Shown here: piece after piece, positions 1 to 64,000 of the stretch | How the letters are laid out: every line of letters begins with the position of its first letter | Position numbering within the stretch: the first letter of the stretch is position 1 | Assembly (NCBI GenBank): GCA_045534265.1 | Contig: JAZSJH010000005.1 | Coordinates: 86,234-150,233 of the forward strand | Source of the DNA: Clostridia bacterium | GTDB taxonomy: Bacteria > Bacillota > Clostridia > Christensenellales > UBA1242 | Length of the DNA stretch: 64,000 nt | Direction of reading: 5' to 3' | The notes under the pieces: model-generated | Databases searched by the model: none | What the model was told of the DNA's origin: nothing | What the model saw: the letters and a program-made list of their open reading frames with translations, nothing else | Translations under genes and position numbers: made by a program

Positions 1-939
1 ATAAATGGCTTAAAACCTGCATACTTTATTTTTGGCGAAGATGTAGACCTTCTATATTCGGCGCTAAATTTAATTGAAAGTAATTGTAATATTACAATGC
101 CAGATTTTAACAAGGTTGTGTTTACGGGCGACTTTAATATGCAAGATGCAATCGAATCTTGCCAAGTAATGCCGATAATGGACACAAAAAGACTTGTTGT
201 CTGCAAAGACTACAATGGTAAAGGTACTGACGCCGAGAAAAAATATTTACAACAATATTTAGACAATCCATCACTTGACACTTGCTTTGTTATGTTTGCA
301 ACAAAGACAATACCTTTGTATGTTAGTGCTCTAAACAAAGTAGAGCCAGTAGATTGCAATAAAATGTCAGCTGAGACTTTGAGCAAGGTTATCTTTTCAA
401 AGTTTGCAAGCCAAGGCAAAAAGATTGAAAAGCTAGCTCTTGATTATATTATTGATGCCTGCGGTGGAAGTTACACTGCAATATCAAAAGAGATTGATAA
501 GCTAATAGCCTTTAGTGGAGAAGAAGAGATAATCACCTATGCTATGGTGGAAAACTTGGTTGAAAAGAGTGTTGAGAATGTGGTGTTTGATTTGACTAAT
601 GCAATTGCTGAAAAAAATGGTAGTAAAGTATATCAAATTGCTAATAATCTACTAGATCACGGCAATCAACCAACTGCGCTTATATCACTTATAACAAACA
701 CCTTTAGAAGACTATTTTTTGTTTCGATTACTGAAGGAGAAAATAGCGAACTTGCAAAACATCTTGGAGTTAAAGAAGGGGCTATATTTATTGCAAAAAA
801 ACAAGCAAAGGCTTTTTCGCCTAAAGCTCTAAAGGCTATCTGCGAAAAGTGCGTAGATGCAGAGTTTAAGATAAAAAATGGAAAAATGGAGGGAGTAAAC
901 GCTATCAATTATTTGCTAGCGGAGATACTAAATTACTAA
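1..939 (+). CDS. holA: DNA polymerase III subunit delta, 5' end outside window
   Basis: Frame 1 is open from base 1 and continuous with ORF 97..939. Sequence and size look like a delta subunit. The next gene starts 3 nt after the stop. Confidence 0.7.
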   Translation: MNGLKPAYFIFGEDVDLLYSALNLIESNCNITMPDFNKVVFTGDFNMQDAIESCQVMPIMDTKRLVVCKDYNGKGTDAEKKYLQQYLDNPSLDTCFVMFATKTIPLYVSALNKVEPVDCNKMSAETLSKVIFSKFASQGKKIEKLALDYIIDACGGSYTAISKEIDKLIAFSGEEEIITYAMVENLVEKSVENVVFDLTNAIAEKNGSKVYQIANNLLDHGNQPTALISLITNTFRRLFFVSITEGENSELAKHLGVKEGAIFIAKKQAKAFSPKALKAICEKCVDAEFKIKNGKMEGVNAINYLLAEILNY

Positions 940-941
940 TT

Positions 942-1439
942 ATGACAATAAGCAAAACCTATCAAAAAGTTTTGATTAATATATCTACCTATATAAGTTT
1001 TGTATTTGCCTATCTTATGTATGGCTTTGGGCTTTTGCCTGTAAGAGATACATTTACGGTAATTATCAATTTTATGCTTTTGGGTGCGTTCTTTTATGTT
1101 ATTTTTGAAGTTATAGCAACTTTTTCTTATTCTATGATTCTCAAGTTTGTTCCTAACTTTGAAATAAATCAAAAGGACTTCAAATATTATTTAAGACTTA
1201 TTATTATAGCACGCAATATATTGCTTGCGCTGGTTAATATTATTTTTATATTCTATCCGGTAGCTTCGGTTTGGGGCGTTAAAATTTCTTATACAGTATT
1301 TACAATCCTTGCTATTGGCGGTGGAGTATATCTATTGAGAGATAAACTAAAAAACAATATGTATAGAAGTCTTGCTGTTATTGGGGCTATGACTTTTGTA
1401 TATCTGGTTGCAAACTTGTTTTTGGGGGTGATAGCATGA
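942..1439 (+). CDS. hypothetical multi-pass membrane protein
   Basis: 165-aa ORF with several hydrophobic segments. ATGA overlap with the next gene suggests translational coupling. Confidence 0.55.
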   Translation: MTISKTYQKVLINISTYISFVFAYLMYGFGLLPVRDTFTVIINFMLLGAFFYVIFEVIATFSYSMILKFVPNFEINQKDFKYYLRLIIIARNILLALVNIIFIFYPVASVWGVKISYTVFTILAIGGGVYLLRDKLKNNMYRSLAVIGAMTFVYLVANLFLGVIA

Positions 1440-2839
1440 AAAAATTTATCTATCTAACCCTAGCATTTTTTATAGCAATTCTTGGTATCAACATTATTCC
1501 AAGTTATGCAGATAGCAAGTACAACTTTTCAACAATGTTTAGCGGAAATGAAATTTCTGCAGCTAGTGTAGAAGCTGACCTTTGCGAGTTTGTTTATGGT
1601 GATGCTACAACTTATGACGATACTGGAATTAGAACAGACCGAACATCAGGCACATTGGGAGAAGAAAAAGCTAGAGATTATTTGGTAAGTGAGCTAAAAG
1701 AAATCTTTGGTATAGCTCAAGATACAGACTTTAATGACACAAACTATGTAAAAACTCAAACTATAAATTATAGAACAGGACTTTTGTCTGGGGATTATGT
1801 AACATACAATGTAGTAGGTTGCAAGGTATCTCAAACTGAATCAACAGACTATGTAGTAATTGGCGCTCATTATGATAACTTTTATGGTTATTCTGACGGA
1901 ATGTTTAGTCAAGAAGTTACAAAAAGCCATGGCATTTATGATAACGCAAGTGGCGTAACAGCTCTTCTTAATATCGCAAAACTATTGCAAGACAAGACTC
2001 TTCCTTTTGATGTTTTCTATGTATTTTTCGGAGCAGAAGAAATAGGAAGATATGGTTCTCTTGGTTTTTATGACGGTTTTGTAAAAGAATACAAGGGCGA
2101 AATGAAACTTATGATTAACCTAGACAGCATAGGCAACGGCGACAATCTATATATGTATTCTGCCGAAGTTGAAACTGTGCACCAAGATTATTTTGAGCAG
2201 TTATCAAAGGTATGCAATGATACTTTCTTTGGTTTTGGAGAAGAGATAAAAACCGCTCCTAAAAACAAAAAAGTAGACTATATGGTTTCTTCTGGTGAAA
2301 TTTCTTATAACCATATGGGACTAAATAGTGACAATAGTTCATTTATGCACAAAGGCAATAATGTAATAGCATTTTTCTCAGGGGCGTGGGACGCAAAAGG
2401 AACTGGAATTTTTGAAAGTTCTGTAAATGACAACCTTATGCATTCATCTAATGACAACATTACAAAAATAAAAGAACTATATGGTGATGTATTCTTTGAA
2501 AGAATAAGACAGGTGGCTTATCTATGTGCAACAGCGCTTGTTCAAGACGACTTTGTATCTATCATGGACGAAAGCAGCAAAACAAGCGGAAACTATATTT
2601 TCTTTACAAATTCGCTATATATAAACATTATTTTGTTTGCTGTACTTTTGGTTGGATTTTTCTTATATATTAAGTTTATTAATAGTAAGTTCAAAGACAA
2701 AGAGCCAGACGGAAGATTTGATAGACTTAAAAAAGCCGTTATGGAAAACAACATAGACGAAATATATGTAAGACCAGAAGAAAACGTAACTGAGATCATA
2801 ATCGAAGATGACAAAACTGAAAATCAAGATAAAGATTAA
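1436..2839 (+). CDS. M28-family metallopeptidase with signal peptide and C-terminal membrane anchor
   Basis: N-terminal hydrophobic signal. M28-like metal-ligand blocks (GAHYDN, YDNASGV, FGAEEIGRYGS). TM helix near the C-terminus. Confidence 0.7.
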   Translation: MKKFIYLTLAFFIAILGINIIPSYADSKYNFSTMFSGNEISAASVEADLCEFVYGDATTYDDTGIRTDRTSGTLGEEKARDYLVSELKEIFGIAQDTDFNDTNYVKTQTINYRTGLLSGDYVTYNVVGCKVSQTESTDYVVIGAHYDNFYGYSDGMFSQEVTKSHGIYDNASGVTALLNIAKLLQDKTLPFDVFYVFFGAEEIGRYGSLGFYDGFVKEYKGEMKLMINLDSIGNGDNLYMYSAEVETVHQDYFEQLSKVCNDTFFGFGEEIKTAPKNKKVDYMVSSGEISYNHMGLNSDNSSFMHKGNNVIAFFSGAWDAKGTGIFESSVNDNLMHSSNDNITKIKELYGDVFFERIRQVAYLCATALVQDDFVSIMDESSKTSGNYIFFTNSLYINIILFAVLLVGFFLYIKFINSKFKDKEPDGRFDRLKKAVMENNIDEIYVRPEENVTEIIIEDDKTENQDKD

Positions 2840-2870
2840 CAAAGTTTTGGTTGTAAATTTTATTGATATT

Positions 2871-2906
2871 AAAAAAACTTTATCGCTTAAGATAAAGTTT
2901 TTTTTG
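2871..2906 (+). terminator. intrinsic terminator
   Basis: ACTTTATC/GATAAAGT 8-bp stem (2877-2884/2891-2898) followed by a T-run. Confidence 0.6.
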
Positions 2907-2978
2907 TTGTTTATGCAGTCAAAACTAGTTTTTCAAATCACTATTGTAATGCTAAATTTTTTATGTTAAAATTAAAGT

Positions 2979-3968
2979 ATGGATAAAGATTTATATTACG
3001 AATTAATTTTAGATAAATATTTAGACGAAGAAAATTTGTCTGCAGAAGAGCTAAAACTTTTGGACGCAGCTAAGACATATTTTACCGAAAAGAGCAAACA
3101 AAATATGGGCATAGGTATGATGTCTGCAGGGTATATTTTTACACACAAAGACCAAAACTTGTGGGAAGAATATTCAAAGATTGATAGATTTGTCAAAGAG
3201 TATTCACAAAAATATGCAACAAACAAAGGCCGTCAAATTCAAGATTTTGAACTTGAGTTTATCAATTATGGTAGAACACAACTGGTTTATGTTTTATCAG
3301 ATAAAACAGATGGCAAAAAGGTAACAATCTTGGCAAAACAACCTGTTGTAGAGTATGGTAAAGTAAAACAAGAAGCTCAGTATTTGCAAAAACTAAAAAA
3401 GGTAGACAAAAATGTTGTTGCTCCTATTGATTATTATACAGATAATGAGCAAGAGCTATATGTTACACCATACATTCCACAGGCAAGATGTGTCGCTAGT
3501 GACGCAAAATGGGGAATGTATATTCCAGAACCTTATTATAGATTTGAAAATTTTACTGAAGATCAAGAGAAAGTTGTAAATACCTGTATGATTGCAAAAC
3601 TCGTTAGTTTGTACGATTTTGATAAAGGCAGGGGTATTGCTGGTTGTAAATTAGGTGGGGGAGATTTTATGTTGCCAAAAGGTTGGGAAAACCAAACCCC
3701 AACAATACAAAACACCTTGGATAGTCTGTATTTAATTGCTGCAAGAGAAATGATTAGTTGTTCGTTTGACGAATATATTAATATTTTGAAAGACGAATTT
3801 TCTAGAGAAACAATTGAAGAAGATCCAGAGAGTTTGTTGATTAATATTAGAGGAAGAGTTGCAATGTCTCCAACTGATATAGCTAATGGAATTAGCCTTG
3901 GAAAACAGATTATAGAGCAAAGAACAGCTCAACTACCATCACAAAGGGCAGAAACTCAAAATTTATAA
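2979..3968 (+). CDS. hypothetical protein (possible kinase-like fold, weak)
   Basis: 329-aa ORF. Segments FINYGRTQLVYVL / VTILAKQP / GGGDFML loosely resemble a kinase-fold glycine loop, Lys and DFG. Not verified. Confidence 0.55.
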   Translation: MDKDLYYELILDKYLDEENLSAEELKLLDAAKTYFTEKSKQNMGIGMMSAGYIFTHKDQNLWEEYSKIDRFVKEYSQKYATNKGRQIQDFELEFINYGRTQLVYVLSDKTDGKKVTILAKQPVVEYGKVKQEAQYLQKLKKVDKNVVAPIDYYTDNEQELYVTPYIPQARCVASDAKWGMYIPEPYYRFENFTEDQEKVVNTCMIAKLVSLYDFDKGRGIAGCKLGGGDFMLPKGWENQTPTIQNTLDSLYLIAAREMISCSFDEYINILKDEFSRETIEEDPESLLINIRGRVAMSPTDIANGISLGKQIIEQRTAQLPSQRAETQNL

Positions 3969-3990
3969 CTAAATTAATATATCAAGAAAT

Positions 3991-4026
3991 AAAAAAAACA
4001 CTAACAACATGTTAGTGTTTTTTTGC
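3991..4026. terminator. bidirectional intrinsic terminator between convergent genes
   Basis: ACACTAAC/GTTAGTGT stem (3998-4005/4011-4018) flanked by an A-run and a T-run. Confidence 0.6.
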
Positions 4027-4031
4027 TAAAA

Positions 4032-4409
4032 TTATTCAGCTTTTGCTTTTCTTGTAGTTTTCTTAGCTGGTTTTTCTTCAACTGCTACTTCTTCTACTTT
4101 AGCTTCTGCTTTAACTTCTTCAGCTGCTGGAGCTGCTACTGGAGTAGCTTTTGCTCTAAATAGCATAGAATTTAGTCTGCCAACTTTTCTAGCAGCAGTG
4201 TTTTTATGAATAACACCTTTAGTTTGTGCAGAATAGATATAAGCAGTTAGTTCTGGAAGCATTTTTTCAGCTGCTTCGAACTCGCCAGCATTAACTGTAG
4301 CTCTGAATTTTTTAACCATAGTAGCAAGAGTAGATTTTACATATCTGTTTTCTTCTTTTCTTCTTGCGATAACAGTTACTCTTTTCTTTGCAGATTTAAT
4401 ATTTGGCAC
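4032..4409 (-). CDS. rpsT: 30S ribosomal protein S20 with Ala/Glu/Lys-rich C-terminal extension
   Basis: N-terminus MPNIKSAKKRVTVIARRKEENR is the S20 signature. At 125 aa it is longer than a typical S20. Confidence 0.9.
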   Translation of the reverse strand: MPNIKSAKKRVTVIARRKEENRYVKSTLATMVKKFRATVNAGEFEAAEKMLPELTAYIYSAQTKGVIHKNTAARKVGRLNSMLFRAKATPVAAPAAEEVKAEAKVEEVAVEEKPAKKTTRKAKAE

Positions 4410-4609
4410 GGTTTAATTCTCCTTAAAAATTTTGTTACTCGCATATTTTAGCATATAACAAAAAATTTTGCAAGTATAAATATAATTTTTTTTAGTAAAA
4501 TACTATTTTATTATATATAAATGCCATATTTTCACTTGTTTTGGGCAAATTAACCTTTGAAAGACATTCAAAATGTGGCTATTTTGAACCCAAAATCATA
4601 TTATTATTT

Positions 4610-5371
4610 ATGGACAAATACATTTTGATTTATGATAGCGGAATGGGCGGACTTTCGGTACTTATAGAGTGTATAAAACTTTTGCCAAAATACAGCTTTT
4701 TGTATTTTTCGGATAGCAAAAATGCCCCTTATGGCAACAAAACAAAAAAACAGATTGTAAGTATTGCAACAAAAAATATCGCTATGCTAAAAAGTAAATT
4801 TGATATCCCGATAGTAGTTCTTGCTTGTAATACTATGACAACAACAGCAATAGATGTTTTAAGACAAAAATTTAGTGATACAAATTTTGTTGGAACAGAG
4901 CCGTGTATTAAACTTGTCAAAGACCTTGGCTTTGAAAGGGCTTTGGTTGTTTGCACAAGGGCAACAGCAAAAAACAGTAAAGTAATAAAAGAATATAAAA
5001 CAGCAAAAGATATTATAGCGGGGGATAAAAATTTAGCTAGCTTGATAGAAAAAGAGAGAAATAGTTTATACAGGCTTTTTCCTTATGTTAGTAAAAATTA
5101 TGCCAAGATGTCAGGAAATATTGATTGCGTGGTTTTGGGTTGTACGCATTATGTTTTTGTCAAAAATATATTTGAAAGAATATTTAATATTCCGGTCTTT
5201 GATAGTGGGAGATTTGTAGCAAGAAGGGTAGGAACTTTGGCAAAAGGTCATAAACTAACAGTAGACGGCGAAATTGTTTTTTGTGATAGTGGAGATGATA
5301 GACAATTTTTTAGGTATTTTAATAAAATTGCTTTATATCAAAGGACAAAATATGTTATGATAAAAATGTAA
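4610..5371 (+). CDS. murI: glutamate racemase
   Basis: IYDSGMGGLSV, ACNT and GCTHY catalytic-Cys blocks. The ATG at 4610 gives a normal N-terminus. The track ORF start at 4541 is an upstream TTG extension. Confidence 0.85.
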   Translation: MDKYILIYDSGMGGLSVLIECIKLLPKYSFLYFSDSKNAPYGNKTKKQIVSIATKNIAMLKSKFDIPIVVLACNTMTTTAIDVLRQKFSDTNFVGTEPCIKLVKDLGFERALVVCTRATAKNSKVIKEYKTAKDIIAGDKNLASLIEKERNSLYRLFPYVSKNYAKMSGNIDCVVLGCTHYVFVKNIFERIFNIPVFDSGRFVARRVGTLAKGHKLTVDGEIVFCDSGDDRQFFRYFNKIALYQRTKYVMIKM

Positions 5372-5392
5372 AACTTAAAAGGAAAGTAACAT

Positions 5393-6001
5393 ATGGCAAA
5401 AGAATATAATTACGAAGCAGAAAAAGCAAGAGAAGAGTTTGAAAATATCTTCAACGCTCATATCAAAAGAGATGGGGCAAAAGAGCTTTTGGAATGGCTA
5501 AAAAAGTCGGACTTTTTTACAGCTCCTGCTAGCACAAGACATCACTCAGCATTTGCAGGTGGGTTATGCTATCATAGCGTAAATTGCTATAATAGATTTT
5601 TGAACAACATCATAACTGAGTATGGCGAAGATTATCAAGATACTATTTCTGACGAGAGTATCGCAATTATTGCGCTTTTGCATGATGTTTGCAAAACCAA
5701 CTTTTATAAAGAAGATGTTCGTAATGTCAAAGTAGATGGCGTTTGGGAACAAGTACCTTATTATACTATTGATGACAAACTTCCATATGGCCACGGCGAA
5801 AAATCTGTTTATATGATTTCGGGCTTTATGAAATTAACTAGAGAAGAGGCTTTGGCTATTAACTGGCATATGGGCGGCTTTGACCCAAGAGTTCAATACG
5901 GCTCTCAATCTATGGCACAAGCTTTTTATACATATCCTGTATGCACGCTATTCCATATAGCGGATATTCAAGCAACATATCTTGATGAAAAAGTAGAATA
6001 A
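5393..6001 (+). CDS. HD-domain phosphohydrolase
   Basis: H...HD pattern (RHHSAF..., ALLHDVCK). 202 aa. Confidence 0.7.
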   Translation: MAKEYNYEAEKAREEFENIFNAHIKRDGAKELLEWLKKSDFFTAPASTRHHSAFAGGLCYHSVNCYNRFLNNIITEYGEDYQDTISDESIAIIALLHDVCKTNFYKEDVRNVKVDGVWEQVPYYTIDDKLPYGHGEKSVYMISGFMKLTREEALAINWHMGGFDPRVQYGSQSMAQAFYTYPVCTLFHIADIQATYLDEKVE

Positions 6002-6018
6002 AAGGAAAATGACAAATT

Positions 6019-6657
6019 ATGCTTTTTGTTAATCAAAAATCAGTAAAATACCCTGAGCTTTTGACTGCGGTTGTTTTGTCACAGACTTTTTATAAAGATA
6101 TTAGTTTGTATGTTGGTGATAAAACAAAGGTAACTGATATATATTCTAGGGGCAAAACTATCGGGATAGAGGTTGTCCAATCAGAATACACTAGCGACTT
6201 TCTACTTTCGTCTTTTTCAAATCTTTATCAAAGGGAAATGGAACAAAAAGGCAAAACAATGCCAAGACGCAAAGCAAAAGTTCTTAGCTGGTCATACAAT
6301 TCTGACCTAGATGATGATATAGTTATGGAACAGTTTAGAACACGTATCGTGGATAAGCTTGGAAAATTAAATAACGGCAACTATAGCAAAATCAAGAGTG
6401 AAGTCAACCTTGCGGTTTTGTCTTATATGAGAGTAAAATCAAAAGAAGACGCCCAAAACTTTATTGATGCATATAGAGAAGAGTCTTGCAAGTTTGAAAG
6501 GGAATTTAACAAAATATTTCTTATCTTTTCAACGGGGATATATTACCTTGAAGATGATGAAATAGTGGCTTATGCTGAGTTTATGGGAGATGACTTTTTG
6601 CGCTATCAAGAGATGGCGAAAGCAATACTAAAAAATGGAGAAAAACAGGTTTTTTAG
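6019..6657 (+). CDS. hypothetical protein
   Basis: 212-aa ORF with upstream AAGGAAAA. No family recognised. Confidence 0.5.
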   Translation: MLFVNQKSVKYPELLTAVVLSQTFYKDISLYVGDKTKVTDIYSRGKTIGIEVVQSEYTSDFLLSSFSNLYQREMEQKGKTMPRRKAKVLSWSYNSDLDDDIVMEQFRTRIVDKLGKLNNGNYSKIKSEVNLAVLSYMRVKSKEDAQNFIDAYREESCKFEREFNKIFLIFSTGIYYLEDDEIVAYAEFMGDDFLRYQEMAKAILKNGEKQVF

Positions 6658-6737
6658 CCTGTTTTATTTTTTATCTATTTTTTTGTTAGACAATTTTTTT
6701 TAGATATTGTATTATTGATATAAGGAGAATTTTTGTT

Positions 6738-7586
6738 ATGAAAAAACTTTTGGGGCTTGCATTGTTTGTTTTGCTTTTACCTATGGTTTTTACACTTAGC
6801 GGTTGCGGTGGTGTAGATCTATATATGTACCTTTATGCGGGCAAGTATGAACAAATTGTTTCGGGCGGAAGTTATGATAATGTCAAAGATTTGGACATAG
6901 ACTGGATTGCTGGTAATATTACTATAAAATCTGGAAATGTAGAAAAAGTAACCATTAGTGAGAGCGGGGACAACGCAGGGGCAAGACCGGCTTTTTGTAG
7001 ACAGCTAGAAAACGGCTATATGGATATTAGATATTTCAAGTCTGGTGAAACTAGAGATACATCTATTATGAAAGATTTGGAAATAATAATTCCTGCAGAT
7101 AGCGAACTTAAAGGTATAGAGATTAATGCTCCACTTGTAAACAATATAAACATTACAGGTATTGATTGTAACGATATCAAAATCAACACAAGCAGCAGCA
7201 ATGTTGTTGTTACTAGCAGCAATTTTGCCACTGCAAAAATTGTTTCAACAACAGGCGATATTACATTTACAAGTTGTAGTGTGGATTATACTTTGACGCT
7301 AAATCCAAACACAGGCAATGTACTTGTTGAAAATTGTGATGTTTTAGATTATTCTATCAATACTTTCCAAGGTCAAATAACTCTAAAACTAGCAGACGAA
7401 AGTTTCTTACTTGACTGGACAGAAGGTTTTGGAACTTGTAATTATGAGGCTTTTGGTGAATTAGAGTCAGATGGCAAGGGTGGCAAAATCTATGGTGACC
7501 CACTAGAAATTTTACACAAAATATCATTTGAAGCAACTCATACAACAGGAACTTTAATTTTGCTTAAAAATGGTGGACAAGCATAA
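6738..7586 (+). CDS. lipoprotein, DUF4097/adhesin-like beta-rich domain
   Basis: Lipobox LSGC after a hydrophobic signal. AAGGAG RBS. Repetitive beta-strand-like segments. Confidence 0.6.
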   Translation: MKKLLGLALFVLLLPMVFTLSGCGGVDLYMYLYAGKYEQIVSGGSYDNVKDLDIDWIAGNITIKSGNVEKVTISESGDNAGARPAFCRQLENGYMDIRYFKSGETRDTSIMKDLEIIIPADSELKGIEINAPLVNNINITGIDCNDIKINTSSSNVVVTSSNFATAKIVSTTGDITFTSCSVDYTLTLNPNTGNVLVENCDVLDYSINTFQGQITLKLADESFLLDWTEGFGTCNYEAFGELESDGKGGKIYGDPLEILHKISFEATHTTGTLILLKNGGQA

Positions 7587-7629
7587 ATAAAAATAATATA
7601 ATAAAATATCAATCACGGAGGAAAAATCA

Positions 7630-7974
7630 ATGAAAGCAGCTAAACAATCAGAATTAGATGTAAAGAAATGGCTTGATAGCGAAAGAGCTGGTATTGACAC
7701 TTGTGGTAGTTACGAATATTGCACAAAATGTGATAAATCTTTGGAAAATCCTTGCGCTAGCGCATATGCAGCAACACACACTACTGTTACAGAAGTAGTA
7801 GAAGAAGTTGTAGCTCCTGCAAAACCAAAGAGAACTTGCACAAGAAAGACAGCTTGTCTTGAGCCTGCAGTAAAAGTAGAAACAAAGAAAACTTGCAAAA
7901 AAGCAGCTACAAAAACAACTGCCAAAAAAGCAACAACTGCCAAAAAGACAACTACAAAAAAAGCATCTAAATAA
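7630..7974 (+). CDS. small Cys-containing protein with Lys/Thr/Ala-rich tail
   Basis: GGAGG RBS. N-terminal Cys cluster (CGSYEYCTKC...C). Tail is KKAATKTTAKKATTAKKTTTKKASK. Confidence 0.55.
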   Translation: MKAAKQSELDVKKWLDSERAGIDTCGSYEYCTKCDKSLENPCASAYAATHTTVTEVVEEVVAPAKPKRTCTRKTACLEPAVKVETKKTCKKAATKTTAKKATTAKKTTTKKASK

Positions 7975-7976
7975 TT

Positions 7977-8008
7977 AAAAAGCACCTATTTAATATAGGT
8001 GTTTTTTT
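7977..8008 (+). terminator. intrinsic terminator
   Basis: CACCTAT/ATAGGTG stem (7983-7989/7995-8001) followed by T7. Confidence 0.6.
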
Positions 8009-8109
8009 ATGCAAATAATAAATTAAAATAGCTAAATTTTTTACACATTAATAGGCTATTTATTTTGAAAAAGTAACCTTTTGTTTTATAATGTTTTTAG
8101 GAGAAAAAT

Positions 8110-9321
8110 ATGAATATATTTAAGAAAATTTATTGCAGAACTTTTCAAGGGGTTATGTATATAGCAATACCCTTGCTTCCATATAGAAAGCCAGTTATGC
8201 TAACGTCAGTTCAAGACTTGGTTGCTGTTTTGAAAGAAAAAAGATCAAACTCAGTACTTCTTGTGACAGATAAATCTATTAGAGGTTTGGGGCTAACTCA
8301 AGAGCTAGAAAACGAAATTACAAAAGCAAATATAGCCTTGACTATTTTTGACGAAGTAGTACCAAACCCAACAATAGAAAATGTCGAAAGCGGACTTGCT
8401 GTATACAAAGAAAAAGCTTGTGACACAATAGTTGCCTTTGGGGGTGGCTCAGTGATGGATGCTGCAAAAGTAATAGGGGCAAGGGTAGCAAGACCAAATA
8501 AACCTGTTTCAAAAATGAAGGGACTTTTGAAAGTTTGCAAAAAACTTCCACTTCTTATTGCTATTCCAACAACAGCCGGTACTGGTAGTGAAACAACGCT
8601 TGCTGCTGTTATCACTGACGAAAAAACACATTTCAAGTACCCAATCAACGACTTTAATCTAATCCCACACTACGCAGTTCTTGACTACAAGACAACTCTA
8701 GGGCTTCCGCCACATATTACATCTACAACAGGTATGGACGCCTTAACTCACGCGGTAGAGGCTTATATCGGCAGATCAACAACCAAAGAAACAAGAGATA
8801 TGGCAGAAAAAGCTGTCAAACTTATTGTAGATAATATTTACACAGCATATAGTGATGGCAAAAATAAAGAGGCAAGAGAAAATATGTTAAAAGCAGCTTA
8901 CTTTGCAGGTGTTGCTTTTACAAAATCTTATGTCGGGTATGTTCACGCTGTAGCGCACTCTCTTGGTGGTCAATACAAAATCCCACACGGTCTTGCCAAC
9001 GCGGTTATACTTCCTTACTTTTTGGAAGAGTATGGTAAAACTTGCTATAAAAAACTTGCTAAGTTGTCAAGAATATCTGGTGTTGCAGAAGAAGGCGACA
9101 ATGACGAAGTTGCAAGCAAAAAGTTTATCTCTTGGATAAAAGATATAAACGCAAAAATGAATATCCCAAATGTAATTGACGGCATCAAAGTTGAAGATAT
9201 AGAAATGTTAGCAAAAAAAGCCGATAGCGAAGGAAATCCACTATATCCAGTTCCAAAACTTATGAATGCAAAACAGCTAGCAACAATGTACTACAAAATA
9301 GGCGGACTTGATAATAAATAA
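8110..9321 (+). CDS. iron-containing alcohol dehydrogenase
   Basis: GGGSVMDAAK nucleotide-binding block and His-rich metal site (HAVEAY, HAVAHSLGG). Confidence 0.85.
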   Translation: MNIFKKIYCRTFQGVMYIAIPLLPYRKPVMLTSVQDLVAVLKEKRSNSVLLVTDKSIRGLGLTQELENEITKANIALTIFDEVVPNPTIENVESGLAVYKEKACDTIVAFGGGSVMDAAKVIGARVARPNKPVSKMKGLLKVCKKLPLLIAIPTTAGTGSETTLAAVITDEKTHFKYPINDFNLIPHYAVLDYKTTLGLPPHITSTTGMDALTHAVEAYIGRSTTKETRDMAEKAVKLIVDNIYTAYSDGKNKEARENMLKAAYFAGVAFTKSYVGYVHAVAHSLGGQYKIPHGLANAVILPYFLEEYGKTCYKKLAKLSRISGVAEEGDNDEVASKKFISWIKDINAKMNIPNVIDGIKVEDIEMLAKKADSEGNPLYPVPKLMNAKQLATMYYKIGGLDNK

Positions 9322-9352
9322 AAAAAGAACCGATTGATTTCGGTCCTTTTTT
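9322..9352. terminator. bidirectional terminator between adh and tRNA-Leu
   Basis: GAACCGA...TCGGTCC hairpin flanked by A7 and T7. Confidence 0.5.
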
Positions 9353-9438
9353 TGGTAGCGGTGGTCGGGGTCGAACCGACACTCAGTTGCCTGAATCAGA
9401 TTTTGAGTCTGACGCGTCTGCCATTTCGCCACACCGCC
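9353..9438 (-). tRNA. tRNA-Leu (anticodon CAA)
   Basis: Reverse complement folds as a cloverleaf: acceptor GGCGGTG/CACCGCT, anticodon stem TCAGA/TCTGA, loop CTCAAAA, long variable arm, T-arm GTCGG-TTCGACC-CCGAC, encoded CCA. 86 nt. Confidence 0.9.
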
Positions 9439-9620
9439 ATGCGTTTTTTGGTAGAAAATAATTGAAAAAAGGATTTAACAATAAAAGGAGGGATTGTAAG
9501 TAACTTACAAAAAATTATTTTCTACTTATCAAAATGCTTTTATACAATAACATACTTTGAAAAAAAATGCAAGTGTTTTTTAGCTTTTTATTATTTTTTG
9601 TTAAATATGTTATTGTTGAG

Positions 9621-9660
9621 CAAAAAAACAAGGTGACATATCAGTCGCCTTGTTTTCTTT
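9621..9660 (-). terminator. intrinsic terminator downstream of the NUDIX gene
   Basis: 10-bp stem (9628-9637/9644-9653, one mismatch on the minus-strand RNA) followed by a U-run. Confidence 0.55.
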
Positions 9661-9669
9661 TATATTATA

Positions 9670-10131
9670 TTATATTTTCCAGAAGTCCCTTGCAGACTTG
9701 ATTTGAGCAGAGAAGGTAACTCCATTTGCCCATTTGATATATTTTGACAACTCATCTAGTGGTACAAATTTTCTTTCACTGATTTCCCACTCTTGGTTAA
9801 AGTCTAAAAGGCTGTCTACTTTGGCTGTATATCTTAATTGGAAGTACTTTTCATCATTTTCGATAACTTCTACCGCCCCTAGATAGTTTACATCTTTTAG
9901 AGTGATACAAGCTTCTTCCATAAGCTCCCTGCCCAAAGTGTCAAGTCTTGTCTCTCCAGGCTCTGGGTGTCCGCCAGGTATTGTCCAAGTGTCACCATTT
10001 TTGACAATCAAAAGGTCTCCATGTTCATTAAAAACATAACCACTTACTTGAGTGTATTTTTGTCCAGCAATTGAAAAATTTTCTCTCCATAGCATTTTGC
10101 AGTTAGGAGTGATTTGTTCGTATTCTGTCAT
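9670..10131 (-). CDS. NUDIX hydrolase
   Basis: Nudix box GGHPEPGETRLDTLGRELMEEACI. Confidence 0.85.
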   Translation of the reverse strand: MTEYEQITPNCKMLWRENFSIAGQKYTQVSGYVFNEHGDLLIVKNGDTWTIPGGHPEPGETRLDTLGRELMEEACITLKDVNYLGAVEVIENDEKYFQLRYTAKVDSLLDFNQEWEISERKFVPLDELSKYIKWANGVTFSAQIKSARDFWKI

Positions 10132-10275
10132 TTTTTATTCCCCCATATATTTAGTATAACACAAAACTTTTTTAACTAAAAATTATTAACATACAAAAAA
10201 TGCAAATTTGATTTTTATTTTTCCGTGCATAATTTTTGCATGAGAATTTTTGTAGAGAATTTTTTTATTTTTTTG

Positions 10276-10325
10276 TTGACAAATAGTGCTTTTGAGTATA
10301 TTATTGTATTAGTCAAGTAATACAA
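10276..10325 (+). promoter_or_regulatory. promoter TTGACA-17-TATTAT with overlapping palindromic operator
   Basis: TTGACA 10276-10281. TATTAT 10299-10304. Perfect inverted repeat TTGTATTA-N6-TAATACAA at 10304-10325, just upstream of the GntR gene. Confidence 0.5.
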
Positions 10326-10341
10326 TGATTTGGAGAGAAAT

Positions 10342-10704
10342 ATGGGTTTTACATTTGATAACGATACACCGATATATTTGCAGATAATAGAACATATAAA
10401 AATGCAAATAATAAGTGGTAAATATAATATGGGAGACAAACTTCCGTCTGTGAGAGATTTTTCGGCGGATCTAGAGGTAAACCCAAACACCGTACAAAAA
10501 GCGCTTGGAGAACTAGAGGCGATAGGGCTTATATATACCGAAAGGACAAATGGTAAATTTGTGACCAAAGACAAAAAGAAAATAGAGAAGTTAAAGCAGC
10601 AAGCGATACAAGATAGAATTAACAAGTTTTTTGATTCTATGCAAAGAATAGGACTTACAAAGCAAGAGATAATTGCAGTTTTGCAAAATATGGATAAGGA
10701 GTAG
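10342..10704 (+). CDS. GntR-family (YtrA-like) transcriptional regulator
   Basis: Short GntR winged-helix protein (PIYLQI...LPSVRDFSADLEVNPNTVQKA). The ATG at 10342 follows GGAGAG. The track start at 10330 is a TTG. Confidence 0.8.
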   Translation: MGFTFDNDTPIYLQIIEHIKMQIISGKYNMGDKLPSVRDFSADLEVNPNTVQKALGELEAIGLIYTERTNGKFVTKDKKKIEKLKQQAIQDRINKFFDSMQRIGLTKQEIIAVLQNMDKE

Positions 10705-10707
10705 ACT

Positions 10708-11397
10708 ATGGATATATTGAGTGTAAAAAATATAAGTAAAAGTTTTGATGAAAAAAAGGTAATTGATGATATAAGCTTTAGCGTCAAAAAAGGAAGAATA
10801 GTAGGTCTTCTTGGAAAAAACGGCTGTGGCAAAACAACGATTCTTAAGATGATAAATGATTTGCTAACAATTGATAGTGGAGAAATTTTGGTTTGTGGAG
10901 AAAAGGTGTCTGAAAAGACAAAAGCTATGGTTTCATTTCTTCCAGAAAGACCTTATTTTGATACAAACCTTACAATAGAGCAAACTTTCAAGTTTTTTGA
11001 AGAGTTTTATGCAGATTTTGATAGAAACAAAGCCGAAAAATTGCTTAAAGATTTGGATTTGGATATAAAATCTTCGATTTCCAAAATGAGCAAAGGCATG
11101 AAAGAAAAGATGCAACTTATTTTGGTTATGTCAAGAAAAGCAAAGCTTTATATATTGGACGAACCGCTTGGCGGTGTTGACCCATCAACAAGGGATTATA
11201 TAATGCAAACTATACTTTCTAACTTTGACAAAGATTCTAGTCTTATCATAACAACACATTTGATTGCTGATGTCGAAAAGATTCTTGACGAAGTAGTAAT
11301 CATTGACCAAGGAAAAGTGGTTTTGAAGGGCAATGCCGACAAACTAAGAGAACAAGAAAAGGCATCTATAAACGATATCTTTAGAAGGAGAGTGTAA
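10708..11397 (+). CDS. ABC transporter ATP-binding protein
   Basis: Walker A GKNGCGKTT, signature-like SKGMKEK, Walker B LYILDEP. Confidence 0.85.
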   Translation: MDILSVKNISKSFDEKKVIDDISFSVKKGRIVGLLGKNGCGKTTILKMINDLLTIDSGEILVCGEKVSEKTKAMVSFLPERPYFDTNLTIEQTFKFFEEFYADFDRNKAEKLLKDLDLDIKSSISKMSKGMKEKMQLILVMSRKAKLYILDEPLGGVDPSTRDYIMQTILSNFDKDSSLIITTHLIADVEKILDEVVIIDQGKVVLKGNADKLREQEKASINDIFRRRV

Positions 11398-11398
11398 T

Positions 11399-12184
11399 AT
11401 GCTGAAATATTTGATGAAATATGACCTTAAGAAAATGACAAAACTGCTTATATACCTTTATCCTATAACAATCGCTTTAGCTGGAATTACCAGACTTATC
11501 AATATAGGTAAAGATATACAAGTAATATCTATAATAGGCTCTGTGTTTGCAAGTTTAACATATACATTGATTGCAAATATTTTGGTCAATACAATAGTAG
11601 CTATTATATTGTCTTTTACTACAAGTTTTTACAAAGACCAAAGTTATCTTACTCATACCTTGCCGGTAAAAAAAGAGAAGTTGCTTCTTTCTATGTATTT
11701 GTCTGCATTGGTTGTGATATTTGCTAGTGTAACTATAAGCGTTGCTTCATTATTTATAGTTCTTTATACAAAAGAATTTGCGGCTGGATTTATGGCTTTA
11801 ATTAACCAAAGTGTTGTTGGACTTAATATGTCAGCTGGTGGATTTATTACGTTGCTAGCGTTTGTCATTTTTGCTCAAATTTGTGCTATGATGAGCTTTG
11901 GGTTTACTTCCATTGTCAAAGGCTATAGTTATAACAAAAAACGTGGACTAAAAGGTTTTGTTTGGTTTTTGTGCTTCTATTTTGGGTCTATGATGGCTAC
12001 TGTTTTGGTTGCTGTTATATCAACTGCTATCTCAGGAAACTTGAGTAACTTGTTTGCAACAACGCTTAATAGTACAACATTTATAACTATACTTGTTGTA
12101 GCTCTTGTTATGTATATACTTTACGCTATTTTGTTTTACTTTATTTGCCAATATGAGTTCAAAAAAGGTGTAAATGTAGATTAA
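11399..12184 (+). CDS. membrane component of the GntR-linked ABC system
   Basis: 261-aa multi-TM ORF starting 1 nt after the ATPase stop. Confidence 0.6.
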   Translation: MLKYLMKYDLKKMTKLLIYLYPITIALAGITRLINIGKDIQVISIIGSVFASLTYTLIANILVNTIVAIILSFTTSFYKDQSYLTHTLPVKKEKLLLSMYLSALVVIFASVTISVASLFIVLYTKEFAAGFMALINQSVVGLNMSAGGFITLLAFVIFAQICAMMSFGFTSIVKGYSYNKKRGLKGFVWFLCFYFGSMMATVLVAVISTAISGNLSNLFATTLNSTTFITILVVALVMYILYAILFYFICQYEFKKGVNVD

Positions 12185-12192
12185 TAGATAAT

Positions 12193-12226
12193 AAAAAAAG
12201 AAGTCAAAATTAAGACTTCTTTTTTG
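12193..12226. terminator. bidirectional terminator
   Basis: GAAGTC/GACTTC stem (12200-12205/12214-12219) with flanking A- and T-runs, between convergent genes. Confidence 0.55.
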
Positions 12227-12233
12227 TTGTTTT

Positions 12234-13175
12234 TTATAAATTTTCTTTGTACCAGCTAATTATACCTTGCAAAGAATTATCAAAGGTATATAGTGGCTTG
12301 TAGCCTAGCTCATTTTTTATTTTGTCATAGTTTATAGCGTACCTTCTGTCGTTGCTTTGGCGATTTGGTACAAGCTCTATTTTGCTATTTGTCTTGCCAT
12401 AATTTTCAAGCAAAGCCTGAGCTACTTCCATATTCGTTCTTTCGCCGTTGCTACCTATGTTATAAACTTGTCCAGCTTTTCCACTTTTGATTATTTTTGA
12501 TATGCCTTGGCAGTGGTCAAGTACGTGTATCCAATCTCTTGTGTTTTTGCCATCACCGTGAACTGCGATATTTTCGCCGTTTTTTAGATGTGAGATTGAT
12601 TTTGGAATAAACTTTTCTGTATGTTGATATATGCCGTAATTATTAGAACATCTAGAAATAGTAACGCCAAGACCAAATATATTGTGATAAGATAGGGCAA
12701 GAAGATCGGCTGCCATCTTGCTTATGCTATAAGGGCTAGTTGGTTTTAGTGGAGAGTTTTCGGTAAAAGCAGGGTCATTATCGCCAAGCTCACCATAAAC
12801 TTCGTCTGTAGATACTTGGTGGAATTTTGCAACCTTATGCTTTCTGCAAGCATCAAGCAAAACCCTAACACCTGTAATGTTGGTGTCGATAAAAATTTGC
12901 GGATTAGAAACGGAGTTGTCTACGTGAGATTCGGCGGCAAAGTTAACTACGATATCAAAACTTTTCTTTGCAAATAACTTATCAACAAGTTTTTCGTCAC
13001 AAATATTGCCATATACAAACTCAAAGTTTGGCTTGTCCAAAAGGTCGCCTAAGTATTCTTTTTTGCCAGCATAGGTGAGCGCATCAAGGCATACAAAGTT
13101 ATCTTCGTTATTGTAGATATAGTGGCAGAAATTAGCGCCGATAAAACCCGCTCCGCCTGTAATTAAAATATTCAT
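12234..13175 (-). CDS. rfbB: dTDP-glucose 4,6-dehydratase
   Basis: GGAGFIGANF Rossmann motif, SPYSISK (YxxxK), typical RfbB length. Confidence 0.85.
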   Translation of the reverse strand: MNILITGGAGFIGANFCHYIYNNEDNFVCLDALTYAGKKEYLGDLLDKPNFEFVYGNICDEKLVDKLFAKKSFDIVVNFAAESHVDNSVSNPQIFIDTNITGVRVLLDACRKHKVAKFHQVSTDEVYGELGDNDPAFTENSPLKPTSPYSISKMAADLLALSYHNIFGLGVTISRCSNNYGIYQHTEKFIPKSISHLKNGENIAVHGDGKNTRDWIHVLDHCQGISKIIKSGKAGQVYNIGSNGERTNMEVAQALLENYGKTNSKIELVPNRQSNDRRYAINYDKIKNELGYKPLYTFDNSLQGIISWYKENL

Positions 13176-13335
13176 ATTTTGCCTCTCAAAAATATGTTTT
13201 TTTATACGCTTTGATTATATCACAAATAAAATAAATGTTAAGTAAATAAGAGCTAGTTTTTAGCTCTTTTTTTGTGGAAAAGATAATTTTATAAAAGTTT
13301 TTTTTGAGCAAAAAAAATATAGTATGCCAAAACAT

Positions 13336-13365
13336 TTGACAAAAAGGCAGGGGGGGGGGTAAACT
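13336..13365 (+). promoter_or_regulatory. promoter TTGACA-18-TAAACT with a G10 tract in the spacer
   Basis: TTGACA 13336-13341. G10 at 13350-13359 abuts TAAACT at 13360-13365. Conserved with 29570-29601. Confidence 0.55.
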
Positions 13366-13430
13366 AGGTGTAAGGATAGGTGTGTCTTGTATAAGTCATA
13401 CCAATATTGTGGACAAAGGAGAAAATATAT

Positions 13431-14678
13431 ATGGCACTAGTTCCAGCAAAATGTACCCAATGTGGCGCTTCTATTGAAGTTGATAAAACTCAAGAAGCGG
13501 GCATTTGCCCATCTTGCGGTACAGCATTTATTACCGAAAAAGTAATAAAAAATTATAACACCTTTAATGTAGACAATTCCGTTAATATTTATCTTGGCGG
13601 AAAGGGTGATAGCAAAAAAGAAGAAAGAAATGACGCAATAAGAGGTCTTATTGTTTCGCTAGATTATACTGATAAGGTAGATAGTTATAAGAGAATTAAA
13701 AAAATATTAGACAAATATCCAGGCTCAGCCGAAGCTCACTATTCTTGCGCTTTAGCGATAGCTGAGCTTATGACAAGAGATATGACCAAAGACACATACT
13801 TTGGGGAAATGCCGGATTATGAGATGTACCTTGACGAGGTAGACGGCAAAGATGTTTATATCAAAATATCTTATCCGATAGGGCTTATCGACAAAGCAAA
13901 GAAACTAGCAAAAAATGAAAAAGAAAAACTAGAAGTACTTCAAGCAGAGCAAGAATTTTACCAAATAATTACTTGCAAACTACATAAGTTATACCTTGGC
14001 ACATCAAAAGCTGATGAATCAAAAAGCCCAGAAACTGCACAAAATATTGTAAAAGAAGCAAACGAAAGAATGGACGAAAATCCTAGCAAAAAAATAAAAT
14101 TTGACCCGTTTTTCTGGTTTTTGAATCCTTGTGGTAAGTATAGTTTTGAATTTATTAATCTATTTAATGATATTGCAATAATTTTAATTCCTTTCTTTAT
14201 CGTAGCTATGTGTATACCTGTAGCAAGAGAGTGGCTACTTGCTAGATGGTTTTTGTTTGGCATAATAGCACTTGTTTGTCTTTTTGGACTTTATATGTTC
14301 TTTAGTTGCCTAAAAGATGAGATTAGTCATTTAATGCTTCACAATTCAAAAGCTTTGAGAAATGCAGATGCTGAGTATGCAAAAGATTATAATAGCATAA
14401 TCGAAAATGTCGAATTTAGAGAAGATAAGTATTGGTATGCTTTGGTGCTTGGGGTTGAAGGCTCTGTTAAACTTTATGAAGTTTTGAGACGACTTGAAGA
14501 AGATATCAAGAAAAAGAAACTAAATGTCACTGATGTAGATTGGAAATTTGTTTATGAACAATCATATTGCATTATGGAAAATAGAGGCTTAAGTTGGCAT
14601 GATGAGAAAATACTAGATATTATCGAAGAAAACATTAAAAAATATAACTTAGAAAAAATCTTGCCTAAAAAGAAATAA
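13431..14678 (+). CDS. zinc-ribbon membrane protein, paralog A
   Basis: AAGGAG RBS then ATG at 13431 (track start 13407 is a TTG). N-terminal CxxC...CxxC ribbon (CTQCG...CPSCG), helical region, TM helices, C-terminal domain. Paralogous to 29666..30931. Confidence 0.7.
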   Translation: MALVPAKCTQCGASIEVDKTQEAGICPSCGTAFITEKVIKNYNTFNVDNSVNIYLGGKGDSKKEERNDAIRGLIVSLDYTDKVDSYKRIKKILDKYPGSAEAHYSCALAIAELMTRDMTKDTYFGEMPDYEMYLDEVDGKDVYIKISYPIGLIDKAKKLAKNEKEKLEVLQAEQEFYQIITCKLHKLYLGTSKADESKSPETAQNIVKEANERMDENPSKKIKFDPFFWFLNPCGKYSFEFINLFNDIAIILIPFFIVAMCIPVAREWLLARWFLFGIIALVCLFGLYMFFSCLKDEISHLMLHNSKALRNADAEYAKDYNSIIENVEFREDKYWYALVLGVEGSVKLYEVLRRLEEDIKKKKLNVTDVDWKFVYEQSYCIMENRGLSWHDEKILDIIEENIKKYNLEKILPKKK

Positions 14679-14691
14679 CAAATAATAAAAC

Positions 14692-14727
14692 AAAAAAACA
14701 CTCAAAATCTTTGAGTGTTTTTTTATA
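14692..14727 (+). terminator. intrinsic terminator
   Basis: ACACTCAAA/TTTGAGTGT stem (14698-14706/14710-14718) followed by a T-run. Confidence 0.65.
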
Positions 14728-14806
14728 TAATTAGTTTGTATGTGATATATGCTTTATTTTTTGCAGGCATTTAATGGCTTTTTTGGGGACTATGTTTGCT
14801 AAAAAA

Positions 14807-15361
14807 TTATTTTTTTGACATAGCGACTTTCATTAATTTTTGGATTCCGTCATAAGTTACATCTTTTGATGTTAGATTGTATTTTGCAACAAAAGAGTAG
14901 ATGTCGTCAACGGATACACTATCATTTGCTTTTGAGTCGATTTCTACTTCCATAAGGTCGCCTAAGTTTTTGACAGAGTCAAAGTCAAAATGGAAGTTGT
15001 CAAGATGATATGAAACTCTTTCTTTGTCGATTACCATTTGAATTTCAAAACCTAGAGCAAAAAGTATCTTTTCCATTTGGTCTTTTGATTCAATCTCTGT
15101 TTCGTATTCATCACAATAAATAGGTGTAGCTTCTCTGTGAATTTTTTTGTAGCAAAGCACGGATTTGCCGTTTTGTTCTCTAATTCTTAAACACTCCATA
15201 GTTTCGCCGTCTTTTTCAAATTCAGCAAAGTTTGGTATATAGTAAGTGTCTATTTGGTGAGATTGTTTGCCTTTTGTAGCTAATTTTTCAAGGTCGGCGA
15301 TAATCTTGGCTTTGGTGTCGTTATTTATCAAAAATTTTAGTTCGATTTCTTTGTCTTGCAT
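14807..15361 (-). CDS. CYTH-domain protein (class IV adenylate cyclase / triphosphate tunnel metalloenzyme family)
   Basis: N-terminal EIELKF (ExExK) motif and typical ~180-aa size. Confidence 0.75.
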   Translation of the reverse strand: MQDKEIELKFLINNDTKAKIIADLEKLATKGKQSHQIDTYYIPNFAEFEKDGETMECLRIREQNGKSVLCYKKIHREATPIYCDEYETEIESKDQMEKILFALGFEIQMVIDKERVSYHLDNFHFDFDSVKNLGDLMEVEIDSKANDSVSVDDIYSFVAKYNLTSKDVTYDGIQKLMKVAMSKK

Positions 15362-15381
15362 TGATTTTTTCTCCTAAATTT

Positions 15382-15411
15382 ATTATAGCATATGATTTGC
15401 GTTAGTTGCAA
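15382..15411 (-). promoter_or_regulatory. promoter of the CYTH gene (TTGCAA-18-TGcTATAAT)
   Basis: On the minus strand, TTGCAA at 15411-15406 and extended -10 TGCTATAAT ending at 15382. Confidence 0.5.
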
Positions 15412-15449
15412 TTTTTTTATAACATATGCCAGCAAAATATATTTATAGC

Positions 15450-15480
15450 AAAAAAAAGACAGGGATTAGATTTCCTTGTC
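15450..15480 (-). terminator. weak hairpin plus U8 overlapping the RT stop codon
   Basis: Minus-strand GACAAGG...CCCTGTC (one mismatch) followed by 8 U (plus-strand A-run 15450-15457). Confidence 0.4.
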
Positions 15481-16686
15481 CTTTTCGTATTCTTTGAACT
15501 TGTAATATTCATTTACTAGTGATTTGTAGCCAAGCTCTTTTAGTGTGTTGTATCTTACGTTATAGTTTTGTTTGCAGTGTCTGCCAGTGGACAAGAATCT
15601 TAGATATTGAATTAAGTAGTTATCAATAATTTTTAGTCCATTGCTTGTTGTTATCATAGGGAAAAACCACCTAGACCAAGTAAGTTCGTTGGCGTGGCTA
15701 TCTTCAAAGAATTTGCGGTTGAAAACCCTTAACATTACTTTGATAACCTTTTCGGTTGTTGCGGATTTTTTGATTTTCCAGCGGTATAGGGCGTGGGCTT
15801 TTCTTTTGATTTTGGCTTTTAGTTTCATTATTGTCACTTGTGACAAATCAATAGTTTTGTCGCAGTATTCAATACCAAGAAAATTCCAAGGGGTATGTGG
15901 CTCAAAGATACTTTCTTTGTCGGGGTTAACCACTAAATCTTTGTCTTTGATTACTTTGTTTATATATCTTCTATATTCTTCTAACTTTTCTTTGGTTTCG
16001 GCAAAGACAATCACGTCATCAGAATATCTTGCATATGGGATATTTTGGCTGTAAAAGTATAGGTCCAAATCTCTAAGGTATACATTAGCAAAAAAAGTCG
16101 ATAGAGAAGTGCCCGCCATAGCGCCACGTTTTTCTTTGATTATTTCGTCGTCAAATATAGCCTTATCTACGTGCAAAAACTTGTCAAAAAACCCTACAAG
16201 TTTTGGGTCGTCGTGCAAAAAGTCTTTTAAGATAGGCATAAGTTTGTCGATATTGATACTATTAAAGTAGTTTGAAATATCAAGCTTATAGCAATACATA
16301 TTTTCGATATTTTTTCGGTTAACTATTGTTTCAACGGCTCTTTTTACGCCAAATGATTTTCGGAAAGAAAAGCAATTGGCGCTCATTTTGTAGTCGTACT
16401 TGTATAGGCAGTATGAAATGATTTTGAGTACCATACTTTCGGCTTCTGGGAATTTGTATATGGTACGCTTTTTTGTGCTGCCGCTTTTGTTGATTAGTTT
16501 TTTGGTTGGCAAACTAAACTCAAAGTCATTACTTTTAAGTTTTGCTACTGTATCTTTGTACTTTTTACCTTCGATAAAATCTGTCAAAAATGCTTCATCT
16601 TTTTTTGTAAGATGGGCTTTTTCTTTTTTGTAGTTTAGGTATTCTTGCCAAATATTATCATCAGTTATTTTATCTAAAATACTCAT
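15466..16686 (-). CDS. reverse transcriptase, stand-alone (407 aa), unclassified retron/UG/DGR-like type
   Basis: RT motifs KLDISNYFNSI, GTSLSTFFANVYL, YARYSDDVIVF (YxDD box), NPDK, NFLG. The ATG at 16686 follows GGAGAA. The track extension to 16884 has no RBS and a non-protein-like sequence. Confidence 0.85.
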   Translation of the reverse strand: MSILDKITDDNIWQEYLNYKKEKAHLTKKDEAFLTDFIEGKKYKDTVAKLKSNDFEFSLPTKKLINKSGSTKKRTIYKFPEAESMVLKIISYCLYKYDYKMSANCFSFRKSFGVKRAVETIVNRKNIENMYCYKLDISNYFNSINIDKLMPILKDFLHDDPKLVGFFDKFLHVDKAIFDDEIIKEKRGAMAGTSLSTFFANVYLRDLDLYFYSQNIPYARYSDDVIVFAETKEKLEEYRRYINKVIKDKDLVVNPDKESIFEPHTPWNFLGIEYCDKTIDLSQVTIMKLKAKIKRKAHALYRWKIKKSATTEKVIKVMLRVFNRKFFEDSHANELTWSRWFFPMITTSNGLKIIDNYLIQYLRFLSTGRHCKQNYNVRYNTLKELGYKSLVNEYYKFKEYEKDKEI

Positions 16687-16703
16687 ATTTTCTCCATAAA
16701 AAA

Positions 16704-16713
16704 AGAAAGGAAA
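16704..16713 (-). repeat. 3' arm (TTTCCTTTCT on the transcript) of the long-range inverted repeat
   Basis: Perfect complement of 16827-16836. Abuts the RT Shine-Dalgarno. Confidence 0.7.
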
Positions 16714-16826
16714 ATGCTTTGAAATCACATTTATGTGATACAAGACTGAACATACAACTGTTACCTGCAAAACATATAATATGTTGTATGCTTCGCCCTT
16801 CGCAGGTGCAAAATTTACTTTTTGCC

Positions 16827-16836
16827 TTTCCTTTCT
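16827..16836 (-). repeat. 5' arm (AGAAAGGAAA on the transcript) of the long-range inverted repeat
   Basis: Perfect complement of 16704-16713. Begins about 1-2 nt after the predicted TSS. Confidence 0.7.
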
Positions 16837-16843
16837 AAATATT

Positions 16844-16872
16844 ATTTTAGCACTTTTTAGCATAAATGTCAA
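16844..16872 (-). promoter_or_regulatory. promoter TTGACA-17-TAAAAT for the leader and RT
   Basis: On the minus strand, TTGACA at 16872-16867, a 17-nt spacer, TAAAAT at 16849-16844. Confidence 0.55.
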
Positions 16873-16943
16873 ACTTATACACAAAAAACCGATTTTGGGT
16901 GGTTTTAGGGGTAAATATGTTATTGTGTTGTCAAATACAATAA

Positions 16944-16976
16944 AAAAAGCAACGCTATATAAAGCATTGCTTTTTG
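16944..16976 (-). terminator. intrinsic terminator of the 462-aa gene
   Basis: Minus-strand AGCAATGC-TTTATATA-GCGTTGCT followed by U7, directly after the stop at 16984. Confidence 0.65.
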
Positions 16977-16983
16977 TTGGTTA

Positions 16984-18372
16984 TTATTGTTCTGGAGATA
17001 GGTCTTTAGAGTAGTCGTGAAGAGTAATCTTTCCGTCTGGAGAAACCTTATCTTGTTTTCTTATGTCGCTAGGAAGAACAAGAGTTTTGTCGCTTACTTC
17101 TACATATAGTTCTTTGTCGATATATGCAGGAGTTTGAGCGCCAGGTTTGCCAACATACAACTCATCTGGGTTTGGAGCAAGCTCTTCTTCAGACAATGTT
17201 TGTTTGATTGACTTGATTTGCTCTTCAAAGTGGTTTTTGATTATTTCGTATGTCGCAGGAGAAGAGAATGTTTCGTCAGCAAATGCCTCTAATGTTTCTT
17301 TATCTTCAAAGTACATAGCTCCGTCTGGGAAATATGAATCCATTTGTTTGCCGTACCTATCCGCTCTCATATAGTTTGCAATCGGTACGTACATAATGTT
17401 GTTTCTTTGACAGAACGCTTCAAAGTGGTCTGCAAACTGATATTTTCTAAGGTGGGTAGGGCAAGTTTGAGTAAAGATGCCATTGCCGCCTAGAGTTAAA
17501 GCTTTTATAGATGGCCCTGTTGTTCTAATTGTATGGTCGCCTGGTTTTTGAAGTAATTTTGGAGTTGTAACAACTGCTCTTGTAGAGCCTGCTTGTATTG
17601 TTCCAAAGCCATCATTTAGGCTTTCAACTGTAGCTGAATATCCGTGTGGGTCCATTAGTCTATCTCTCATGCTATATACGTGAGTTTCAGCTCCAGTTGG
17701 ATCGGCGTAAGCTATATTTGGAAGGCCTTTTGTAGTCAAGATTTCGCCGTTTGCGCCACGCATTAGGTCTTCGTGTACAGAGTTTGGAAAATAAGTAGGA
17801 CGCTCAATGTTTAGAAGTCCAGCTTCTTGTCCTGCCATATAAAGTACTAGTTTTGTGTTGGCAGCTTGTACGCTATTGCCTTCGTCACAAATAATAGAGA
17901 ATAGACAAGTTCTGTTTGTTTCTTTATCAAAACCAATAAGTCTTATTACATTGCCTTCTTTATAAAAAGGTACAAGTGGTGTGTCTTTTTGTGTTCTCTC
18001 CCACAATCTTCTGTTAGAGATAGGGAAGGCATTTTTGATGTTCTTTTTTTGTTTAGGATAACCCTGTGGCATATCGCCAAAAGTATATCCTTTCGGTACT
18101 GATATCAAGTCAACTGTTGGTCTTGAAAATCTTTGTTTTATAACTTCGTCTGCAATAGCTGCTACTGCTACGCTGTTGCTTTCTAGTAGTTGTCTAAATT
18201 CGGTTTGTTCTCTTGTCTTTGGAACTCTCAAAAGTGTATCACTTCTTCCAGACTCCATCAAAGAATCATAATATCTTCTCAAAGCACCAGCTAATGCCAT
18301 ATTACCATTTGAGAGTTGTTGTATTAATTGTTCGATATTGTTTCTTTCGTTTGACAAAATAATTCCCTCCAT
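16984..18372 (-). CDS. conserved-looking hypothetical protein (462 aa), family not recognised
   Basis: Long clean ORF with its own promoter and terminator. The true start may be the TTG at 18357, because GGAGG lies inside codons 1-3 of the ATG-initiated ORF, 8 nt upstream of that TTG. Confidence 0.7.
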   Translation of the reverse strand: MEGIILSNERNNIEQLIQQLSNGNMALAGALRRYYDSLMESGRSDTLLRVPKTREQTEFRQLLESNSVAVAAIADEVIKQRFSRPTVDLISVPKGYTFGDMPQGYPKQKKNIKNAFPISNRRLWERTQKDTPLVPFYKEGNVIRLIGFDKETNRTCLFSIICDEGNSVQAANTKLVLYMAGQEAGLLNIERPTYFPNSVHEDLMRGANGEILTTKGLPNIAYADPTGAETHVYSMRDRLMDPHGYSATVESLNDGFGTIQAGSTRAVVTTPKLLQKPGDHTIRTTGPSIKALTLGGNGIFTQTCPTHLRKYQFADHFEAFCQRNNIMYVPIANYMRADRYGKQMDSYFPDGAMYFEDKETLEAFADETFSSPATYEIIKNHFEEQIKSIKQTLSEEELAPNPDELYVGKPGAQTPAYIDKELYVEVSDKTLVLPSDIRKQDKVSPDGKITLHDYSKDLSPEQ

Positions 18373-18386
18373 ATTTTGTTTATAGC

Positions 18387-18415
18387 ATTATATCAAATGT
18401 GTGCAAAATAGTCAA
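18387..18415 (-). promoter_or_regulatory. promoter TTGACT-17-TATAAT of the 462-aa gene
   Basis: On the minus strand, TTGACT at 18415-18410 and TATAAT at 18392-18387. Confidence 0.55.
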
Positions 18416-18670
18416 TAGTGGCTATAAATGTAATATATATAAATAAATATATTTATACAATAAGAGATATTTTTAGCTGTAAAATAGCATTTTTTTGAGC
18501 CAAATTTTATAATAAAATAATACGCAATAGTGGTTTTTGTGGTAAGATTTGTGTGGGGGTAAATATGATTTTAATAGGCAACTCAAGATATTTTTTTGCG
18601 TGTTTTTTGTAATTGATTTTGTTTGCTTAAAAATCAATTTTAAGAAAAAAATATTTTTTTGCTTTTGCGT

Positions 18671-18727
18671 TTGACAAAAGTATTTTATAAGCATATTATA
18701 TTTATGAGCCCCGTATAGGGGGCGGGG
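18671..18727 (+). promoter_or_regulatory. csoR operon promoter (TTGACA-17-TATTAT) plus GC-rich pseudo-palindrome (candidate CsoR operator)
   Basis: TTGACA 18671-18676. TATTAT 18694-18699. GCCCC-N6-GGGGC at 18708-18723, at or after the predicted TSS. Confidence 0.5.
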
Positions 18728-18736
18728 AGAAATAAT

Positions 18737-18997
18737 ATGACAAAAGAAAATAAAAAATCAGCAACAAATAGAGTTGCAACTGTTATGGGACATCTTAACG
18801 GAATTAAAACAATGATAGAAGAAGACAAGTCTTGCGAAGAGATTTTGATACAGTTATCTGCTGTAGAAAGCTCTATCAATAAGCTTGGGAAATTTATATT
18901 AAAAAATCATCTTAATACATGTGTAAAAGATGCGATTAAAAATGGTGAAGAAGATATAATTGACAGATTTAACACTGTATTAGAAAAATTTTTGTAG
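18737..18997 (+). CDS. csoR: CsoR-family metal-sensing repressor
   Basis: 86 aa. C-H-C ligand pattern (KSCEE ... NHLNTC), as in Cu(I)-sensing CsoR. Confidence 0.8.
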   Translation: MTKENKKSATNRVATVMGHLNGIKTMIEEDKSCEEILIQLSAVESSINKLGKFILKNHLNTCVKDAIKNGEEDIIDRFNTVLEKFL

Positions 18998-19006
18998 GAG
19001 CGAAAC

Positions 19007-21295
19007 ATGGAAAAACACGAAGAGAGTGTTTGTGATTGTCCTAGTTGTAGAGCAAGAAGAGAGCGTGAAGCTATGCTCGAAAAATTAAGAGCGCAAGAAC
19101 AAACGGCTCAAGAAAATGGAGAAGTGTCTTGTTGCTGTGGCAAAAAAGCAAAAGATTATACAAAGCGTGATTTGATTATAAGGCTTAGTCTTTTGGGCGT
19201 GTCTTTGGTAGGCATTATATTGAGCTTTATTAATATCTGGTCGCTTGTAGGGCTTGAGCAATTATGGTTTTTAGACTTTGCATACTTAGCTGTTTTTATT
19301 AATGGTTATGATATTTTCAAAACGGCAATTTTGGGATTAAAAAATAAAAAAGTTACATCTTCGTTACTTGTTACGGTTGCAATGCTAGCATCTATTATTT
19401 TGGAGTATACAGTAGATCATAGCGGGCATATGCATAGTTATATTTTTGCGGCTGGCGAAATAGCATTTTTTATGGCTGTTGGTGGGCTTATTGAAGACTG
19501 GACAATAGGGAAGTCTAGACAAGGAATACAAAGACTTCTTGAAATGACACCAAAAACTGCAACTATCAAAATGGGTTCAAAATATGAGCAAATAGCTATT
19601 AGTAAGCTAAAAATCGGTGATGTTGTTTTGGTTAAACCAAATGAACAATTGCCTGTTGATGGTGAGATAGTAAAGGGTGAAAGTTCAATAGACCAATCAT
19701 CAGTTACAGGGGAGTTTGTCCCTGTAGATGTAAAACCTGGCGACAAAGTTTATGGCGCTACTTGGAATAAACAAGGTGTTATAGAAGTAAAAGTAACAGT
19801 AGAGCCAAAGGATATGACTGTTAATAAGCTAATAAACCTAGTAAAAGAAGCCGAAGGTCAAAAAGCCCCAATATCACGACTTGCTGACAAATGGGCTAGT
19901 TTTATAGTCCCAAGTTCTATTATACTGTCAATACTTGTTGGGGTTGTGTCATATTTTGCCTTTGGGCTAACTATTGCCCAAGCGCTTATTCGTGGTACAA
20001 CAATTTTGGTTGTGTTCTGTCCTTGTTCGCTAACGCTAGCCACTCCAACAGCAGTCGCTGCAGGACTTGGAAGTGCAGCATATAATGGCATTATGATAAA
20101 GTCAGGTGACGCTATCGAAAGACTTGCAAAAGTAAATGCAGTTGCCTTTGACAAAACTGGAACAATAACAACCGGAAAACTAAATGTAGAGAAAGTAATT
20201 GCCTTTGAAGAAGGGAAAGAAAACGAAGTTTTGATGCTGGCTGGCAGTGCCGAAAAGTATTCAGAACACCCAATAGGAAAAGCAATTTTTGAGCACGCTT
20301 TAGCAAGACTTGAGCTAAAAGAACCGGTTAATACAAGATCACTTGTTGGCGTGGGGATTACTGCAAAAATAGATAACAAACTTGTCAAAGTTATAAGTTA
20401 CAAACAAGCGCAAAAAGATTATCCAAGTGATAAAAACTTGGAAGCTATTAGTAGTGAACTAGACAAAGGGTATAGCATTGTTGTAGTTGTTTTTGGATTT
20501 AAGATTATAGGCGCAATATGTTTGTTTGATACAATAAGAGATGACGCAAAAAATATCATTAATTTACTAAAAACAAAAGGCTACAAAACAATGATGTTAA
20601 CAGGTGATAACAAAGCCGCTGCTGAATATACAAAATCACTTGTTGATGTAGATGAATATATCGCAGAGCTTATGCCAGAAGACAAACTTGATAGTGTAAT
20701 CGCCCTTAAAAAACAAGGCAATAATGTTTGTATGGTGGGTGATGGAGTAAATGACGCACCGGCTCTTGCGGGGGCAGATAGTTCGATTGCTATGGGCGCA
20801 CTTGGCTCTGATGTTGCAGTCGAAACTGCAGATGTTGCGATAATGAATAGTGATATAAGAAACATATACAATACACTTCATCTTGCAAGAAATACACTTT
20901 CTACAATCAAGCGAAACATAATTATTGCAATGTCAATAAATGCTTTATCTGTAGCACTTAGTTTTTGTGGAATATTAACTCCAGTAACAGGCGTTCTTGT
21001 TCACAACTTCTGTTCGCTATTTGTGGTAATAAGCTCAGCTTTTATCCTAAAAACAAGATATATTAAGCCAGAGAGCGAAAAGGCTCTTCAAAAAACATCT
21101 CAAAGAGAAAAGAAAAAATCTTGCAATTGCGATAAAGTAGTAGAAGAAAAATCTTGTTGTTGTAGCGCAAAAACTACCGCTGAAAAACAAGATAAACAAA
21201 AAACTGAAGATATGTACGAAAACGGTAGAAAGCTATGCAAATGTGGTAAGAAAAAATACTGTACTTGCGGCGAAAACGGAAAGTGTAGTGATTAA
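19007..21295 (+). CDS. heavy-metal P1B-type ATPase with Cys-rich termini
   Basis: CPC in a TM helix, DKTGT, TGDN, GDGVNDAPAL. N-terminal CDCPSC and SCCCG, C-terminal CNC/CCC/CKC/CTC clusters. No GMTCxxC HMA domain seen. Confidence 0.85.
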   Translation: MEKHEESVCDCPSCRARREREAMLEKLRAQEQTAQENGEVSCCCGKKAKDYTKRDLIIRLSLLGVSLVGIILSFINIWSLVGLEQLWFLDFAYLAVFINGYDIFKTAILGLKNKKVTSSLLVTVAMLASIILEYTVDHSGHMHSYIFAAGEIAFFMAVGGLIEDWTIGKSRQGIQRLLEMTPKTATIKMGSKYEQIAISKLKIGDVVLVKPNEQLPVDGEIVKGESSIDQSSVTGEFVPVDVKPGDKVYGATWNKQGVIEVKVTVEPKDMTVNKLINLVKEAEGQKAPISRLADKWASFIVPSSIILSILVGVVSYFAFGLTIAQALIRGTTILVVFCPCSLTLATPTAVAAGLGSAAYNGIMIKSGDAIERLAKVNAVAFDKTGTITTGKLNVEKVIAFEEGKENEVLMLAGSAEKYSEHPIGKAIFEHALARLELKEPVNTRSLVGVGITAKIDNKLVKVISYKQAQKDYPSDKNLEAISSELDKGYSIVVVVFGFKIIGAICLFDTIRDDAKNIINLLKTKGYKTMMLTGDNKAAAEYTKSLVDVDEYIAELMPEDKLDSVIALKKQGNNVCMVGDGVNDAPALAGADSSIAMGALGSDVAVETADVAIMNSDIRNIYNTLHLARNTLSTIKRNIIIAMSINALSVALSFCGILTPVTGVLVHNFCSLFVVISSAFILKTRYIKPESEKALQKTSQREKKKSCNCDKVVEEKSCCCSAKTTAEKQDKQKTEDMYENGRKLCKCGKKKYCTCGENGKCSD

Positions 21296-21303
21296 AAATT
21301 TGA

Positions 21304-21335
21304 AGGGGACAAAAATGTCTCCTTTATTTTTTTGC
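21304..21335 (+). terminator. intrinsic terminator
   Basis: AGGGGACA/TGTCTCCT stem (one G-U pair) followed by a T-rich run. Confidence 0.5.
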
Positions 21336-21394
21336 TCAATAAAATAATTGTTATATTTTGCGTTTTGGTATATAATTAATTTTAGGAGATTAAT

Positions 21395-23938
21395 ATGGAA
21401 AAACTAGTTGTTATTGATGGTAATAGTTTGATTAATAGGGCCTTTTATGCCTTACCACTTTTGTCTAACAAAGACGGTGAATATTCAAACGCAGTGTATG
21501 GTTTTACTAATATGCTTTTGAAAGTTATTCAAGAAGCAAACCCTACACATATCGTAGTTGCCTTTGACTATGGCAAAAAGACCTTTAGAAATGATTTGTA
21601 CAAAGAATATAAGGGCACTCGTAAGGGTACTCCAGACGAACTAAAACCACAATTTGCCATACTAAAAAGATTGCTTGATGCTATGAAAATTACATTTATC
21701 GAAATTTCTGGCGTAGAAGCAGATGATATCATTGGTAGTATTTCTAAAAAGTTTGATGTTCCAACTATTATTTTGACTGGTGATAAAGATAGTTTGCAAC
21801 TAATAGACAATACAACAGAAGTTTGGCTTACAAAAAAGGGTATCTCAGAAACAGCTGTTATGACCGAAGATAGCTTTTTAGAAGCATATGGACTAAAACC
21901 ACCACAAATGATTGACCTAAAATCACTTATGGGTGATAGCTCTGATAATATTCCGGGTGTAAAGGGTGTTGGAGAAAAGACGGCTGTTGACCTACTTAAA
22001 ACTTATGGCACAACAGAAAATGTATACGAAAATATCGAAAATATCAAAGGCAAACTAAAAGAAAAATTAGCCGAAAATAAAGATATGGCATTTTTATCAA
22101 AAACTCTTGCTACTATCAAAACTGATGTTAAGATTAATTACACTCTTGACGATTTTAGATACGATTACCCATTTGGTAGAGAAGTATTTGATATCTTTAT
22201 GCAATACAATTTCAATAGTTTGATTAAACGAAATGAAATTTATAAAAATGGCGAAAACAAAATTTTGTCACAAAAAGAATACAACCTTTGTGAAATACAA
22301 ACTTTAGATGAACTAAAAGAAAAGGTAAACCTTGCCAAAGCAACTAGAATATTTGCTTTTGAGATAGATAGCCCTGTTAGCTTTTCGGTAGATGGCAAAA
22401 CTGAGTATAAAGTTTCTATTGTTCAAGACCTTCTTGGTGGCGGAATATCTTTTGAAGATATACTAGGCACTTTTGCAGAAGTTTTGGACGACAGCGGAAT
22501 TATAAAAATATGTAACGACCGCAAAAAGATTTTGAAAAATTACGACAAATTTTTCACAATAAAAGGCGAAGTTTTTGACACCTTGCTTGCTTATTACCTT
22601 GTTTCGGGCGGAGATAAGGCAAACGTCCAAGAGATGATGCTAAACTACAAGTGTGACGAAAAGTTTATTGCTTGCTCTATGTTTGACCTAAAAGAAACTT
22701 TTGAGAAACTTCTTAAAGAATATGACCTTGAATATCTATATTATGACGTTGAGCTTCCACTTGAGATGACACTATATGATATGGAAAAAACAGGTTTTAA
22801 GATAGATAGAGAAGTTATGCTTTCGCTACAAGAAAACTACTCAAAACAAGTAGTCGAACTTGAAAATATGATATACGACCTAGCAGGTCAAAAGTTTAAC
22901 CTTCAATCACCAAAACAAATAGCAAAAGTTTTGTTTGAAGATTTGGGTTTGAAAACAAATTCTAAAAAAGTATCAACAAGTGCAGAAGTTTTGGAAGAGA
23001 TATCTAACCAACACCCAATTGTTCCTTTGATACTAAGATATAGACAAATCCAAAAACTTGTTGGCACATACCTTATGCCTTTTGACGAACTTACAAAAAA
23101 AGAAGACATTATTCACACAGAATTTAAGCAAATGCTAACTTCAACCGGTAGACTTAGTTCTATAGAGCCAAACCTTCAAAATATCCCAACAAGAACAGAA
23201 GAAGGCAAAGCTTTAAGAAAAATGTTTGTACCGATAAATGAAGATGGCTATCTTGTATCAGCGGATTATTCTCAAATAGAGCTAAGACTTCTTGCTCACT
23301 TTAGCCAAGATAAAAACTTAGTCAATGCCTACAACAGCGGGCAAGATATCCATATGCAGACCGCAAGTGAAATCTTTGGAGTTCCTTTCCAAGAAGTAAC
23401 ACCAAATATGAGAAGAGATGCAAAAGTTGTTAACTTTGGTATTATCTATGGTATGAGTGACTATGGTCTATCTCAAAGTTTGGGTTGTATGGTATACCAA
23501 GCGAAAGACTATATCACAACATACTTTGAAAAGTTCCCGGGCGTAAAAGCCTATATGGACAGAAGTATTGCCTTTGCTAGAGAAAACGGTTATGTAAAAA
23601 CGCTTCTTAATCGTAGAAGAAAAATTTTGGAAATAACATCTAGTAATTACCTAACACGCAAATTCGGCGAAAGGGCAAGTATGAATATGCCACTTCAAGG
23701 GACAGCAAGCGATATAATAAAACTTGCTATGGTAGCTGTTGATAGAGAAATCAAAAAGAGAAACTTAAAGAGTAAACTTATACTTCAAATCCATGACGAA
23801 TTAATTGTAGACACTGCAAAAGATGAACTAAATATCGTAGTAAACCTTTTGAAAGACACAATGGAAAATGTAGTGAAACTAAATGTCCCACTAGAAGTAG
23901 ATGTTAATATGGGTAAAGACTGGTTTGATTGTAAATAA
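21395..23938 (+). CDS. polA: DNA polymerase I
   Basis: 5' nuclease N-terminus (VVIDGNSLINRAFYA), polymerase motifs DYSQIELRLLAH, RRDAKVVNFGIIYG, QIHDELIV. Confidence 0.95.
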   Translation: MEKLVVIDGNSLINRAFYALPLLSNKDGEYSNAVYGFTNMLLKVIQEANPTHIVVAFDYGKKTFRNDLYKEYKGTRKGTPDELKPQFAILKRLLDAMKITFIEISGVEADDIIGSISKKFDVPTIILTGDKDSLQLIDNTTEVWLTKKGISETAVMTEDSFLEAYGLKPPQMIDLKSLMGDSSDNIPGVKGVGEKTAVDLLKTYGTTENVYENIENIKGKLKEKLAENKDMAFLSKTLATIKTDVKINYTLDDFRYDYPFGREVFDIFMQYNFNSLIKRNEIYKNGENKILSQKEYNLCEIQTLDELKEKVNLAKATRIFAFEIDSPVSFSVDGKTEYKVSIVQDLLGGGISFEDILGTFAEVLDDSGIIKICNDRKKILKNYDKFFTIKGEVFDTLLAYYLVSGGDKANVQEMMLNYKCDEKFIACSMFDLKETFEKLLKEYDLEYLYYDVELPLEMTLYDMEKTGFKIDREVMLSLQENYSKQVVELENMIYDLAGQKFNLQSPKQIAKVLFEDLGLKTNSKKVSTSAEVLEEISNQHPIVPLILRYRQIQKLVGTYLMPFDELTKKEDIIHTEFKQMLTSTGRLSSIEPNLQNIPTRTEEGKALRKMFVPINEDGYLVSADYSQIELRLLAHFSQDKNLVNAYNSGQDIHMQTASEIFGVPFQEVTPNMRRDAKVVNFGIIYGMSDYGLSQSLGCMVYQAKDYITTYFEKFPGVKAYMDRSIAFARENGYVKTLLNRRRKILEITSSNYLTRKFGERASMNMPLQGTASDIIKLAMVAVDREIKKRNLKSKLILQIHDELIVDTAKDELNIVVNLLKDTMENVVKLNVPLEVDVNMGKDWFDCK

Positions 23939-23990
23939 TTAATTTTTGAAATGAACTAAAGTGAAACATATAATTAAGAGGTAAGAACAA

Positions 23991-24809
23991 ATGACTTTTG
24001 GTGACTGGTTGTTTTATTGTCCAGATATCCCTACATTTGACAATCCAATGATAAATGGTAGGTGGGGTATATGGCATATACTTACTATTGTTATTAGTAT
24101 TTTGTCAATAATTACACTTATCATTGTAGTAAAAAAAGTTAAAAACAAAGAAAAATCCAAGAAGATTATTGTCACGGTATTAGCATCTTTTCTTATATTT
24201 TTTGAGATAATGATACGTATTGTTAAATTTAAGGTATACTCTCATATATTGACATTTAAGTGGGTTGTTAAATTTTTACTTCCATACGTATGGTGTGCTA
24301 TATCTTGTTGGGCGCTTATATTTTCAGTTTTTATAAACAAAAAATTTTTTTATAACTATGCAAGTACTTCGGCACTTCTTTGCTCGGTTATGTTTTTTAT
24401 AAGTCCCGGCGTTGGTTTTCATAACAAGTATATTACCTTTTGGAATTTGTACTCTATAGTAACACATGCTATACTTTTTGTTATGTCGGTACTTTTGATA
24501 AAGTTTAATTTTGCTGATTTTAAGTACAAGGGTTTTTGGAAAGAACTAATTTGTTATGCTGTTACTTTTTTGTATTCAATACTCACAACATGTGTATTTC
24601 ATATGGAAAAAGACCCTATGTACTTTATGCCAAATGGTGATATACAATTAGACATTTTAGGTATAAGTTATGGACTTTATTTGTCGTTATATATTATTTT
24701 TGTTTTGTTGTATATCAATAGCTTTTATTTGATTGCAGATAGGAATAGTATCAAGAAGCTGTTTGCAAAAAATAATAAAAGTCTGCAATCGCAAGAGAAA
24801 AAGAAATAG
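23991..24809 (+). CDS. multi-pass membrane protein (YwaF-like? uncertain)
   Basis: 272-aa ORF with about 7 hydrophobic helices. Confidence 0.5.
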   Translation: MTFGDWLFYCPDIPTFDNPMINGRWGIWHILTIVISILSIITLIIVVKKVKNKEKSKKIIVTVLASFLIFFEIMIRIVKFKVYSHILTFKWVVKFLLPYVWCAISCWALIFSVFINKKFFYNYASTSALLCSVMFFISPGVGFHNKYITFWNLYSIVTHAILFVMSVLLIKFNFADFKYKGFWKELICYAVTFLYSILTTCVFHMEKDPMYFMPNGDIQLDILGISYGLYLSLYIIFVLLYINSFYLIADRNSIKKLFAKNNKSLQSQEKKK

Positions 24810-24821
24810 TAAAATTTTTAT

Positions 24822-24856
24822 AAAAAGACAGGATAGGTTCTCTGTCTTTTTGTTTT
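24822..24856 (+). terminator. intrinsic terminator
   Basis: AGACAG/CTGTCT stem (24826-24831/24842-24847) followed by a T-run. Confidence 0.55.
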
Positions 24857-24905
24857 TTATGCGGGCTATCTTATAAAATATTGCTTATTTACATATACTA
24901 CTTGT

Positions 24906-25457
24906 ATGGAAAAGACAGAACGAAAAATCTTTATAACATTTTCTGTAATTTTGGGCGGTGTGTTTATTTTTGTGTGTATGTACTTGGCTTATTTTTGGCT
25001 AAAATACCCCCTAAATTATGGCGATAGTATAAGATTGTATGCAGATAAGTTTGATATAGACCCGTCACTTGTTGCTAGCATTATAAACGAAGAAAGTAGT
25101 TTTGAAACTAATGTTGTATCTAGAAAGGGTGCGGTTGGACTTATGCAGATTATGCCAAGAACGGCTGTGTTTGTAGCGGATATGCTAGGCGAAAGTATCG
25201 ACACCAAAACCCTTGTCCAAAGCGACACCAACATAAAACTTGGGACTAAATACCTTGATTATTTGCAAGATAAGTTTCAAGATGAGACTGTTGTTTTGGC
25301 TTGTTATAATGCCGGCGAAGGTGTTGTTAGAAACTGGCTCAAAGACGCAAGATATTCGACAGATGGTAAAACCTTAAAGTTTGTACCCTACAAAGAAACA
25401 AGAGAATATATCAAAAACGTTCAAAAAGGCAAAGAGATTTATAAATCTAAATTATAA
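24906..25457 (+). CDS. lytic transglycosylase (SLT domain), membrane-anchored
   Basis: ESSFETNVVSRKGAVGLMQIMP catalytic block. N-terminal TM helix. Confidence 0.8.
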   Translation: MEKTERKIFITFSVILGGVFIFVCMYLAYFWLKYPLNYGDSIRLYADKFDIDPSLVASIINEESSFETNVVSRKGAVGLMQIMPRTAVFVADMLGESIDTKTLVQSDTNIKLGTKYLDYLQDKFQDETVVLACYNAGEGVVRNWLKDARYSTDGKTLKFVPYKETREYIKNVQKGKEIYKSKL

Positions 25458-25459
25458 CC

Positions 25460-25488
25460 TTGACAATTTTTTTTAATAAGAGTATACT
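25460..25488 (+). promoter_or_regulatory. promoter TTGACA-17-TATACT
   Basis: TTGACA 25460-25465. TATACT 25483-25488. Confidence 0.5.
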
Positions 25489-25535
25489 GCAAGTAGTGAA
25501 AAACAATTTTCGCTATAACAAAGGGAAATTTTTTG

Positions 25536-25586
25536 ATGACAATTAATCTAATAAAAAAATGCAATAAAAAATCTAAGGCTAAATAA
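25536..25586 (+). CDS. 16-codon Lys-rich small ORF (MTINLIKKCNKKSKAK), speculative
   Basis: ATG preceded by AAGGGA. Lies between the promoter and the terminator. 6 of 16 codons are Lys. Confidence 0.25.
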   Translation: MTINLIKKCNKKSKAK

Positions 25587-25610
25587 GTTTAGTCATTATT
25601 TTGTTGCAAA

Positions 25611-25648
25611 GCGGTATAGCACAAAATATGGCTATACCGTTTTTTATT
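25611..25648 (+). terminator. intrinsic terminator 80 nt upstream of lysS
   Basis: CGGTATAGC/GCTATACCG 9-bp stem (25612-25620/25631-25639) followed by T6. Confidence 0.65.
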
Positions 25649-25727
25649 ATATTTATTAATATTATTAAAATAGTTGTTTTACTTTGTTAAATATGTTATT
25701 ATCAAAAAAGGTAAAAAGGGAAAAATT

Positions 25728-27212
25728 ATGGCACAAGAAAATAATAATCAAAACACACAAGAATTATCTCACGAAATTGATATAAGAAGAGGTAAGATTG
25801 AAAAACTAAAAGCAGAAGGCAAGATTCCTTATGCAGAAAAGTTTGATAGAACTCACAAAATCTGTGAAGCAAGAAATTTGCCAGAAGGAACAACTGTTTC
25901 TGTTTGTGGTAGAATGACTTTTAGAAGAATTATGGGTAAGCTTAGCTTTTTTGTTATCCAAGATATTGAAGGAAAAATCCAAGTATCTATCGGCCGTAAC
26001 GAAATGGACGAAGAGACTTATACTTTCTATAAGCAAATGGTAGACGTAGGTGACTTTGTTGGTGTTACTGGTGAGCTTTATGTTACACACACAGGCGAAG
26101 TAACTGTAAGAACAAGAGAGTTTAAGTTGCTTTCTAAAGCTATGCTTCCACTTCCAGAAAAATTCCATGGATTATCTAATATCGAACAAAGATATAGAGA
26201 AAGATATATGGACCTTGTTTCTAACGAAGAGAGCAGAACTGTATTTCTAAAGAGAAGCAAGCTACTTACATATATCCGTAAGTTTTTGGGCGAAAATGGA
26301 TTTTTGGAAGTTGAAACTCCTATTCTTCAAGGCGCTGTTTGTGGTGCATCTGCAAAACCTTTCTTTACACACCACAATGCACTAGATAAAGAATGTAACC
26401 TACGTATTGCTCCAGAAGTATACCTAAAGCAAGTTATTGCTGGTGGTTTTGACAGAGTGTTTGAAGTTGCAAAGTGTTTCCGTAACGAAGGTATGGACCC
26501 AAGCCACTTGCAAGAATTTACTATGGTAGAGTGGTACGCAAGCTACTGGAACTTTGAAGATAATATCAAATTCTTTACAGAGTTTATCCGTGGTGCACTT
26601 ATGGAAATCAACGGAAGTTTAGAGCTTACTGTTGGTGATGTAACACTTGACTTTAGCAAAGAATTCAAAAGAATTAACTATACAGAAGAAGTAAACAAGA
26701 TTTTAGGGCTAAATGTTCTTGATTATACTGATGTAAATGAATTCAAAAAGGCAGTTGTAGCAACTGGTTTATTTGATGCTGACGAATTTGACCAATGCAA
26801 AACTGTTGGTGGTGTAATTGATATTGTTTATAAGAGAAAAATTAGACAACATATCGTAGAGCCAACTGTTTTATACAACTATCCAGCTTGTCTTGTTCCA
26901 CTTGCTCGTAGAAATGACGAAGATGCAAGACGTATTGATATGTTCCAAGTACTAGTTTTGGGTGATGAAATTTGTAAGGCTTATTCTGAGCTTGTTGACC
27001 CAATCGTTCAAAGAGAAGCTCTAGAAGACCAAGCAAAAGCAAAACTTGATGGTGATGACGAAGCTATGGATCTTGATGAAGACTTCTTGCTTGCTATGGA
27101 ACACGGTATGCCACCTATTTCAGGTCTTGGTTTTGGTGTTGATAGACTTATGGTTCTTTTGACATCACAACCATCTATTAGAGACGTTGTATTGTTCCCA
27201 ATGATGAAATAA
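25728..27212 (+). CDS. lysS: lysine--tRNA ligase (class II)
   Basis: Typical LysS N-terminus and class II motifs (FRNEG, GLGFGVDRL). The ATG at 25728 is preferred over the track start at 25674. Candidate proximal promoter TTGTTT-17-TGtTATTAT at 25674-25702. Confidence 0.95.
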   Translation: MAQENNNQNTQELSHEIDIRRGKIEKLKAEGKIPYAEKFDRTHKICEARNLPEGTTVSVCGRMTFRRIMGKLSFFVIQDIEGKIQVSIGRNEMDEETYTFYKQMVDVGDFVGVTGELYVTHTGEVTVRTREFKLLSKAMLPLPEKFHGLSNIEQRYRERYMDLVSNEESRTVFLKRSKLLTYIRKFLGENGFLEVETPILQGAVCGASAKPFFTHHNALDKECNLRIAPEVYLKQVIAGGFDRVFEVAKCFRNEGMDPSHLQEFTMVEWYASYWNFEDNIKFFTEFIRGALMEINGSLELTVGDVTLDFSKEFKRINYTEEVNKILGLNVLDYTDVNEFKKAVVATGLFDADEFDQCKTVGGVIDIVYKRKIRQHIVEPTVLYNYPACLVPLARRNDEDARRIDMFQVLVLGDEICKAYSELVDPIVQREALEDQAKAKLDGDDEAMDLDEDFLLAMEHGMPPISGLGFGVDRLMVLLTSQPSIRDVVLFPMMK

Positions 27213-27236
27213 TCAAACAAAATTTAGGAGATATTT

Positions 27237-28103
27237 ATGATAACAGTAGTATGTGATTCTGCATGCGATTTATGGAAAGACCAAATAAAAGAATTGAAAG
27301 TTAAAGTTCTTCAGTTTCCTTTTCTTCTTGATGGCGAAGAACAAGAAAAACCACTTGTAGAGCCAGAAGATTTTGATGAATATTACGCAAAACTAAAAAA
27401 AGGTGTAATGCCATCAACTTCTTTGATTAACGAATTTGTTTTGGAAGAATATTTTGAAGAAATTTTGAAAAAAGGTGATGATATTTTATTTATCCACTTT
27501 TCTTCAGCGCTTACTTCTACTTTCAATAGTTTTCCGGCGCTTGTAGATAGATTACTTCTTAAGTACCCAGAAAGAAAGTTTTTGGTTTGTGACACACTTG
27601 GTGTTACTATGCAGTCAGGACTACTTGTTTATGATGCGGTGAAAAAACTAAATAAGGGTGAATCTTTGGAAGATGTTCATAAATATCTTGAAGATATGAA
27701 ACAAAGAATTGCTTGCTACTTTGGTGTAGATGATTTGTTCTTCCTAAAACGTGGCGGAAGAGTATCTGCAGCAACAGCAATTGCAGGGACACTTCTTGGT
27801 ATTAAACCAATTCTTAAATGTAATGATGAAGGAAAAGTAGTTAAATACGCAACTTGTAAAGGCCGCAAAGGCATTATTACAAAACTTGTTGATATAATGA
27901 AAGAAACAGGTGATGCAGTAGCCGACTATCCAATTATCGTTATGCACGCATCATGCGAAGAAGATGCAAAACTTTTGAAAGAAGAAGTTGTAAAGGTAGT
28001 TGGTCCAGATGCTAATGTATGGATACAACCAGTAGGTCCTGTTATTGGAACTCACGCAGGCCCTAATGTCCTTGCCCTTGTATTTAGAGCAAAACACAGA
28101 TAA
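27237..28103 (+). CDS. DegV-family fatty-acid-binding protein
   Basis: DegV-like sequence and length (288 aa). Confidence 0.8.
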   Translation: MITVVCDSACDLWKDQIKELKVKVLQFPFLLDGEEQEKPLVEPEDFDEYYAKLKKGVMPSTSLINEFVLEEYFEEILKKGDDILFIHFSSALTSTFNSFPALVDRLLLKYPERKFLVCDTLGVTMQSGLLVYDAVKKLNKGESLEDVHKYLEDMKQRIACYFGVDDLFFLKRGGRVSAATAIAGTLLGIKPILKCNDEGKVVKYATCKGRKGIITKLVDIMKETGDAVADYPIIVMHASCEEDAKLLKEEVVKVVGPDANVWIQPVGPVIGTHAGPNVLALVFRAKHR

Positions 28104-28121
28104 TAACATATTTATAGCAGC

Positions 28122-28155
28122 AAAAAAGCAAGTATTGATTTACTTGCTTTTTTTA
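28122..28155. terminator. bidirectional terminator between degV and dinB
   Basis: AGCAAGTA/TACTTGCT stem (28127-28134/28141-28148) with flanking A- and T-runs. Confidence 0.6.
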
Positions 28156-29376
28156 TTAATAAAACTCATCATCATCTTGAGTTCGTATTAAGTTTTCGGT
28201 ATTAAGTAGAAGCGCTTTTTTTATGCCGATATCACCATATTTTTCTCTTATTTTGTCAATGCTTTTTTCTTCATTGGTCTTTTTTGTGTCGATTTTTGTC
28301 GAAGAAAACAAATCAAGTTGCCTGTCAAAGTCATCACTCAAAAGGTTAGAGCAAGCCACTCTCATAGATCTTATTGGCGTGCCTGTTTTCCAGTTTGATT
28401 TGTATATTTTGATAACCGCATCAAAAAGGTCTTTTGTATGACAAACAGGTGACGGGAAGGTTTTGCTAAATGATACCCACTTAAGAGAGCTGTCTCTTAT
28501 AGATAGGGTAATAGTAGAGCCGCAAAGAGATTTTTTTCTCATACGGCTGCTTATGCTATCGCAAAGAAAATACGCAATTTTGCGAAAGTCGTCTTCGGAT
28601 GTAATGTCATAAATAGCAGTTGTTCCGTTACCTATGCTCTTGATTGCTGTATTGTCATCAAAGTATGCAACTTCAGTTTCATCTTTGCCGTTTGCTATAT
28701 CAATAATTTCCTTTCCGCCTACGCCAAAATAGTGGGTTAGGACTTTTTCGTCTGCCATAGCCAAATCTTTGCAGGTGATAATATTTAATTTTTTCAAAAC
28801 TTCATTTCGGCTTCTTCCTACAAACATAAGGCTATTTGCAGGGAGTTTCCAAACAATGTCTTTGAAATTTTCTTTGGTTATTTCTGTCGTTCCGTCTGGT
28901 TTTTTAAGATCGGAGCCGAGCTTTGCAAACATTTTACAAAAGCTCACCCCAACGGAGATTGTAAGCCCAAGCTCTTTTTTGACAGTCTCTCTTAATGTAT
29001 CTGCAATCTGTCTTCCTGAGCCAAAAAGTTTTGTGCTATGTGTTACATCAAGCCAACACTCATCAAGACCAAAAGGCTCAACCTTGTCTGTATATCTAAG
29101 ATAAATCTCACGGACTTTTTTAGAATAAACTGCGTATTCTTCGTGGTGTGGGGCTACGCAAATAAGGTCAGGGCATTTTTGCTTGGCTTTCCATATTACA
29201 TCACCAGTTTGTACGCCCATTGACTTTGCTAAAGTATTCTTTGCAAGTATAATGCCTGTTCTTGTCCTTGGATTGCCTGATACAGCAAGTGGCTTTCCGG
29301 CAAGCTCTGGGTGGCGCAAACACTCAACTGATGCATAAAAGTTATTCAAATCACAATGCAAAATAACTCTTTCCAT
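28156..29376 (-). CDS. dinB: DNA polymerase IV (Y-family)
   Basis: ILHCDLNNFYASVE N-terminus. The ATG at 29376 follows AGGAGAAA. The track start at 29457 is an upstream extension. Confidence 0.9.
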   Translation of the reverse strand: MERVILHCDLNNFYASVECLRHPELAGKPLAVSGNPRTRTGIILAKNTLAKSMGVQTGDVIWKAKQKCPDLICVAPHHEEYAVYSKKVREIYLRYTDKVEPFGLDECWLDVTHSTKLFGSGRQIADTLRETVKKELGLTISVGVSFCKMFAKLGSDLKKPDGTTEITKENFKDIVWKLPANSLMFVGRSRNEVLKKLNIITCKDLAMADEKVLTHYFGVGGKEIIDIANGKDETEVAYFDDNTAIKSIGNGTTAIYDITSEDDFRKIAYFLCDSISSRMRKKSLCGSTITLSIRDSSLKWVSFSKTFPSPVCHTKDLFDAVIKIYKSNWKTGTPIRSMRVACSNLLSDDFDRQLDLFSSTKIDTKKTNEEKSIDKIREKYGDIGIKKALLLNTENLIRTQDDDEFY

Positions 29377-29569
29377 TAATTTTCTCCTATGCTTAGTATA
29401 GACCTTTTTTGCTTGTTTATCAAATAACTTTTGATAGTAAAAATTTGCAAGTGACATTTTTGGGACATATCAAAAAAATCATATTATTCAAAAAAATGCA
29501 GCTAAATATGTGCATAACTATATTTTTATTGAGATTTGTTTTTTTATTCAAAAAACTGCCCTTAAACAT

Positions 29570-29601
29570 TTGACAAAAATGCACGGGGGGGGGGGTAAAC
29601 T
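29570..29601 (+). promoter_or_regulatory. promoter TTGACA-20-TAAACT with a G11 tract in the spacer
   Basis: TTGACA 29570-29575. G11 at 29585-29595 abuts TAAACT at 29596-29601. Homologous to 13336-13365. Confidence 0.5.
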
Positions 29602-29665
29602 AGGTGTAAGGATAGGTGTACCTTTTGTAAGGTATGCCTAATTGTGGACAAAGGAGAAAAAATAT

Positions 29666-30931
29666 ATGGGATTAGTTCCTGCAAAATGTACAATGTGTGG
29701 TGCGTCTATAGAAGTAGACCCTAGTCAAGAAGCTGGCATATGTAAGCATTGTGGTACGGCATTTATTACCGAAAAAGTAATTAATAATTATAATACAATC
29801 AATGTAGATAAATCTGTGAATATTTATCTAGGCGGTAAGGGTGATAGCAAAAAAGAAGAAAGAGATGATGAAATAAAAGCCCTTATGGTGTCACTAGATT
29901 ATACAGACGAAGTAGACACATACAAAAGAGCTCAAGATTTGGTAAAACAATATCCAGGCTCTGCAGATGCTCATGTAGCAGCGGCTTTTGCTATTGGTGA
30001 GCTTATGACAAGAAATTTAGAAGGGGTATATATTGACGACATAGTCGACTACGAAATGTATTTTAATGAAGTTGATGGAAAAGATGTGTTTATAAACATA
30101 TCTTATCCATTGGGACTACTTGACAAAGCCAAAAAGTTTGTAAAAAATGAAAACGAAAAACAAAAAGTTATCAACGCAGAAAAAGACTTCCATCAAAAGA
30201 TTGTTTGTAGATTGTATGAGTATTACATTAGGTCTAATAGACTTGGACCAAATAGAGATAAAATCTTAAAAGAAGCCCCTATGTCTGTAGAAAAAATACT
30301 ATCAAGGATAAATCCGCCTGAAGATAAACCTAAACCAACACAAACAATTACTGAACCAAAGAAAAAAGCAAAATTTAACTTTTTCAATTGTTTTATTGGG
30401 GCATCAAATACAATAGATTGGACTATGATAGCTTCTGTGTTACTTGTTATTGGTTTTATTGTTTGTATGTGTTTGCCTGTGGTTAGAGAATGGTTGCTTG
30501 TTAGATGGTTTTTGTTTAGTGTAATTGTTGTATTTGTTCTTTTGTCTTTGTGGACTATTATTTATGCGATAAAAACCGAATTAGACATTATTTATGTAAA
30601 GAATAATTGTGAAGAAAAAGATCCAAACAAGTACGACCCTGACGATTATACAAGAGAAAAATTGATGACATTTGATGTAATACTTACAAAAGATAATTAC
30701 ATCTATGCTATGATTCCTTATGTTGATGATACCGTTATGATTTATCATATTATAAGAAGAATTGCAGAAGACTTAAAAACAAAAGCACTAAAGACAGAAG
30801 ATGTAGATTGGAATTTTGTTTATTCTCAAGCACGTTTGGCTTTAGAATTTGCCACTGACAAAAAGAAATATTCAAACGAAGAGATTTTTGCATACATCAA
30901 AAAACAAAAAAACAAATACAAACTAAAATAA
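29666..30931 (+). CDS. zinc-ribbon membrane protein, paralog B
   Basis: AAGGAG RBS then ATG at 29666. Same architecture as 13431..14678 and high N-terminal identity to it (CTMCG...CKHCG ribbon). Confidence 0.7.
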   Translation: MGLVPAKCTMCGASIEVDPSQEAGICKHCGTAFITEKVINNYNTINVDKSVNIYLGGKGDSKKEERDDEIKALMVSLDYTDEVDTYKRAQDLVKQYPGSADAHVAAAFAIGELMTRNLEGVYIDDIVDYEMYFNEVDGKDVFINISYPLGLLDKAKKFVKNENEKQKVINAEKDFHQKIVCRLYEYYIRSNRLGPNRDKILKEAPMSVEKILSRINPPEDKPKPTQTITEPKKKAKFNFFNCFIGASNTIDWTMIASVLLVIGFIVCMCLPVVREWLLVRWFLFSVIVVFVLLSLWTIIYAIKTELDIIYVKNNCEEKDPNKYDPDDYTREKLMTFDVILTKDNYIYAMIPYVDDTVMIYHIIRRIAEDLKTKALKTEDVDWNFVYSQARLALEFATDKKKYSNEEIFAYIKKQKNKYKLK

Positions 30932-30945
30932 AATTATATAAATAA

Positions 30946-30977
30946 TAAAAACACCTAAAAGTTAGGTGTTTTTTTTG
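30946..30977 (+). terminator. intrinsic terminator
   Basis: ACACCTAA/TTAGGTGT stem (30951-30958/30962-30969) followed by T8. Confidence 0.65.
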
Positions 30978-31045
30978 TTGAAAAGCTTGTTTTAGATTTC
31001 TTGCTAAGGGACAAAAATACTCTTAAAATTTTTTTGTATAGATAG

Positions 31046-31116
31046 TTGACAGGTCGGGGACAATTGTTTTATAATATAAAGGTCAAAGAAAGTCAAACTT
31101 TTTACAAAAGGTCAAA
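31046..31116 (+). promoter_or_regulatory. ctsR-clpC promoter (TTGACA-18-TATAAT) followed by CtsR heptad boxes
   Basis: TTGACA 31046-31051. TATAAT 31070-31075. GGTCAAA-gaa-AGTCAAA at 31081-31097 and a third GGTCAAA at 31110-31116. Confidence 0.65.
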
Positions 31117-31176
31117 ATTTTGCTAAAAAGTAGAGAATAGATAAGATTTTGGCAAACTACAAAAAAGGATAAATTG

Positions 31177-31635
31177 ATGCAAAACATAAGTGATATAATA
31201 GAAGAGTTTATCATATCAACTATGGGTGGTGACAACCGCCTAGATTTATCACGCAATGATTTGGCGGAGTATTTTGGCTGTGCCCCAAGCCAAATCAACT
31301 ATGTTTTGTCTACTAGATTTAATATAAATAGGGGATACATTGTCGAAAGTCAGCGTGGTGGCGGTGGCTTTATCAAAGTAATCAAAATTGTTGATTTTGA
31401 CAATAACTATATGGCAGATATCATAAACAACAGGCTATCATATCCTATTAGTTACAAAGATAGCTTGTTTATGCTGGAAGATTTGATAGCAAAAGGCTTT
31501 TTGACAGAAGAGCAAGCTAAAGTTATATCATACAGCATTTCGCCAAAAGCAATTAGTCTTCCTATAAAGGGTGAAGATGAGTTAAGAGCTAGAATGTTAA
31601 AAAATATTTTTGCAAATATAATAAGGGAGAAGTAA
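31177..31635 (+). CDS. ctsR: class III stress-gene repressor CtsR
   Basis: LAEYFGCAPSQINYVLSTRF...ESQRGGGGFI is the CtsR signature. Confidence 0.9.
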   Translation: MQNISDIIEEFIISTMGGDNRLDLSRNDLAEYFGCAPSQINYVLSTRFNINRGYIVESQRGGGGFIKVIKIVDFDNNYMADIINNRLSYPISYKDSLFMLEDLIAKGFLTEEQAKVISYSISPKAISLPIKGEDELRARMLKNIFANIIREK

Positions 31636-31639
31636 TAAG

Positions 31640-34090
31640 ATGAATAATATCAAATTTACAGATAGCGCAGATAAGACAATAAAATACGCTAGCGAAATTG
31701 CAATCAAACTTGGTACCAATCAAATAGGTAGTGAGCATTTATTGTATGGACTTTTGAATATTTCAAGCTCTCTTGCTTGCAAAAAATTAAAAGATGCAAG
31801 CGTTGATAAAGAAAGGCTTTATGGTCTATTTTTGAAAAATGCAAGCAACTATCGTATGTATTCAAATCAAATGGAACTATCTCCGGTTAGTAAAAATATT
31901 ATTTCTATAGCTCAAAATTTGTCAGTAAGACTAGAGCATAACTTTGTATCTGCAGAGCATATACTTCTTGCAGCATTATATAGCGAAGATTGCTATGCAA
32001 ATCGTATTTTGCAAACTTATTTTAGAGTAGATGTAGCGGCTATGCGTGATAGTTTGCTTGAAGATATGTCAAGGCAGGTTGAAAATGAAAAAGCCTTTGA
32101 AGATATTCCAGACGCAAAGCCCGAAAAGACACTTCCAGACAACCTACTTGAGATGGGTTATGACCTAACATACAAAGCAAAACAAGGTAAAATGGACCCT
32201 ATTATTGGTCGTGAACAAGAAACCGAAAGAATAATAGAAATACTTTGCCGTAAGACAAAAAACAACCCAATTTTGATTGGTGAGCCGGGTGTTGGCAAAA
32301 CGGCTGTTGTAGAAGGTCTTGCTCAAGCAATAGTTAAAGGCAGAGTTCCGCAAGTACTAAGAGATAAGACTATATACTGCCTAGATATAGCATCACTTAT
32401 GGCAGGAACAAAGTATAGGGGCGAACTAGAAAAAAGACTAAAAGAAGCAATCGAAACAATTATTCAAAACAAAAATATAATTGTATTTATAGACGAAATT
32501 CACACCCTAGCCCAAAGCGGTAGCGAAAAGGGTGATGTTAGTCCTTCAGATATGTTAAAGCCATATTTGGCTCGTGGCGAACTTCAAACAATAGGCGCTA
32601 CAACTACTGACGAATATCGTAAGTTTATCGAAAAAGACAAAGCCTTAGAGCGTAGATTCCAACCGATTATGGTTAATCCACCATCAGTAGAAGATGCTAT
32701 TGAGATTTTGAAAGGTATAAGAGATAGTTACGAAGCTTTCCACAAAGTAAAAATTACAGATGAGGCAATTGTTGCTGCAGCAAAATTATCAGATAGATAT
32801 ATTATGGACAGAAGTCTTCCGGACAAAGCAATTGACCTTATAGACGAAGCTTCATCAAGGGCTAGAGTTACAAATAGCATTATGCCAAAAAGTGTTGAAG
32901 AAAAAATGATGAAGTATACAGAGCTTCACAATAATCTTCAAGAAGCATATATTCAAGGAAATAACTCCCGCGCTGAAAGACTAAAAGATGAAATGTTGTC
33001 TTTGTACAGAGTAATCGAAGAAGAGCGCAAAGCAAACAATTTATCAAAACCAAAATCTGAGCCAACAATTATGGAAACAGATATTGCCGAAGTTATTGCG
33101 AAATGGACAGGTATACCTGTTAATAAAATAACCGAAAGCGAAAAGGACAAATTACTTCGCCTAGAAGAGATAATTCACAAGAGGGTAATTGGTCAAGAAG
33201 AAGCGGTTACTGCCGTTTGCAAGGCAATTAGACGCTCTAGAGTGGGATTGCAAGATGGAAAACGTCCAATTGGTTCGTTTTTATTCCTTGGACAAACAGG
33301 TGTTGGTAAAACAGAACTTTGCAAAGCTTTGGCTGAGGCAATGTTTGATAATGAAAACAGCATTATAAGAATAGATATGAGTGAATATATGGAAAGCCAC
33401 TCTGTTGCAAAATTAATTGGTGCGCCTCCAGGATATGTAGGTCATGATGATGGTGGACAATTAACAGAGCAAGTAAGACGTAAACCATATTCTGTAGTAT
33501 TATTTGATGAAATAGAAAAAGCACACCCTGATGTGTTTAACATAATGTTGCAAATGCTAGATGACGGAAGACTAACAGATAGCCAAGGCAGAGTAGTTAA
33601 CTTCAAAAACACAATTATCATTATGACTAGCAACTGCGGTATCTCAGAACTTCAATCAAGAAGTGCAAGTTTAGGATTTTCTAATATGGGTATATCAAGA
33701 GAAAACCCTGACTATGACCAAATGAAAGATATCATTATGGCTTCTGTTAGACGCAAGTTCAAACCAGAGCTTCTTAACCGTATAGATGTAATAACAGTAT
33801 TCCATAGTCTTGGAGTAGAAGAACTAACCAAGATAGCAAAACTAATGCTTTCTTCTCTAAACAAACGACTAAAAGAGCATAGTATAGATATTAAGTTTAC
33901 CGAAAATGCTCTAAGATATGTTGTCGAAAAAGGTACAAACCCAGAGTATGGCGCAAGACCTTTGAAAAGACTTATCCAACAAGAAATTGAAGACCGCCTT
34001 GCTGATGGGCTACTTAGTGGAGAACTTAACAAAGCAACTGTTATTGTTGATAGTGATGGAAATAATTTGTATTTCAAAAACTCAAATTAG
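31640..34090 (+). CDS. clpC: ATP-dependent Clp protease ATP-binding subunit ClpC
   Basis: Clp-N repeats and two AAA+ modules ([16 protein letters not shown]). Directly follows ctsR. Confidence 0.9.
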
Positions 34091-34163
34091 TTAAAAACAT
34101 TTTGCAACAATAAAGAGAGATGATATAATAAAAATAGGAAAATCAAAAGGGAGGTATTTTACT

Positions 34164-34694
34164 ATGAAAATTGAGATTTCTGCAAAAAATTATACTGTGA
34201 GCAACAAGTTGCAAGCACTTATCGAAAAGAAGGTAGGCAAACTAGACAAATATCTAGAAGATGACGCTGCAGCAACTATCGTATGCAAACAAGAAGGCAA
34301 GCTTTGTAAACTAGAGCTAAATGTTAGGTCAAAAGGTCTGTTCTATCGTTCTGAAGTTCAAGGCGAGAATATGTATGTTAACATTGACGTAGCACTAGCT
34401 AAGGTTGAAAGACAAATAGTAAAAACTGCTGACAAGTTCAAAACAAAATTTAGAAAAGGTGCAGACTTTAATGCTGACTTTATCTACTTTGATGAAAAGC
34501 CAGAAGAAGAAACACACAAACTTGTTAAAACAAAGACATTTGAACTTGAACCTATCTCTGTAGAAGATGCACAAATTGCTCTTGAAAACCTAGATAATAA
34601 TTTCTATGTTTTCTTAAATCGTGAGACAAATAACGTTAACGTTATCTACAAAAGAAACGATGGCAACTACGGTGTAATCGAGGTTGTTTATTAA
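34164..34694 (+). CDS. hpf: ribosome hibernation promoting factor (long form)
   Basis: RaiA/HPF N-domain plus a C-terminal dimerisation domain. 176 aa. Confidence 0.85.
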   Translation: MKIEISAKNYTVSNKLQALIEKKVGKLDKYLEDDAAATIVCKQEGKLCKLELNVRSKGLFYRSEVQGENMYVNIDVALAKVERQIVKTADKFKTKFRKGADFNADFIYFDEKPEEETHKLVKTKTFELEPISVEDAQIALENLDNNFYVFLNRETNNVNVIYKRNDGNYGVIEVVY

Positions 34695-34698
34695 GATT

Positions 34699-34732
34699 AA
34701 AAAGACCACTCAAAATCTTGAGTGGTTTTTTG
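34699..34732 (+). terminator. intrinsic terminator
   Basis: ACCACTCAA/TTGAGTGGT stem (34705-34713/34718-34726) followed by a T-run. Confidence 0.65.
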
Positions 34733-34878
34733 TTGCAATATGCTGATATAATCAAAGCATATAATAATTATCTTTTTGTTTAATATGCAAATAAAATAAC
34801 ATATGCGAAAAATTAATAAGATATGTAACAAATAAAAAATTTTGTGTATAAAAAAGGCGGGGTAGAAAGCCCCGTCTT

Positions 34879-37101
34879 TTATATTTTGTTATTAATATTT
34901 TTGTTTAGCCAGTAGGCTACGCCATCTTCTTTATATGATTTTGTAACTTCGGTTGATATTGCTTTTAATTCGTCTACAGCATTGCCTAGAGCAACTTTTG
35001 TTCCGCATACTTCAAACATAGATATATCATTAACCGAATCGCCAAACACAACTGCGTCTTTTGCATCAAGTCCTATAAGAGTAAGAAGTTTTGATAATCT
35101 CTCGCCCTTGGTCATACGAAGGTAGGTCACATTAATCCAGCAGTTAGATGAGAAAGAGTCTCTCATGCTAAATACTTGAAGAGAAGCATATTGTTGTTGC
35201 ATCTTCTCAATGGCTGGGTTTACAAGAGTTTGGTCTTCAAAGAACACTTCAAACTTAATAAGCGGTTTTTTAGGAAGATTGCGAAGGTCAGGTTTTGTTT
35301 TGATGGTTCTGCCTTCTGCCGTAAAGTACATAGCTTGACTTGGCTTTTTCTTATTAAGTGTGGTCATAATATCTTTTACCCACTCACGAGGAATTTCGTT
35401 GTAGTTGATAACGACATTATTTTTTAGGTCATATATTATTGCGCCTTCGCAGCATACTGCGTAGTCACAAACAACTTTTCGACCATTAAATATTTGTAAA
35501 ACTTCGTCTAAGTTTCTGCCAGTTGCTATAATAATTACGTGTTTTTCACTAGCAAGGCTCATAGCTTTGTATGTTTTGTCTGTAAGTATTCCTTTGTGGT
35601 TTAGGATTGTTCCGTCACAGTCAAATACTAATGCTTTACGTTTGTTTTCAAGATAATTTTTGATAAATTCGCTTTTTTCAGCAGACTCTTCTTTGATAGT
35701 TGTTGCTGGTGGTTTAAGTTTAGGAGCTTTTTTGATCATAACAATCGCCCAAATAATAGCGATAATCATAGGTGGGATGTTTGTAAGTGTTGGAAGAAGT
35801 GGAACTGCGATAATTCCCATTTTCAAAACATAATACACAAAATATAATGCAGGTACTCTAATAACAAGCGTTCTTAATATTTGGTTAACCATATTTGCAT
35901 TAGTTTTTCCAAGGGCGCTAACTGTACCAATAGATACATCATTTAGGGCATTTGAAACATAATCCCATTTTTGAACAGAGAAGAATAATAAAAGCAAGTC
36001 TGCATACTCTGGGTAACCTCTTGTCATAAAGCTGATGATTGGTTTTTGAAGTAAGGTCATAATAAGTATTGTAAGTAATACTTCTACAACGGCTATAGAT
36101 ATCGCCCAAAGATATACTTTTTTGATTCTATCAAAGTTGCCTTTACCGAAGTTTTGAGCAATTACGGTATTAACTGTATTACGGGTAGCGGTAACAAATG
36201 TTGAAGCTAGGGCAGTCATAAGTGCCATTAAGTCCCACATAGTAACACACTCAAGACCGTAAAATTCAGATACTTTTGAGTTAATAAATATTTTTGTATA
36301 ATAAAATACAAAACTACCTAAAAATAGTGGTAGAGCAACTTTGATTAGTGTCTTCAAAAATCTACTATCATAGTGTCCGTATTTTACTCTATAAATTCTG
36401 TTTTTGTTAAAAATTGTAGTAAAAGCAAACACAAGCATAAAGCATTGAGCAATGACAGTTGCAAAAGCAAAATGTGTATTTGTAATGCCTGGAATACCTG
36501 CAAAAGCAAGAATAGAACTAAGCGCCATCTTAATGCCGATAACACCAAGATTGACAAATACAAGTTTTTTTGTTGTACCTTTGGCTCTTTCTAGAGCTAT
36601 GTATACAGAGTTGAAACAATTTATTGAAACAGATAATACATGAACAACATAGCAGCCATATGATGTTGCAATAACTTCTTCTGGGGTGTTCATAATTCTA
36701 AGAATTGGAAGACCAAAACCTATAAAAATAAACAGAATAAAAGCACACAAAAAGCATATAGCATAAAATGTCGTAGTCAAAAATTTATTTGCTTTCTTTT
36801 CATCTTTTGCGCCGATAGCTTGGCTGACAAGTATTACCATGGCGGTAGTTATTGCCCAGCTAAATGTGTTAAGCAAGTTTTTTATCTCACTAAGATAAGC
36901 AAGGCCATCAACTTTACCAACGCTACTAACAGACATTACAAAGGTGTCAAAGAATGTATACAATTTGTCTATCATAGCATAGGCAAAAAGAGGCAATATA
37001 ATGCTAAATAGCATTTTTGGGATATTGCCGCTTAATATATTTTGCCTAGCTTTGTTAGCTTTCTCATTGGCTTTATTTACAATAACTTCTGCCTTTTCCA
37101 T
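34879..37101 (-). CDS. MATE-family efflux transporter fused to a C-terminal Cof-type HAD phosphatase
   Basis: About 460 aa of multi-TM MATE-like sequence, a linker, then LVFDCDGTIL (DxD), ATGR and GDSVNDISM HAD motifs. One uninterrupted ORF with no Met near the junction. Confidence 0.75.
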   Translation of the reverse strand: MEKAEVIVNKANEKANKARQNILSGNIPKMLFSIILPLFAYAMIDKLYTFFDTFVMSVSSVGKVDGLAYLSEIKNLLNTFSWAITTAMVILVSQAIGAKDEKKANKFLTTTFYAICFLCAFILFIFIGFGLPILRIMNTPEEVIATSYGCYVVHVLSVSINCFNSVYIALERAKGTTKKLVFVNLGVIGIKMALSSILAFAGIPGITNTHFAFATVIAQCFMLVFAFTTIFNKNRIYRVKYGHYDSRFLKTLIKVALPLFLGSFVFYYTKIFINSKVSEFYGLECVTMWDLMALMTALASTFVTATRNTVNTVIAQNFGKGNFDRIKKVYLWAISIAVVEVLLTILIMTLLQKPIISFMTRGYPEYADLLLLFFSVQKWDYVSNALNDVSIGTVSALGKTNANMVNQILRTLVIRVPALYFVYYVLKMGIIAVPLLPTLTNIPPMIIAIIWAIVMIKKAPKLKPPATTIKEESAEKSEFIKNYLENKRKALVFDCDGTILNHKGILTDKTYKAMSLASEKHVIIIATGRNLDEVLQIFNGRKVVCDYAVCCEGAIIYDLKNNVVINYNEIPREWVKDIMTTLNKKKPSQAMYFTAEGRTIKTKPDLRNLPKKPLIKFEVFFEDQTLVNPAIEKMQQQYASLQVFSMRDSFSSNCWINVTYLRMTKGERLSKLLTLIGLDAKDAVVFGDSVNDISMFEVCGTKVALGNAVDELKAISTEVTKSYKEDGVAYWLNKNINNKI

Positions 37102-37271
37102 AACTCAAATTATATCATAAGGCAAAACAAAAGAAAAACAAAAAGCGACATAAAATAGTATATTTATATATTAATTATTATTTATAAAGTAAAAAAAGAG
37201 CGAAGTAAGGTTCACTCTTTAATTTTTTGTTTATAAAATTTAGTTGTCATAATAATTATTTTTGTTTTTAA

Positions 37272-37829
37272 TTAAATGTCGTATGTTGGCAAAATGCCTT
37301 TTTTGATGTTTTCATATTCTTTGTCAAGGTCAAGGTTTGTGCAGTGTTCAATAAACTTCTGTAATTCGTCTTTTGTAAAATACACAGGGTCTTCAGTTGG
37401 AACTTCAAAGTATTTAAGATATTGCTCATCAATGTACTCTTTACCATAAGAGTAGAGTTCAAACAAAGCTTTGTTTATTTTGTTGTATTCTTTACCAAGA
37501 GCGCCAAGACAATTTACAAAGTTTGGGTCTTTGTGATATTTTTTGATGCAAAGCTCGTGATAGAATAAATAGTCTGTCAAAAGGTGCAAAAAATATCCTT
37601 TATCGTGGTCAGTTTTTATATCGTGTTCTTTTGGGAAAGGTAGCAAGTTTACTTTATAAATTAGGTCATCATAGCTTGTGATTATTTTGACGCTTTCGGT
37701 ATAGTGTGACTGCGGTTTTTGATAAAAATCGGGGTAAAAAGAGCCGTTAATGTATTCTTGCATATTTTTTATATTATTTTTTTCGGCTGATTTTAGCGCT
37801 ATTATGTAATGTATTGTAAGTCCTGGCAT
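37272..37829 (-). CDS. hypothetical protein (possibly a zinc-dependent phospholipase C-like hydrolase)
   Basis: 185-aa ORF. The N-terminal MPGLTIHY... and His/Asp-rich segments only loosely resemble that family. Confidence 0.45.
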   Translation of the reverse strand: MPGLTIHYIIALKSAEKNNIKNMQEYINGSFYPDFYQKPQSHYTESVKIITSYDDLIYKVNLLPFPKEHDIKTDHDKGYFLHLLTDYLFYHELCIKKYHKDPNFVNCLGALGKEYNKINKALFELYSYGKEYIDEQYLKYFEVPTEDPVYFTKDELQKFIEHCTNLDLDKEYENIKKGILPTYDI

Positions 37830-37910
37830 TTGTCCAAATTCCTTTTTTTACTTTATATAGATTATATTGCAAATGTAAAAAAAAGACTAGCAAATTTGCT
37901 AGTCAATAAA

Positions 37911-39098
37911 TTATTTTTTAAGAAGATTATGTTTTGCCATAACAGTAGCTATTATATCTGCTGCTCTGTCGATTTGTTCTTCATTTAGAGTTGCCATATA
38001 GCTTGTTCTTATCATAGCTTCACCTGCAGGAGCTGCTGGGGCTACTACTGGGTTTACATATACGCCAGCTTCAAATAGTTCCATACAAATTTGGAAAGTT
38101 AAGTTGTCGTCATATGTGTTGATAGGGATAATAGGAGCTACACTATCTCTAATGTCAATACCTTTTTCTTTATATTTCTTTCTTGCATAGTCTGCAATCT
38201 CAAGAACTCTCTTTGGTCTTTCTGGTTCTAGTTTGATAACATCAAGAGCAGCTTGAGCGCAAGCTACATTTGCAGGTGGAAGAGAAGCTGCAAAGATAAA
38301 TGGTCTAGAGTTGTGTTGTACAAAGTGACAAACTTCGGCAGATGCTGCCATAAAGCCGCCAAGAGAAGCTAAGCTTTTAGAGAATGTGCTCATAATGATA
38401 TCAACTTCGTCTTCAAGTCCAAAGTGAGAAGCTGTACCTCTACCGCCTTCGCCAAATACACCAAATCCGTGAGCATCATCAACCATAACTCTAGCGCCGT
38501 ATTTTTTAGCAAGGCGTACAATTTCTGGCAAGTTACATAGGTCACCGCCCATAGAGAATACGCCATCAGTTACGATAAGTTTGCCTTTGTCATCAGGAAC
38601 TGATGCTAGTTGTCTTTCCAAATCTTCCATATCGTTGTGTTCGTATCTAAGTAGTTTTGCATAACTTAGTCTGCAAGCATCATAGATAGAAGCATGGTTT
38701 TCTTTATCTCCGATAATAACATCATTTCTTCCTGCAATACAGCTAATGATAGCTAGGTTGCTTGTAAAACCTGTAGAGAAGGTAAGAGCTGCTTCTTTGT
38801 GAACGAACTCAGCAAGGTCTTTTTCTAGTTTGATATGTTGCTTAAGTGTTCCGTTCAAAAATCTAGAACCAGAGCAGCCTGAGCCGTATGTGTCTATGGC
38901 TTGTTTGCCAGCTTCGATAATTTTTTCGTTAATAGTAAGTCCAAGGTAGTTGTTAGAGCCAAGCATAATTACGTGTGTTCCGTCCATAACAACTTCTGTG
39001 TCTTGTCTTGTATCTAATGCGTGAAAGTAAGGATAGATACCTGCTTCCATCGCCTTTTTTGCTGTTGTGTAATCTTTACATTTTTGAAATAAATCCAT
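37911..39098 (-). CDS. alpha-oxoamine synthase (PLP-dependent; SPT/BioF/Kbl family, SPT-like)
   Basis: GSNNYLGL, DDAHGFGV and STFSKSLASLGG (PLP Lys) blocks. N-terminal YPYF motif. Confidence 0.8.
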   Translation of the reverse strand: MDLFQKCKDYTTAKKAMEAGIYPYFHALDTRQDTEVVMDGTHVIMLGSNNYLGLTINEKIIEAGKQAIDTYGSGCSGSRFLNGTLKQHIKLEKDLAEFVHKEAALTFSTGFTSNLAIISCIAGRNDVIIGDKENHASIYDACRLSYAKLLRYEHNDMEDLERQLASVPDDKGKLIVTDGVFSMGGDLCNLPEIVRLAKKYGARVMVDDAHGFGVFGEGGRGTASHFGLEDEVDIIMSTFSKSLASLGGFMAASAEVCHFVQHNSRPFIFAASLPPANVACAQAALDVIKLEPERPKRVLEIADYARKKYKEKGIDIRDSVAPIIPINTYDDNLTFQICMELFEAGVYVNPVVAPAAPAGEAMIRTSYMATLNEEQIDRAADIIATVMAKHNLLKK

Positions 39099-39380
39099 TA
39101 TTTTCTCCTATTTACTTTTGGGATTTCTAACTTAAATTATAATATAAAAGTTTTAACTCAGTGTTAACTTTTTGTTTTAACAAATAAAAAAATGTTAAAA
39201 TTTGTAACTGCTTTATAAAATAACAACTTAAGAAAGGTGTCTTTATTGTAATATAATAAGTGTCCTTTATGCAAATAAATTCGGCAAAAAAATATTTTCT
39301 CACAAAAAATTTTTTTAGTACAAATTTTGTTTTGAAAGTTATCAAAAATGTAGTATTATAATGCTAAGGGTGGAAAGATT

Positions 39381-40025
39381 ATGATTTGTATTTCTAACGC
39401 AACACTTAAATATACAAAAGAATTTTGTGCGGTAAACAACTTGTCTTTGGATATAGCAAAAGGCGAAATTGTAGCTTTGTACGGACCAAAAGACAGTGGC
39501 AAGTCTTGTTTGATTAGAATGTGTGCAGGACTTGAAAAGTTGACTAGCGGCGAAATTTATATAAAAGATATCCCTGTATCAAAACTAGACACAGAGAACG
39601 ATATTTCTATGGGGTATATTCCTTGGAAGGGTAGTTTTTTTGAAAACAAAACCGTTTATGAAAACATTTTGTACGTGTTAAAGGTACGTAAAGTTCCTAA
39701 ACAAGACTGGGAAAATATTATAAATAAGCTACTTATTGATTATAAAATTGAAAAATTAAAAGATGTTAAGGTAAAAGACCTTTCTATGTATGATAGATAC
39801 TACGTATCACTTGCTCGTTTGGGATATAGAAAAATTGAGCTTTTGCTTATAGACAACATCTTTGAAGAATTAGACGAAAAAGAATGTAAGACACTTCTAA
39901 ACCTTATCAAAAAGGATTATTCAAAACAAGGTACAACAATCCTTTATGCAACAAGTGACGAAAAACTTGCTGAAAGTATTTCTACAAAAGTTGTAAAACT
40001 AAAGGATGGCGTTATTGTAAAATAG
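39381..40025 (+). CDS. orphan ABC-type ATPase with degenerate signature and Walker B
   Basis: Walker A GPKDSGKS. LSMYDRY replaces LSGGQ. Walker B region is LLLIDNIFEELD. No adjacent permease. Confidence 0.65.
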   Translation: MICISNATLKYTKEFCAVNNLSLDIAKGEIVALYGPKDSGKSCLIRMCAGLEKLTSGEIYIKDIPVSKLDTENDISMGYIPWKGSFFENKTVYENILYVLKVRKVPKQDWENIINKLLIDYKIEKLKDVKVKDLSMYDRYYVSLARLGYRKIELLLIDNIFEELDEKECKTLLNLIKKDYSKQGTTILYATSDEKLAESISTKVVKLKDGVIVK

Positions 40026-40027
40026 CA

Positions 40028-40405
40028 TTAATCAAAACTATATTCATCAATACTTTTTAGCTCGCTAAATTTTGGCGGGCTATTTTTTTTGCTGTTGTTT
40101 TGCATTAGTGGCAATAAGTTTTTTATTATATCAAGATTTGGCATTTGGCTTATTTGGGCGGTGTTGCCGGTGAGATTGCCTTTTAGCATAGATAACAAAA
40201 GGTTTTGTGGGGTTAGTCCTTGAGATAGATTGTCGCCTGCGGGTTTGGGTTGTTGTTGCGGGGTTTTGCTACTCAAAATAGTTGTTGGGTAGCTAGCAAG
40301 AACGTCTTGCGGGATAGATTGATTGTTATTTATATTATTTTGTTGGTTGGTATTTCCGCCGCCCAAAAGATTGTATAAAAGTGGCATAAGACTTGTTATA
40401 TCCAT
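40028..40405 (-). CDS. hypothetical Gln/Asn/Pro-rich protein
   Basis: 125-aa low-complexity ORF. Coding status uncertain. Confidence 0.4.
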   Translation of the reverse strand: MDITSLMPLLYNLLGGGNTNQQNNINNNQSIPQDVLASYPTTILSSKTPQQQPKPAGDNLSQGLTPQNLLLSMLKGNLTGNTAQISQMPNLDIIKNLLPLMQNNSKKNSPPKFSELKSIDEYSFD

Positions 40406-40472
40406 AAAAGCTCCTTATTAACACAATTATTATATGAATCATATAATGTTTTAGTTAAAAAAAGGAGTAGTT

Positions 40473-40748
40473 ATGCCAAAAAGTATATTTGATTATGTCC
40501 CAGATGAAGAAAAGGTTTCTAAAGCGGAAAGCAAAGCTCCGCAAGATGCAGAAAAGCTAATTGAACATTACAAAGGTTTTTCGCAAGATGAACTGATAAA
40601 AGAACTATTTCGTGTTGCAAGTAGCGAAAAGGAAAAGGGAACGCTTACCAAAGAAAAACTGCAAGAGATACGCCTTACGATAGTTCCATACTTAAATGAC
40701 AATCAAATAGAATTTTTAGACAAACTAATAGAAAGGTTAGATGTATAA
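40473..40748 (+). CDS. hypothetical protein
   Basis: 91-aa ORF with a GGAG RBS. Overlaps the start of the S8 peptidase gene by 8 nt. Confidence 0.5.
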   Translation: MPKSIFDYVPDEEKVSKAESKAPQDAEKLIEHYKGFSQDELIKELFRVASSEKEKGTLTKEKLQEIRLTIVPYLNDNQIEFLDKLIERLDV

Positions 40749-41892
40749 TTTTTTAGATAAGATAGACAAAAGCATTATTGATAAGGTAAGTGCACAAAGC
40801 ATATCTTATCACGAATGTATAGTGTACTCAAAAGATTATTTTTTGTTTAGAAAGCACCTTATAAAAAGTGGCAAAGAGTTTTGTGAGTTTCCTTTTATAT
40901 CTGCATTTGGCATTAAGGCAAACGCAAAGGAAATAATAACCTTTGCCAAAAATAAAATTGTTACATATATAGCTAAAGACACCCAAGTCTCAACACTGTC
41001 ATATCTTGCAAAAAAATCTCTTAACATAGATAGCTTTTATGCAAAAGGTATTTATGGTGATGGGGGAGTGGTTGCAGTAATAGATACAGGAATTACCCCG
41101 CACCTTGATTTTGTTATGCCGTATAACAGGATTATCAAGTTTGTTGACCTTATCAATGAAAAAAAAACACCATATGATGATAATGGTCACGGGACTATGG
41201 TTGCAAGCCTTTTGTGCGGTAACGGGCTTGTACATAACAAAAAGTACTCTGGAGTTTCGCCTATGTCAAAAATTGTCGCTATCAAGGCTATAGAAGCAAA
41301 TGGTGAAACGTCGGTTACAAAGGTGCTCGAAGCTATGCAGTGGATATTCGATAACAAACATAAATATAATATTTCTGTTGTTTGTATGAGTTTTGGTAGT
41401 GAGCCCGCAGAAAGTTATGATCCGCTAGTTGTTGGGGCGGAGAGTTTGTGGAATAGCGGAGTGTGCGTTGTGGTGGCGGCGGGTAATAGTGGACCAGATA
41501 AGTCATCTATCAGGTCACCGGGTATCAGTCGCAAGGTAATTACTGTTGGTGGCTTTGACGACAGAAAGGGCGAAGAAGAAAGTAAAAAAGATTTTATAGT
41601 AGCCGACTTTTCATCACGTGGACCTGCTGGGAATATATATAAACCCGACCTTGTAGCTCCTGCTGTAAATTTAGTTGGGGCATCACGCCTAGGCGGCTAT
41701 ACAACTATGAGTGGAACAAGTGTAGCAACACCATTAATTGCCGGTATAGCCGCTCTTATGGCGTCAAATCGCCCACGCATTACCCCAGACCAGATAAAAA
41801 TGCGGCTTGTTAGGTGTTGTAGCAAGATTTCTCAGGACCAAAACGAAGATGGTTTTGGGGTGATAGATTGCTCTAAACTTTTTGTTAATTAA
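40741..41892 (+). CDS. S8-family (subtilisin-like) serine peptidase
   Basis: Catalytic triad blocks VAVIDTGI, HGTMVAS, SGTSVATP. Confidence 0.85.
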   Translation: MYNFLDKIDKSIIDKVSAQSISYHECIVYSKDYFLFRKHLIKSGKEFCEFPFISAFGIKANAKEIITFAKNKIVTYIAKDTQVSTLSYLAKKSLNIDSFYAKGIYGDGGVVAVIDTGITPHLDFVMPYNRIIKFVDLINEKKTPYDDNGHGTMVASLLCGNGLVHNKKYSGVSPMSKIVAIKAIEANGETSVTKVLEAMQWIFDNKHKYNISVVCMSFGSEPAESYDPLVVGAESLWNSGVCVVVAAGNSGPDKSSIRSPGISRKVITVGGFDDRKGEEESKKDFIVADFSSRGPAGNIYKPDLVAPAVNLVGASRLGGYTTMSGTSVATPLIAGIAALMASNRPRITPDQIKMRLVRCCSKISQDQNEDGFGVIDCSKLFVN

Positions 41893-43010
41893 TAGGTGTT
41901 TTGAATATCTTTTAAGGCTTTAATAAATTTATCTATTTGCCTTTTTGTGTTGTAGTGGTTTAGGCTGGCTCTTACAGCTCCTGTTTTTAGAGTTTTAAGA
42001 TAGGTGTGGGCAAGACCAGCACAGTGAAGTCCACCTCTTACCATAATATTATATTTTTCGTCCAAAATTTGAGAAAGCTCAACAGAGTCAAAATTTTCTA
42101 GGTTAAAAAGCACAACACCATACTTGCTGTCTTTGTTGGTATAAATTTTAGCACCGATTGAAGATAAGTTGTCTAATAAATATTCTGTCAGTTTGGCAAC
42201 CTTTTTTGTATGGCGTTCAAAATGTTTTATTACATAATCAACTCCAGCCGAAAGCCCAAAGATTTGTGGGCAGGCAAGAGTTCCACTCTCTAAGCTTTCT
42301 GGTGTTTGGTCAGGCATAGATAGACTTTCGGAGTTTGTGCCCGTACCGCCATACTTTAGTGGGGATAATTGAGTATTGTTAAGACAAAGCCCGCCGATAC
42401 TTTGTGGAGCAAAAAAGCCTTTGTGCCCGGCAAAAGCTAGCATTGAGATATTGTCCCTTTGCATATCAATATCAATATGCCCGCTGGCTTGAGCACAGTC
42501 GCAAAGTAGCTTTATATTTTTCTCCCGACAAAGTTTGCCTATTTTGTGTATTTCGTTTTTGTTGCCAAGGGTATTATTTATGTAAGATACGCACACAAGA
42601 TAGGTATTATCTTTTAGGGCAGATAAAACATCTTGTGCGGTTATAATATTATCTTTTGCGGGCGAAAGAATTGTAAGAGATATAAGCCCGTCTTCTTCTA
42701 GTTTTTTTAGCGGACGAAGTACTGAGTTGTGTTCAAAAGTGCTTGCGATCACGTGACCTTTTTGTTTGCTGCCAAAAATTGCCATATTTAGCGCTTCGGT
42801 GCAGTTTTGAGTAAAGATAACATCTTCTTGTCTTGGTACATTAAAAAAACTTTGAAGTTTTAGCCTTGTCATAAATATTTTTTTGCCGGCATTAATGCTA
42901 AGGCTATGACCGCTTCTTCCGGGGTTTGCGACTTTGAGCCCAGCAAGGGTTGATAGTTTTACGCAAAGTGGCTTTTTATATGTAGTGGCAGAATTGTCAA
43001 AATATATCAT
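41889..43010 (-). CDS. class V aminotransferase / cysteine desulfurase family protein
   Basis: PLP-Lys block AFAGHKGFFAP. NifS-like length. Confidence 0.75.
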   Translation of the reverse strand: MIYFDNSATTYKKPLCVKLSTLAGLKVANPGRSGHSLSINAGKKIFMTRLKLQSFFNVPRQEDVIFTQNCTEALNMAIFGSKQKGHVIASTFEHNSVLRPLKKLEEDGLISLTILSPAKDNIITAQDVLSALKDNTYLVCVSYINNTLGNKNEIHKIGKLCREKNIKLLCDCAQASGHIDIDMQRDNISMLAFAGHKGFFAPQSIGGLCLNNTQLSPLKYGGTGTNSESLSMPDQTPESLESGTLACPQIFGLSAGVDYVIKHFERHTKKVAKLTEYLLDNLSSIGAKIYTNKDSKYGVVLFNLENFDSVELSQILDEKYNIMVRGGLHCAGLAHTYLKTLKTGAVRASLNHYNTKRQIDKFIKALKDIQNTY

Positions 43011-43092
43011 AAAATCTCCTTTTTAACCAAAAACAAAGGTTTGTTATATAATATATTAAGGGGAAGTAAAAATAATGCGTAGGAAATAGTTT

Positions 43093-43344
43093 ATGAAAAT
43101 TTTAGTCACCTTCAAATCAAAAAACCAAGCAATGCTATATTCTGCCAAACTTGCTCAAAGGGGCGTAAAAAATAGACTAATCAATACCCCTAGATTTTTG
43201 AGCCTTTCTTGTGGGCTTTCGGTAGAGGTAGATATAACAAATATAGCCCTTGCAAAAGAAATTTTGAGAGGGTATAACTTTGATAGTTTAGGCGGAATGT
43301 ACGCTATAAACAAAAACGGTACTTTTGATAGTATTAAATTATAA
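43093..43344 (+). CDS. DUF3343-like small protein
   Basis: 83 aa. Divergent from the desulfurase gene. Sequence pattern recalls the DUF3343 family. Confidence 0.55.
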   Translation: MKILVTFKSKNQAMLYSAKLAQRGVKNRLINTPRFLSLSCGLSVEVDITNIALAKEILRGYNFDSLGGMYAINKNGTFDSIKL

Positions 43345-43415
43345 TAATAAATAAAAAATATTATTGATAATTCCTTATTCTGTGTTATAATAAAACAGCA
43401 ATAAGGAGTTTTTTT

Positions 43416-44045
43416 GTGAAAAACCAAGCAACTAATGCTATTTACGAAAAACTAAATACTGTTTTTGAAAGGGCAGAATGTGAACTAAACTTTAGTAATA
43501 ACTTTGAACTTTTGGTTGCGGTTATGCTATCTGCTCAGTGTACAGACAAGAGAGTTAACATAGTGACAAAAGAGTTGTTTAAGGTTTATCCAGATGCAAA
43601 AGCCCTTGCAAATGCAGATATAAAAAAACTCGAACAGGCGATTTATTCTTGTGGCTTTTATCACAACAAAGCAAAAAACTTGATTGCTATGTCAAAAGAC
43701 CTTGTGGCAAAATATGACGGACAAGTCCCGGGGGATTTTGACAAACTCACTGCTCTTGCTGGTGTTGGCAGAAAAACGGCTAATGTAGTTTTAGCAGTAG
43801 GTTTTGGGGCAGATGCAATAGCGGTTGATACTCATGTGTTTAGAGTATCTAATAGACTGGGTATTGTAAAAGCAGACAACCCTTACAAATGCGAACTTGC
43901 TCTTCAAAAGGTTGTGGATAAAGACAAATGGTCTACCTTTCATCATATGCTTGTTTTGTTTGGTAGATATTATTGCAAATCGCAAAACCCAAAATGCAAA
44001 GACTGTATTTTGGCAAAACAATGTAAATTTTATAAAGGAAAATAA
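43416..44045 (+). CDS. nth: endonuclease III
   Basis: HhH-GPD (LTALAGVGRKTANVV) and C-terminal 4-Cys Fe-S cluster loop. GTG start after AAGGAG. Confidence 0.9.
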   Translation: MKNQATNAIYEKLNTVFERAECELNFSNNFELLVAVMLSAQCTDKRVNIVTKELFKVYPDAKALANADIKKLEQAIYSCGFYHNKAKNLIAMSKDLVAKYDGQVPGDFDKLTALAGVGRKTANVVLAVGFGADAIAVDTHVFRVSNRLGIVKADNPYKCELALQKVVDKDKWSTFHHMLVLFGRYYCKSQNPKCKDCILAKQCKFYKGK

Positions 44046-44048
44046 ATT

Positions 44049-45311
44049 ATGTTTATAGATAAAGTAAAAATTTATATAAAAGCCGGCAATGGTGGCAATG
44101 GTATAGTTTCTTTTCATAGAGAAAAGTATGTTGCAAAAGGTGGTCCAGATGGCGGTAATGGAGGTATGGGCGGTAACATCATCTTTAGAGTAAACAAAGA
44201 CCTAAACAACCTTGTTTCTTTCCACTATAGCAAGCACTTCAGAGCTGCTGATGGTGAAAAAGGCGATAAAAAACGTTGTAATGGTAAAGACGGAAAGTCC
44301 CTTGTTATTGAAGTACCACGTGGCACTATTATTAGAAATGCCGAAAACAACAGAATTATCGAAGACATCTTTGACGAAGGCAAAGACTATGTTGTTTTGA
44401 AAGGCGGTCGTGGCGGTAAGGGTAATGCATTTTTTGCAACTCCTACAAGACAAGCTCCACACTTTAGCCAATCAGGTGAGCAAACAAAAGAATATGCTGT
44501 AATTTTGGAGCTAAAGACAATAGCAGACGTAGGTCTTATTGGTTTTCCAAATGTAGGTAAGAGTACACTTTTGTCAGTTGTTACAAATGCAAATCCAAAG
44601 ATTGCAAATTACCACTTTACAACACTTACACCAAACCTTGGCGTTGTAAAATATTATGACCACGACTTTGTTGTTGCAGATATTCCAGGGCTTATCGAAG
44701 GCGCGTCAGAAGGTCTTGGTTTAGGTCATGACTTTTTGAGACATATCGAAAGAACAAGAATGCTTATTCACGTTGTAGACATCTCAGCAATTGACGGAAG
44801 AAAACCATATGATGATTATGTAACAATAAACAACGAACTTTCTAAATTTAGTGAAAAACTTGCGAAACTTCCACAAATCATTGCTCTAAACAAGTGTGAT
44901 TTGTTGCAAGACAAAAAGGCAGTTGAAGAATTTAGAAGCCATTTTGATAGCAGTGTAAAAATCGTAGAAATATCAGCATTATCTAAGAAAAATGTTAAAG
45001 AACTTATCAAAGAAACATACGACCTTCTTGTTACACTTCCAGAAAGAGAAGCAATCGCTATAGAAGAGTATAACTTTGATGTAAAAGATACAACATCTGT
45101 TAAGATAGAATTTGTGGATAACGTATACGAAGTAAGTGGCGGATATATCGACAACCTTATTCGTAGCGTAGTACTATCAGATTACGCGTCTAATGCCTTC
45201 TTCCAAAAGAGATTAAAAGATGATGGTATTTTGGACAAGCTTAGAGAAAAAGGCGCAAAAAATGGCGATACTGTAAGAATAGGCAATATCGAATTTGAAT
45301 TTGTAGATTAA
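44049..45311 (+). CDS. obg: GTPase Obg
   Basis: Gly-rich Obg fold (GGNGG..GGxGG), G-domain GFPNVGKST and DIPGLIEGA, C-terminal OCT domain. Confidence 0.95.
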   Translation: MFIDKVKIYIKAGNGGNGIVSFHREKYVAKGGPDGGNGGMGGNIIFRVNKDLNNLVSFHYSKHFRAADGEKGDKKRCNGKDGKSLVIEVPRGTIIRNAENNRIIEDIFDEGKDYVVLKGGRGGKGNAFFATPTRQAPHFSQSGEQTKEYAVILELKTIADVGLIGFPNVGKSTLLSVVTNANPKIANYHFTTLTPNLGVVKYYDHDFVVADIPGLIEGASEGLGLGHDFLRHIERTRMLIHVVDISAIDGRKPYDDYVTINNELSKFSEKLAKLPQIIALNKCDLLQDKKAVEEFRSHFDSSVKIVEISALSKKNVKELIKETYDLLVTLPEREAIAIEEYNFDVKDTTSVKIEFVDNVYEVSGGYIDNLIRSVVLSDYASNAFFQKRLKDDGILDKLREKGAKNGDTVRIGNIEFEFVD

Positions 45312-45325
45312 AGGAAGGAATAAAA

Positions 45326-45625
45326 ATGTTAAACTCAAAACAAAGAGCTATGATAAAAAAACATATGGCACAAGAGCCAGCAGTTTGCTTTGTAGGTAAA
45401 GAAGGTCTTAGCGAAAATTGTATTACAAGCATAACTCAAGCATTGACTGCAAGAGAAGCAATAAAAATCGCCGTACTTCAAAACTGCGACCTAACAGCAA
45501 GAGAAGTAGCTGACGAAATTGAAAAGACAATCAAAGCAGATATCGTATCAGTTATGGGCAAAAAGATTATTGTATACAAATATTCTGCTCACGCCAAAAA
45601 GCATATTGACATTAGCTGTCAATAG
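45326..45625 (+). CDS. yhbY: YhbY-like CRM-domain RNA-binding protein
   Basis: 99 aa with the GKEGLS motif. Follows obg. Confidence 0.75.
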   Translation: MLNSKQRAMIKKHMAQEPAVCFVGKEGLSENCITSITQALTAREAIKIAVLQNCDLTAREVADEIEKTIKADIVSVMGKKIIVYKYSAHAKKHIDISCQ

Positions 45626-46382
45626 CCCTAAAAGGTTCAAATACACAAACAAGAGCGAATAAAAATAGTACTAAACTAAACACTAAATAATAGTTTTTGA
45701 ACGGATACAAAAAACTAAAAATAAATATCAAAATCCCATTTATAAAATACCCTTTGGCTTTACTTTTGGAAAAAGCAATTTTCACAATACTTTTTAGGGT
45801 ATTTTTGGTGGGATTTTTTTGTTTTATATCAAGAGAAGGCAAGGCGGCTTTATCTTTTATATATTCAAAATATAATTTATCCACAGACAAAAATTCAACT
45901 TCTACATCAATCCCCGATAAAAAATCTTTGAGCTGTGGTGATATACCATTTGCTACAATATACTTTTTTTTGCTAGACGAAAAAATTGAGCACCGAATTC
46001 GGTTTACATCAAAAAGTGTAAGTTCAGGTTTTGAAAAATCAATGTAATATACACAATCTTCACTTTCTACGCCAAAGGTCTGTATTTTACCATTAAGGAC
46101 GGTTTTTAGGTATTCTAAAGCAAATATAGAGCCACCGCAGATAAGATTTTTAGTTAGTTTTGAGATATTTTCTAGGTCTTGTTTTTTTGCTAAGTTGTAA
46201 TTTTGCCTTTTTGTAAATATAGTTTTGATAACTATAAAAAGCATAAAACCTAATGCAAAGCTAGATAAAAAACACAAAATTCTGCTTTTTATAAAATAAC
46301 TCAAAACAACAAAACTAATAAAAAACAAAATTGTGTACAAAAATAAATAGTCAATTCTTTTAATTATAAGAGTTCTTTTCAT
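45612..46382 (-). CDS. hypothetical membrane protein
   Basis: 256-aa ORF with N- and C-terminal TM helices. 3' end overlaps yhbY by 14 nt (convergent). Confidence 0.5.
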   Translation of the reverse strand: MKRTLIIKRIDYLFLYTILFFISFVVLSYFIKSRILCFLSSFALGFMLFIVIKTIFTKRQNYNLAKKQDLENISKLTKNLICGGSIFALEYLKTVLNGKIQTFGVESEDCVYYIDFSKPELTLFDVNRIRCSIFSSSKKKYIVANGISPQLKDFLSGIDVEVEFLSVDKLYFEYIKDKAALPSLDIKQKNPTKNTLKSIVKIAFSKSKAKGYFINGILIFIFSFLYPFKNYYLVFSLVLFLFALVCVFEPFRAIDS

Positions 46383-46469
46383 ACCATATTTTGGTCAAAA
46401 TAAATAAGAGTTAAACATTTTGTTTGCTTTTTTGAGCAAAAAGATATATTATAACTTTAGGAGATAATT

Positions 46470-47063
46470 ATGGACATATTTGACAACGTAGTTTTGGCTT
46501 GCAAAGCCCTTAATGATATGAAAGCAACAAACATTGTAGTTTGTGATGTTTCTAAACTTGCGTCTATTTCTAAATACTTTGTAATTGCCACATCTACAAG
46601 CAATGTCCAAGGTAGAGCTGCGGCAAATTCTGTTTGCGAAGTTTTGGCTCAAAATGATGTAGAAATTCTTTGCAAAGAAGGCGGAGAACAAAGTGATTGG
46701 GTATGCATTGACTGCTACGATTTTGTTGTTCATATTATGACAAGTGACGTAAGAGAGCATTATAACCTTGACAAACTTTGGGGTGATGGAAAAAATACTA
46801 AAAAGTATGAAACTATCTTAAAAGACCTTGAGCAAAAGGCAAAAAAGGCTGAGAAAAAATCAAATAAACAACAAAAATCAGCTCAAAAAACAGCTGCAAA
46901 AAAAGAGATAAAAGAAAAGAAAGCTACTACAAAAACCGCAAAAAAACAAGCCAAGCAAGAAAAGGCTATAAAAGAAAAGAAAGTCAAAGAGCCAAAAGAA
47001 CCTAAGGCCAAAAAAGACACCGCAAAAAAGCCAGCTAAAAGACAACCAAAACAAGCTAAGTAG
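46470..47063 (+). CDS. rsfS: ribosome silencing factor RsfS with Lys-rich C-terminal tail
   Basis: RsfS core of ~110 aa (DYFVIATSTS..., VVHIM) followed by a ~85-aa KKxxK tail. Confidence 0.8.
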   Translation: MDIFDNVVLACKALNDMKATNIVVCDVSKLASISKYFVIATSTSNVQGRAAANSVCEVLAQNDVEILCKEGGEQSDWVCIDCYDFVVHIMTSDVREHYNLDKLWGDGKNTKKYETILKDLEQKAKKAEKKSNKQQKSAQKTAAKKEIKEKKATTKTAKKQAKQEKAIKEKKVKEPKEPKAKKDTAKKPAKRQPKQAK

Positions 47064-47085
47064 TATATATTTATAATAAATAGCC

Positions 47086-47113
47086 AAAAGTCCTACTATG
47101 TAGGACTTTTTTT
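47086..47113 (+). terminator. intrinsic terminator
   Basis: AGTCCTA/TAGGACT stem (47089-47095/47101-47107) followed by T7. Confidence 0.65.
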
Positions 47114-47162
47114 GTCTAAAATATTTGTAAGTATTTGACTAAATTTGTTATAATCTAAGTGT

Positions 47163-48440
47163 ATGGATTTAACAATTATCGAAAGTATACAAAGTGTAAG
47201 AACACCATTTTTTGATTATGTATTTAATGTTCTTACTCATATGGGTGATATAGCATTCTTTATTGTCGTTTTTGCTATATTTTTTTGGATTTATGACAAA
47301 AAGTTTGCTGTAAACTTTGCCCTAAACTATGGTATAATATCAATATTCAACAGTCTTGCACTAAAAAATATTTTTAGAAGGACAAGGCCTTTATACAATA
47401 GCTCAAAATTCCCGCCATATAGCGGATATCCAACTAGCTATTCGTTCCCGTCTGGACATTCCGCCGCCATTGGTAGTATTTCGGCGTATACAATGTACGA
47501 AACAATAGCTAAGAAAAACAAAAAGGCTTTTAACATTTTGCTCCCACTTTCTATTGTTTCATGTTTGATTGTGGGCTTTTCTAGAATGTACCTTGGCGTG
47601 CATTATCTAACTGACGTATTAGTAGGTCTTGCTATAGGCTGGGGAGTGTCTTATGTTTTGTTTAGATTTGTAAAAATCACAAACGAAAAAAATTATAAAT
47701 GGTTTTTGATTATAGTTCCAGTTTATATTGTTTTGCTAATAGTTATGGATAGCGATACAATTTCTATGTTCGGTAGTTTTGCTGCCAGCGTTGTTCTTGG
47801 TATTGTTATCGAAAACAAATTTATACAATACGACATCAAAAAATATAGTAACATCTGGCTAAAACTTTTGATAGGAATATCTATTTTGGGAGTTATAGCG
47901 ATAGGATTTTATTTTGTTCCAAATAATAAATATCTATTTGCGCTAGAGTATATTTTGTATGGTCTTGCGACCACGACACTTGTACCATACATATTTAGCA
48001 AGCTAAAGGGAAAAGACAAGATGATAACAAACAGCGAAAAAGAAACAGAAAAATTGGCAAAAGAAATTGCCTTAAAACTAAAAGGCGGAGAAGTAATACT
48101 TCTAAATGGCGACTTGGGCTCTGGCAAGTCTGTTTTTGCACGTGGTTTTATTGGGGCTTTGGGTGTAAAAGAGCCTGTTACCAGTCCTACATTTACAATA
48201 GTTAACAAATATGTCTCAAGCAAGTGTAATATTTATCACTTTGATATGTATAGACTAGAAGACGAAGAAGAAGCTTTAGCTGCAGGGCTTGATGAATTGA
48301 TTGATGAGCCGGGCTCTATAAAACTTATTGAGTGGCCAGAAAAAGCCGAAAACATACTTCCAAAAGATGTTATTGTTATAAACATAACTAAACTTAGTGA
48401 CACTTCAAGAAAGTTTGATATAAAAGGAATTGAGATTTAA
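47163..48440 (+). CDS. tsaE: PAP2 phosphatase domain in frame with TsaE (t6A ATPase)
   Basis: PAP2 motifs SFPSGHS and SRMYLGVHYLTDV in a multi-TM N-half. The C-terminal 139 aa carry GDLGSGKS and TSPTF (TsaE). An in-frame ATG at 48021 is preceded by AAAGGGAAAAG. Confidence 0.7.
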   Translation: MDLTIIESIQSVRTPFFDYVFNVLTHMGDIAFFIVVFAIFFWIYDKKFAVNFALNYGIISIFNSLALKNIFRRTRPLYNSSKFPPYSGYPTSYSFPSGHSAAIGSISAYTMYETIAKKNKKAFNILLPLSIVSCLIVGFSRMYLGVHYLTDVLVGLAIGWGVSYVLFRFVKITNEKNYKWFLIIVPVYIVLLIVMDSDTISMFGSFAASVVLGIVIENKFIQYDIKKYSNIWLKLLIGISILGVIAIGFYFVPNNKYLFALEYILYGLATTTLVPYIFSKLKGKDKMITNSEKETEKLAKEIALKLKGGEVILLNGDLGSGKSVFARGFIGALGVKEPVTSPTFTIVNKYVSSKCNIYHFDMYRLEDEEEALAAGLDELIDEPGSIKLIEWPEKAENILPKDVIVINITKLSDTSRKFDIKGIEI

Positions 48441-49078
48441 TGAATACTTTACTTATGGATACTTCATCTTCTAATATGCTTGTGGGGCTGAACGCTAGTG
48501 GCAACTTGATAGAAGGTGAAAAGTTTGAAACCAGCAAGCATTTGGAAACTTTGATGCCTGCCGTTGATAAACTTTTGACACAAAAAGACTTTGATATAGC
48601 AAACATTGATTATATCGGTGTTGTTGTGGGGCCGGGGTCTTTTACTGGGATTAGAATTGCAGTCTCAACAGCAAAAGCTATGATGATGGTAAATAAAAAA
48701 ATAAAAGCCGTTGCAGTCAATAGCCTAGAGCTTATGGCAAGAAGCTATTACAAAAACAAAGGCTTTAACCAAAACATTATGTGCGTTATCCCAACCACAA
48801 TCAAAAAAGTATATTATGCAAAATTTAGCGTAGATAATAGATTGTGCGAAGATGGTATATGTGAAGTAGAGAATATAGAAAGCATAAGTCAAGGTTTTGA
48901 CATAATAACTAGCAAAGATATATTAGGAAAAGACAAAGTATATGAAGTTACCACAAAAGACCTAAATGACTATGTAGAAGAAAAAATATTAGACAAAGAT
49001 TTTGCAGACAAATTGTCTCCACAATATATTGGTCTTAGCCAAGCCGAAGAGCAGCTAAAACAAAAGGAGAATAAATAA
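48440..49078 (+). CDS. tsaB: tRNA t6A biosynthesis protein TsaB
   Basis: GPGSFTGIRIAVSTAKA block. Start overlaps the tsaE stop. Confidence 0.85.
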   Translation: MNTLLMDTSSSNMLVGLNASGNLIEGEKFETSKHLETLMPAVDKLLTQKDFDIANIDYIGVVVGPGSFTGIRIAVSTAKAMMMVNKKIKAVAVNSLELMARSYYKNKGFNQNIMCVIPTTIKKVYYAKFSVDNRLCEDGICEVENIESISQGFDIITSKDILGKDKVYEVTTKDLNDYVEEKILDKDFADKLSPQYIGLSQAEEQLKQKENK

Positions 49079-49521
49079 TGGCAGAAATCGAAATTTACAG
49101 AGCGGACGACAGACACTTTGACCAAATGTATGACGTACACAAAGAATGCTTTGCTGATGAAGCAATGAACGAAGGGCTTTTTATGGAAGAAGTAGAAGGC
49201 GATTCTAGAGTTTACTTTGTGGCATTGGACGGAGATAAGGTTGTAGGTTATGCCGGAGCTTGGAATACAGGTACAGATTATTCTATTATAAGCGTAGCTG
49301 TAACCGAAAATTATAGAAAAAGCGGCATTGCTGTAAGGCTTCTTAATAGACTTGTGGCTGATGCTAAGAAAAAAGAGATTTATTCGGTATCGCTTGAAGT
49401 TAGCGAAAAGAATATCCCCGCAATAAACCTTTACAAAAAACTTGGTTTTATCACAACTAACGTAAGAAAATCATATTATAAGAATAATACTGCAGCATAT
49501 ATTATGTGGCTATATTTATAG
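49078..49521 (+). CDS. rimI: ribosomal-protein-alanine N-acetyltransferase (GNAT)
   Basis: GNAT fold motifs. Conserved tsaB-rimI order. Confidence 0.75.
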   Translation: MAEIEIYRADDRHFDQMYDVHKECFADEAMNEGLFMEEVEGDSRVYFVALDGDKVVGYAGAWNTGTDYSIISVAVTENYRKSGIAVRLLNRLVADAKKKEIYSVSLEVSEKNIPAINLYKKLGFITTNVRKSYYKNNTAAYIMWLYL

Positions 49522-49530
49522 GAGTAATTA

Positions 49531-50256
49531 TTGTTTATAATATACAGAGAGCGTAAAGTTTATTATACCAAAACAAAAGGTGATGGATATCCTACACTGT
49601 TTTTGCACGGGTGGGGCGGTTCAACCCAAAGTTTTGAATATTTTGCAAAAGAATATAATGCAATTTTGGTGGATTTTCCACCCTTTGGCAAGTCTCAAGA
49701 GCCAAAGTATACATATACGCTTGATGACTATATAGAAATTATAAACAAAATTTTAACTAAAGAAAAAATATCAAAAGTAAACCTTGTTGCTCATTCTTTT
49801 GGCGGTAGGGTGGCAATAGCGCTGGCTAGGCAAGGAATTGTAAATAAACTCGTTTTAACGGGTAGTGCCGGGCTTAAACCAAGGGCTAGCATAAAGAAAT
49901 CATTTGCAAAATTTAGATACAAAATAGCCAAGTTTTTAGTTAAATCTCGACTAAGGGATAAAAGCTATCTTGATAAATTTGGTAGTAGTGATTACAAAGC
50001 TTTGGGCAGCAAAATGAAAAAAACTTTTGTAAATATCGTAAACTTTTATCAAAATGATATGCTAAAAGATATAAAATGTGCTACACTTTTGGTATGGGGT
50101 GGCAAAGATAATCAAACTCCACTATATATGGCTAAAACCTTTGAAAAAAGCATTAAAGACAGTGGTCTTGTTGTTTTTGAGGGGTGTGGTCATTTTGCCT
50201 ATGTCGAAAAGGCATTTGAGTTCAAAAAAATATTAAATAATTTTTTTAAGGATTAA
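49531..50256 (+). CDS. alpha/beta hydrolase
   Basis: LHGWGGS and nucleophile elbow AHSFGG. Confidence 0.7.
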   Translation: MFIIYRERKVYYTKTKGDGYPTLFLHGWGGSTQSFEYFAKEYNAILVDFPPFGKSQEPKYTYTLDDYIEIINKILTKEKISKVNLVAHSFGGRVAIALARQGIVNKLVLTGSAGLKPRASIKKSFAKFRYKIAKFLVKSRLRDKSYLDKFGSSDYKALGSKMKKTFVNIVNFYQNDMLKDIKCATLLVWGGKDNQTPLYMAKTFEKSIKDSGLVVFEGCGHFAYVEKAFEFKKILNNFFKD

Positions 50257-50258
50257 TT

Positions 50259-51905
50259 ATGCAATTTTTTTCACCAACAAATATTAATATGTACATAGCA
50301 ATAGCACTATCAGTAATTAACGGCGTGCTACTTTGTTTTGCTTCGTACAAATTTTTCCAAATAATTCAGCTTACAGGTTATAGAGTAAAGGGCTACTTCT
50401 TGTGGCTAAAAGATACCAAGGCAAAATATATCTTCCGTATATTTATGCTTGCATTTTTGAGTGTAACTTGCTCTGTTGTTGCCAATGTTTTGTTTGATAT
50501 GTTTGACTCAAACTATCTTTACTCATATATAGGTTTGATATTCTATTTTTACTTTTCTATTGTATTTATCAACAACCTATATTCTGCACCAAAGAAAGTT
50601 CCGCTAAAAAATACAGCACGTATGTCTAGACTAAATGTTGCAATGTTTATCTTTATTGCGGGTATCACCTTTATATTAATTGCTGTATTTACTGAATTGG
50701 GCGAATATTCACAATTTTTTGAAATATTTAAGTTTAGTGTTATATGCTTGACCCCACTGATGTTACCTGTGCTTGTACCGATTGTGCATTTGGTTATGGT
50801 TCCTATCGAAAAACTTATTGCTCAAAGATATATTATAGAGGCAAAAGTTCACCTAAAACACCACCCAGAGCTTATCAAAATTGGTATTACAGGAAGCTAT
50901 GGCAAAACAAGTACAAAATATATGCTAAATAGCATTTTGTCAAAAAAATACAATGTTTGTATGACACCACATAGTTTTAACACAATGATAGGCTTGTCAA
51001 AGGTAGTTAATGACTATTTAACTCCAGAAAATCAAGTTTTGATTGCAGAGATGGGTGCAAGAAATGTTGGTGATATACGCAAATTAACTGAATTTATCAA
51101 TCCAAAGTATGCAATTATAACCAATATTGGTAGTCAACATATGTTGTCATTTGGCAGTGCCGAAAATATCGAAAAGACAAAATACGAATTAATCGAAGGG
51201 CTTCCTGAAGACGGCTATGCAATATTCTTTGGCGAAAATGAGGGTAGTGTAAGATTATATGATAAATGCCCATGTGCAAAGGAAGTTGTTGGTAACGCCC
51301 TTAATAGCAAAATTAGAGCATCAAATATTAAAACAACAACCAAAGGAACAACTTTTACACTAACTGTAGATGGCGAAGATTATAATATGCAAACCAAACT
51401 TATTGGAAAGCACAATGTAAACAACTTGCTACTTTGTGTTGCTATGGCTCTAAAACTTGAACTTACTATGGACGAAATAAAATCTGCCGTTGCTGAGCTA
51501 AAACCTGTTCCACACCGACTTGAGATAAAAGAAAACAATGGTATAACAATTATTGATGATTCTTATAACGCAAGTGTTGAAGGAGTAGAGGCTGCCCTTG
51601 ATGTGTTGTCAAAATTTTCTTCAAATAAAATTGTTATAACTCCAGGGCTTGTTGAGCTTGGAAAGATAGAAAAAGAAGAAAATGCAAACTTTGGCGAAAA
51701 ACTAGCAAAGGTTGCAGATATTGTAATTATTGTGAACCAAGTCAATATGCAAGAGATTAAACAAGGTCTTGAAAGCAAAAAGTTTGATATGGAAAAAGTT
51801 TTCTGTGTGGATACACTTAATGACGCTAAGAAAAAACTACAAGAGATAGTAAAACCTGGAGATACAGTTTTATTTGAAAACGACCTTCCAGATAACTATA
51901 TGTAA
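50259..51905 (+). CDS. murF: UDP-MurNAc-tripeptide--D-Ala-D-Ala ligase with N-terminal multi-TM extension
   Basis: Mur-ligase P-loop GITGSYGKTSTK and C-terminal Mur domains. The first ~185 aa are hydrophobic helices. ddl follows. Confidence 0.8.
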   Translation: MQFFSPTNINMYIAIALSVINGVLLCFASYKFFQIIQLTGYRVKGYFLWLKDTKAKYIFRIFMLAFLSVTCSVVANVLFDMFDSNYLYSYIGLIFYFYFSIVFINNLYSAPKKVPLKNTARMSRLNVAMFIFIAGITFILIAVFTELGEYSQFFEIFKFSVICLTPLMLPVLVPIVHLVMVPIEKLIAQRYIIEAKVHLKHHPELIKIGITGSYGKTSTKYMLNSILSKKYNVCMTPHSFNTMIGLSKVVNDYLTPENQVLIAEMGARNVGDIRKLTEFINPKYAIITNIGSQHMLSFGSAENIEKTKYELIEGLPEDGYAIFFGENEGSVRLYDKCPCAKEVVGNALNSKIRASNIKTTTKGTTFTLTVDGEDYNMQTKLIGKHNVNNLLLCVAMALKLELTMDEIKSAVAELKPVPHRLEIKENNGITIIDDSYNASVEGVEAALDVLSKFSSNKIVITPGLVELGKIEKEENANFGEKLAKVADIVIIVNQVNMQEIKQGLESKKFDMEKVFCVDTLNDAKKKLQEIVKPGDTVLFENDLPDNYM

Positions 51906-51965
51906 TATTTAATTTTTCTTACAAAAGATAAAAATTTTATTGTGATATTTTGTAAGGAGAATTTT

Positions 51966-53108
51966 ATGAAAAACATCTTGATTGTTATGGGCGGCGTTAG
52001 TACCGAACACGACATTTCGCTGATCACCGGCGTACAAACGATAAACAATATTGATAAAACAAAATATGCCATTTACCCTGTTGTAATTGATAAGCAGGGG
52101 AAGTGGCATTTTTCTTTTGACTTTGTGTCAGTAGATAATATTGTTAGATATTTTTCAAATCAAAAAAAACAAAACGAAGCAGTGTTGATGCAGGATAAAA
52201 TTTTGTATATAAAAAAGAAAAACAAGCTCAAAAAAGCAGGTAGTATTGATTGTGTAATTTTGTGCTGCCACGGGGGAACGGGCGAAAATGGGGCTTTGAC
52301 GGGCTTATTTGAGTGCATAGGGCTTCCGGTTGTGTCTCCAAACCACACTTTGAGTGGAATTTTTATGGATAAATCACTTTCAAAAATCATCTTTGAAAAG
52401 TTAAATATTGACAGCCCAAAATATATGTTGGTCGATAGAGAAAACTATCTTAAAAATGAAAAGGATATTAAAAAAGAAATTTTCGAAGAAATAAGTTTTC
52501 CTTGTGTAGTTAAGCCTTGCCTTGGTGGTAGCAGTATAGGTATAACTATTGCAAAAACAAAAAAAGATTTTGATAGTTCTTTAGATAATGCTTTTATTTA
52601 TGACAATAGAGTGATAGTCGAAAAAGCGGTTGATAATTTGTATGAACTTAATATCGCTGTTATGAAGTGTGATGGGAAACTTATGCTTTCGCAGATAGAA
52701 AAACCTTGCAATAAAAACAAACTACTTTCTTTTGATGATAAGTACATATCAAGCGGAAAGTCAGGTCTTAACAATATGGGGCGGCAACTTCCTGCTGTTA
52801 TATCTCCAGAACAAAAAAGCTATATAGAAGATGCTTCTGCAAAATTATATAGTGAGTATATAAAAAGCGGTGTGTGCCGTATAGACTATCTTGTAGATAG
52901 CAAAACGCAAAAAGTATATATAGGAGAAGTAAACACAATACCGGGGTCAATGTCTTTTTATTTATGGCAAAAGCTTTTTGGTGAGATTTTAGATGGGTTA
53001 ATCAATCAAGCTATTGTTGACTTTGAGAGTGAAAACAAACTCCAAAAAAGTTTTTCTTCTTGTGTTTTAGATAAATTTAGTCGTGGCTCAAAAATGTCCA
53101 AACTATAA
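51966..53108 (+). CDS. ddl: D-alanine--D-alanine ligase
   Basis: MKNILIVMGGVSTEHDISL N-terminus and ATP-grasp core. ATG at 51966. Confidence 0.9.
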   Translation: MKNILIVMGGVSTEHDISLITGVQTINNIDKTKYAIYPVVIDKQGKWHFSFDFVSVDNIVRYFSNQKKQNEAVLMQDKILYIKKKNKLKKAGSIDCVILCCHGGTGENGALTGLFECIGLPVVSPNHTLSGIFMDKSLSKIIFEKLNIDSPKYMLVDRENYLKNEKDIKKEIFEEISFPCVVKPCLGGSSIGITIAKTKKDFDSSLDNAFIYDNRVIVEKAVDNLYELNIAVMKCDGKLMLSQIEKPCNKNKLLSFDDKYISSGKSGLNNMGRQLPAVISPEQKSYIEDASAKLYSEYIKSGVCRIDYLVDSKTQKVYIGEVNTIPGSMSFYLWQKLFGEILDGLINQAIVDFESENKLQKSFSSCVLDKFSRGSKMSKL

Positions 53109-53408
53109 ATTTAATTTTTTACAAAGGTTATCTGTAAGGGTAGACTTGTTATTTACAAGAAGCCCCTTTAGATAACTTTTTTCGTCTATTGTAAGAAATG
53201 TAGTGTCTAGTTTGTATTCTTTATCTATACCAATTCCACCATTTTTGCCAAGATAGGTCTTGGTAGGAACGCCAGCGCATTCTAAATAGTCTAGATACCT
53301 GTATATTGTGCGGGGGCTAACTTCGTACTTTTCGGCAAGATATTTCGCAGGCACCCTGTCTTGTCGCAAAAGTTCTAAAAGTATTGAGATTATAAGATAT
53401 ATTTTCAT
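53103..53408 (-). CDS. small HTH-domain transcriptional regulator
   Basis: N-terminal HTH (AKYLAEKYEVSPRTIYRYLDYLE). 101 aa. Confidence 0.65.
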   Translation of the reverse strand: MKIYLIISILLELLRQDRVPAKYLAEKYEVSPRTIYRYLDYLECAGVPTKTYLGKNGGIGIDKEYKLDTTFLTIDEKSYLKGLLVNNKSTLTDNLCKKLNL

Positions 53409-53588
53409 ACTAAGCCCCCCCTTTCACTTATATTATATCTTAGTTTGTGTACTTTTTTTGTCACATAAAAGGGGCTATTTGTATTGTTTATAATTTAACT
53501 ATATATAGATATAATTTACAAAAATTAGTTATTGAAAAAGGGATTTTTATATGTTATACTAAAAGTAGTTTAATAGGCAGGTGATTTT

Positions 53589-55100
53589 ATGGCAAAACAG
53601 CAAATTGTAAAATTATCAAATGGCGCAACATTAGTTTATCAAAAGCAGGGGGCTTTTAACGGCTCTTCATTTGTTATCGGCTTTGTGAGTGGGGCGCAAC
53701 TAGACGGAAAATACGAAGGAATAAGTCACTTGCTTGAGCATTTGCTATTTAGACCAGCAAGTGATGATATGAGACAAAACATTATGGGTAGCATTATGGC
53801 TAATGCAATAGGTCAAAATGCCTTTACTACCGATAGTTATATAGCGGTTACAGCTTCTGCAACCAAAGCCAACTTTGAAAGAGCGGTTGACACTTGTGTT
53901 TCTATGCTAAAGCCAAAAACTTTTACTAAAGATCAAATTAAAAAAGAAGTAGAAGTTATAAAACACGAAATAGCACTTGATGTTCCTGAGCAAGAAAATA
54001 TTGTAGACCTATTTTTAGACAGACTTGCAGGATATGACACATCTATTCCTGTAAGGGACAAAATTCTTGGTACTGCAAGAACCCTAGGTCAAGTAACTCC
54101 AGAGCTTTTGAGTGAATATGTAAGAAGATATTTTAATACAGACAATCTAGTTATTTCTGTGACATCTAATAGTCCACTAAAAGAAATTCAAGATTTGTGT
54201 GAAAGTAAGATTGTAAGTCAATTTTCTCCAGCAGAAAAACCAGAGTATATTATCGAAACACCAGACTTTGAGTTTTATGAAGAAAAGAACCTTTTGATGG
54301 CTGTTCCAACACAAATATCATCAAATGTTGATATTCAAGTATTAGTTAGAACTAGAAATGGTGAAAGCGAAGATGTTGATAGAGAGTTTGCTTATGATGT
54401 TCTTGAGCAATATGTTTGCAATTCTATGGGCGGACTTATGTGGGATGCACTTAGAGTAAAGAAAAGTTTAGTATATAGTTATGCTCAAACAGTAATTGAC
54501 GAAGGCAGTGTAAAATTCAAAAATTTTGCAGCCGAAACCAACGCAAAGAAAATGAACACGACAATCAAAGAACTTTGTGGAATAATTAAGACATTGTCAG
54601 AAGAAGGTGTAGAGCCAGAAGTATTTGATGTAATCAAAAAATCGATTACTGATAGAAACAACGCATCTTTGAATAAATACAAGAGTGCGACAGCTTTTTC
54701 TAACTTTGAAGATTGTATTTTTGGTCACCCATTTGTAGATTACAAAAAAGTTACTGAAATTATCGAAGGTATGACATACGAAGAATTTAATGCTCACTTG
54801 CAAGATCAATACAAGGTAAAAAATGTTTCTTTGCTTGTAACTGGTAACTTTAGAGCGTCAAATGTTCCTAACCTTATCGAAGTAGAAGAAATGGTAGGTA
54901 ACAAAGCACACTCTGATAGCAAAGCTCTTCTTAATGTTCCTAGATTTGAATACACATCATACGTTCCTAAAGAAGTAGTTATAGCTCAAGAACAAGCCGA
55001 AGCTCAAGCAAAAGAAGAAAAAGCCCAAGAAGATGCTGTGATGGAATTTTTAGATAGTTTGCCACCTATGCTAGCCATAGATGACACACACGTTCAATAA
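53589..55100 (+). CDS. M16-family (insulinase-like) peptidase
   Basis: Inverted zinc motif HLLEHLLF (HxxEH). Confidence 0.75.
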   Translation: MAKQQIVKLSNGATLVYQKQGAFNGSSFVIGFVSGAQLDGKYEGISHLLEHLLFRPASDDMRQNIMGSIMANAIGQNAFTTDSYIAVTASATKANFERAVDTCVSMLKPKTFTKDQIKKEVEVIKHEIALDVPEQENIVDLFLDRLAGYDTSIPVRDKILGTARTLGQVTPELLSEYVRRYFNTDNLVISVTSNSPLKEIQDLCESKIVSQFSPAEKPEYIIETPDFEFYEEKNLLMAVPTQISSNVDIQVLVRTRNGESEDVDREFAYDVLEQYVCNSMGGLMWDALRVKKSLVYSYAQTVIDEGSVKFKNFAAETNAKKMNTTIKELCGIIKTLSEEGVEPEVFDVIKKSITDRNNASLNKYKSATAFSNFEDCIFGHPFVDYKKVTEIIEGMTYEEFNAHLQDQYKVKNVSLLVTGNFRASNVPNLIEVEEMVGNKAHSDSKALLNVPRFEYTSYVPKEVVIAQEQAEAQAKEEKAQEDAVMEFLDSLPPMLAIDDTHVQ

Positions 55101-55112
55101 AGGAGAATAATT

Positions 55113-55421
55113 ATGGCAAAGACAACAAAATTATTTGTACCAGACGCTATGCAAATGCAAGGTCAGCTAAATGTTCCTTTAGTAATAACTAAAGTTATAG
55201 AAGATGATGTAGAGCTTTATCGTGGTTTTGTTCCGGGGCTTACAACAGAAGATTGTGTTTCGCCATCACTAGATGCTTGCAAAGAAAGACTAAAACAAGA
55301 TGCTGAAAAAATGATTGATAAATATCTAAAAGAAGGCAAAGAGTTTCCTTTCTTCCCAACAAAAGAAGAAATAATTGAAGACTTTGATGGAGTATGCAAT
55401 ATTAGATTTATCAAAATATAA
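55113..55421 (+). CDS. hypothetical protein (HicB/UPF0150-like fold possible)
   Basis: 102-aa ORF with a GGAG RBS. Weak pattern similarity only. Confidence 0.45.
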   Translation: MAKTTKLFVPDAMQMQGQLNVPLVITKVIEDDVELYRGFVPGLTTEDCVSPSLDACKERLKQDAEKMIDKYLKEGKEFPFFPTKEEIIEDFDGVCNIRFIKI

Positions 55422-55453
55422 AAAAAAGTAGCAAATAAATTGCTACTTTTTTT
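55421..55453 (+). terminator. intrinsic terminator
   Basis: AGTAGCA/TGCTACT stem (55427-55433/55441-55447) followed by T7. Confidence 0.65.
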
Positions 55454-55638
55454 GTTTTGGTTTTGGCATAAAAAAGTTTTTTGAATTACATCTTTTAAGG
55501 CAAAAATTATCATATAATATTAATAACAAAATTTTATTTTTTGATGCAGAAGTTTTTTATAAAAATATCTAAAAAAAGTAAAAAGGTATTTTACAAATAG
55601 TTATATAAAATGATATAATCTTTGTATTGAGGTAAATT

Positions 55639-58032
55639 ATGGCAAGTATTAAGAAAAACAACGTGTTAAAATTCAAAAGACCAGCAAGTTTATGGGGCGC
55701 TATGTGGAGAGAAGGTCTTCCAACCGGTAACGGTCTTATTGGCGCTAGCGTACTAGGCGGAGCCGGTTTTGAAAGTATACTTATCAATCATAACGACCTA
55801 TGGTGGCAAGGACATACCGGTGTTTTGCCAGACATTTCTGATAAGATAAAGACTGTTAAGACAAACATAAATAACGGCAATTACGCTGATGCTGAGAAGA
55901 TTCTTCCAAAGGCTCTTATGGTAAAATCTTACAGACCACAATTATCTTATCCACTTCCACTTTGTGATTTGAAAGTAACTATGCCAATTGAAAAGATGGT
56001 AAAAGAATACTATCGTTCTGTCAATATGGATAATGGCGAAGTTACAGTATCTTTTAAGGACAAAAACACAAGATATGAAAGAAATCTATTTGTATCTAGA
56101 GTAAACGACCTTATTTGTTATCAAATTTCAAAAAGTGGTCAAAAGACTATTGATTGTAATTTTAAGTTTGACCTTCACGATAAGTTCAACAATCGTGGAC
56201 CTGGTGGAATAACTCAAGTTAATGATGATTTTGAGTTTGCTGCAAGCAAAGGTTATATGACGTATTCTGCACGTAGTGATAATGGTACTGACTATGGCGT
56301 TGTGGCAAGAGTAATCAACGTTGGTGGTAGTGTTACTTGCAGCGAAGATGGTATAGAGGTAAAAGGCGCGGACAAAGTTACACTTTTTGCTAAAGTGTAT
56401 ATCGATAGCCAAAAAGATAGAGAAGAAGAAAGTATCAAGAAAGAGCTTTCTATGATAAAGCTAACATATGAAAAGCTTTTGAAAGAACACACTTCTGTTC
56501 ATAGCAAACTTATGAATATTGGAAGTTTGAGCTTGAATGCAAAACAAGAAACTTATGTTGACGAACTAATCGACAAAACAGTAAATGGCGAACTTCCTAC
56601 AGCACTTCTTGAAAGATTGTATGCTTATGGTAAGTATTTGTTTGTATCTTCTTGTAGAGAAAATGGAGCTCCTTGCAATCCTTATGGTATCTTTAATGGT
56701 GATTATAAGGCTTGCGATAGTACTCGTAACAACTTTTTCCAAACACAAAGACTTTATAACTTTGCTTTCAATGGCGGTATGTCAAATTTAGTTTTGCCAC
56801 TTCTTCAAAGATATTATCACAATATGGACGATTACAAGAAGAATGCAACTAGATTATACAATTGCAAAGGTATTTATGTTCCTGCTCTAGAATCTCCAGG
56901 TTCAGGGCTTTTGGGTTCTGTAGAGCCAGGTGTAATTCTTAACTTTAACGTTGCTGCGTTTGCAACTGAGATGTTCTATCAATATTATATCCACACAGAT
57001 GATAGCAAGTTCATGCAAGATTATGGTATGGAATTTATTACCCAAACAGCAGAGTTTTATGAAGACTTGTTGAAAGTTAACAAAACAACTAAGACTTTGG
57101 AATCTCCAATTGGTTATTCTCCATACAACACTCCACAAAACTATGCGAAAAAGAGCAAAGAGCCACTATGTATTGCATCTAACTGTACTGTTGACTTTGT
57201 TTGTGCAAAACAAGTATTTAGTATATTGATAGAACTTGGCAAAGCATTTGGTTTAGAAGATAGCGAAATCGAAAGATGGCAAGACCTTCTTTCAAAAATC
57301 CCAGATATCTCTGTAGATGAAGAAGGCTTAATCAAAGAGTATTTGTCTTCTGTATTTATTACAAATAACAAAACTCCATACATTCCACACTTGTTCCCAT
57401 ACAGCATTGGTTTTACATCTGCTGGTGCTACAAGAGAGTATGAAAAACTTGTTGCAAGCACTGCAAAAGCAAGATTTGCAAGATCAAGAGATTTGTTTAC
57501 ATCAGGCAACTTAATTAATATAGCTGCGGCTCTAGCTACTGCTGGTGATAGCAATAGTGCATACGAAGTTTTGGAGATTTTGACTCAAAACTTTATGACA
57601 AACAACCTTGTATTTACAAACTCAGATTATAGAGGAATGGGCGTTGGTAGCAATGACAAATGGCCAACATATTCAATAGATAAAAACACTGGACTTGTAC
57701 ACGTAATTCAAAATATGTTTGTAAATTATGAAAAGGGTAGAATTATCCTATTCAAAAATCTTCCTTTGTCATTTACAAAGGGTTCTATTACTGGTTTGAC
57801 TCTTCCAAACGGAATCAAACTTGACCTTGACTTTAATAGAGCAAAAGGTCTTTTGAAATTCAAAATCAAAACTCAAAAAGCCCAAAGTCTAAAGGTAGAA
57901 CTTCCAGAAGGATTTACAAAGGTAAAAGGCGTTCCTGTAGAGCAAGTTGATGTTGAAAACTTAGCCTTCACGCTAAACACCCAAGGCGGAAAAACTCAAC
58001 AACTAGTTATTAGATGGACAAACAAAATATAA
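55639..58032 (+). CDS. large glycoside hydrolase, GH95-like N-terminal domain
   Basis: N-terminal WREGLPTGNGLIGASVLGG resembles the GH95 N-domain. 797 aa. Family not confirmed. Confidence 0.5.
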   Translation: MASIKKNNVLKFKRPASLWGAMWREGLPTGNGLIGASVLGGAGFESILINHNDLWWQGHTGVLPDISDKIKTVKTNINNGNYADAEKILPKALMVKSYRPQLSYPLPLCDLKVTMPIEKMVKEYYRSVNMDNGEVTVSFKDKNTRYERNLFVSRVNDLICYQISKSGQKTIDCNFKFDLHDKFNNRGPGGITQVNDDFEFAASKGYMTYSARSDNGTDYGVVARVINVGGSVTCSEDGIEVKGADKVTLFAKVYIDSQKDREEESIKKELSMIKLTYEKLLKEHTSVHSKLMNIGSLSLNAKQETYVDELIDKTVNGELPTALLERLYAYGKYLFVSSCRENGAPCNPYGIFNGDYKACDSTRNNFFQTQRLYNFAFNGGMSNLVLPLLQRYYHNMDDYKKNATRLYNCKGIYVPALESPGSGLLGSVEPGVILNFNVAAFATEMFYQYYIHTDDSKFMQDYGMEFITQTAEFYEDLLKVNKTTKTLESPIGYSPYNTPQNYAKKSKEPLCIASNCTVDFVCAKQVFSILIELGKAFGLEDSEIERWQDLLSKIPDISVDEEGLIKEYLSSVFITNNKTPYIPHLFPYSIGFTSAGATREYEKLVASTAKARFARSRDLFTSGNLINIAAALATAGDSNSAYEVLEILTQNFMTNNLVFTNSDYRGMGVGSNDKWPTYSIDKNTGLVHVIQNMFVNYEKGRIILFKNLPLSFTKGSITGLTLPNGIKLDLDFNRAKGLLKFKIKTQKAQSLKVELPEGFTKVKGVPVEQVDVENLAFTLNTQGGKTQQLVIRWTNKI

Positions 58033-58033
58033 C

Positions 58034-58069
58034 AAAAAAAGCATTAGGTATATTGCCTAATGTTTTTTT
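58034..58069. terminator. bidirectional terminator
   Basis: CATTAGG/CCTAATG stem (58042-58048/58056-58062) flanked by A7 and T7. Confidence 0.6.
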
Positions 58070-59141
58070 ATTGGCTAAACTTTGCTATATAGACATCTCC
58101 GCCGCCATATGTTTCAAGATTTTGATGCAGATTAAAGATAATCATATCATCTAAAACATAGTACTTTTCGCTGTAAATATTGTCATTAATTGAATAATTT
58201 CGGTTGTTTATTGTTATAAAAACATAACTTTCATTTGTGTAGATATTGTATTTGACGCTTATATATCTTTTATCTGAAAAAGTCTCTCTTGATATAATGT
58301 CTCCGTGATTGCAAATAAAATATTTATATGTTTTGTCCGCCGTTAAATATATGTTGAGCCCATTGTCTTCAAAGTCAAAATCTGCATATTCTGCCTGAAT
58401 ATCGAAAATTGACGTGTAAGTTATCTCAAAGTTTTTTATGCAGGTTACGATTGTTTCGCCATCTTGAGTGGTTGCAAATACAAGTGTGTCATCTATTGCT
58501 GTTGCTGAAACAAAATTGCTTGTTTCAAAAATTAACTGCCTGTCAAAATTTGTTATATATAACTCATTTTCGCTTTGGAATAAAAAGTAACTTTCGTATT
58601 TGCAGGCAAAATCGTGATTTGAAAAAATCATAAAGCCATAGTCAAAATTTTCTATACCAAAATCGCCACTGCAGAATAAATACAATTTGTTTGAGATGAT
58701 TTGAAGATTTTTTAATGCGGGCAGAGTAAGTGTATTTATTACATTTAAGTTTTTATTTAATACAAAAAAGTTTTCCCTATCAATAAGATATATTTCTTCG
58801 TTGTATACAGCTCCACTTATACATACGTTATCAAGTAGCTTTATATCTTTTATTTTGTATAAGTCTTTATCAAAATGCGACACAAAAGTTCCGCTACTAT
58901 TTGAATAAATAATATATGTGTATTTTCCTTGATAGGCGCAGAGAAGAAGGTCACTTTCTGCAGTTCCGCAATGATTGTATGTTTCAAAGCTATACTCTGG
59001 TGGGGCACTTTTTGGGGCGTAAATTTCACTTGGTGGAGAAACTGCACTAGAATTAATTGTAGGTGGGGCTTTTGTCGCAAAGGATATAAGCAAAGCAATA
59101 AAACCGCTAATAAAAAATACTTTCAACTTATTTGTTTTCAT
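58068..59141 (-). CDS. hypothetical membrane-anchored protein
   Basis: The ATG at 59141 follows AGGAG. N-terminal TM helix, no recognised domain. Confidence 0.55.
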   Translation of the reverse strand: MKTNKLKVFFISGFIALLISFATKAPPTINSSAVSPPSEIYAPKSAPPEYSFETYNHCGTAESDLLLCAYQGKYTYIIYSNSSGTFVSHFDKDLYKIKDIKLLDNVCISGAVYNEEIYLIDRENFFVLNKNLNVINTLTLPALKNLQIISNKLYLFCSGDFGIENFDYGFMIFSNHDFACKYESYFLFQSENELYITNFDRQLIFETSNFVSATAIDDTLVFATTQDGETIVTCIKNFEITYTSIFDIQAEYADFDFEDNGLNIYLTADKTYKYFICNHGDIISRETFSDKRYISVKYNIYTNESYVFITINNRNYSINDNIYSEKYYVLDDMIIFNLHQNLETYGGGDVYIAKFSQ

Positions 59142-59222
59142 AATCGGTACTCCTGACAAAAGAGTAACATAAATTATTCGCAAATAATGTCGAAAGCATT
59201 TTATGTTATTAAATTACATTAA

Positions 59223-60275
59223 TTAAGATTTTTTTACAAGTTTGTATATTTGATTAAGTATATTTTGGCTGCCGTTGCTTGTTTTTATTTTTGCCATATT
59301 ATTTATAAGTGCCGGAGCGTCTTTTTCTAGTTTTTCTATTTCGGCAAGTAGTCTTTTTGGTGTCAAATCTTCTTGCATCAGCATATTCATAAGGTTTTTA
59401 TCACAAAATTCTTTTGCATTGTCTACTTGGTCTCCACGAGAAGCGCCTTTTGGCAGTGGTATCAAAAGAGTGGGTTTTTGCAAATATAAAAACTCAAATA
59501 TAGCATTTGAACCCGCCCTTGATACTATAAAATCTGTTATGGCAAAGATATCTTCTATATTTTGTACGTATTCTAGCTGATAGTAATTTTTTGCAGCAAT
59601 ATTTATTTTTTTACCTTTGCCAACAATGTGTATTACATTATATTTTTGTGTTAGCTGGTCTATTGTTTTTGCTACGCAGTCATTTATTGCTTTAGCTCCG
59701 GTAGATCCACCCATAAATAGTATGGTTTTTCTGTCTGGAGTTAGGTTTGTTAGCTTGTAGCCAGCGGACTTATTTCCGTATTTTATATTTTCTCTAATAG
59801 GGCTTCCGGTTACTACAGCTTTTTTAAGATTTTTGGCAGTGCTTTCAAAACTTGTACAGAATATGTTGCTGTATTTATATATGATTTTGTTTGCAAGGCC
59901 TATGCTTTGGTCAGATTCGTGACTGATGATTTTCGTCTTACATCTTTTGCCTGCGATAACAACAGGTAGAGAGACATATCCACCTTTTGAAAAAATAATG
60001 TCTGGCTTTATTTTTTTGATAAGTTTTTTGCAAGCTTTGATAGAAGAAAATAGCTTAAATGGAATAGAGAAGTTTTTCAGTAAATTACTTCGGTCAAATT
60101 TTACTGCCTTTATGGTGTGATAAGTTATGGGCTTATCTTTCATTATTTCTTTTTCTATGCCGTCAGTACCAATATAATGTACGTCAAAATCTTCTAATAG
60201 TTTAGGCAAAATGCTAAGGTGTGGTATAACGTGACCACCAGTTCCGCCGCCTGTTAATATGATAGTTTTTTTCAT
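59223..60275 (-). CDS. murG: undecaprenyl-PP-MurNAc-pentapeptide GlcNAc transferase
   Basis: GGGTGGHVIP N-terminal loop. GT28 length. Confidence 0.9.
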   Translation of the reverse strand: MKKTIILTGGGTGGHVIPHLSILPKLLEDFDVHYIGTDGIEKEIMKDKPITYHTIKAVKFDRSNLLKNFSIPFKLFSSIKACKKLIKKIKPDIIFSKGGYVSLPVVIAGKRCKTKIISHESDQSIGLANKIIYKYSNIFCTSFESTAKNLKKAVVTGSPIRENIKYGNKSAGYKLTNLTPDRKTILFMGGSTGAKAINDCVAKTIDQLTQKYNVIHIVGKGKKINIAAKNYYQLEYVQNIEDIFAITDFIVSRAGSNAIFEFLYLQKPTLLIPLPKGASRGDQVDNAKEFCDKNLMNMLMQEDLTPKRLLAEIEKLEKDAPALINNMAKIKTSNGSQNILNQIYKLVKKS

Positions 60276-60599
60276 AGTTTATTTATATGTTTTTTAGGAA
60301 AAATATATACAACCAACGCTCAAAAAACTCTAAAAATTTTAGTTATAAATATGCAAATAACTAAATAAATATACATATATTTGTATATTTATGCAATAAA
60401 ATTAATTAGAGCGTGTTACAGCTATAAAAAAGTTAATTTTTATGCAAAAAGTGTTAGGAAAATAAAGGATTATGTGATATAATCAAAGTGTAAAAAATAG
60501 TTAAATTTGCTATTGTATAAATAAGGTATGATAAGAATTTTGACATATTTTGTTGTATTTTTATACAAAGCAAGATTTTGTAATAATAGGGGGCAGCAA

Positions 60600-62561
60600 A
60601 TGGAATCATATGGCTCAAAGGATATAGTTGTTCTAGAAGGATTAGATGCAGTAAGACTAAGACCAGGTATGTATATTGGTAGTACCGGAAGTCGTGGTGT
60701 GCATCATATCTTATGGGAAATTGTTGACAACAGTATGGACGAAATAGCCAACGGTCATGGTAACAAAATTATCGTAACTCTTTATGCAGATGGTAGTGTC
60801 AGTGTAGAAGATGACGGTCGTGGTATTCCGGTTGATATGCATCCAACTTTGAAAAAATCTGGTGCAGAAGTTATCTTTACGCAACTTCACGCTGGTGGTA
60901 AATTCAACAATTCAAACTATAGCTATTCTGGCGGACTTCATGGTGTAGGTGCTGCGGTAACTAACGCTTTGAGCAAGTGGCTAAAAGCTATAATCTATAA
61001 GCAAGGCAAAGCGTATGAAATAGAGTTTGCTTCTGTTCCTGACAAAAATGGAAACATCAAGGGTGGTGTAACTCAAAAACCTTTGACTCAAATAGGTACT
61101 TGTGCAAAGGACAAAACAGGAACATTTATTAGATTTTTGCCTGATACTGAGATATTCCAATCACATACTTTTTCTAGTGATATTATCAAAAAGCGTCTTC
61201 GTGAACTAGCTTTTCTTAACAAAGGTATTCAAATTGACTTTATTGATGAGCAAGAAAAAACAAGTGTTACTTTCAAATATGATGGCGGTTTGAAAGACTT
61301 TATTGGTTATCTTAACGAAACTAAAAATGTTATTCATGATGAGCCTATTTATATCGAAGGTGAAAACACCGAAAGCGAAGATTGTCTAAAGCTTGCTCTT
61401 GCTATTCAATATACAGATGGCTATATCGAAAGTATGTTTTCATTTGTAAATAATATTTCAACTACCGAAGGTGGTACTCACGAAATCGGTCTAAAGACTG
61501 CTTTGACTAGGGTTTTGAATGATATTGCAAAGAAACACGGATATATCAAAGACAAAGAGCCACATCTTATGGGCGAGGACTTTAGAGAGGGCATAACCTG
61601 TCTTCTTGCTATCAAAATGAGAAATACTCAGTTTGAAGGTCAAACAAAAACAAAACTTGGTAACCCAGAAGCGAAATCTTTGGTTGAAAATATTGTAGCT
61701 ACTGAGCTTTACAAATATTTTGAGAAAAAAGAACACGTAAAAGTACTAGAACTAATTATAAACAAAGCAAAATCTGCTGCTCGTACTAGACTTGCGGCAA
61801 AGAAAGCAAAAGAGATTTCTAGACAAAAAAATAGCATAGAAAACTCAAGTTTGATAGGTAAACTTGCTGTATGTTCTGGTAGAAAACCAGAAAATAACGA
61901 AATCTTTATCGTAGAGGGTGACTCTGCGGGTGGTAGCGCAAAACAAGCCAGAGACAGAAGTTTCCAAGCAATTTTGTCACTTCGCGGAAAACCACTAAAC
62001 GCCGAAAAGAAACGTCTTGACCAAGTTTTGGCTAACGAAGAAATAAAATTAATTATTGGCGCTTTGGGAACTAGCATTGGAGAAGACTTTGATCTTGACA
62101 ACCTAAAATATCACAAAGTAATTATTTTATCTGATGCTGACCAAGACGGCGCACATATTAGAGCAATATTACTTACATTCTTCTTTAGATATATGAAAGA
62201 ACTTCTTTATAATGGTAATGTATATATTGGGCTTCCACCACTATACAAAATTAGCAAAAAAGATGTTGTAGAATATGTTTATTCTGATAAAGAACTTCCA
62301 GAAGCTATCAAAAGAATTGGTAAGGGCTATAGCATTCAAAGATACAAAGGTCTTGGTGAGATGAATCCAGACCAACTATGGGAAACAACAATGGACCCAG
62401 CAAAAAGATCTTTACTTCAAGTTGGGGTAGAAGATGCTGCCAATGCAGAAAGAATGATAACAACACTTATGGGTGACAATATTGACGCTCGTAAAGAATA
62501 TCTAAACGAATATGTAAACTTTAACAAAGAAGAAAGTAACTTTGAAAAGTTAAATGGATAA
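60600..62561 (+). CDS. parE: type IIA topoisomerase subunit B (ParE-like)
   Basis: GHKL ATPase (LEGLDAVRLRPGMYIGS, EIVDNSMDE), Toprim (EGDSAGGSAKQ), GKGYSIQRYKGLGEM. Several blocks match my recollection of ParE better than GyrB. ATG at 60600. Confidence 0.8.
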   Translation: MESYGSKDIVVLEGLDAVRLRPGMYIGSTGSRGVHHILWEIVDNSMDEIANGHGNKIIVTLYADGSVSVEDDGRGIPVDMHPTLKKSGAEVIFTQLHAGGKFNNSNYSYSGGLHGVGAAVTNALSKWLKAIIYKQGKAYEIEFASVPDKNGNIKGGVTQKPLTQIGTCAKDKTGTFIRFLPDTEIFQSHTFSSDIIKKRLRELAFLNKGIQIDFIDEQEKTSVTFKYDGGLKDFIGYLNETKNVIHDEPIYIEGENTESEDCLKLALAIQYTDGYIESMFSFVNNISTTEGGTHEIGLKTALTRVLNDIAKKHGYIKDKEPHLMGEDFREGITCLLAIKMRNTQFEGQTKTKLGNPEAKSLVENIVATELYKYFEKKEHVKVLELIINKAKSAARTRLAAKKAKEISRQKNSIENSSLIGKLAVCSGRKPENNEIFIVEGDSAGGSAKQARDRSFQAILSLRGKPLNAEKKRLDQVLANEEIKLIIGALGTSIGEDFDLDNLKYHKVIILSDADQDGAHIRAILLTFFFRYMKELLYNGNVYIGLPPLYKISKKDVVEYVYSDKELPEAIKRIGKGYSIQRYKGLGEMNPDQLWETTMDPAKRSLLQVGVEDAANAERMITTLMGDNIDARKEYLNEYVNFNKEESNFEKLNG

Positions 62562-62595
62562 TATTTATTTGTAAAAATTTATAAAAGGAGAAGAA

Positions 62596-64000
62596 ATGGA
62601 CGATCAAGAAAAAGAGCCTATAGAAAGTAATGAGCCGATAGATGGTCAAATAGGTCTTGAAGATTTGTACTACGAAATGTCGCAGAAAGAAAATCAGCCA
62701 GAAATAGTATCGTCAGAGCCGCTTGATGGTCAAGTGACTTTTGATGATTTAACTCAGTCTATTTCTTCTGCTCAAGATAAACAAATAGAAAAAACAGAAG
62801 ATATACAAGAAAATATCTTGCAAGAAGATTTTGAAACCTTGCAAAACGAAAGCCAAGAAACAACTCATGAACAATCTCAAGAAAATTCGACTCTACAAGA
62901 TGATATTGTAGAGCAAGAAGATGAACAATTGTTAAACAATACTGCAATAGACAATTTTGAGATTTTACAAGACTCTACTGTGGGTAGAGAAAAAAATATT
63001 GAAAAGCTTGAAGATGATAAGTCTTATCTTACAGAGCAAACAATTGATGAAAATCAAGTCGAAATGCCGATTGAAGAAATCGCTGAACAACTTGACGAAA
63101 GCGGTGGAGACTCTGCAGAAGTGGATGAAGATTTAGAACCGCAAGAAACTAGTAGTGAAGAAGAATCTGTCGAAAACCAACAAGTTGAGATGGTTGGGGA
63201 TATAGAGTTATCTTCACTTGGAAATATTTTCAAACAAGATGTAAAAATAGAAAAACCAAAAACGCCAAGAAAAACAAGTTTCAAACAACAATTTTTGAGT
63301 GAGAAACAAGATGGCGATTATAAAGAAAAAATAGAAGAGATATTAGATACAGAAAAAGCAATTGCTGATGAAAAGGCATTTGAGAAAATGAAAGAAGAAA
63401 AGAAAAAAGGAGAAAAAGCCGTGGAAGCAGATTTCTTTGACGATAAAATCGAACAACCCGATAATAAATCACAAGATAATAATGGCTCAGGTAATGGAAA
63501 CGGAACAACAGGTTTGTTTTATAAAAACCTTGATGAAGTTTTGCACGAATCAATGATTCCTTATTCTGAACATGTTATTATGGATAGAGCTTTACCAAGG
63601 GTAGAAGATGGTCTAAAGCCTGTTCAAAGAAGAATACTTTATTCTATGTTAGACCTTGGTATTACACCAGACAAGCCATATAGAAAATCTGCACGTATTG
63701 TCGGTGATTGCTTAGGTAAATATCACCCACACGGTGACTCTTCTGTTTATGATGCAATGGTTCGTATGGCACAACCGTTTAATATGAACGAACTTTTGGT
63801 TAATGGTCACGGTAACTTTGGTAGCATTGACGGCGACAAAGCTGCTGCAATGAGATATACAGAGGCAAGACTTGCTCCTCTTGCTATGGAACTTTTGAAA
63901 GATCTAGAAAAAGACACTGTTAAGTGGTCTCTAAACTTTGATGATACTATCAAAGAACCTGACACACTTCCTGGAAGATTCCCTAATCTTCTTGTAAACG
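62596..64000 (+). CDS. parC: type IIA topoisomerase subunit A (ParC/GyrA) with ~320-aa acidic N-terminal extension, 3' end outside window
   Basis: Not in the ORF track because it runs off the window. AAGGAG RBS then ATG at 62596. I translated 62596-63600 codon by codon and found no stop. Conserved core starts near 63540 ([48 protein letters not shown]). Confidence 0.8.

Follow-up and report, generated by a model that had tools for sequence, protein, structure and literature searches.

Promoters switched by replication slippage are textbook features of a few pathogens, belonging to Neisseria, Treponema, Mycoplasma and Haemophilus. In Mycoplasma hyorhinis, each vlp lipoprotein gene lies behind its own promoter spacer containing a poly-A tract, and the result is a set of combinatorial ON/OFF surface states. 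For porA of Neisseria meningitidis and tp0126 of Treponema pallidum, the dependence of transcription on the length of a poly-G tract between the -35 and -10 elements was shown experimentally (PMC7864442), so a preliminary description of the locus studied here was right to treat spacer homopolymers as an established promoter switch. The porA tract sets the transcription of an envelope protein and is one locus of a multi-locus phasome (PMC7864442, PMC5084427). The tp0126 gene, which encodes an OmpW homolog, is transcribed best when its poly-G-containing spacer is 17 nt long, and the T. pallidum genome contains many other poly-G tracts that vary within isolates (PMC7864442). In the gut commensal Bifidobacterium breve, a pilus gene is turned ON and OFF by replication slippage at a G tract (PMC9187656). 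Our literature search returned no account of slippage promoter switches in Christensenellales-like or other uncultured gut Clostridia. Switches of the kind considered below are familiar; the novelty relative to the searched literature lies in the organism group and in the target genes.

We analyzed a 64,000-nt window (the whole stretch C8:86234-150233, contig JAZSJH010000005.1) of GCA_045534265.1, a 1.2-Mb genome in nine contigs that is referred to as G000. One gene in this window, copy 1, is preceded by a promoter with a G homopolymer in its spacer. The features of the locus, in window coordinates, are as follows.

13336-13341, plus strand: -35 hexamer TTGACA of copy 1, read directly, found by a promoter scan and kept in every ortholog
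13342-13359, plus strand: 18-nt spacer, AAAAGGCA followed by G10, read directly and also 18 nt long in broken-tract orthologs
13350-13359, plus strand: G10 homopolymer abutting the -10 hexamer, read directly, the proposed slippage site
13360-13365, plus strand: -10 hexamer TAAACT, read directly, found by the promoter scan and invariant among orthologs
13379-13402, plus strand: 5'-UTR hairpin GGUGUG...CAUACC, predicted in copies 1 and 2
13416-13421, plus strand: Shine-Dalgarno sequence AAGGAG, 9 nt 5' of the ATG at 13431
13431-14678, plus strand: copy-1 gene, 415 aa, proposed as the switched gene

The copy-1 promoter resembles that of porA in having a G homopolymer (about 9 to 11 nt in porA) within the spacer of a sigma-70-type promoter, where it sets the -35/-10 distance. 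Unlike porA, it belongs to an uncultured, low-GC, Gram-positive-type gut commensal (Christensenellales-like) and not to a proteobacterial pathogen, its apparent working spacing is 18 nt rather than 17 nt, and instead of a porin its gene encodes a zinc-ribbon protein that has a membrane hairpin of two helices. With tp0126 it shares the poly-G tract between -35 and -10 and a genome with many such tracts, but T. pallidum differs in phylum and life style, and its targets are outer-membrane proteins. The tprE/G/J/L genes are arranged differently: their tract immediately precedes the transcription start, and they are co-regulated by a CRP-like factor, a counterpart of which is not known for the copy-1 promoter. 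The vlp system offers another small-genome, low-GC organism in which several lipoprotein genes each have a homopolymer-bearing spacer; there, however, the homopolymer is poly-A instead of poly-G, the host belongs to the Mollicutes instead of the Clostridia, and the genes form one clustered family, whereas the loci described here are dispersed and include unrelated genes. The B. breve tract is intragenic and acts by frameshifting, which makes it similar to an in-frame G10 found elsewhere in G000 (C8:206785) and dissimilar to the copy-1 promoter tract.

The hexamers TTGACA and TAAACT, the 18-nt gap and the G10 tract were all recovered on re-reading at exactly the positions first reported. An uninterrupted homopolymer of at least 8 nt thus lies between recognizable -35 and -10 hexamers (TTGACA-N8-G10-TAAACT). 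A consensus promoter scanner that accepts spacers of 16 to 18 nt listed the copy-1 promoter with 10 of 12 matches. The promoter of a paralogous gene, copy 2, was left unlisted because its 20-nt spacer exceeds this range. Transcription of copy 1 is predicted to start near position 13372.

Some of the differences between copies 1 and 2 in the predicted 5'-UTR hairpin fall on both sides of the stem. The hairpin is missing from the closest lineages (P0002 and P0005), which have a different UTR, and thus is not essential. A search of the 5' UTR against Rfam (loci L001, L011 and L014) gave no match at the gathering threshold to a riboswitch or another known structured RNA. Farther upstream, a terminator-like hairpin on the plus strand (13248-13268; AAGAGCTAG-TTT-TAGCTCTT followed by a T run) sits between a divergent dTDP-glucose-dehydratase-like gene and the copy-1 promoter and is also kept in a sister species (G004). 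It may guard the promoter from read-through, though no plus-strand gene lies upstream.

The G+C content of the window is 33.7%, and about 0.004 G/C runs of at least 10 nt would be expected in it from composition. Our recount agreed with the preliminary description that only three G/C runs in the window reach 7 nt: the G10 at 13350-13359, a paralogous run at 29585-29595, which is a G11, and a C7 at 53415-53421. The last of these is a G7 on the minus strand, located 6 nt 5' of the ATG of a 101-aa ORF (53103-53408), and is a Shine-Dalgarno-like G run, not a promoter tract. A G7 at C2:42236 resembles it.

Over the entire 1.2-Mb genome, the spectrum of G/C run lengths was bimodal. There were 205 runs of 5 nt, 14 of 6 nt and 4 of 7 nt, then a gap at 8 and 9 nt (0 runs each), and then seven runs of 10 to 12 nt (three of 10, three of 11 and one of 12). 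The expected number of runs of at least 10 nt was 0.05. The seven long runs are given below with their promoter layout, spacer length and gene.

C4:47538: TTGACA-N7-G11-TAGACT, spacer 18 nt, 353-aa DUF6273 lipoprotein
C4:109866: TTGACA-N9-G10-TATACT, spacer 19 nt, third zinc-ribbon/2-TM paralog
C5:238995, minus strand: TTGACC-TTA-C12-TATGAT or TATACT, spacer 15 or 20 nt, 1393-aa lipoprotein, tract 56 nt 5' of the ATG
C8:27336: TTGACA-N6-G11-TAAACT, spacer 17 nt, 597-aa collagen-repeat/GDSL lipoprotein
C8:99583: copy 1, spacer 18 nt, zinc-ribbon/2-TM protein
C8:115818: copy 2, spacer 20 nt, zinc-ribbon/2-TM protein
C8:206785-206794: in-frame G10 (…SVGGGLL…) in the coding sequence of a 282-aa TMEM164-family multi-pass membrane protein, no spacer

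Promoter-like spacers, defined by the pattern TTGAC[AC]-N15-21-TAnnnT, make up 0.64% of G000, yet they contain six of the seven complete long tracts (binomial p ~5e-13). Long tracts are therefore both over-represented in this genome and placed preferentially in promoter spacers. The genes behind the six promoter tracts encode three lipoproteins and three zinc-ribbon/2-TM paralogs. Since the lipoprotein promoters share only the consensus boxes with the copy-1 promoter, the placement of their tracts is convergent and not a product of duplication.

Such placement bears on the idea that the tracts are a neutral by-product, generated as G runs in A+T-rich intergenic DNA by lineage-specific mutation or gene conversion and carried along with duplicated promoter cassettes, with no regulatory role. 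In favour of this idea, copies 1 and 2 are alike in their promoter, their UTR and the beginning of their coding sequence, with the copy-2 promoter seemingly converted from copy 1, and a repeat of about 14 copies in one related genome (G018) starts with TTGACAAAAATGC-G8-13. However, the three unrelated lipoprotein genes have the tract at the same place relative to their own hexamers within unrelated flanks, random intergenic placement would not reach promoter spacers in six of seven cases, and a neutral G10 should decay, yet it is intact in three lineages. We consider a neutral origin highly unlikely.

The in-frame G10 at C8:206785 is the sole complete long tract of G000 outside a promoter spacer and is a candidate site of translational (frameshift) phase variation. 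All seven long tracts are G, rather than C, on the assembled strand, including the C5 tract, whose gene is on the opposite strand; four of them are spread across 180 kb of C8. This uniformity may reflect a strand or replication bias. Contig C3 terminates in TTGACAAAAAGCAGGGGGGG (C3:100418-100437), and an eighth poly-G promoter thus falls at an assembly break.

We evaluated the same layout in 61 related genomes. The pattern TTGACA-N4-11-G8+ was found at 53 distinct loci in 14 of these genomes, nearly all from one family, while the reversed-pattern control gave 0 loci in all 61. Spacers at the loci fetched from relatives ranged from 15 to 22 nt, and most of the genes behind them encoded membrane proteins, lipoproteins or products that are secreted. 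Other Christensenellales-like MAGs have homologs of the zinc-ribbon protein whose own spacers contain G9 tracts in different positions. Within the genus, G000 contained seven tracts of at least 9 nt and each of five congeners 0 or 1, a difference that fragmented assemblies may exaggerate through undercounting. Several relatives also had such tracts no more than 30 nt from the end of a contig (G022:C14, G013:C54 and G009:C6).

Fourteen of the pattern loci, all in G018, are part of a hairpin-bearing dispersed repeat. The first part of this repeat (about 14 copies; L022, L042 and L033) reads TTGACAAAAATGC-G8-13-TAAAAT; a 17-bp hairpin (GGGTAAAATGACCTTGC…GCAAGGTCATTTTACCC) comes next, along with conserved sequence of about 200 nt. 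Neither a tRNA nor an Rfam match was found in it. Being a dispersed repeat, it was set aside as a different phenomenon and was not counted in the phasome argument.

Orthologs of copy 1 were drawn from the sister species of the same genus (G004) and from metagenome assemblies. Their spacers are given below, with protein identity to copy 1 in parentheses.

P0004 (80%), four samples: AAAGGCAA followed by G10, 18 nt
P0004, one sample (L125): AAAGGCAA followed by G6TG2, 17 nt
P0005 (78%): AAGGTGTT followed by G10, 18 nt
P0002 (87%): AAGGTGTC followed by G6TG3, 18 nt
P0003 (81%): AAAGGCAAT followed by G5TG3, 18 nt
G004: AAAGGCAAT followed by GTG3TG3, 18 nt

Both TTGACA and TAAACT were retained in all copy-1 orthologs, which represent five other lineages, and the 18-nt spacing was retained with the single exception of L125. 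Because orthologs keep the -35 hexamer, the -10 hexamer and the 18-nt distance whether the tract is intact or broken, the promoter is real. This conservation agrees with the initial assignment of the two hexamers to a promoter, as does the similarity between paralogs, which begins just 5' of the -35 element. Furthermore, 18 nt is the length retained once the run is no longer slippery, and thus it is probably the working (ON) spacing of the copy-1 promoter.

The tract sequences in the broken alleles were G6TG3, TG5TG3 and TGTG3TG3, with G6TG2 in one sample. Intact and broken tracts were both found in each UTR type; therefore, the tract is old and was broken at least twice. The broken tracts (L002, L125, L129/L130 and L131) have a T at tract position 7 (...TGGG-TAAACT) across different UTR types, which is either a recurrent change or a single one spread through recombination. 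A canonical extended -10 element (TGn) was rejected as the cause of the recurrent T, since the TG in TGGG-TAAACT is one base too far from the hexamer.

The paralogous promoter in the window, that of copy 2, has the following features.

29570-29575, plus strand: -35 hexamer TTGACA
29585-29595, plus strand: G11 homopolymer, which together with the preceding AAAATGCAC makes up the 20-nt spacer
29596-29601, plus strand: -10 hexamer TAAACT
29666-30931, plus strand: copy-2 gene, 421 aa, 48% identical to copy 1

When the two loci were aligned, no likeness was found upstream. The similarity started about 6 nt 5' of the -35 hexamer, stayed at 82-87% identity through the spacer, the -10 hexamer, the 5' UTR and approximately the first 200 nt of the coding sequence, and then decayed. 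Copy-2 orthologs from three other lineages have a different promoter, TTGACA-17 nt-TACTAT, TATTAT or TAAAAT, without a G run. Thus, the copy-2 promoter and UTR in G000 appear to have been replaced by the copy-1 cassette, in what looks like a transfer, or conversion, of the switch. The resulting 20-nt spacer is three nt longer than that of the orthologs, and the copy-2 promoter is predicted to be weak or OFF. For the third paralog (C4:109866), the spacer is 19 nt in G000 and 18 nt in orthologs that have no tract. Altogether, spacers are 17 or 18 nt in the tract-less orthologs of copy 2 and the third paralog, as opposed to 15-22 nt in the G-tract promoters.

Variation in tract length was found between closely related assemblies at two loci. 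Five samples of P0004 could be aligned over 1.4 kb, and the differences among them were confined to the tract: four had G10 and one, L125, had the 9-nt G6TG2, which amounts to one G fewer and one G>T change. L125 comes from a short metagenome contig. At the ortholog of the third paralog, G11 in L136 versus G10 in L137 was the sole difference over 2 kb between two different samples, so that the spacers were 20 and 19 nt and the encoded protein was identical. In a third assembly of this locus, the Logan contig starts 2 nt past the tract. No conspecific assemblies of G000 are on record, and neither copy 1 nor copy 2 had an exact protein match.

An error of assembly or sequencing in the tract or in its length, such as a two-colour poly-G artefact or a homopolymer miscall, could in principle produce such patterns. 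Homopolymer lengths are error-prone, contig C3 ends in a G run, and the variant allele L125 is from the short contig mentioned above. On the other hand, the copy-1 tract is internal, with unique flanks on either side; G10 recurs in independent ENA and JGI assemblies from three lineages; many loci show the tract within a conserved promoter; and even the end of C3 is preceded by the same TTGACAAAAAGCA context. The probability of an artefact appears to us close to negligible.

The ortholog of the third paralog exists as G10 and G11, whereas at the copy-1 locus all three tract-bearing lineages have G10, with one variant. Specifically, the length at copy 1 departs from G10 in one of six tract-bearing assemblies, and that allele also has the G>T change. 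Three lineages, diverged to 78-87% protein identity, thus share the consensus of G10 and 18 nt. G000 has intact MutS and MutL; hence slippage is not boosted through loss of mismatch repair, and we rejected such loss as a source of instability. Neisseria, which has switches of this type, also has mismatch repair. A switch whose ON length has an advantage in the gut would agree with both the conserved G10 and the intact repair; the two observations also leave room for a fixed promoter element.

According to this alternative, promoter strength, DNA shape or factor binding is tuned by a G-rich block next to the -10 hexamer, selection keeps the block at a constant length, and slippage amounts to rare noise. 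The conservation of G10 and 18 nt in three diverged lineages and the intact mismatch repair would fit such an element. Furthermore, the interrupted alleles remain G-rich and 18 nt long, and their T occupies one and the same position (TGGG-TAAACT) in separate lineages, as might be expected if the sequence itself had a role. However, paralogous and analogous promoters of the same genome have tracts of 10 to 12 nt in spacers of 15 to 20 nt and thus no single geometry, and across the family the spacers span 15 to 22 nt with the tract at varying positions. For copy 2 and the third paralog, there are orthologs that work with no G block at all. One-G differences are the sole polymorphism between otherwise identical assemblies, and the gap at 8 and 9 nt followed by a cluster at 10 to 12 nt fits selection for mutability, not for G content. 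A fixed element is, in our judgment, unlikely.

We consider it likely, instead, that G10 serves as a simple-sequence-repeat (contingency) switch, or a rheostat, in a sigma-A-type promoter of the porA/tp0126 kind. This reading builds on the anatomy of the promoter, the non-random placement of the tracts, the conservation of the boxes and the polymorphism restricted to the tract in relatives. The preliminary description had proposed a candidate slipped-strand switch, and comparisons between sequences lend support to the proposal, both through the placement in spacers (six of seven long tracts in G000; 53 loci versus 0 in the control) and through the tract-only differences in relatives.

The switch would operate as follows. 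Slipped-strand mispairing at replication would add or remove a G, altering the distance and the rotational phase between the -35 and -10 elements and hence the binding of RNA polymerase. Reasoning from the general behaviour of sigma-70 and sigma-A promoters toward spacer length, we infer that the copy-1 promoter is active at 18 nt (G10) and probably also at 17 nt, and would be weak or silent at 19-20 nt or more. The assembled consensus would accordingly have copy 1 ON with its 18-nt spacer, the third paralog weakly expressed at 19 nt and copy 2 OFF at 20 nt. Slippage presumably takes place in this very population. Together with the three lipoprotein promoters and the in-frame tract, the three paralogs would endow a small genome with envelope states that are mixed in a stochastic, heritable and reversible manner.

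In the copy-1 protein, a CxxC…CxxC zinc ribbon at the N terminus is followed by a helical middle part; two adjacent hydrophobic helices (about residues 239-296) then form a membrane hairpin, and the C-terminal domain is again helical. Its only match in Pfam was a weak, sub-threshold one to a zinc ribbon (Zn_ribbon_19), and its AlphaFold2 model was poor (pLDDT 60.6). Full-length relatives numbered 12 among 5.8 billion proteins, whereas the N-terminal 40-60 residues are widespread in Clostridia and Treponema. The protein diverges somewhat faster than its neighbours (78-87% versus 83-98% identity).

Given the two-helix hairpin and the lack of a signal peptide, both large parts of the protein are probably cytoplasmic. 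The copy-1 product would thus be mostly cytoplasmic, anchored to the membrane by its hairpin, and not a typical surface antigen; such a location is uncommon for the product of a contingency gene. Consequently, the view that the gene encodes a membrane protein of the class typically under such control holds as far as membrane anchoring is concerned, but the probable cytoplasmic location sets the protein apart from the surface antigens of that class.

PADLOC returned no match for copy 1. The same program identified a stand-alone reverse transcriptase on the minus strand at 15466-16884 (RT_UG26, E 7e-161), and a gene with a CYTH domain (14807-15361) is located between it and copy 1.

The observations can be joined into a broader reading, which we offer tentatively and regard as doubtful as a whole. 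A family of small-genome, uncultured, Christensenellales-like gut Clostridia might possess a poly-G "phasome" that acts almost entirely on promoter spacers and substitutes for conventional envelope regulation. The three zinc-ribbon/2-TM paralogs, with spacers of 18, 19 and 20 nt, would mostly be expressed one at a time, and the cassette of promoter, UTR and N-terminal domain would spread between paralogs via gene conversion. These proteins evolve fast and are probably cytoplasmic for the most part, and a defence-type reverse transcriptase (UG26) is encoded close to copy 1; for these reasons, the proteins may serve as phase-variable sensors acting at the membrane, for instance against phages, and not as surface antigens.

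The practical gain from this single locus is modest, since the mechanism is already known. What is new is a near-complete census of one genome, with six of seven tracts in promoter spacers; the finding that one promoter exists in intact and locked forms in different species; what appears to be the transfer of a switch cassette to a paralog; and a family-wide count of loci against a reversed control. G000 is also an unusually clean case, in that nearly all long G/C runs of a 1.2-Mb genome lie in promoter spacers before envelope genes. If the switch is confirmed, poly-G tracts in MAGs, often located where contigs break, should be treated as regulatory elements rather than as a nuisance of assembly, and consensus assemblies would be hiding biologically relevant subpopulations. 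Stochastic variation of the surface and the membrane would then be routine for abundant gut commensals with reduced genomes.

Follow-up and report, generated by a model that had tools for sequence, protein, structure and literature searches.

A UG26 reverse transcriptase preceded by a conserved, pseudoknotted RT-5 RNA

Within the UG/Abi family of reverse transcriptases (RTs), the groups UG26, DRT2, DRT9, and DRT10 are all placed in class 2 (PMC9226505). The three class 2 systems studied so far have each yielded an unexpected kind of DNA synthesis, namely that of a gene, of homopolymers, and of telomerase-like repeats. DRT2 (UG2) generates a rolling-circle cDNA that encodes the Neo protein. DRT9 (UG28) comprises only an RT and an RNA and copies a poly-U template into poly-dA, with C-terminal tyrosines as primers, and DRT10 (UG17), made up of an RT, a ≈143-nt RNA, and SLATT, makes telomerase-like tandem-repeat cDNA. 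The latter two set the precedent within class 2 for RNA-templated, protein-primed, repetitive cDNA (DRT9, PMC12483538; DRT10, 10.1101/2025.10.16.682844), and the DRT10 RNA is closed by a basal stem required for its stability (10.64898/2026.04.29.721553). UG26 itself was surveyed by Mestre et al. (2022, PMC9226505), who reported no RNA for the group, detected a COG2852/YcjD-like partner in just 9 of 35 members, and rated the group "inconclusive" for defense. In the searchable literature, we found nothing relevant on the "RT-5 motif" or on UG26 after that survey, and no cDNA, RNA-seq, or phenotype data on any UG26 member.

The locus described here lies in a 64-kb stretch of DNA (the window) and is a real two-part module, in which a UG26 RT is preceded by a conserved, pseudoknotted noncoding RNA. 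Both parts were previously catalogued, the RT as PADLOC RT_UG26 and the RNA as Rfam RF03026. Our analysis adds that the UG26 RT is accompanied by the RT-5 RNA wherever upstream sequence exists, a covariation-backed structure of the full RNA, in which a closing helix and a 5' hairpin are additions to the Rfam model, and a naturally minimal form of the module. Should nothing new emerge from it, the locus would be one further annotated member of a catalogued family.

Comparison with class 2 systems

Like the UG26 members surveyed by Mestre et al., the window RT follows the group's profile from end to end, has a length of ≈400 aa, and carries no extra domains. The UG26 family is associated with COG2852/YcjD-like proteins, whereas the window locus lacks this partner and has its own promoter.

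DRT10 shares with the window locus a class 2 RT, an RNA of similar size, and a basal stem, as well as a single-stranded loop after a stem-loop that could mark a template boundary. The two differ in that the UG17 profile matches the window RT at only E = 1.8e-23, SLATT is absent among the neighbors, and the window RNA contains a pseudoknot. A DRT10-type A-B-A' template around the conserved UUCAAA of the RNA was rejected, since the bases on its two sides give a flanking-repeat score of 3.51 within loci and 3.50 between loci. DRT9 resembles the window locus in its two-component layout, in its fold (TM 0.66 to the predicted RT model), in a conserved tyrosine pair near the C terminus, and in a U-rich RNA tract; however, the Drt9 profile reaches only E = 3.9e-23, the window RT is ≈90 aa shorter, and its U-run is terminator-like and follows the closing helix. 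A DRT9-type poly-U template was likewise rejected, as the U-run is lacking in actinobacterial members, whereas the poly-U of DRT9 is universally conserved. DRT2 likewise consists of two components and encodes its RNA ahead of the RT, but the window RNA has no conserved open frame and the DRT2 profile scores well under its cutoff.

The reverse transcriptase and its transcription unit

The module and its surroundings comprise the following features.

16844..16872, minus strand: sigma-70-type RT promoter, with -35 TTGACA at 16872-16867, a 17-nt spacer, and an extended -10 TG-n-TAAAAT at 16849-16844
16697..16836, minus strand: whole noncoding RNA (RT-5 extended at both ends), with P1, P1a, pseudoknot, P2/P2a, P3, conserved junction, and U-run
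15466..16686, minus strand: UG26 reverse transcriptase, 406 aa plus stop, with catalytic YSDD and Shine-Dalgarno GGAG at 16695-16692
15480-15458 (hairpin) and 15457-15450 (U8), minus strand: terminator-like hairpin that overlaps the RT stop codon and has one A.C mismatch
16975-16944: terminator of the upstream 462-aa gene, 13 pairs plus T-run
15411-15382: promoter of the CYTH gene, downstream of the RT

The PADLOC RT_UG26 profile matches the window RT at E = 4.2e-161 (534 bits) over profile positions 1-397 of 398; the runner-up group, UG4, reaches 112 bits (E = 6e-33). With this match, the lineage that the first-pass annotation had left unassigned can be named: by sequence profile the RT is UG26, far ahead of the retron, DRT, and intron profiles, and belongs in class 2 alongside DRT2, DRT9, and DRT10. 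The earlier suggestion of a retron or a DRT2/DRT9 kind of element is supported as regards the shared class 2 membership and is not supported for retrons, whose profiles score far under their cutoffs. The open reading frame, annotated at first as 407 aa, is present as 406 aa plus stop, and Pfam finds RVT_1 only, in agreement with the earlier remark that there is no maturase or endonuclease domain.

The catalytic YSDD falls inside the invariant columns R220-D224 of the RT. AlphaFold models the protein with a pLDDT of 92.4, and among solved folds the predicted model lies closest to a group II intron RT (TM 0.75). A dN/dS of 0.07-0.08, with dS >1, indicates strong purifying selection. Near the C terminus there is a conserved Glu-Tyr-Tyr (393-395), which we regard as a candidate protein primer because it looks like a DRT9 peptide given in a paper. 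The DRT9 profile aligns only as far as residue 294, so this motif is a lead rather than DRT9 homology.

The RT-RNA promoter scores 11/12, has an extended -10 (TG), and is predicted to start transcription at ≈16837-16836, the first base of helix P1. A promoter at the equivalent site, with its -10 ending 6-9 nt ahead of P1, occurs in 12 of 18 partner-less relatives vs 1 of 52 partner-bearing ones. At the other end of the module, the hairpin at the RT stop (15480-15450) folds with -12.3 kcal/mol (z = -3.2); its A.C mismatch is the reason that a pattern scan listed it on the plus strand only. The full module of promoter, ≈140-nt RNA, 406-aa RT, and terminator spans ≈1.45 kb. All coordinates in the first-pass annotation proved exact (promoter, P1, pseudoknot, stems, terminators, and CYTH promoter), and its picture of an insulated RT with a cis-encoded structured RNA is supported by the UG26 assignment and by the conserved, covarying leader.

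The locus lies on the chromosome, and its synteny is kept in three related genomes, with a copper-ATPase operon on one side and a gene for a sugar epimerase on the other (context drawn from relative P0004, 83% identical). The CYTH gene and the 462-aa gene were considered as module partners and rejected, since neither is kept beside UG26 at other loci.

The RT-5 RNA and its covarying structure

Rfam RF03026, the RT-5 RNA of Weinberg et al. (2017, PMC5737381), matches the leader at 16710-16811 with 83.4 bits, where the gathering score is 45.7. All 104 model positions (1-104) are covered, upstream of an RT gene as described for the motif, and the match ends 24 nt ahead of the RT start codon. Because the Rfam model begins within P1a, it lacks the 5' half of that hairpin and the 5' arm of P1, and for the same reason the covarying closing helix, the full ≈140-nt extent, and the link to UG26 are not captured by it. 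Our extended covariance model, R1, scores 132 bits over 16689-16845, its sole match in the window. The leader folds with -40 kcal/mol (z = -4.5), a value equaled by 0 of 200 shuffles. It is 92-98% identical to the RNAs of two relatives (L001 and L081), while the adjacent RT gene has reached saturation at synonymous sites.

Across homologous loci, nhmmer places one RT-5 RNA copy just upstream of the RT and on the same strand in 81 of 82 cases; the remaining locus lacks the RNA because its sequence ends before it. The covariance model detects the RNA in 70 of 70 loci, and Rfam's own threshold is passed in 11 of 11 diverse loci. We placed the RNA ends with nhmmer and the covariance model, which replaced a regex/duplex anchoring that was too noisy. 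The UG26-RNA loci come from four phyla, with members in Bacteroidales, Actinobacteria, Bacilli, and Clostridia, and UG26 is carried by at least 567 species genomes. In 62 of 81 relatives, a COG2852-type partner gene of ≈170 aa lies upstream of the RNA. Compared with the survey of Mestre et al., the RNA is new and the partner more frequent. In the relatives, this partner matches PADLOC RTasCOG2852, the sole match among the searches made; Pfam found nothing for it, and a profile search against solved structures found nothing significant. The partner has no match in any frame of the window. The window locus and its closest relatives lack the partner and instead have a promoter positioned to start at the first base of P1. 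The term "stand-alone" used in the first-pass annotation fits the window's subclade and not the family.

The RNA is built from the following elements.

16827..16836, minus strand: P1 5' arm AGAAAGGAAA, all purine, pairing with 16713-16704; absent from the Rfam model
16808..16825, minus strand: P1a hairpin GCAAAA-AGUAAA-UUUUGC; 5' half missing from the Rfam model
16801..16807, minus strand: pseudoknot 5' strand ACCUGCG, pairing with 16769-16763
16742..16799, minus strand: P2 domain, with outer stem 16799-16794 with 16747-16742 and 8-bp inner stem 16791-16784 with 16757-16750
16774-16771 with 16762-16759, minus strand: P2a, 4-bp UGUU/AACA, whose loop UUGCAGGU holds the pseudoknot 3' strand 16769-16763
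16724..16739, minus strand: P3 hairpin AUCACA-UAAA-UGUGAU, with an invariant GU (16741-16740) just 5'
16714..16723, minus strand: single-stranded P3-P1 junction, conserved UUCAAA 16723-16718 plus variable linker GCAU
16697..16713, minus strand: P1 3' arm UUUCCUUUCU 16713-16704, U-run 16703-16698, and trailing A 16697

Over 70 loci, 92% of the pair cells hold standard pairs vs 47% for slid partners, and compensatory changes occur in 41 of 44 pairs; the observed values were reached by 0 of 500 shuffles, and covariation is seen in every helix. The 10-bp closing helix P1 (AGAAAGGAAA 16836-16827 with TTTCCTTTCT 16713-16704), first seen as a long-range pairing in the single sequence, covaries across these loci, with 94% of cells paired and compensatory changes in 9 of 10 pairs. 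Its 5' arm is 96.6% purine across the family. P1a is paired in 98.8% of cells, and all 4 of its modeled pairs covary. The pseudoknot, for which the first-pass annotation had given ACCTGC 16807-16802 with GCAGGT 16768-16763, has 98.3% of cells paired and compensatory changes in 6 of 7 pairs, even though it was left out of the covariance model used for aligning. The inner stem that it interleaves with (CATACAAC 16790-16783 with GTTGTATG 16758-16751) is present as well, and RNAalifold recovers P1a, P2, and P2a from an unfitted alignment. Within P2, A16792 and the wobble pair G16791.U16750 are invariant, the latter being G.U in 70 of 70 loci. The ATCACA/TGTGAT hairpin (16739-16724) corresponds to P3, with pairing in 92.9% of cells and covariation at 5 of 5 pairs. 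Two smaller elements from the earlier reading, an AACAT/ATGTT hairpin and a tandem GCGAAG-G-GCGAAG, exist in the window and are not kept in relatives; the conserved element at the site of the hairpin is P2a.

Between P3 and P1, the columns of the UUCAAA junction are 87-100% conserved (61 nonredundant loci), and we infer that this segment is a candidate template or RT-contact site. The last U of the P1 3' arm and the U-run make seven consecutive U, and the arm and U-run together are pyrimidine throughout their 16 nt. In 46 of 70 loci, T fills 7 or more of the 9 nt after P1; the U-run is missing from high-GC actinobacterial loci such as L016, L019, L020, and L034. The P1 3' arm with the U-run is a probable RNA 3' end or attenuating terminator.

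Possible mechanism, role, and alternative explanations

By analogy with its class 2 relatives, the RNA would most likely serve as both scaffold and template for RT-made cDNA in a two-component UG26 module, a reading of the whole locus that we consider fairly probable. The module's own promoter is placed to begin transcription at the first base of the ≈140-nt RNA, and comparison across loci supports a closed, pseudoknotted fold of P1, P1a, P2/P2a, and P3, in which the P2/P2a loop pairs with the strand that follows P1a. The U-run after P1 probably ends or attenuates most transcripts; the RNA would therefore build up as a separate molecule, and the transcripts that read through would allow low-level RT expression from the ribosome-binding site just behind the U-run. 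By analogy with DRT2, DRT9, and DRT10, the RT would bind the RNA as a scaffold and copy a short internal segment into DNA, probably repeatedly. Synthesis would probably be primed by the RT protein itself, for which Glu-Tyr-Tyr 393-395 is a candidate. For the template, the two leading candidates are the conserved single-stranded UUCAAA that follows P3 and the P1 3' arm with the U-run, pyrimidine throughout. The window locus encodes neither a COG2852-type protein nor a hydrolase fusion; the DNA product might itself be active, as in DRT9, or a factor encoded elsewhere might be required.

A bolder reading, possible but offered tentatively, is that UG26 with RT-5 forms a mechanistically new class 2 system whose product is unlike the three known kinds, and that the partner-less subclade is a minimal, effector-free form, vertically kept in a housekeeping neighborhood and perhaps not defensive. 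For example, the P1 3' arm and U-run could be copied into a DNA made of purines only, or the UUCAAA junction into a short repeat, with the C-terminal tyrosines as primers, and the conserved purine/pyrimidine asymmetry of P1 would then mark a function instead of being a by-product.

Several other explanations of the RNA can be weighed against the scaffold-and-template reading. The leader could be purely cis-regulatory, an autoregulatory 5' UTR that binds the RT, carries an attenuating terminator, and is never copied into DNA. P1 and the U-run do sit attenuator-like directly ahead of the RT ribosome-binding site, and our template search yielded no template. Yet five helices, a pseudoknot, and invariant junction bases exceed, in complexity and in conservation across phyla, what a simple attenuator requires; the RNA lies 90-380 nt from the RT start in several relatives, at odds with control of the ribosome-binding site; and in the class 2 relatives studied to date the adjacent RNA is the template. 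We judge this explanation unlikely. Even less probable is a retron-like element, with P1 acting as the a1/a2 repeats and an adjacent guanosine priming a branched RNA-DNA (msDNA). Such an element would be in line with a long-range helix that ties the RNA ends together, with the G found at the P1a start in 68 of 70 loci, and with the speculation of Weinberg et al. that many RT motifs belong to retrons (PMC5737381). That G, however, is paired within P1a and is A in the remaining 2 of 70 loci, the VTG motif was not seen in the first-pass annotation, and there is no retron-type effector; the retron model NF038233 scores 55.4 bits against a cutoff of 235, and the PADLOC retron RT models reach ≈E 1e-17 vs 1e-161 for UG26.

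Rolling-circle copying of the DRT2 type, in which the RNA would build a repeat encoding an endless reading frame, is suggested by the way P1 joins the RNA ends, the geometry of DRT2 template jumping, and by an enclosed region of ≈110 nt, near the size of the DRT2 template. We counted stop-free frames in the P1-enclosed region, linear and circularized, on both strands in 70 loci, and found them at the level of dinucleotide shuffles (sense, 0.94 observed vs 0.79 expected; antisense, 0.63 vs 0.74). Enclosed lengths are spread evenly over the three residues modulo 3 (21/26/23), no frame of the window copy stays open when circularized, and the NCBIfam Drt2 model NF041746 gives 54.8 bits against a cutoff of 390, which leaves this mechanism highly improbable. 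The chance that the locus is what is left of a group II intron or a diversity-generating retroelement is close to negligible. The group II intron RT is the closest solved fold and TIGR04416 matches in part, but that match has 100.3 bits against a cutoff of 300, intron RNA families are absent throughout the window, and the RT has no endonuclease domain. Paired template and variable repeats are likewise absent within 15 kb: 9000-24000 holds a single direct repeat, two 40-nt copies with 70% identity, which is consistent with chance.

A separate question is what the module does for the cell. The case for an antiviral role is one of analogy, on which such a role is plausible. The same module could instead act in a host function, with an RT-RNA particle in DNA repair or another housekeeping process and the COG2852 (Vsr/YcjD-like) partner acting on DNA, a reading that we hold to be doubtful. 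It would fit the strong purifying selection on the RT, the chromosomal position kept in three related genomes between the copper-ATPase operon and the sugar epimerase, the scarcity of UG26 on viral contigs, and an RT fold closest to group II intron-like RTs, G2L4 included. G2L4 acts in DNA repair. PADLOC matches, moreover, were found for 0 of 10 neighbors of the window locus and six relatives, although this sample is small. The survey of Mestre et al. gives no clear defense signal for UG26, and UG4 and UG27, the closest RT groups by profile score, were predicted to be nondefensive (PMC9226505). Against a host function, all class 2 UG/Abi groups tested to date are antiviral, and the patchy spread over four phyla with swapped accessory modules (partner, hydrolase fusion, or none) is typical of defense. 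Where accessory modules are present, the COG2852-type protein and, in some members, a fused alpha/beta hydrolase, such as that in locus L087, are likely effectors.

The UG26 reverse transcriptase and its RNA

The first-pass annotation had proposed that an insulated reverse transcriptase (RT) and a structured RNA encoded in cis form one unit with a retron-like or DRT2/DRT9-like layout. The helix and motif coordinates that it listed are all exact, the insulated RT with its structured RNA is confirmed, and the proposed reading is supported.

Genes and signals at the RT locus
16975-16944: terminator-like site ending the upstream gene
16872-16867 and 16849-16844, minus strand: near-consensus promoter (TTGACA, 17-nt spacer, TG-n-TAAAAT; score 11 of 12)
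Between promoter and Shine-Dalgarno, minus strand: non-coding stretch of ~150 nt
16695-16692, minus strand: Shine-Dalgarno GGAG
16686-15466, minus strand: RT reading frame, 406 codons
15480-15450, minus strand: hairpin plus U8 over the RT stop codon (-12.3 kcal/mol, z = -3.2)
15411-15382: promoter-like site of the downstream CYTH gene

Pfam finds RVT_1 alone on the RT. Profile placement, suggested earlier as a check on lineage, assigns the protein end to end to RT_UG26 of the PADLOC library (E 4.2e-161, profile positions 1-397 of 398), with UG4 (6e-33), UG27 (2e-31), UG17/DRT10 (2e-23) and Drt9 (4e-23) as runners-up. The family carries an invariant G-x-M-A-G in the motif 4 region (residues 187-201 of the window RT), where most RTs carry P-Q-G, and a conserved SLVNEYY at the C terminus (residues 389-395) in which E393 is nearly invariant. 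UG26 is one of nine class 2 UG/Abi RT groups; Mestre et al. (2022; PMC9226505) described 35 members, noted a COG2852/YcjD-like protein adjoining 9 of them, graded the prediction of a defence role as "inconclusive" and described no RNA for the group.

In Rfam release 15, positions 16710-16811 match the entire RF03026 model, RT-5 RNA (83.4 bits against a gathering score of 45.7); the only other match above threshold in the 64-kb window is a tRNA gene (9356-9438, minus strand). Weinberg et al. (2017; PMC5737381) described RT-5 among nineteen RT-associated motifs found near RT genes and speculated that many of them were retron parts. In the literature, we found no paper tying RT-5 to UG26 and none with experiments on either.

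One genome per species was scanned, giving at least 599 pattern matches; at least 567 of these encode an RT relative, and the best 80 of the at least 567 were retrieved. The fetched relatives, chiefly from gut and rumen metagenome bins, belong to Clostridia, Bacilli, Lachnospiraceae, Oscillospiraceae, Propionibacteriaceae, Bifidobacteriaceae, Coriobacteriales and Bacteroidales. An nhmmer profile detected exactly one RNA copy in 81 of 82 loci examined, always on the same strand and upstream of the RT; in the remaining locus the sequence breaks off inside the RT gene. Our covariance model of the full structure matched all 70 non-identical loci once each at full length and the 64-kb window a single time, and 11 of 11 diverse loci scored above the threshold of RF03026 itself. 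The locus is a new member of both UG26 and RT-5, two families already catalogued, which belong together. What the analysis adds is this link between UG26 and RT-5, an extended pseudoknotted RNA structure and a subclade that lacks a partner gene and has its own promoter.

A larger, pseudoknotted RT-5 RNA

The leader is structured beyond chance, as first proposed, with a predicted fold of -40 kcal/mol (z = -4.5) that none of 200 shuffles equalled in stability. The covariation sought as a further check is present: standard pairs fill 92.1% of the pair cells in the alignment of 70 loci. Shifting the partners by one to three columns lowers this share to 45-51%, and shuffling the columns lowers it to 72%. 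Compensatory double changes occur in 41 of 44 pairs, and 0 of 500 shuffles match any observed measure. Two smaller elements of the original description, an AACAT/ATGTT hairpin and a GCGAAG tandem, are not conserved.

Helices of the RNA, minus strand (cells paired; pairs with compensatory changes)
16836-16827 with 16713-16704: P1, closing helix (94%; 9 of 10)
16825-16808: P1a, hairpin (98.8%; 4 of 4)
16807-16801 with 16769-16763: pseudoknot (98.3%; 6 of 7)
16791-16784 with 16757-16750: P2, inner stem (94.6%; 7 of 8)
16774-16771 with 16762-16759: P2a (93.8%; 4 of 4)
16739-16724: P3 (92.9%; 5 of 5)

Because the pseudoknot was left out of the aligning model, its covariation is no artefact of alignment fitting, and RNAalifold on a plain MAFFT alignment independently recovered P1a, P2 and P2a. 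The Rfam consensus starts within P1a and so leaves out half of that hairpin and the 5' arm of P1; the RT-5 RNA is larger and more closed than its catalogued form. Conserved unpaired bases are A16792, GU 16741-16740 and UUCAAA 16723-16718, and the wobble pair G16791.U16750 is invariant (70 of 70 loci).

Across the 70 loci, from four phyla (RNA alignment A3), purines make up 96.6% of the P1 5' arm (16827-16836) and pyrimidines 96.6% of the 3' arm, compared with a purine share of ~50% in the other long stems and 69% in P1a. Covariation in P1 is nearly all A-U to G-C, and the asymmetry is more than a plain structural helix would need. In the window, the P1 3' arm and the following U-run make up a 16-nt all-pyrimidine tract (16713-16698).

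Partner gene, transcription and selection

An open reading frame of ~170 aa ends directly 5' of the RNA in 62 of 81 loci (e.g., L041:2467-2982 and L016:5037-5855). In the encoded partner, a low-complexity linker joins a conserved N-terminal MGFLDKL motif to a C-terminal domain that closes with GYVxxRI; the protein matches nothing in Pfam or among PDB sequences. As 17 of 23 members match PADLOC RTasCOG2852, it is the accessory protein of Mestre et al., at a frequency far above the 9 of 35 reported. The 23-sequence alignment contains no invariant acidic catalytic residue, so the partner may not be an active nuclease. No reading frame in the window encodes it, and it is likewise missing from the 1.5 kb preceding the RNA in the 17 other partner-less loci; the RT first described as stand-alone is so in the window, but most of its relatives have a partner. 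At one locus (L087, 3466-5923), partner and RT-5 RNA accompany an RT with an alpha/beta hydrolase fused at its C terminus (P0066), a domain at residues ~418-630 in some UG26 RTs (also P0076). Across UG26 loci, the core of RT and RNA is constant and the accessory parts are exchangeable.

A strong promoter whose -10 box ends 6-9 nt before the first P1 base is present in 12 of 18 partner-less loci, and at the same P1-proximal position in only 1 of 52 partner-bearing loci, whose upstream sequences place the partner stop codon immediately before P1. A U-run (at least 7 T in the 9 bases after the P1 3' arm) occurs in 46 of 70 loci and is missing from high-GC actinobacterial loci. From these signals, we infer that the RNA transcript begins at P1 and mostly ends or attenuates at the U-run, with read-through yielding the RT; this would fit reports on DRT2 and DRT9, in which the RNA greatly outnumbers the RT mRNA.

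Against its two closest relatives among those listed (86 and 83% protein identity), the RT has dN/dS values of 0.08 and 0.07, with dS above 1; over the same divergence, the RNA is 92 and 98% identical to those of L001 and L081. The L081 neighbourhood is that of the window (metal repressor, P-type ATPase, fast-evolving 433- or 462-aa protein, RNA and RT, sugar epimerase/dehydratase), and L001 likewise has a 462-aa-type gene upstream, its contig stopping shortly past the RT. In the window, therefore, the module appears to be kept by vertical descent and to be under selection. The 462-aa upstream protein (16984-18372, minus strand), without a Pfam, NCBIfam or PADLOC match, is fast-evolving, being 38% identical to its syntenic L081 counterpart versus 83% for the adjoining RT. 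The CYTH-domain gene (14807-15361, minus strand) barely exceeds the NCBIfam class IV adenylate cyclase (CyaB) cut-off (58.6 versus 57.95 bits) and is absent from syntenic L081, so it is not an RT partner. A 423-aa protein (13407-14678, plus strand) has an N-terminal zinc-ribbon-like CxxC...CxxC and hydrophobic segments, and no defence-profile match.

Candidate mechanisms and biological role

The AlphaFold2 model of the RT, built from 107 homologues, is confident (pLDDT 92.4), and its closest solved structures are the GsI-IIC group II intron RT (TM 0.75) and G2L4 (0.68), followed by DRT9 (0.66) and DRT2 (0.53), matches that predict a compact group II intron-like fold. Membership of a group II intron is rejected: the RT scores far under the NCBIfam maturase cut-off and has no endonuclease domain, and the whole 64-kb window contains no intron RNA. 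It is likewise far under the curated cut-offs for retron St85, Drt2 and Drt3a; a retron is rejected on its RT profiles and on a candidate branching G that is paired and not invariant. No repeats of a diversity-generating (DGR) kind were found within 15 kb. An endless reading frame as in DRT2 finds no support: stop-free frames through the enclosed region are as frequent as in dinucleotide shuffles, and enclosed lengths show no preference for any residue modulo 3. Covariation gives no support to a DRT10-like template loop between short direct repeats, and a universal poly-U tract as in DRT9 is absent, the high-GC actinobacterial loci having no U-run.

The mechanism that we infer for the RT-RNA module follows the general class 2 scheme by analogy: the RNA would act as a scaffold and also be copied into DNA, in a synthesis primed by protein and probably repetitive. 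One candidate template is the conserved UUCAAA junction (16723-16718), placed after hairpin P3 much as the template loop of DRT10 comes after a boundary stem; another is the all-pyrimidine tract 16713-16698. The C-terminal SLVNEYY resembles, as a motif, the tyrosines at the C terminus of DRT9 that prime synthesis there (peptide IMNPQSLNYDYE).

Defence would be the default guess, from family analogy. None of 10 neighbours (four in the window, six from diverse relatives) matches a defence profile, and UG26 neighbours vary from locus to locus. UG26 is also rare on viral contigs, where four divergent members occur among 2.9 million contigs, none with a detectable RT-5 RNA at its locus. The same RT-RNA particle may have a role outside defence. 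Divergent UG26 RTs 29-34% identical lie in tightly packed viral-contig operons (L082:6001-7173, L083:6001-7176 and L084:55-1230), with no RT-5-like RNA upstream. Downstream of the L082 RT is a non-coding stretch of ~300 nt that might hold a different RNA.

Follow-up and report, generated by a model that had tools for sequence, protein, structure and literature searches.

A poly-G promoter spacer as the probable variable element of an expression switch at a zinc-ribbon membrane protein gene in uncultured Clostridia

Here we report that a run of 11 G residues between the -35 and -10 boxes of a gene for a zinc-ribbon membrane protein (copy 2) is probably the variable element of a slipped-strand promoter switch, with copy 2 now weak or OFF at a spacer of 20 nt and a paralogue 16.2 kb away (copy 1) ON at 18 nt. 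That copy 2 slips, that it is OFF at present and that it switches independently of copy 1 we infer from comparisons of promoters within this genome and among its relatives. The window, that is, the whole stretch of 64,000 nt that was analysed, is C8:86234-150233 of the source genome (G000; 1.2 Mb, 33% G+C, nine contigs). In a switch of this kind, gain or loss of G residues during replication would alter the distance between the two boxes, and a promoter with a perfect TTGACA and a weak TAAACT lacking a TG extension would need that distance to be correct. The cassette of promoter and leader would be functional at 17-18 nt; copy 1, at 18 nt, would be in the expressing state, while at 20 nt the zinc-ribbon protein gene of copy 2 would be transcribed weakly or not at all and could return to ON through the loss of two or three G residues (G9 or G8). 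Copy 2 would have been made switchable when a copy-1-type poly-G cassette displaced an ancestral fixed 17-nt promoter. That the ON length lies two to three slippage steps from the present copy-2 state, and not one, counts against the proposal.

The homopolymer sits between the -35 and -10 boxes of the copy-2 promoter, 64 nt 5' of the ATG, and the elements of this promoter are as follows.

29570-29575, plus strand: -35 hexamer TTGACA, read in the sequence
29576-29584, plus strand: AAAATGCAC, the 9 nt of the spacer outside the repeat, read in the sequence
29585-29595, plus strand: non-template-strand G11 homopolymer directly abutting the -10 hexamer, the presumed slippage tract
29596-29601, plus strand: -10 hexamer TAAACT, with 4/6 matches to TATAAT and without a TG extension

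The spacer, AAAATGCAC plus G11, is 20 nt long, and the region from 29567 to 29619 reads CATTTGACA AAAATGCAC GGGGGGGGGGG TAAACT AGGTGTAAGGATAGGTGT. Runs of at least eight G residues occur in the window at the copy-1 and copy-2 promoters only, giving seven overlapping G8 matches against 0.09 expected from shuffles. Sigma-70-type promoters with a weak -10 box and no TG extension rely on the -35 box, and hence on spacing; since the copy-2 TAAACT is both weak (4/6) and without a TG extension, this promoter would be dependent on both the -35 box and its distance. Both hexamers of a sigma-A promoter (TTGACA and TAnnnT) are there, spaced by 20 nt and not by 17±1 nt, and a promoter scanner covering 16-18-nt spacers made no call at copy 2. 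There is no -35-like hexamer 17 or 18 nt 5' of TAAACT, where ACAAAA and GACAAA stand, and the other plus-strand promoter candidates 5' of the copy-2 ATG were two 9/12 matches at shuffle level.

29451-29479, plus strand: promoter-like candidate, 9/12, shuffle-level score in the promoter scan
29460-29487, plus strand: promoter-like candidate, 9/12, shuffle-level score in the promoter scan

The gene itself lies in a predicted monocistronic unit with an intact set of expression signals.

28156-29376, minus strand: Y-family DNA polymerase gene, upstream of copy 2 and divergent from it
29608-29665, plus strand: putative 5' leader of about 58 nt, its transcription start predicted from the sequence
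29613-29640, plus strand: leader stem-loop (fold -15.7 kcal/mol, z = -3.7)
29653-29656, plus strand: Shine-Dalgarno sequence GGAG
29666-30931, plus strand: copy-2 gene (P0001), 421 aa, ATG at 29666
30947-30973, plus strand: predicted intrinsic terminator ending the monocistronic copy-2 unit

As the upstream polymerase gene is divergent, no read-through from it into copy 2 is expected; downstream, the ctsR-clpC operon has a perfect TTGACA-18-TATAAT promoter of its own. Hairpins are found at the same position in the leaders of copy 1 (13379-13402), copy 2 (29613-29640), L018 and L009, with stem sequences that differ and include a double compensatory change (A-T versus G-C), and the structure is probably a 5' stabilising stem-loop; Rfam held no family matching the copy-2 leader. 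Just 3' of the -10 box and just 5' of this hairpin stands a conserved direct repeat, TAGGTGT-N5-TAGGTGT. Two other motifs were seen in the vicinity. Upstream of the polymerase gene, at 29446-29470, the GACAT direct repeat GACATTTTTGGGACAT, kept in the source genome, L014 and L016 and degenerate in G004, may be an operator for a damage-inducible polymerase, and in the ctsR promoter region (31046-31110) the promoter is followed, as judged by eye, by a putative CtsR-operator-like direct repeat, GGTCAAAGAAAGTCAAA and then AAGGTCAAAA.

Copy 1 has the same promoter design at a different spacing.

13336-13365, plus strand: copy-1 promoter with an 18-nt spacer (TTGACA, AAAAGGCA plus G10, TAAACT)
13336-13341, plus strand: TTGACA of copy 1
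13350-13359, plus strand: G10 of copy 1
13360-13365, plus strand: TAAACT of copy 1, with the ATG at 13431
13431-14678, plus strand: copy-1 gene (P0002), 415 aa, sharing 45% identity with copy 2

Similarity between the copies begins abruptly at 13330 and 29564, which is 6 nt 5' of the -35 box, and amounts to about 88-92% identity over promoter and leader, with the flanks CATTTGACAAAA and TAAACTAGGTGTAAGGATAGGTGT common to both. An earlier note on this DNA had given copy 2 the same TTGACA (29570-29575) and TAAACT (29596-29601) as copy 1, a 20-nt spacer with G11 at 29585-29595 against 18 nt in copy 1, and nearly the same flanks; the hexamers and both spacers are exact in the sequence, and the flanks agree to the extent just stated. 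Its overall picture, a promoter of the sigma-A type holding a G tract that looks hypermutable, survives, apart from the statement that the paralogues differ 'mainly' in spacer length, which does not hold because the proteins are only 45% identical; moreover, half of the 2-nt gap between the spacers is non-repeat. The non-repeat part is 8 nt in copy 1 (AAAAGGCA) and 9 nt in copy 2 (AAAATGCAC), so that the tract accounts for one base of the gap and an extra non-repeat C for the other.

The length at which the cassette is likely to work can be gauged from its orthologues. We traced those of copy 1 in five lineages by synteny (epimerase, the gene, CYTH, reverse transcriptase), and their spacers are as follows.

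Source genome (G000): AAAAGGCA plus G10, 18 nt
P0011 lineage: AAAGGCAA plus G10, 18 nt
G004: AAAGGCAATGTGGGTGGG, 18 nt
L083: AAAGGCAATGGGGGTGGG, 18 nt
L081/L082: AAGGTGTCGGGGGGTGGG, 18 nt

The predominant spacer is 18 nt in all five lineages, with 17 nt in two contigs that carry G9, and the hexamers are invariant across the five except for one SNP in a -35 box. Pure G runs occur in the source genome and in the P0011 lineage, and elsewhere the run is interrupted (GTGGGTGGG, GGGGGTGGG, GGGGGGTGGG), the pure and interrupted forms being one or two T/G substitutions apart at constant length. As all five lineages agree in this, 18 nt appears to be the conserved functional length of the copy-1 cassette; and since that length is kept with pure and with interrupted runs alike, it is length, and not G purity, that seems to be conserved. 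The interrupted runs of the sister lineages suggest how a locked promoter might be made slippery by one or two T-to-G changes.

Variation in tract length itself is seen in the P0011 sister lineage. Among ten contigs from different samples, all encoding the identical copy-1 orthologue P0011, the promoter tract is G10 in eight and G9 in two (one JGI and one ENA assembly). Where the flanks were compared, they are identical between G9 and G10 contigs, the -35 SNP of L020 aside. In L020, a JGI contig with a G10 tract, TTGACG replaces TTGACA, and this may be a point-mutational route to lower activity of a poly-G promoter.

Spacer use by the ordinary promoters of the source genome is narrow. Perfect TTGACA-Nx-TATAAT matches genome-wide number five at x = 16, 20 at x = 17, six at x = 18, none at x = 19 and one at x = 20; the optimum is a sharp 17±1, and 20 nt does not rise above background. 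The contention of the earlier note that 20 nt is far from the optimum is borne out by these counts, and its suggestion that copy 2 is probably OFF or weak is still the best inference. A spacer outside the used range, a cassette otherwise kept at 18 nt and the lack of an alternative -35 box or of read-through together point to a copy 2 that is OFF or weak.

That assemblies can misjudge the length of a homopolymer by one base also counts against the proposal. Runs of 10 or more identical bases are prone to error, contig C3 of the same assembly ends in such a tract, and many sites in the wider family lie close to contig ends; the 20-nt spacer could accordingly be a sequencing or assembly miscall, with a true majority of G9-G10 (18-19 nt) and a copy-2 state no different from that of copy 1. 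We consider this very unlikely. With one G fewer the spacer would still be 19 nt, through the extra non-repeat C, and still unlike that of copy 1; the copy-2 tract lies midway in a 290-kb contig, not at its end; and ambiguous reads at the tract would themselves indicate heterogeneity of length.

For the slippage switch that we favour, the comparison available is with sister lineages. When P0001, P0002, CtsR and the Y-family polymerase (with either of two starts) were looked up as exact proteins, nothing matched and no second genome of the species emerged; the best matches to the neighbouring polymerase reach only 91% identity, so no conspecific strain was found with which to compare the copy-2 tract. 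Scans of metagenome DNA yielded 0 matches to the leader word and 0 to the degenerate cassette pattern, in a collection that does not return the JGI contigs bearing the latter pattern. Loss of mismatch repair was considered as a cause of slippage and ruled out: MutS and MutL are both encoded in the source genome, so no repair defect is raising slippage rates, which counts against the switch.

The copy-2 gene seems to have acquired its poly-G promoter in this lineage. Orthologues of copy 2, identified by synteny (polymerase, the gene, ctsR-clpC), are 67-69% identical (P0003-P0005) and have fixed 17-nt promoters without poly-G (TTGACA-17-TACTAT, -TATTAT or -TAAAAT) and an unrelated leader; the orthologue in G004, of the same genus, likewise has a fixed promoter without poly-G. 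The P0070 lineage lacks the gene, and there the polymerase gene directly adjoins ctsR. The corresponding segment of copy 2 is the following.

29564-29669, plus strand: promoter and leader cassette, 88% identical to that of copy 1 (13330-13434) and absent from copy-2 orthologues elsewhere

Since the orthologues carry fixed 17-nt promoters without poly-G, the most parsimonious reading is that, in this lineage, copy 2 lost its ancestral fixed promoter to a cassette of poly-G promoter and leader of the copy-1 type, a seeming exchange of a fixed promoter for a switchable one. Throughout its length, N-terminus included, the coding sequence of P0001 has its nearest counterparts in the copy-2 orthologues P0003-P0006, which rules out gene conversion of the copy-2 coding region by copy 1. 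The polymerase-ctsR locus, which we compared between the window (29458-29665) and L014-L017, L033 and L069-L078, is variable in the genus, being empty, occupied by a zinc-ribbon gene with a fixed promoter, occupied in addition by a TMEM164-like gene, or, as here, provided with a poly-G promoter; the TMEM164-like gene adjoins the copy-2 orthologue in G004 and L017.

A history of cassette copying also allows for a real tract that is no longer a switch, the spacer having drifted to 20 nt after the copying so that a decaying paralogue is silent or constitutively weak. One of the two extra spacer bases of copy 2 is indeed non-repeat, and the locus is dispensable in the genus, as its absence from the P0070 lineage indicates. 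Yet the 421-codon frame is intact and retains its ribosome-binding site, leader hairpin and terminator, an uninterrupted G11 is the kind of run that slips most readily, and shorter runs (G9/G10) already vary in the sister lineage. We regard such decay as unlikely, and retain a slippage switch as the explanation for the copy-2 promoter.

P0001 has an N-terminal zinc ribbon with invariant CxxC-x14-CxxC, a helical region, two adjacent hydrophobic helices at about residues 250-314 and a C-terminal helical domain; its middle and C-terminal parts are fast-diverging (45% identity between the paralogues, 67-69% between orthologues). Comparison with Pfam, NCBIfam and PADLOC gave no family above threshold and sub-threshold zinc-ribbon matches only. 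The AlphaFold model is poor (pLDDT 64, pTM 0.39), and against the PDB this poor model gave no fold match with E < 0.01 and only a vague TPR-like similarity. Because it combines a zinc ribbon with a hairpin of two helices, the protein is likely to be mostly cytoplasmic and tethered to the membrane. It does not look like a classic surface antigen, which is a point against a switch. The zinc-ribbon module of about 40 residues (M-x-LV-x-AKCTxCG…GxCxxCGT-x-FITEKVI) is found on many Clostridia proteins at 64-82% identity, and the C-terminal parts of these proteins are quite different (LRR_5/LRR_8, TPR). Two viral contigs carry a 39-residue zinc ribbon and have nothing else in common with P0001.

Copy 2 is not alone in its genome. 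Runs of G or C of at least 10 number only eight in the source genome, including one cut by a contig end.

C8:27336: G11, 17-nt spacer, collagen/SGNH lipoprotein
C4:47538: G11, 18-nt spacer, DUF6273 lipoprotein
C8:99583 (copy 1): G10, 18-nt spacer, zinc-ribbon membrane protein
C4:109866: G10, 19-nt spacer, third zinc-ribbon paralogue
C8:115818 (copy 2): G11, 20-nt spacer, zinc-ribbon membrane protein
C5:238995-239006: C12 on the gene strand, 15-nt spacer (TTGACC…TATGAT), 1394-aa lipoprotein about 50 nt downstream
C8:206785-206794: G10 within a frame of 283 codons, at present intact, for a TMEM164-family membrane protein
C3:100415-100437, end of C3: at least G7, TATTTGACAAAAAGCA plus G7…, the contig ending in the tract

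At least six of these are promoter-spacer tracts, lying before three lipoprotein genes and three genes of zinc-ribbon membrane paralogues. Several loci upstream of lipoprotein and membrane-protein genes, as far as product predictions go, are what is found for contingency genes. The unrelated lipoprotein gene at C8:27336 has the core (C/T)ATTTGACAAAAAG…G(n)TAAACT before it as well, and this core stands at the end of C3, where the assembly probably broke on a tract that was heterogeneous or difficult to read; the gene driven from there is missing from the assembly. The tract at C5:238995 is a poly-C version of the poly-G promoter design, and the TMEM164-family gene at C8:206785 is a candidate frameshift-type phase-variable gene.

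The design extends well beyond this genome. Scanning 121 genomes of the same family for TTGACA-N4-10-G>=9-N0-4-TAnnnT returned 126 sites, in 40 of the 121 genomes and 31 of 58 genera; the reversed control pattern had 0 matches in the same genomes and a version with at least nine C residues had two sites only. The G run is flush with the -10 box at 99 of the 126 sites, and its length between loci is 9 to 15. Spacers range from 13 to 23 nt, with 11 of the 126 at 17 nt, unlike the ordinary promoters of the source genome. Downstream products are mostly predicted to carry a signal peptide or lipobox. Some genomes have 10-12 poly-G promoters, 12 being the maximum per genome, and for many sites the end of the contig is no more than about 100 nt away. 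In several genomes nearly all the tracts are exactly G9 (for example 10/10 sites in G086 and 14 sites in G104/G061), a uniformity that may partly reflect the search threshold of at least nine or the behaviour of assemblies; more scatter would be expected if the loci switched freely and independently, and the uniformity is thus a point against the switch.

The same uniformity, together with the bias of strand and position (126 G-run against two C-run sites, 99/126 flush with the -10 box) and the conserved TAGGTGT repeat just downstream of that box, would suit a G run that acts as a fixed element (a protein-binding site, a G-rich -10 context or structure-forming DNA), with a regulator and not slippage setting expression. 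Orthologous promoters with interrupted runs of equal total length are hard to square with this, the run length varies both between strains (G9/G10) and between loci (9 to 15), and no regulator gene is linked to the copy-2 locus. We judge a fixed element distinctly improbable, and continue with slippage as the more plausible origin of the length differences. On that basis we suggest, tentatively and with slightly less than even confidence, that copy 2 is one case of a lineage-wide, undescribed contingency system in a family of uncultured Clostridia with genomes of about 1 Mb. Its stereotyped unit would consist of TTGACA, 6-9 A/T-rich bases and a non-template run of at least nine G residues flush with the -10 box, serving up to 12 genes per genome and nearly absent in C-run form, and it could be transplanted before other genes, as at copy 2, making a constitutive gene switchable.

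If this is true, bacteria with reduced genomes would stochastically diversify their envelope and membrane proteins. The interpretation of metagenome-assembled genomes, strain tracking and community expression data would be affected, and the tracts could add to contig breaks at poly-G sites.

In a few pathogens, namely Neisseria, Haemophilus, Bordetella and Mycoplasma, phase variation by way of promoter-spacer homopolymers belongs to textbook knowledge, and our literature search found no report of a promoter-spacer homopolymer switch in uncultured Clostridia. In Neisseria meningitidis and N. gonorrhoeae, promoter phase variation is described for porA (poly-G) and for fetA/frpB and opc (poly-C), where the length of the homopolymer in the spacer determines how far apart the -35 and -10 boxes stand and how they face each other, and hence the level of transcription (van der Ende 1995 and Carson 2000, cited in PMC5320596). 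The promoters studied here resemble porA, fetA and opc in having a homopolymer between -35 and -10, a tract length that differs between strains, here at the copy-1 orthologue of the P0011 lineage, and a mismatch-repair-proficient host. They differ in belonging to uncultured, low-G+C Clostridia and, at copy 2, to a zinc-ribbon membrane protein, whereas Neisseria is a Gram-negative pathogen switching outer-membrane products; and in consisting almost always of non-template G flush with the -10 box, whereas Neisseria uses both G and C runs.

Mycoplasma, like the present lineage, is a low-G+C Firmicutes relative with a small genome. In M. hyorhinis each promoter of the vlp lipoprotein family has a poly-A tract, and the genes switch separately and give combinatorial expression (Citti and Wise 1995, summarised in PMC10502178). 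Here too, paralogues each have their own promoter homopolymer, but the tracts are poly-G and scattered before unrelated genes, with the two paralogues 16 kb apart, whereas vlp combines poly-A with clustered lipoprotein genes and size-variable repeats. Slippage in poly-G has also been described for the pilus of Bifidobacterium breve UCC2003 (PMC9187656). That case shares its slippage-driven ON/OFF action with the switch proposed here and concerns a gut commensal rather than a pathogen. The B. breve tract reportedly belongs to the coding sequence, where it works by frameshift, and not to a promoter spacer. Our comparison suggests that the mechanism at copy 2 would be a known one, that of Neisseria porA/fetA and Mycoplasma vlp, and that the lineage would be new for it.
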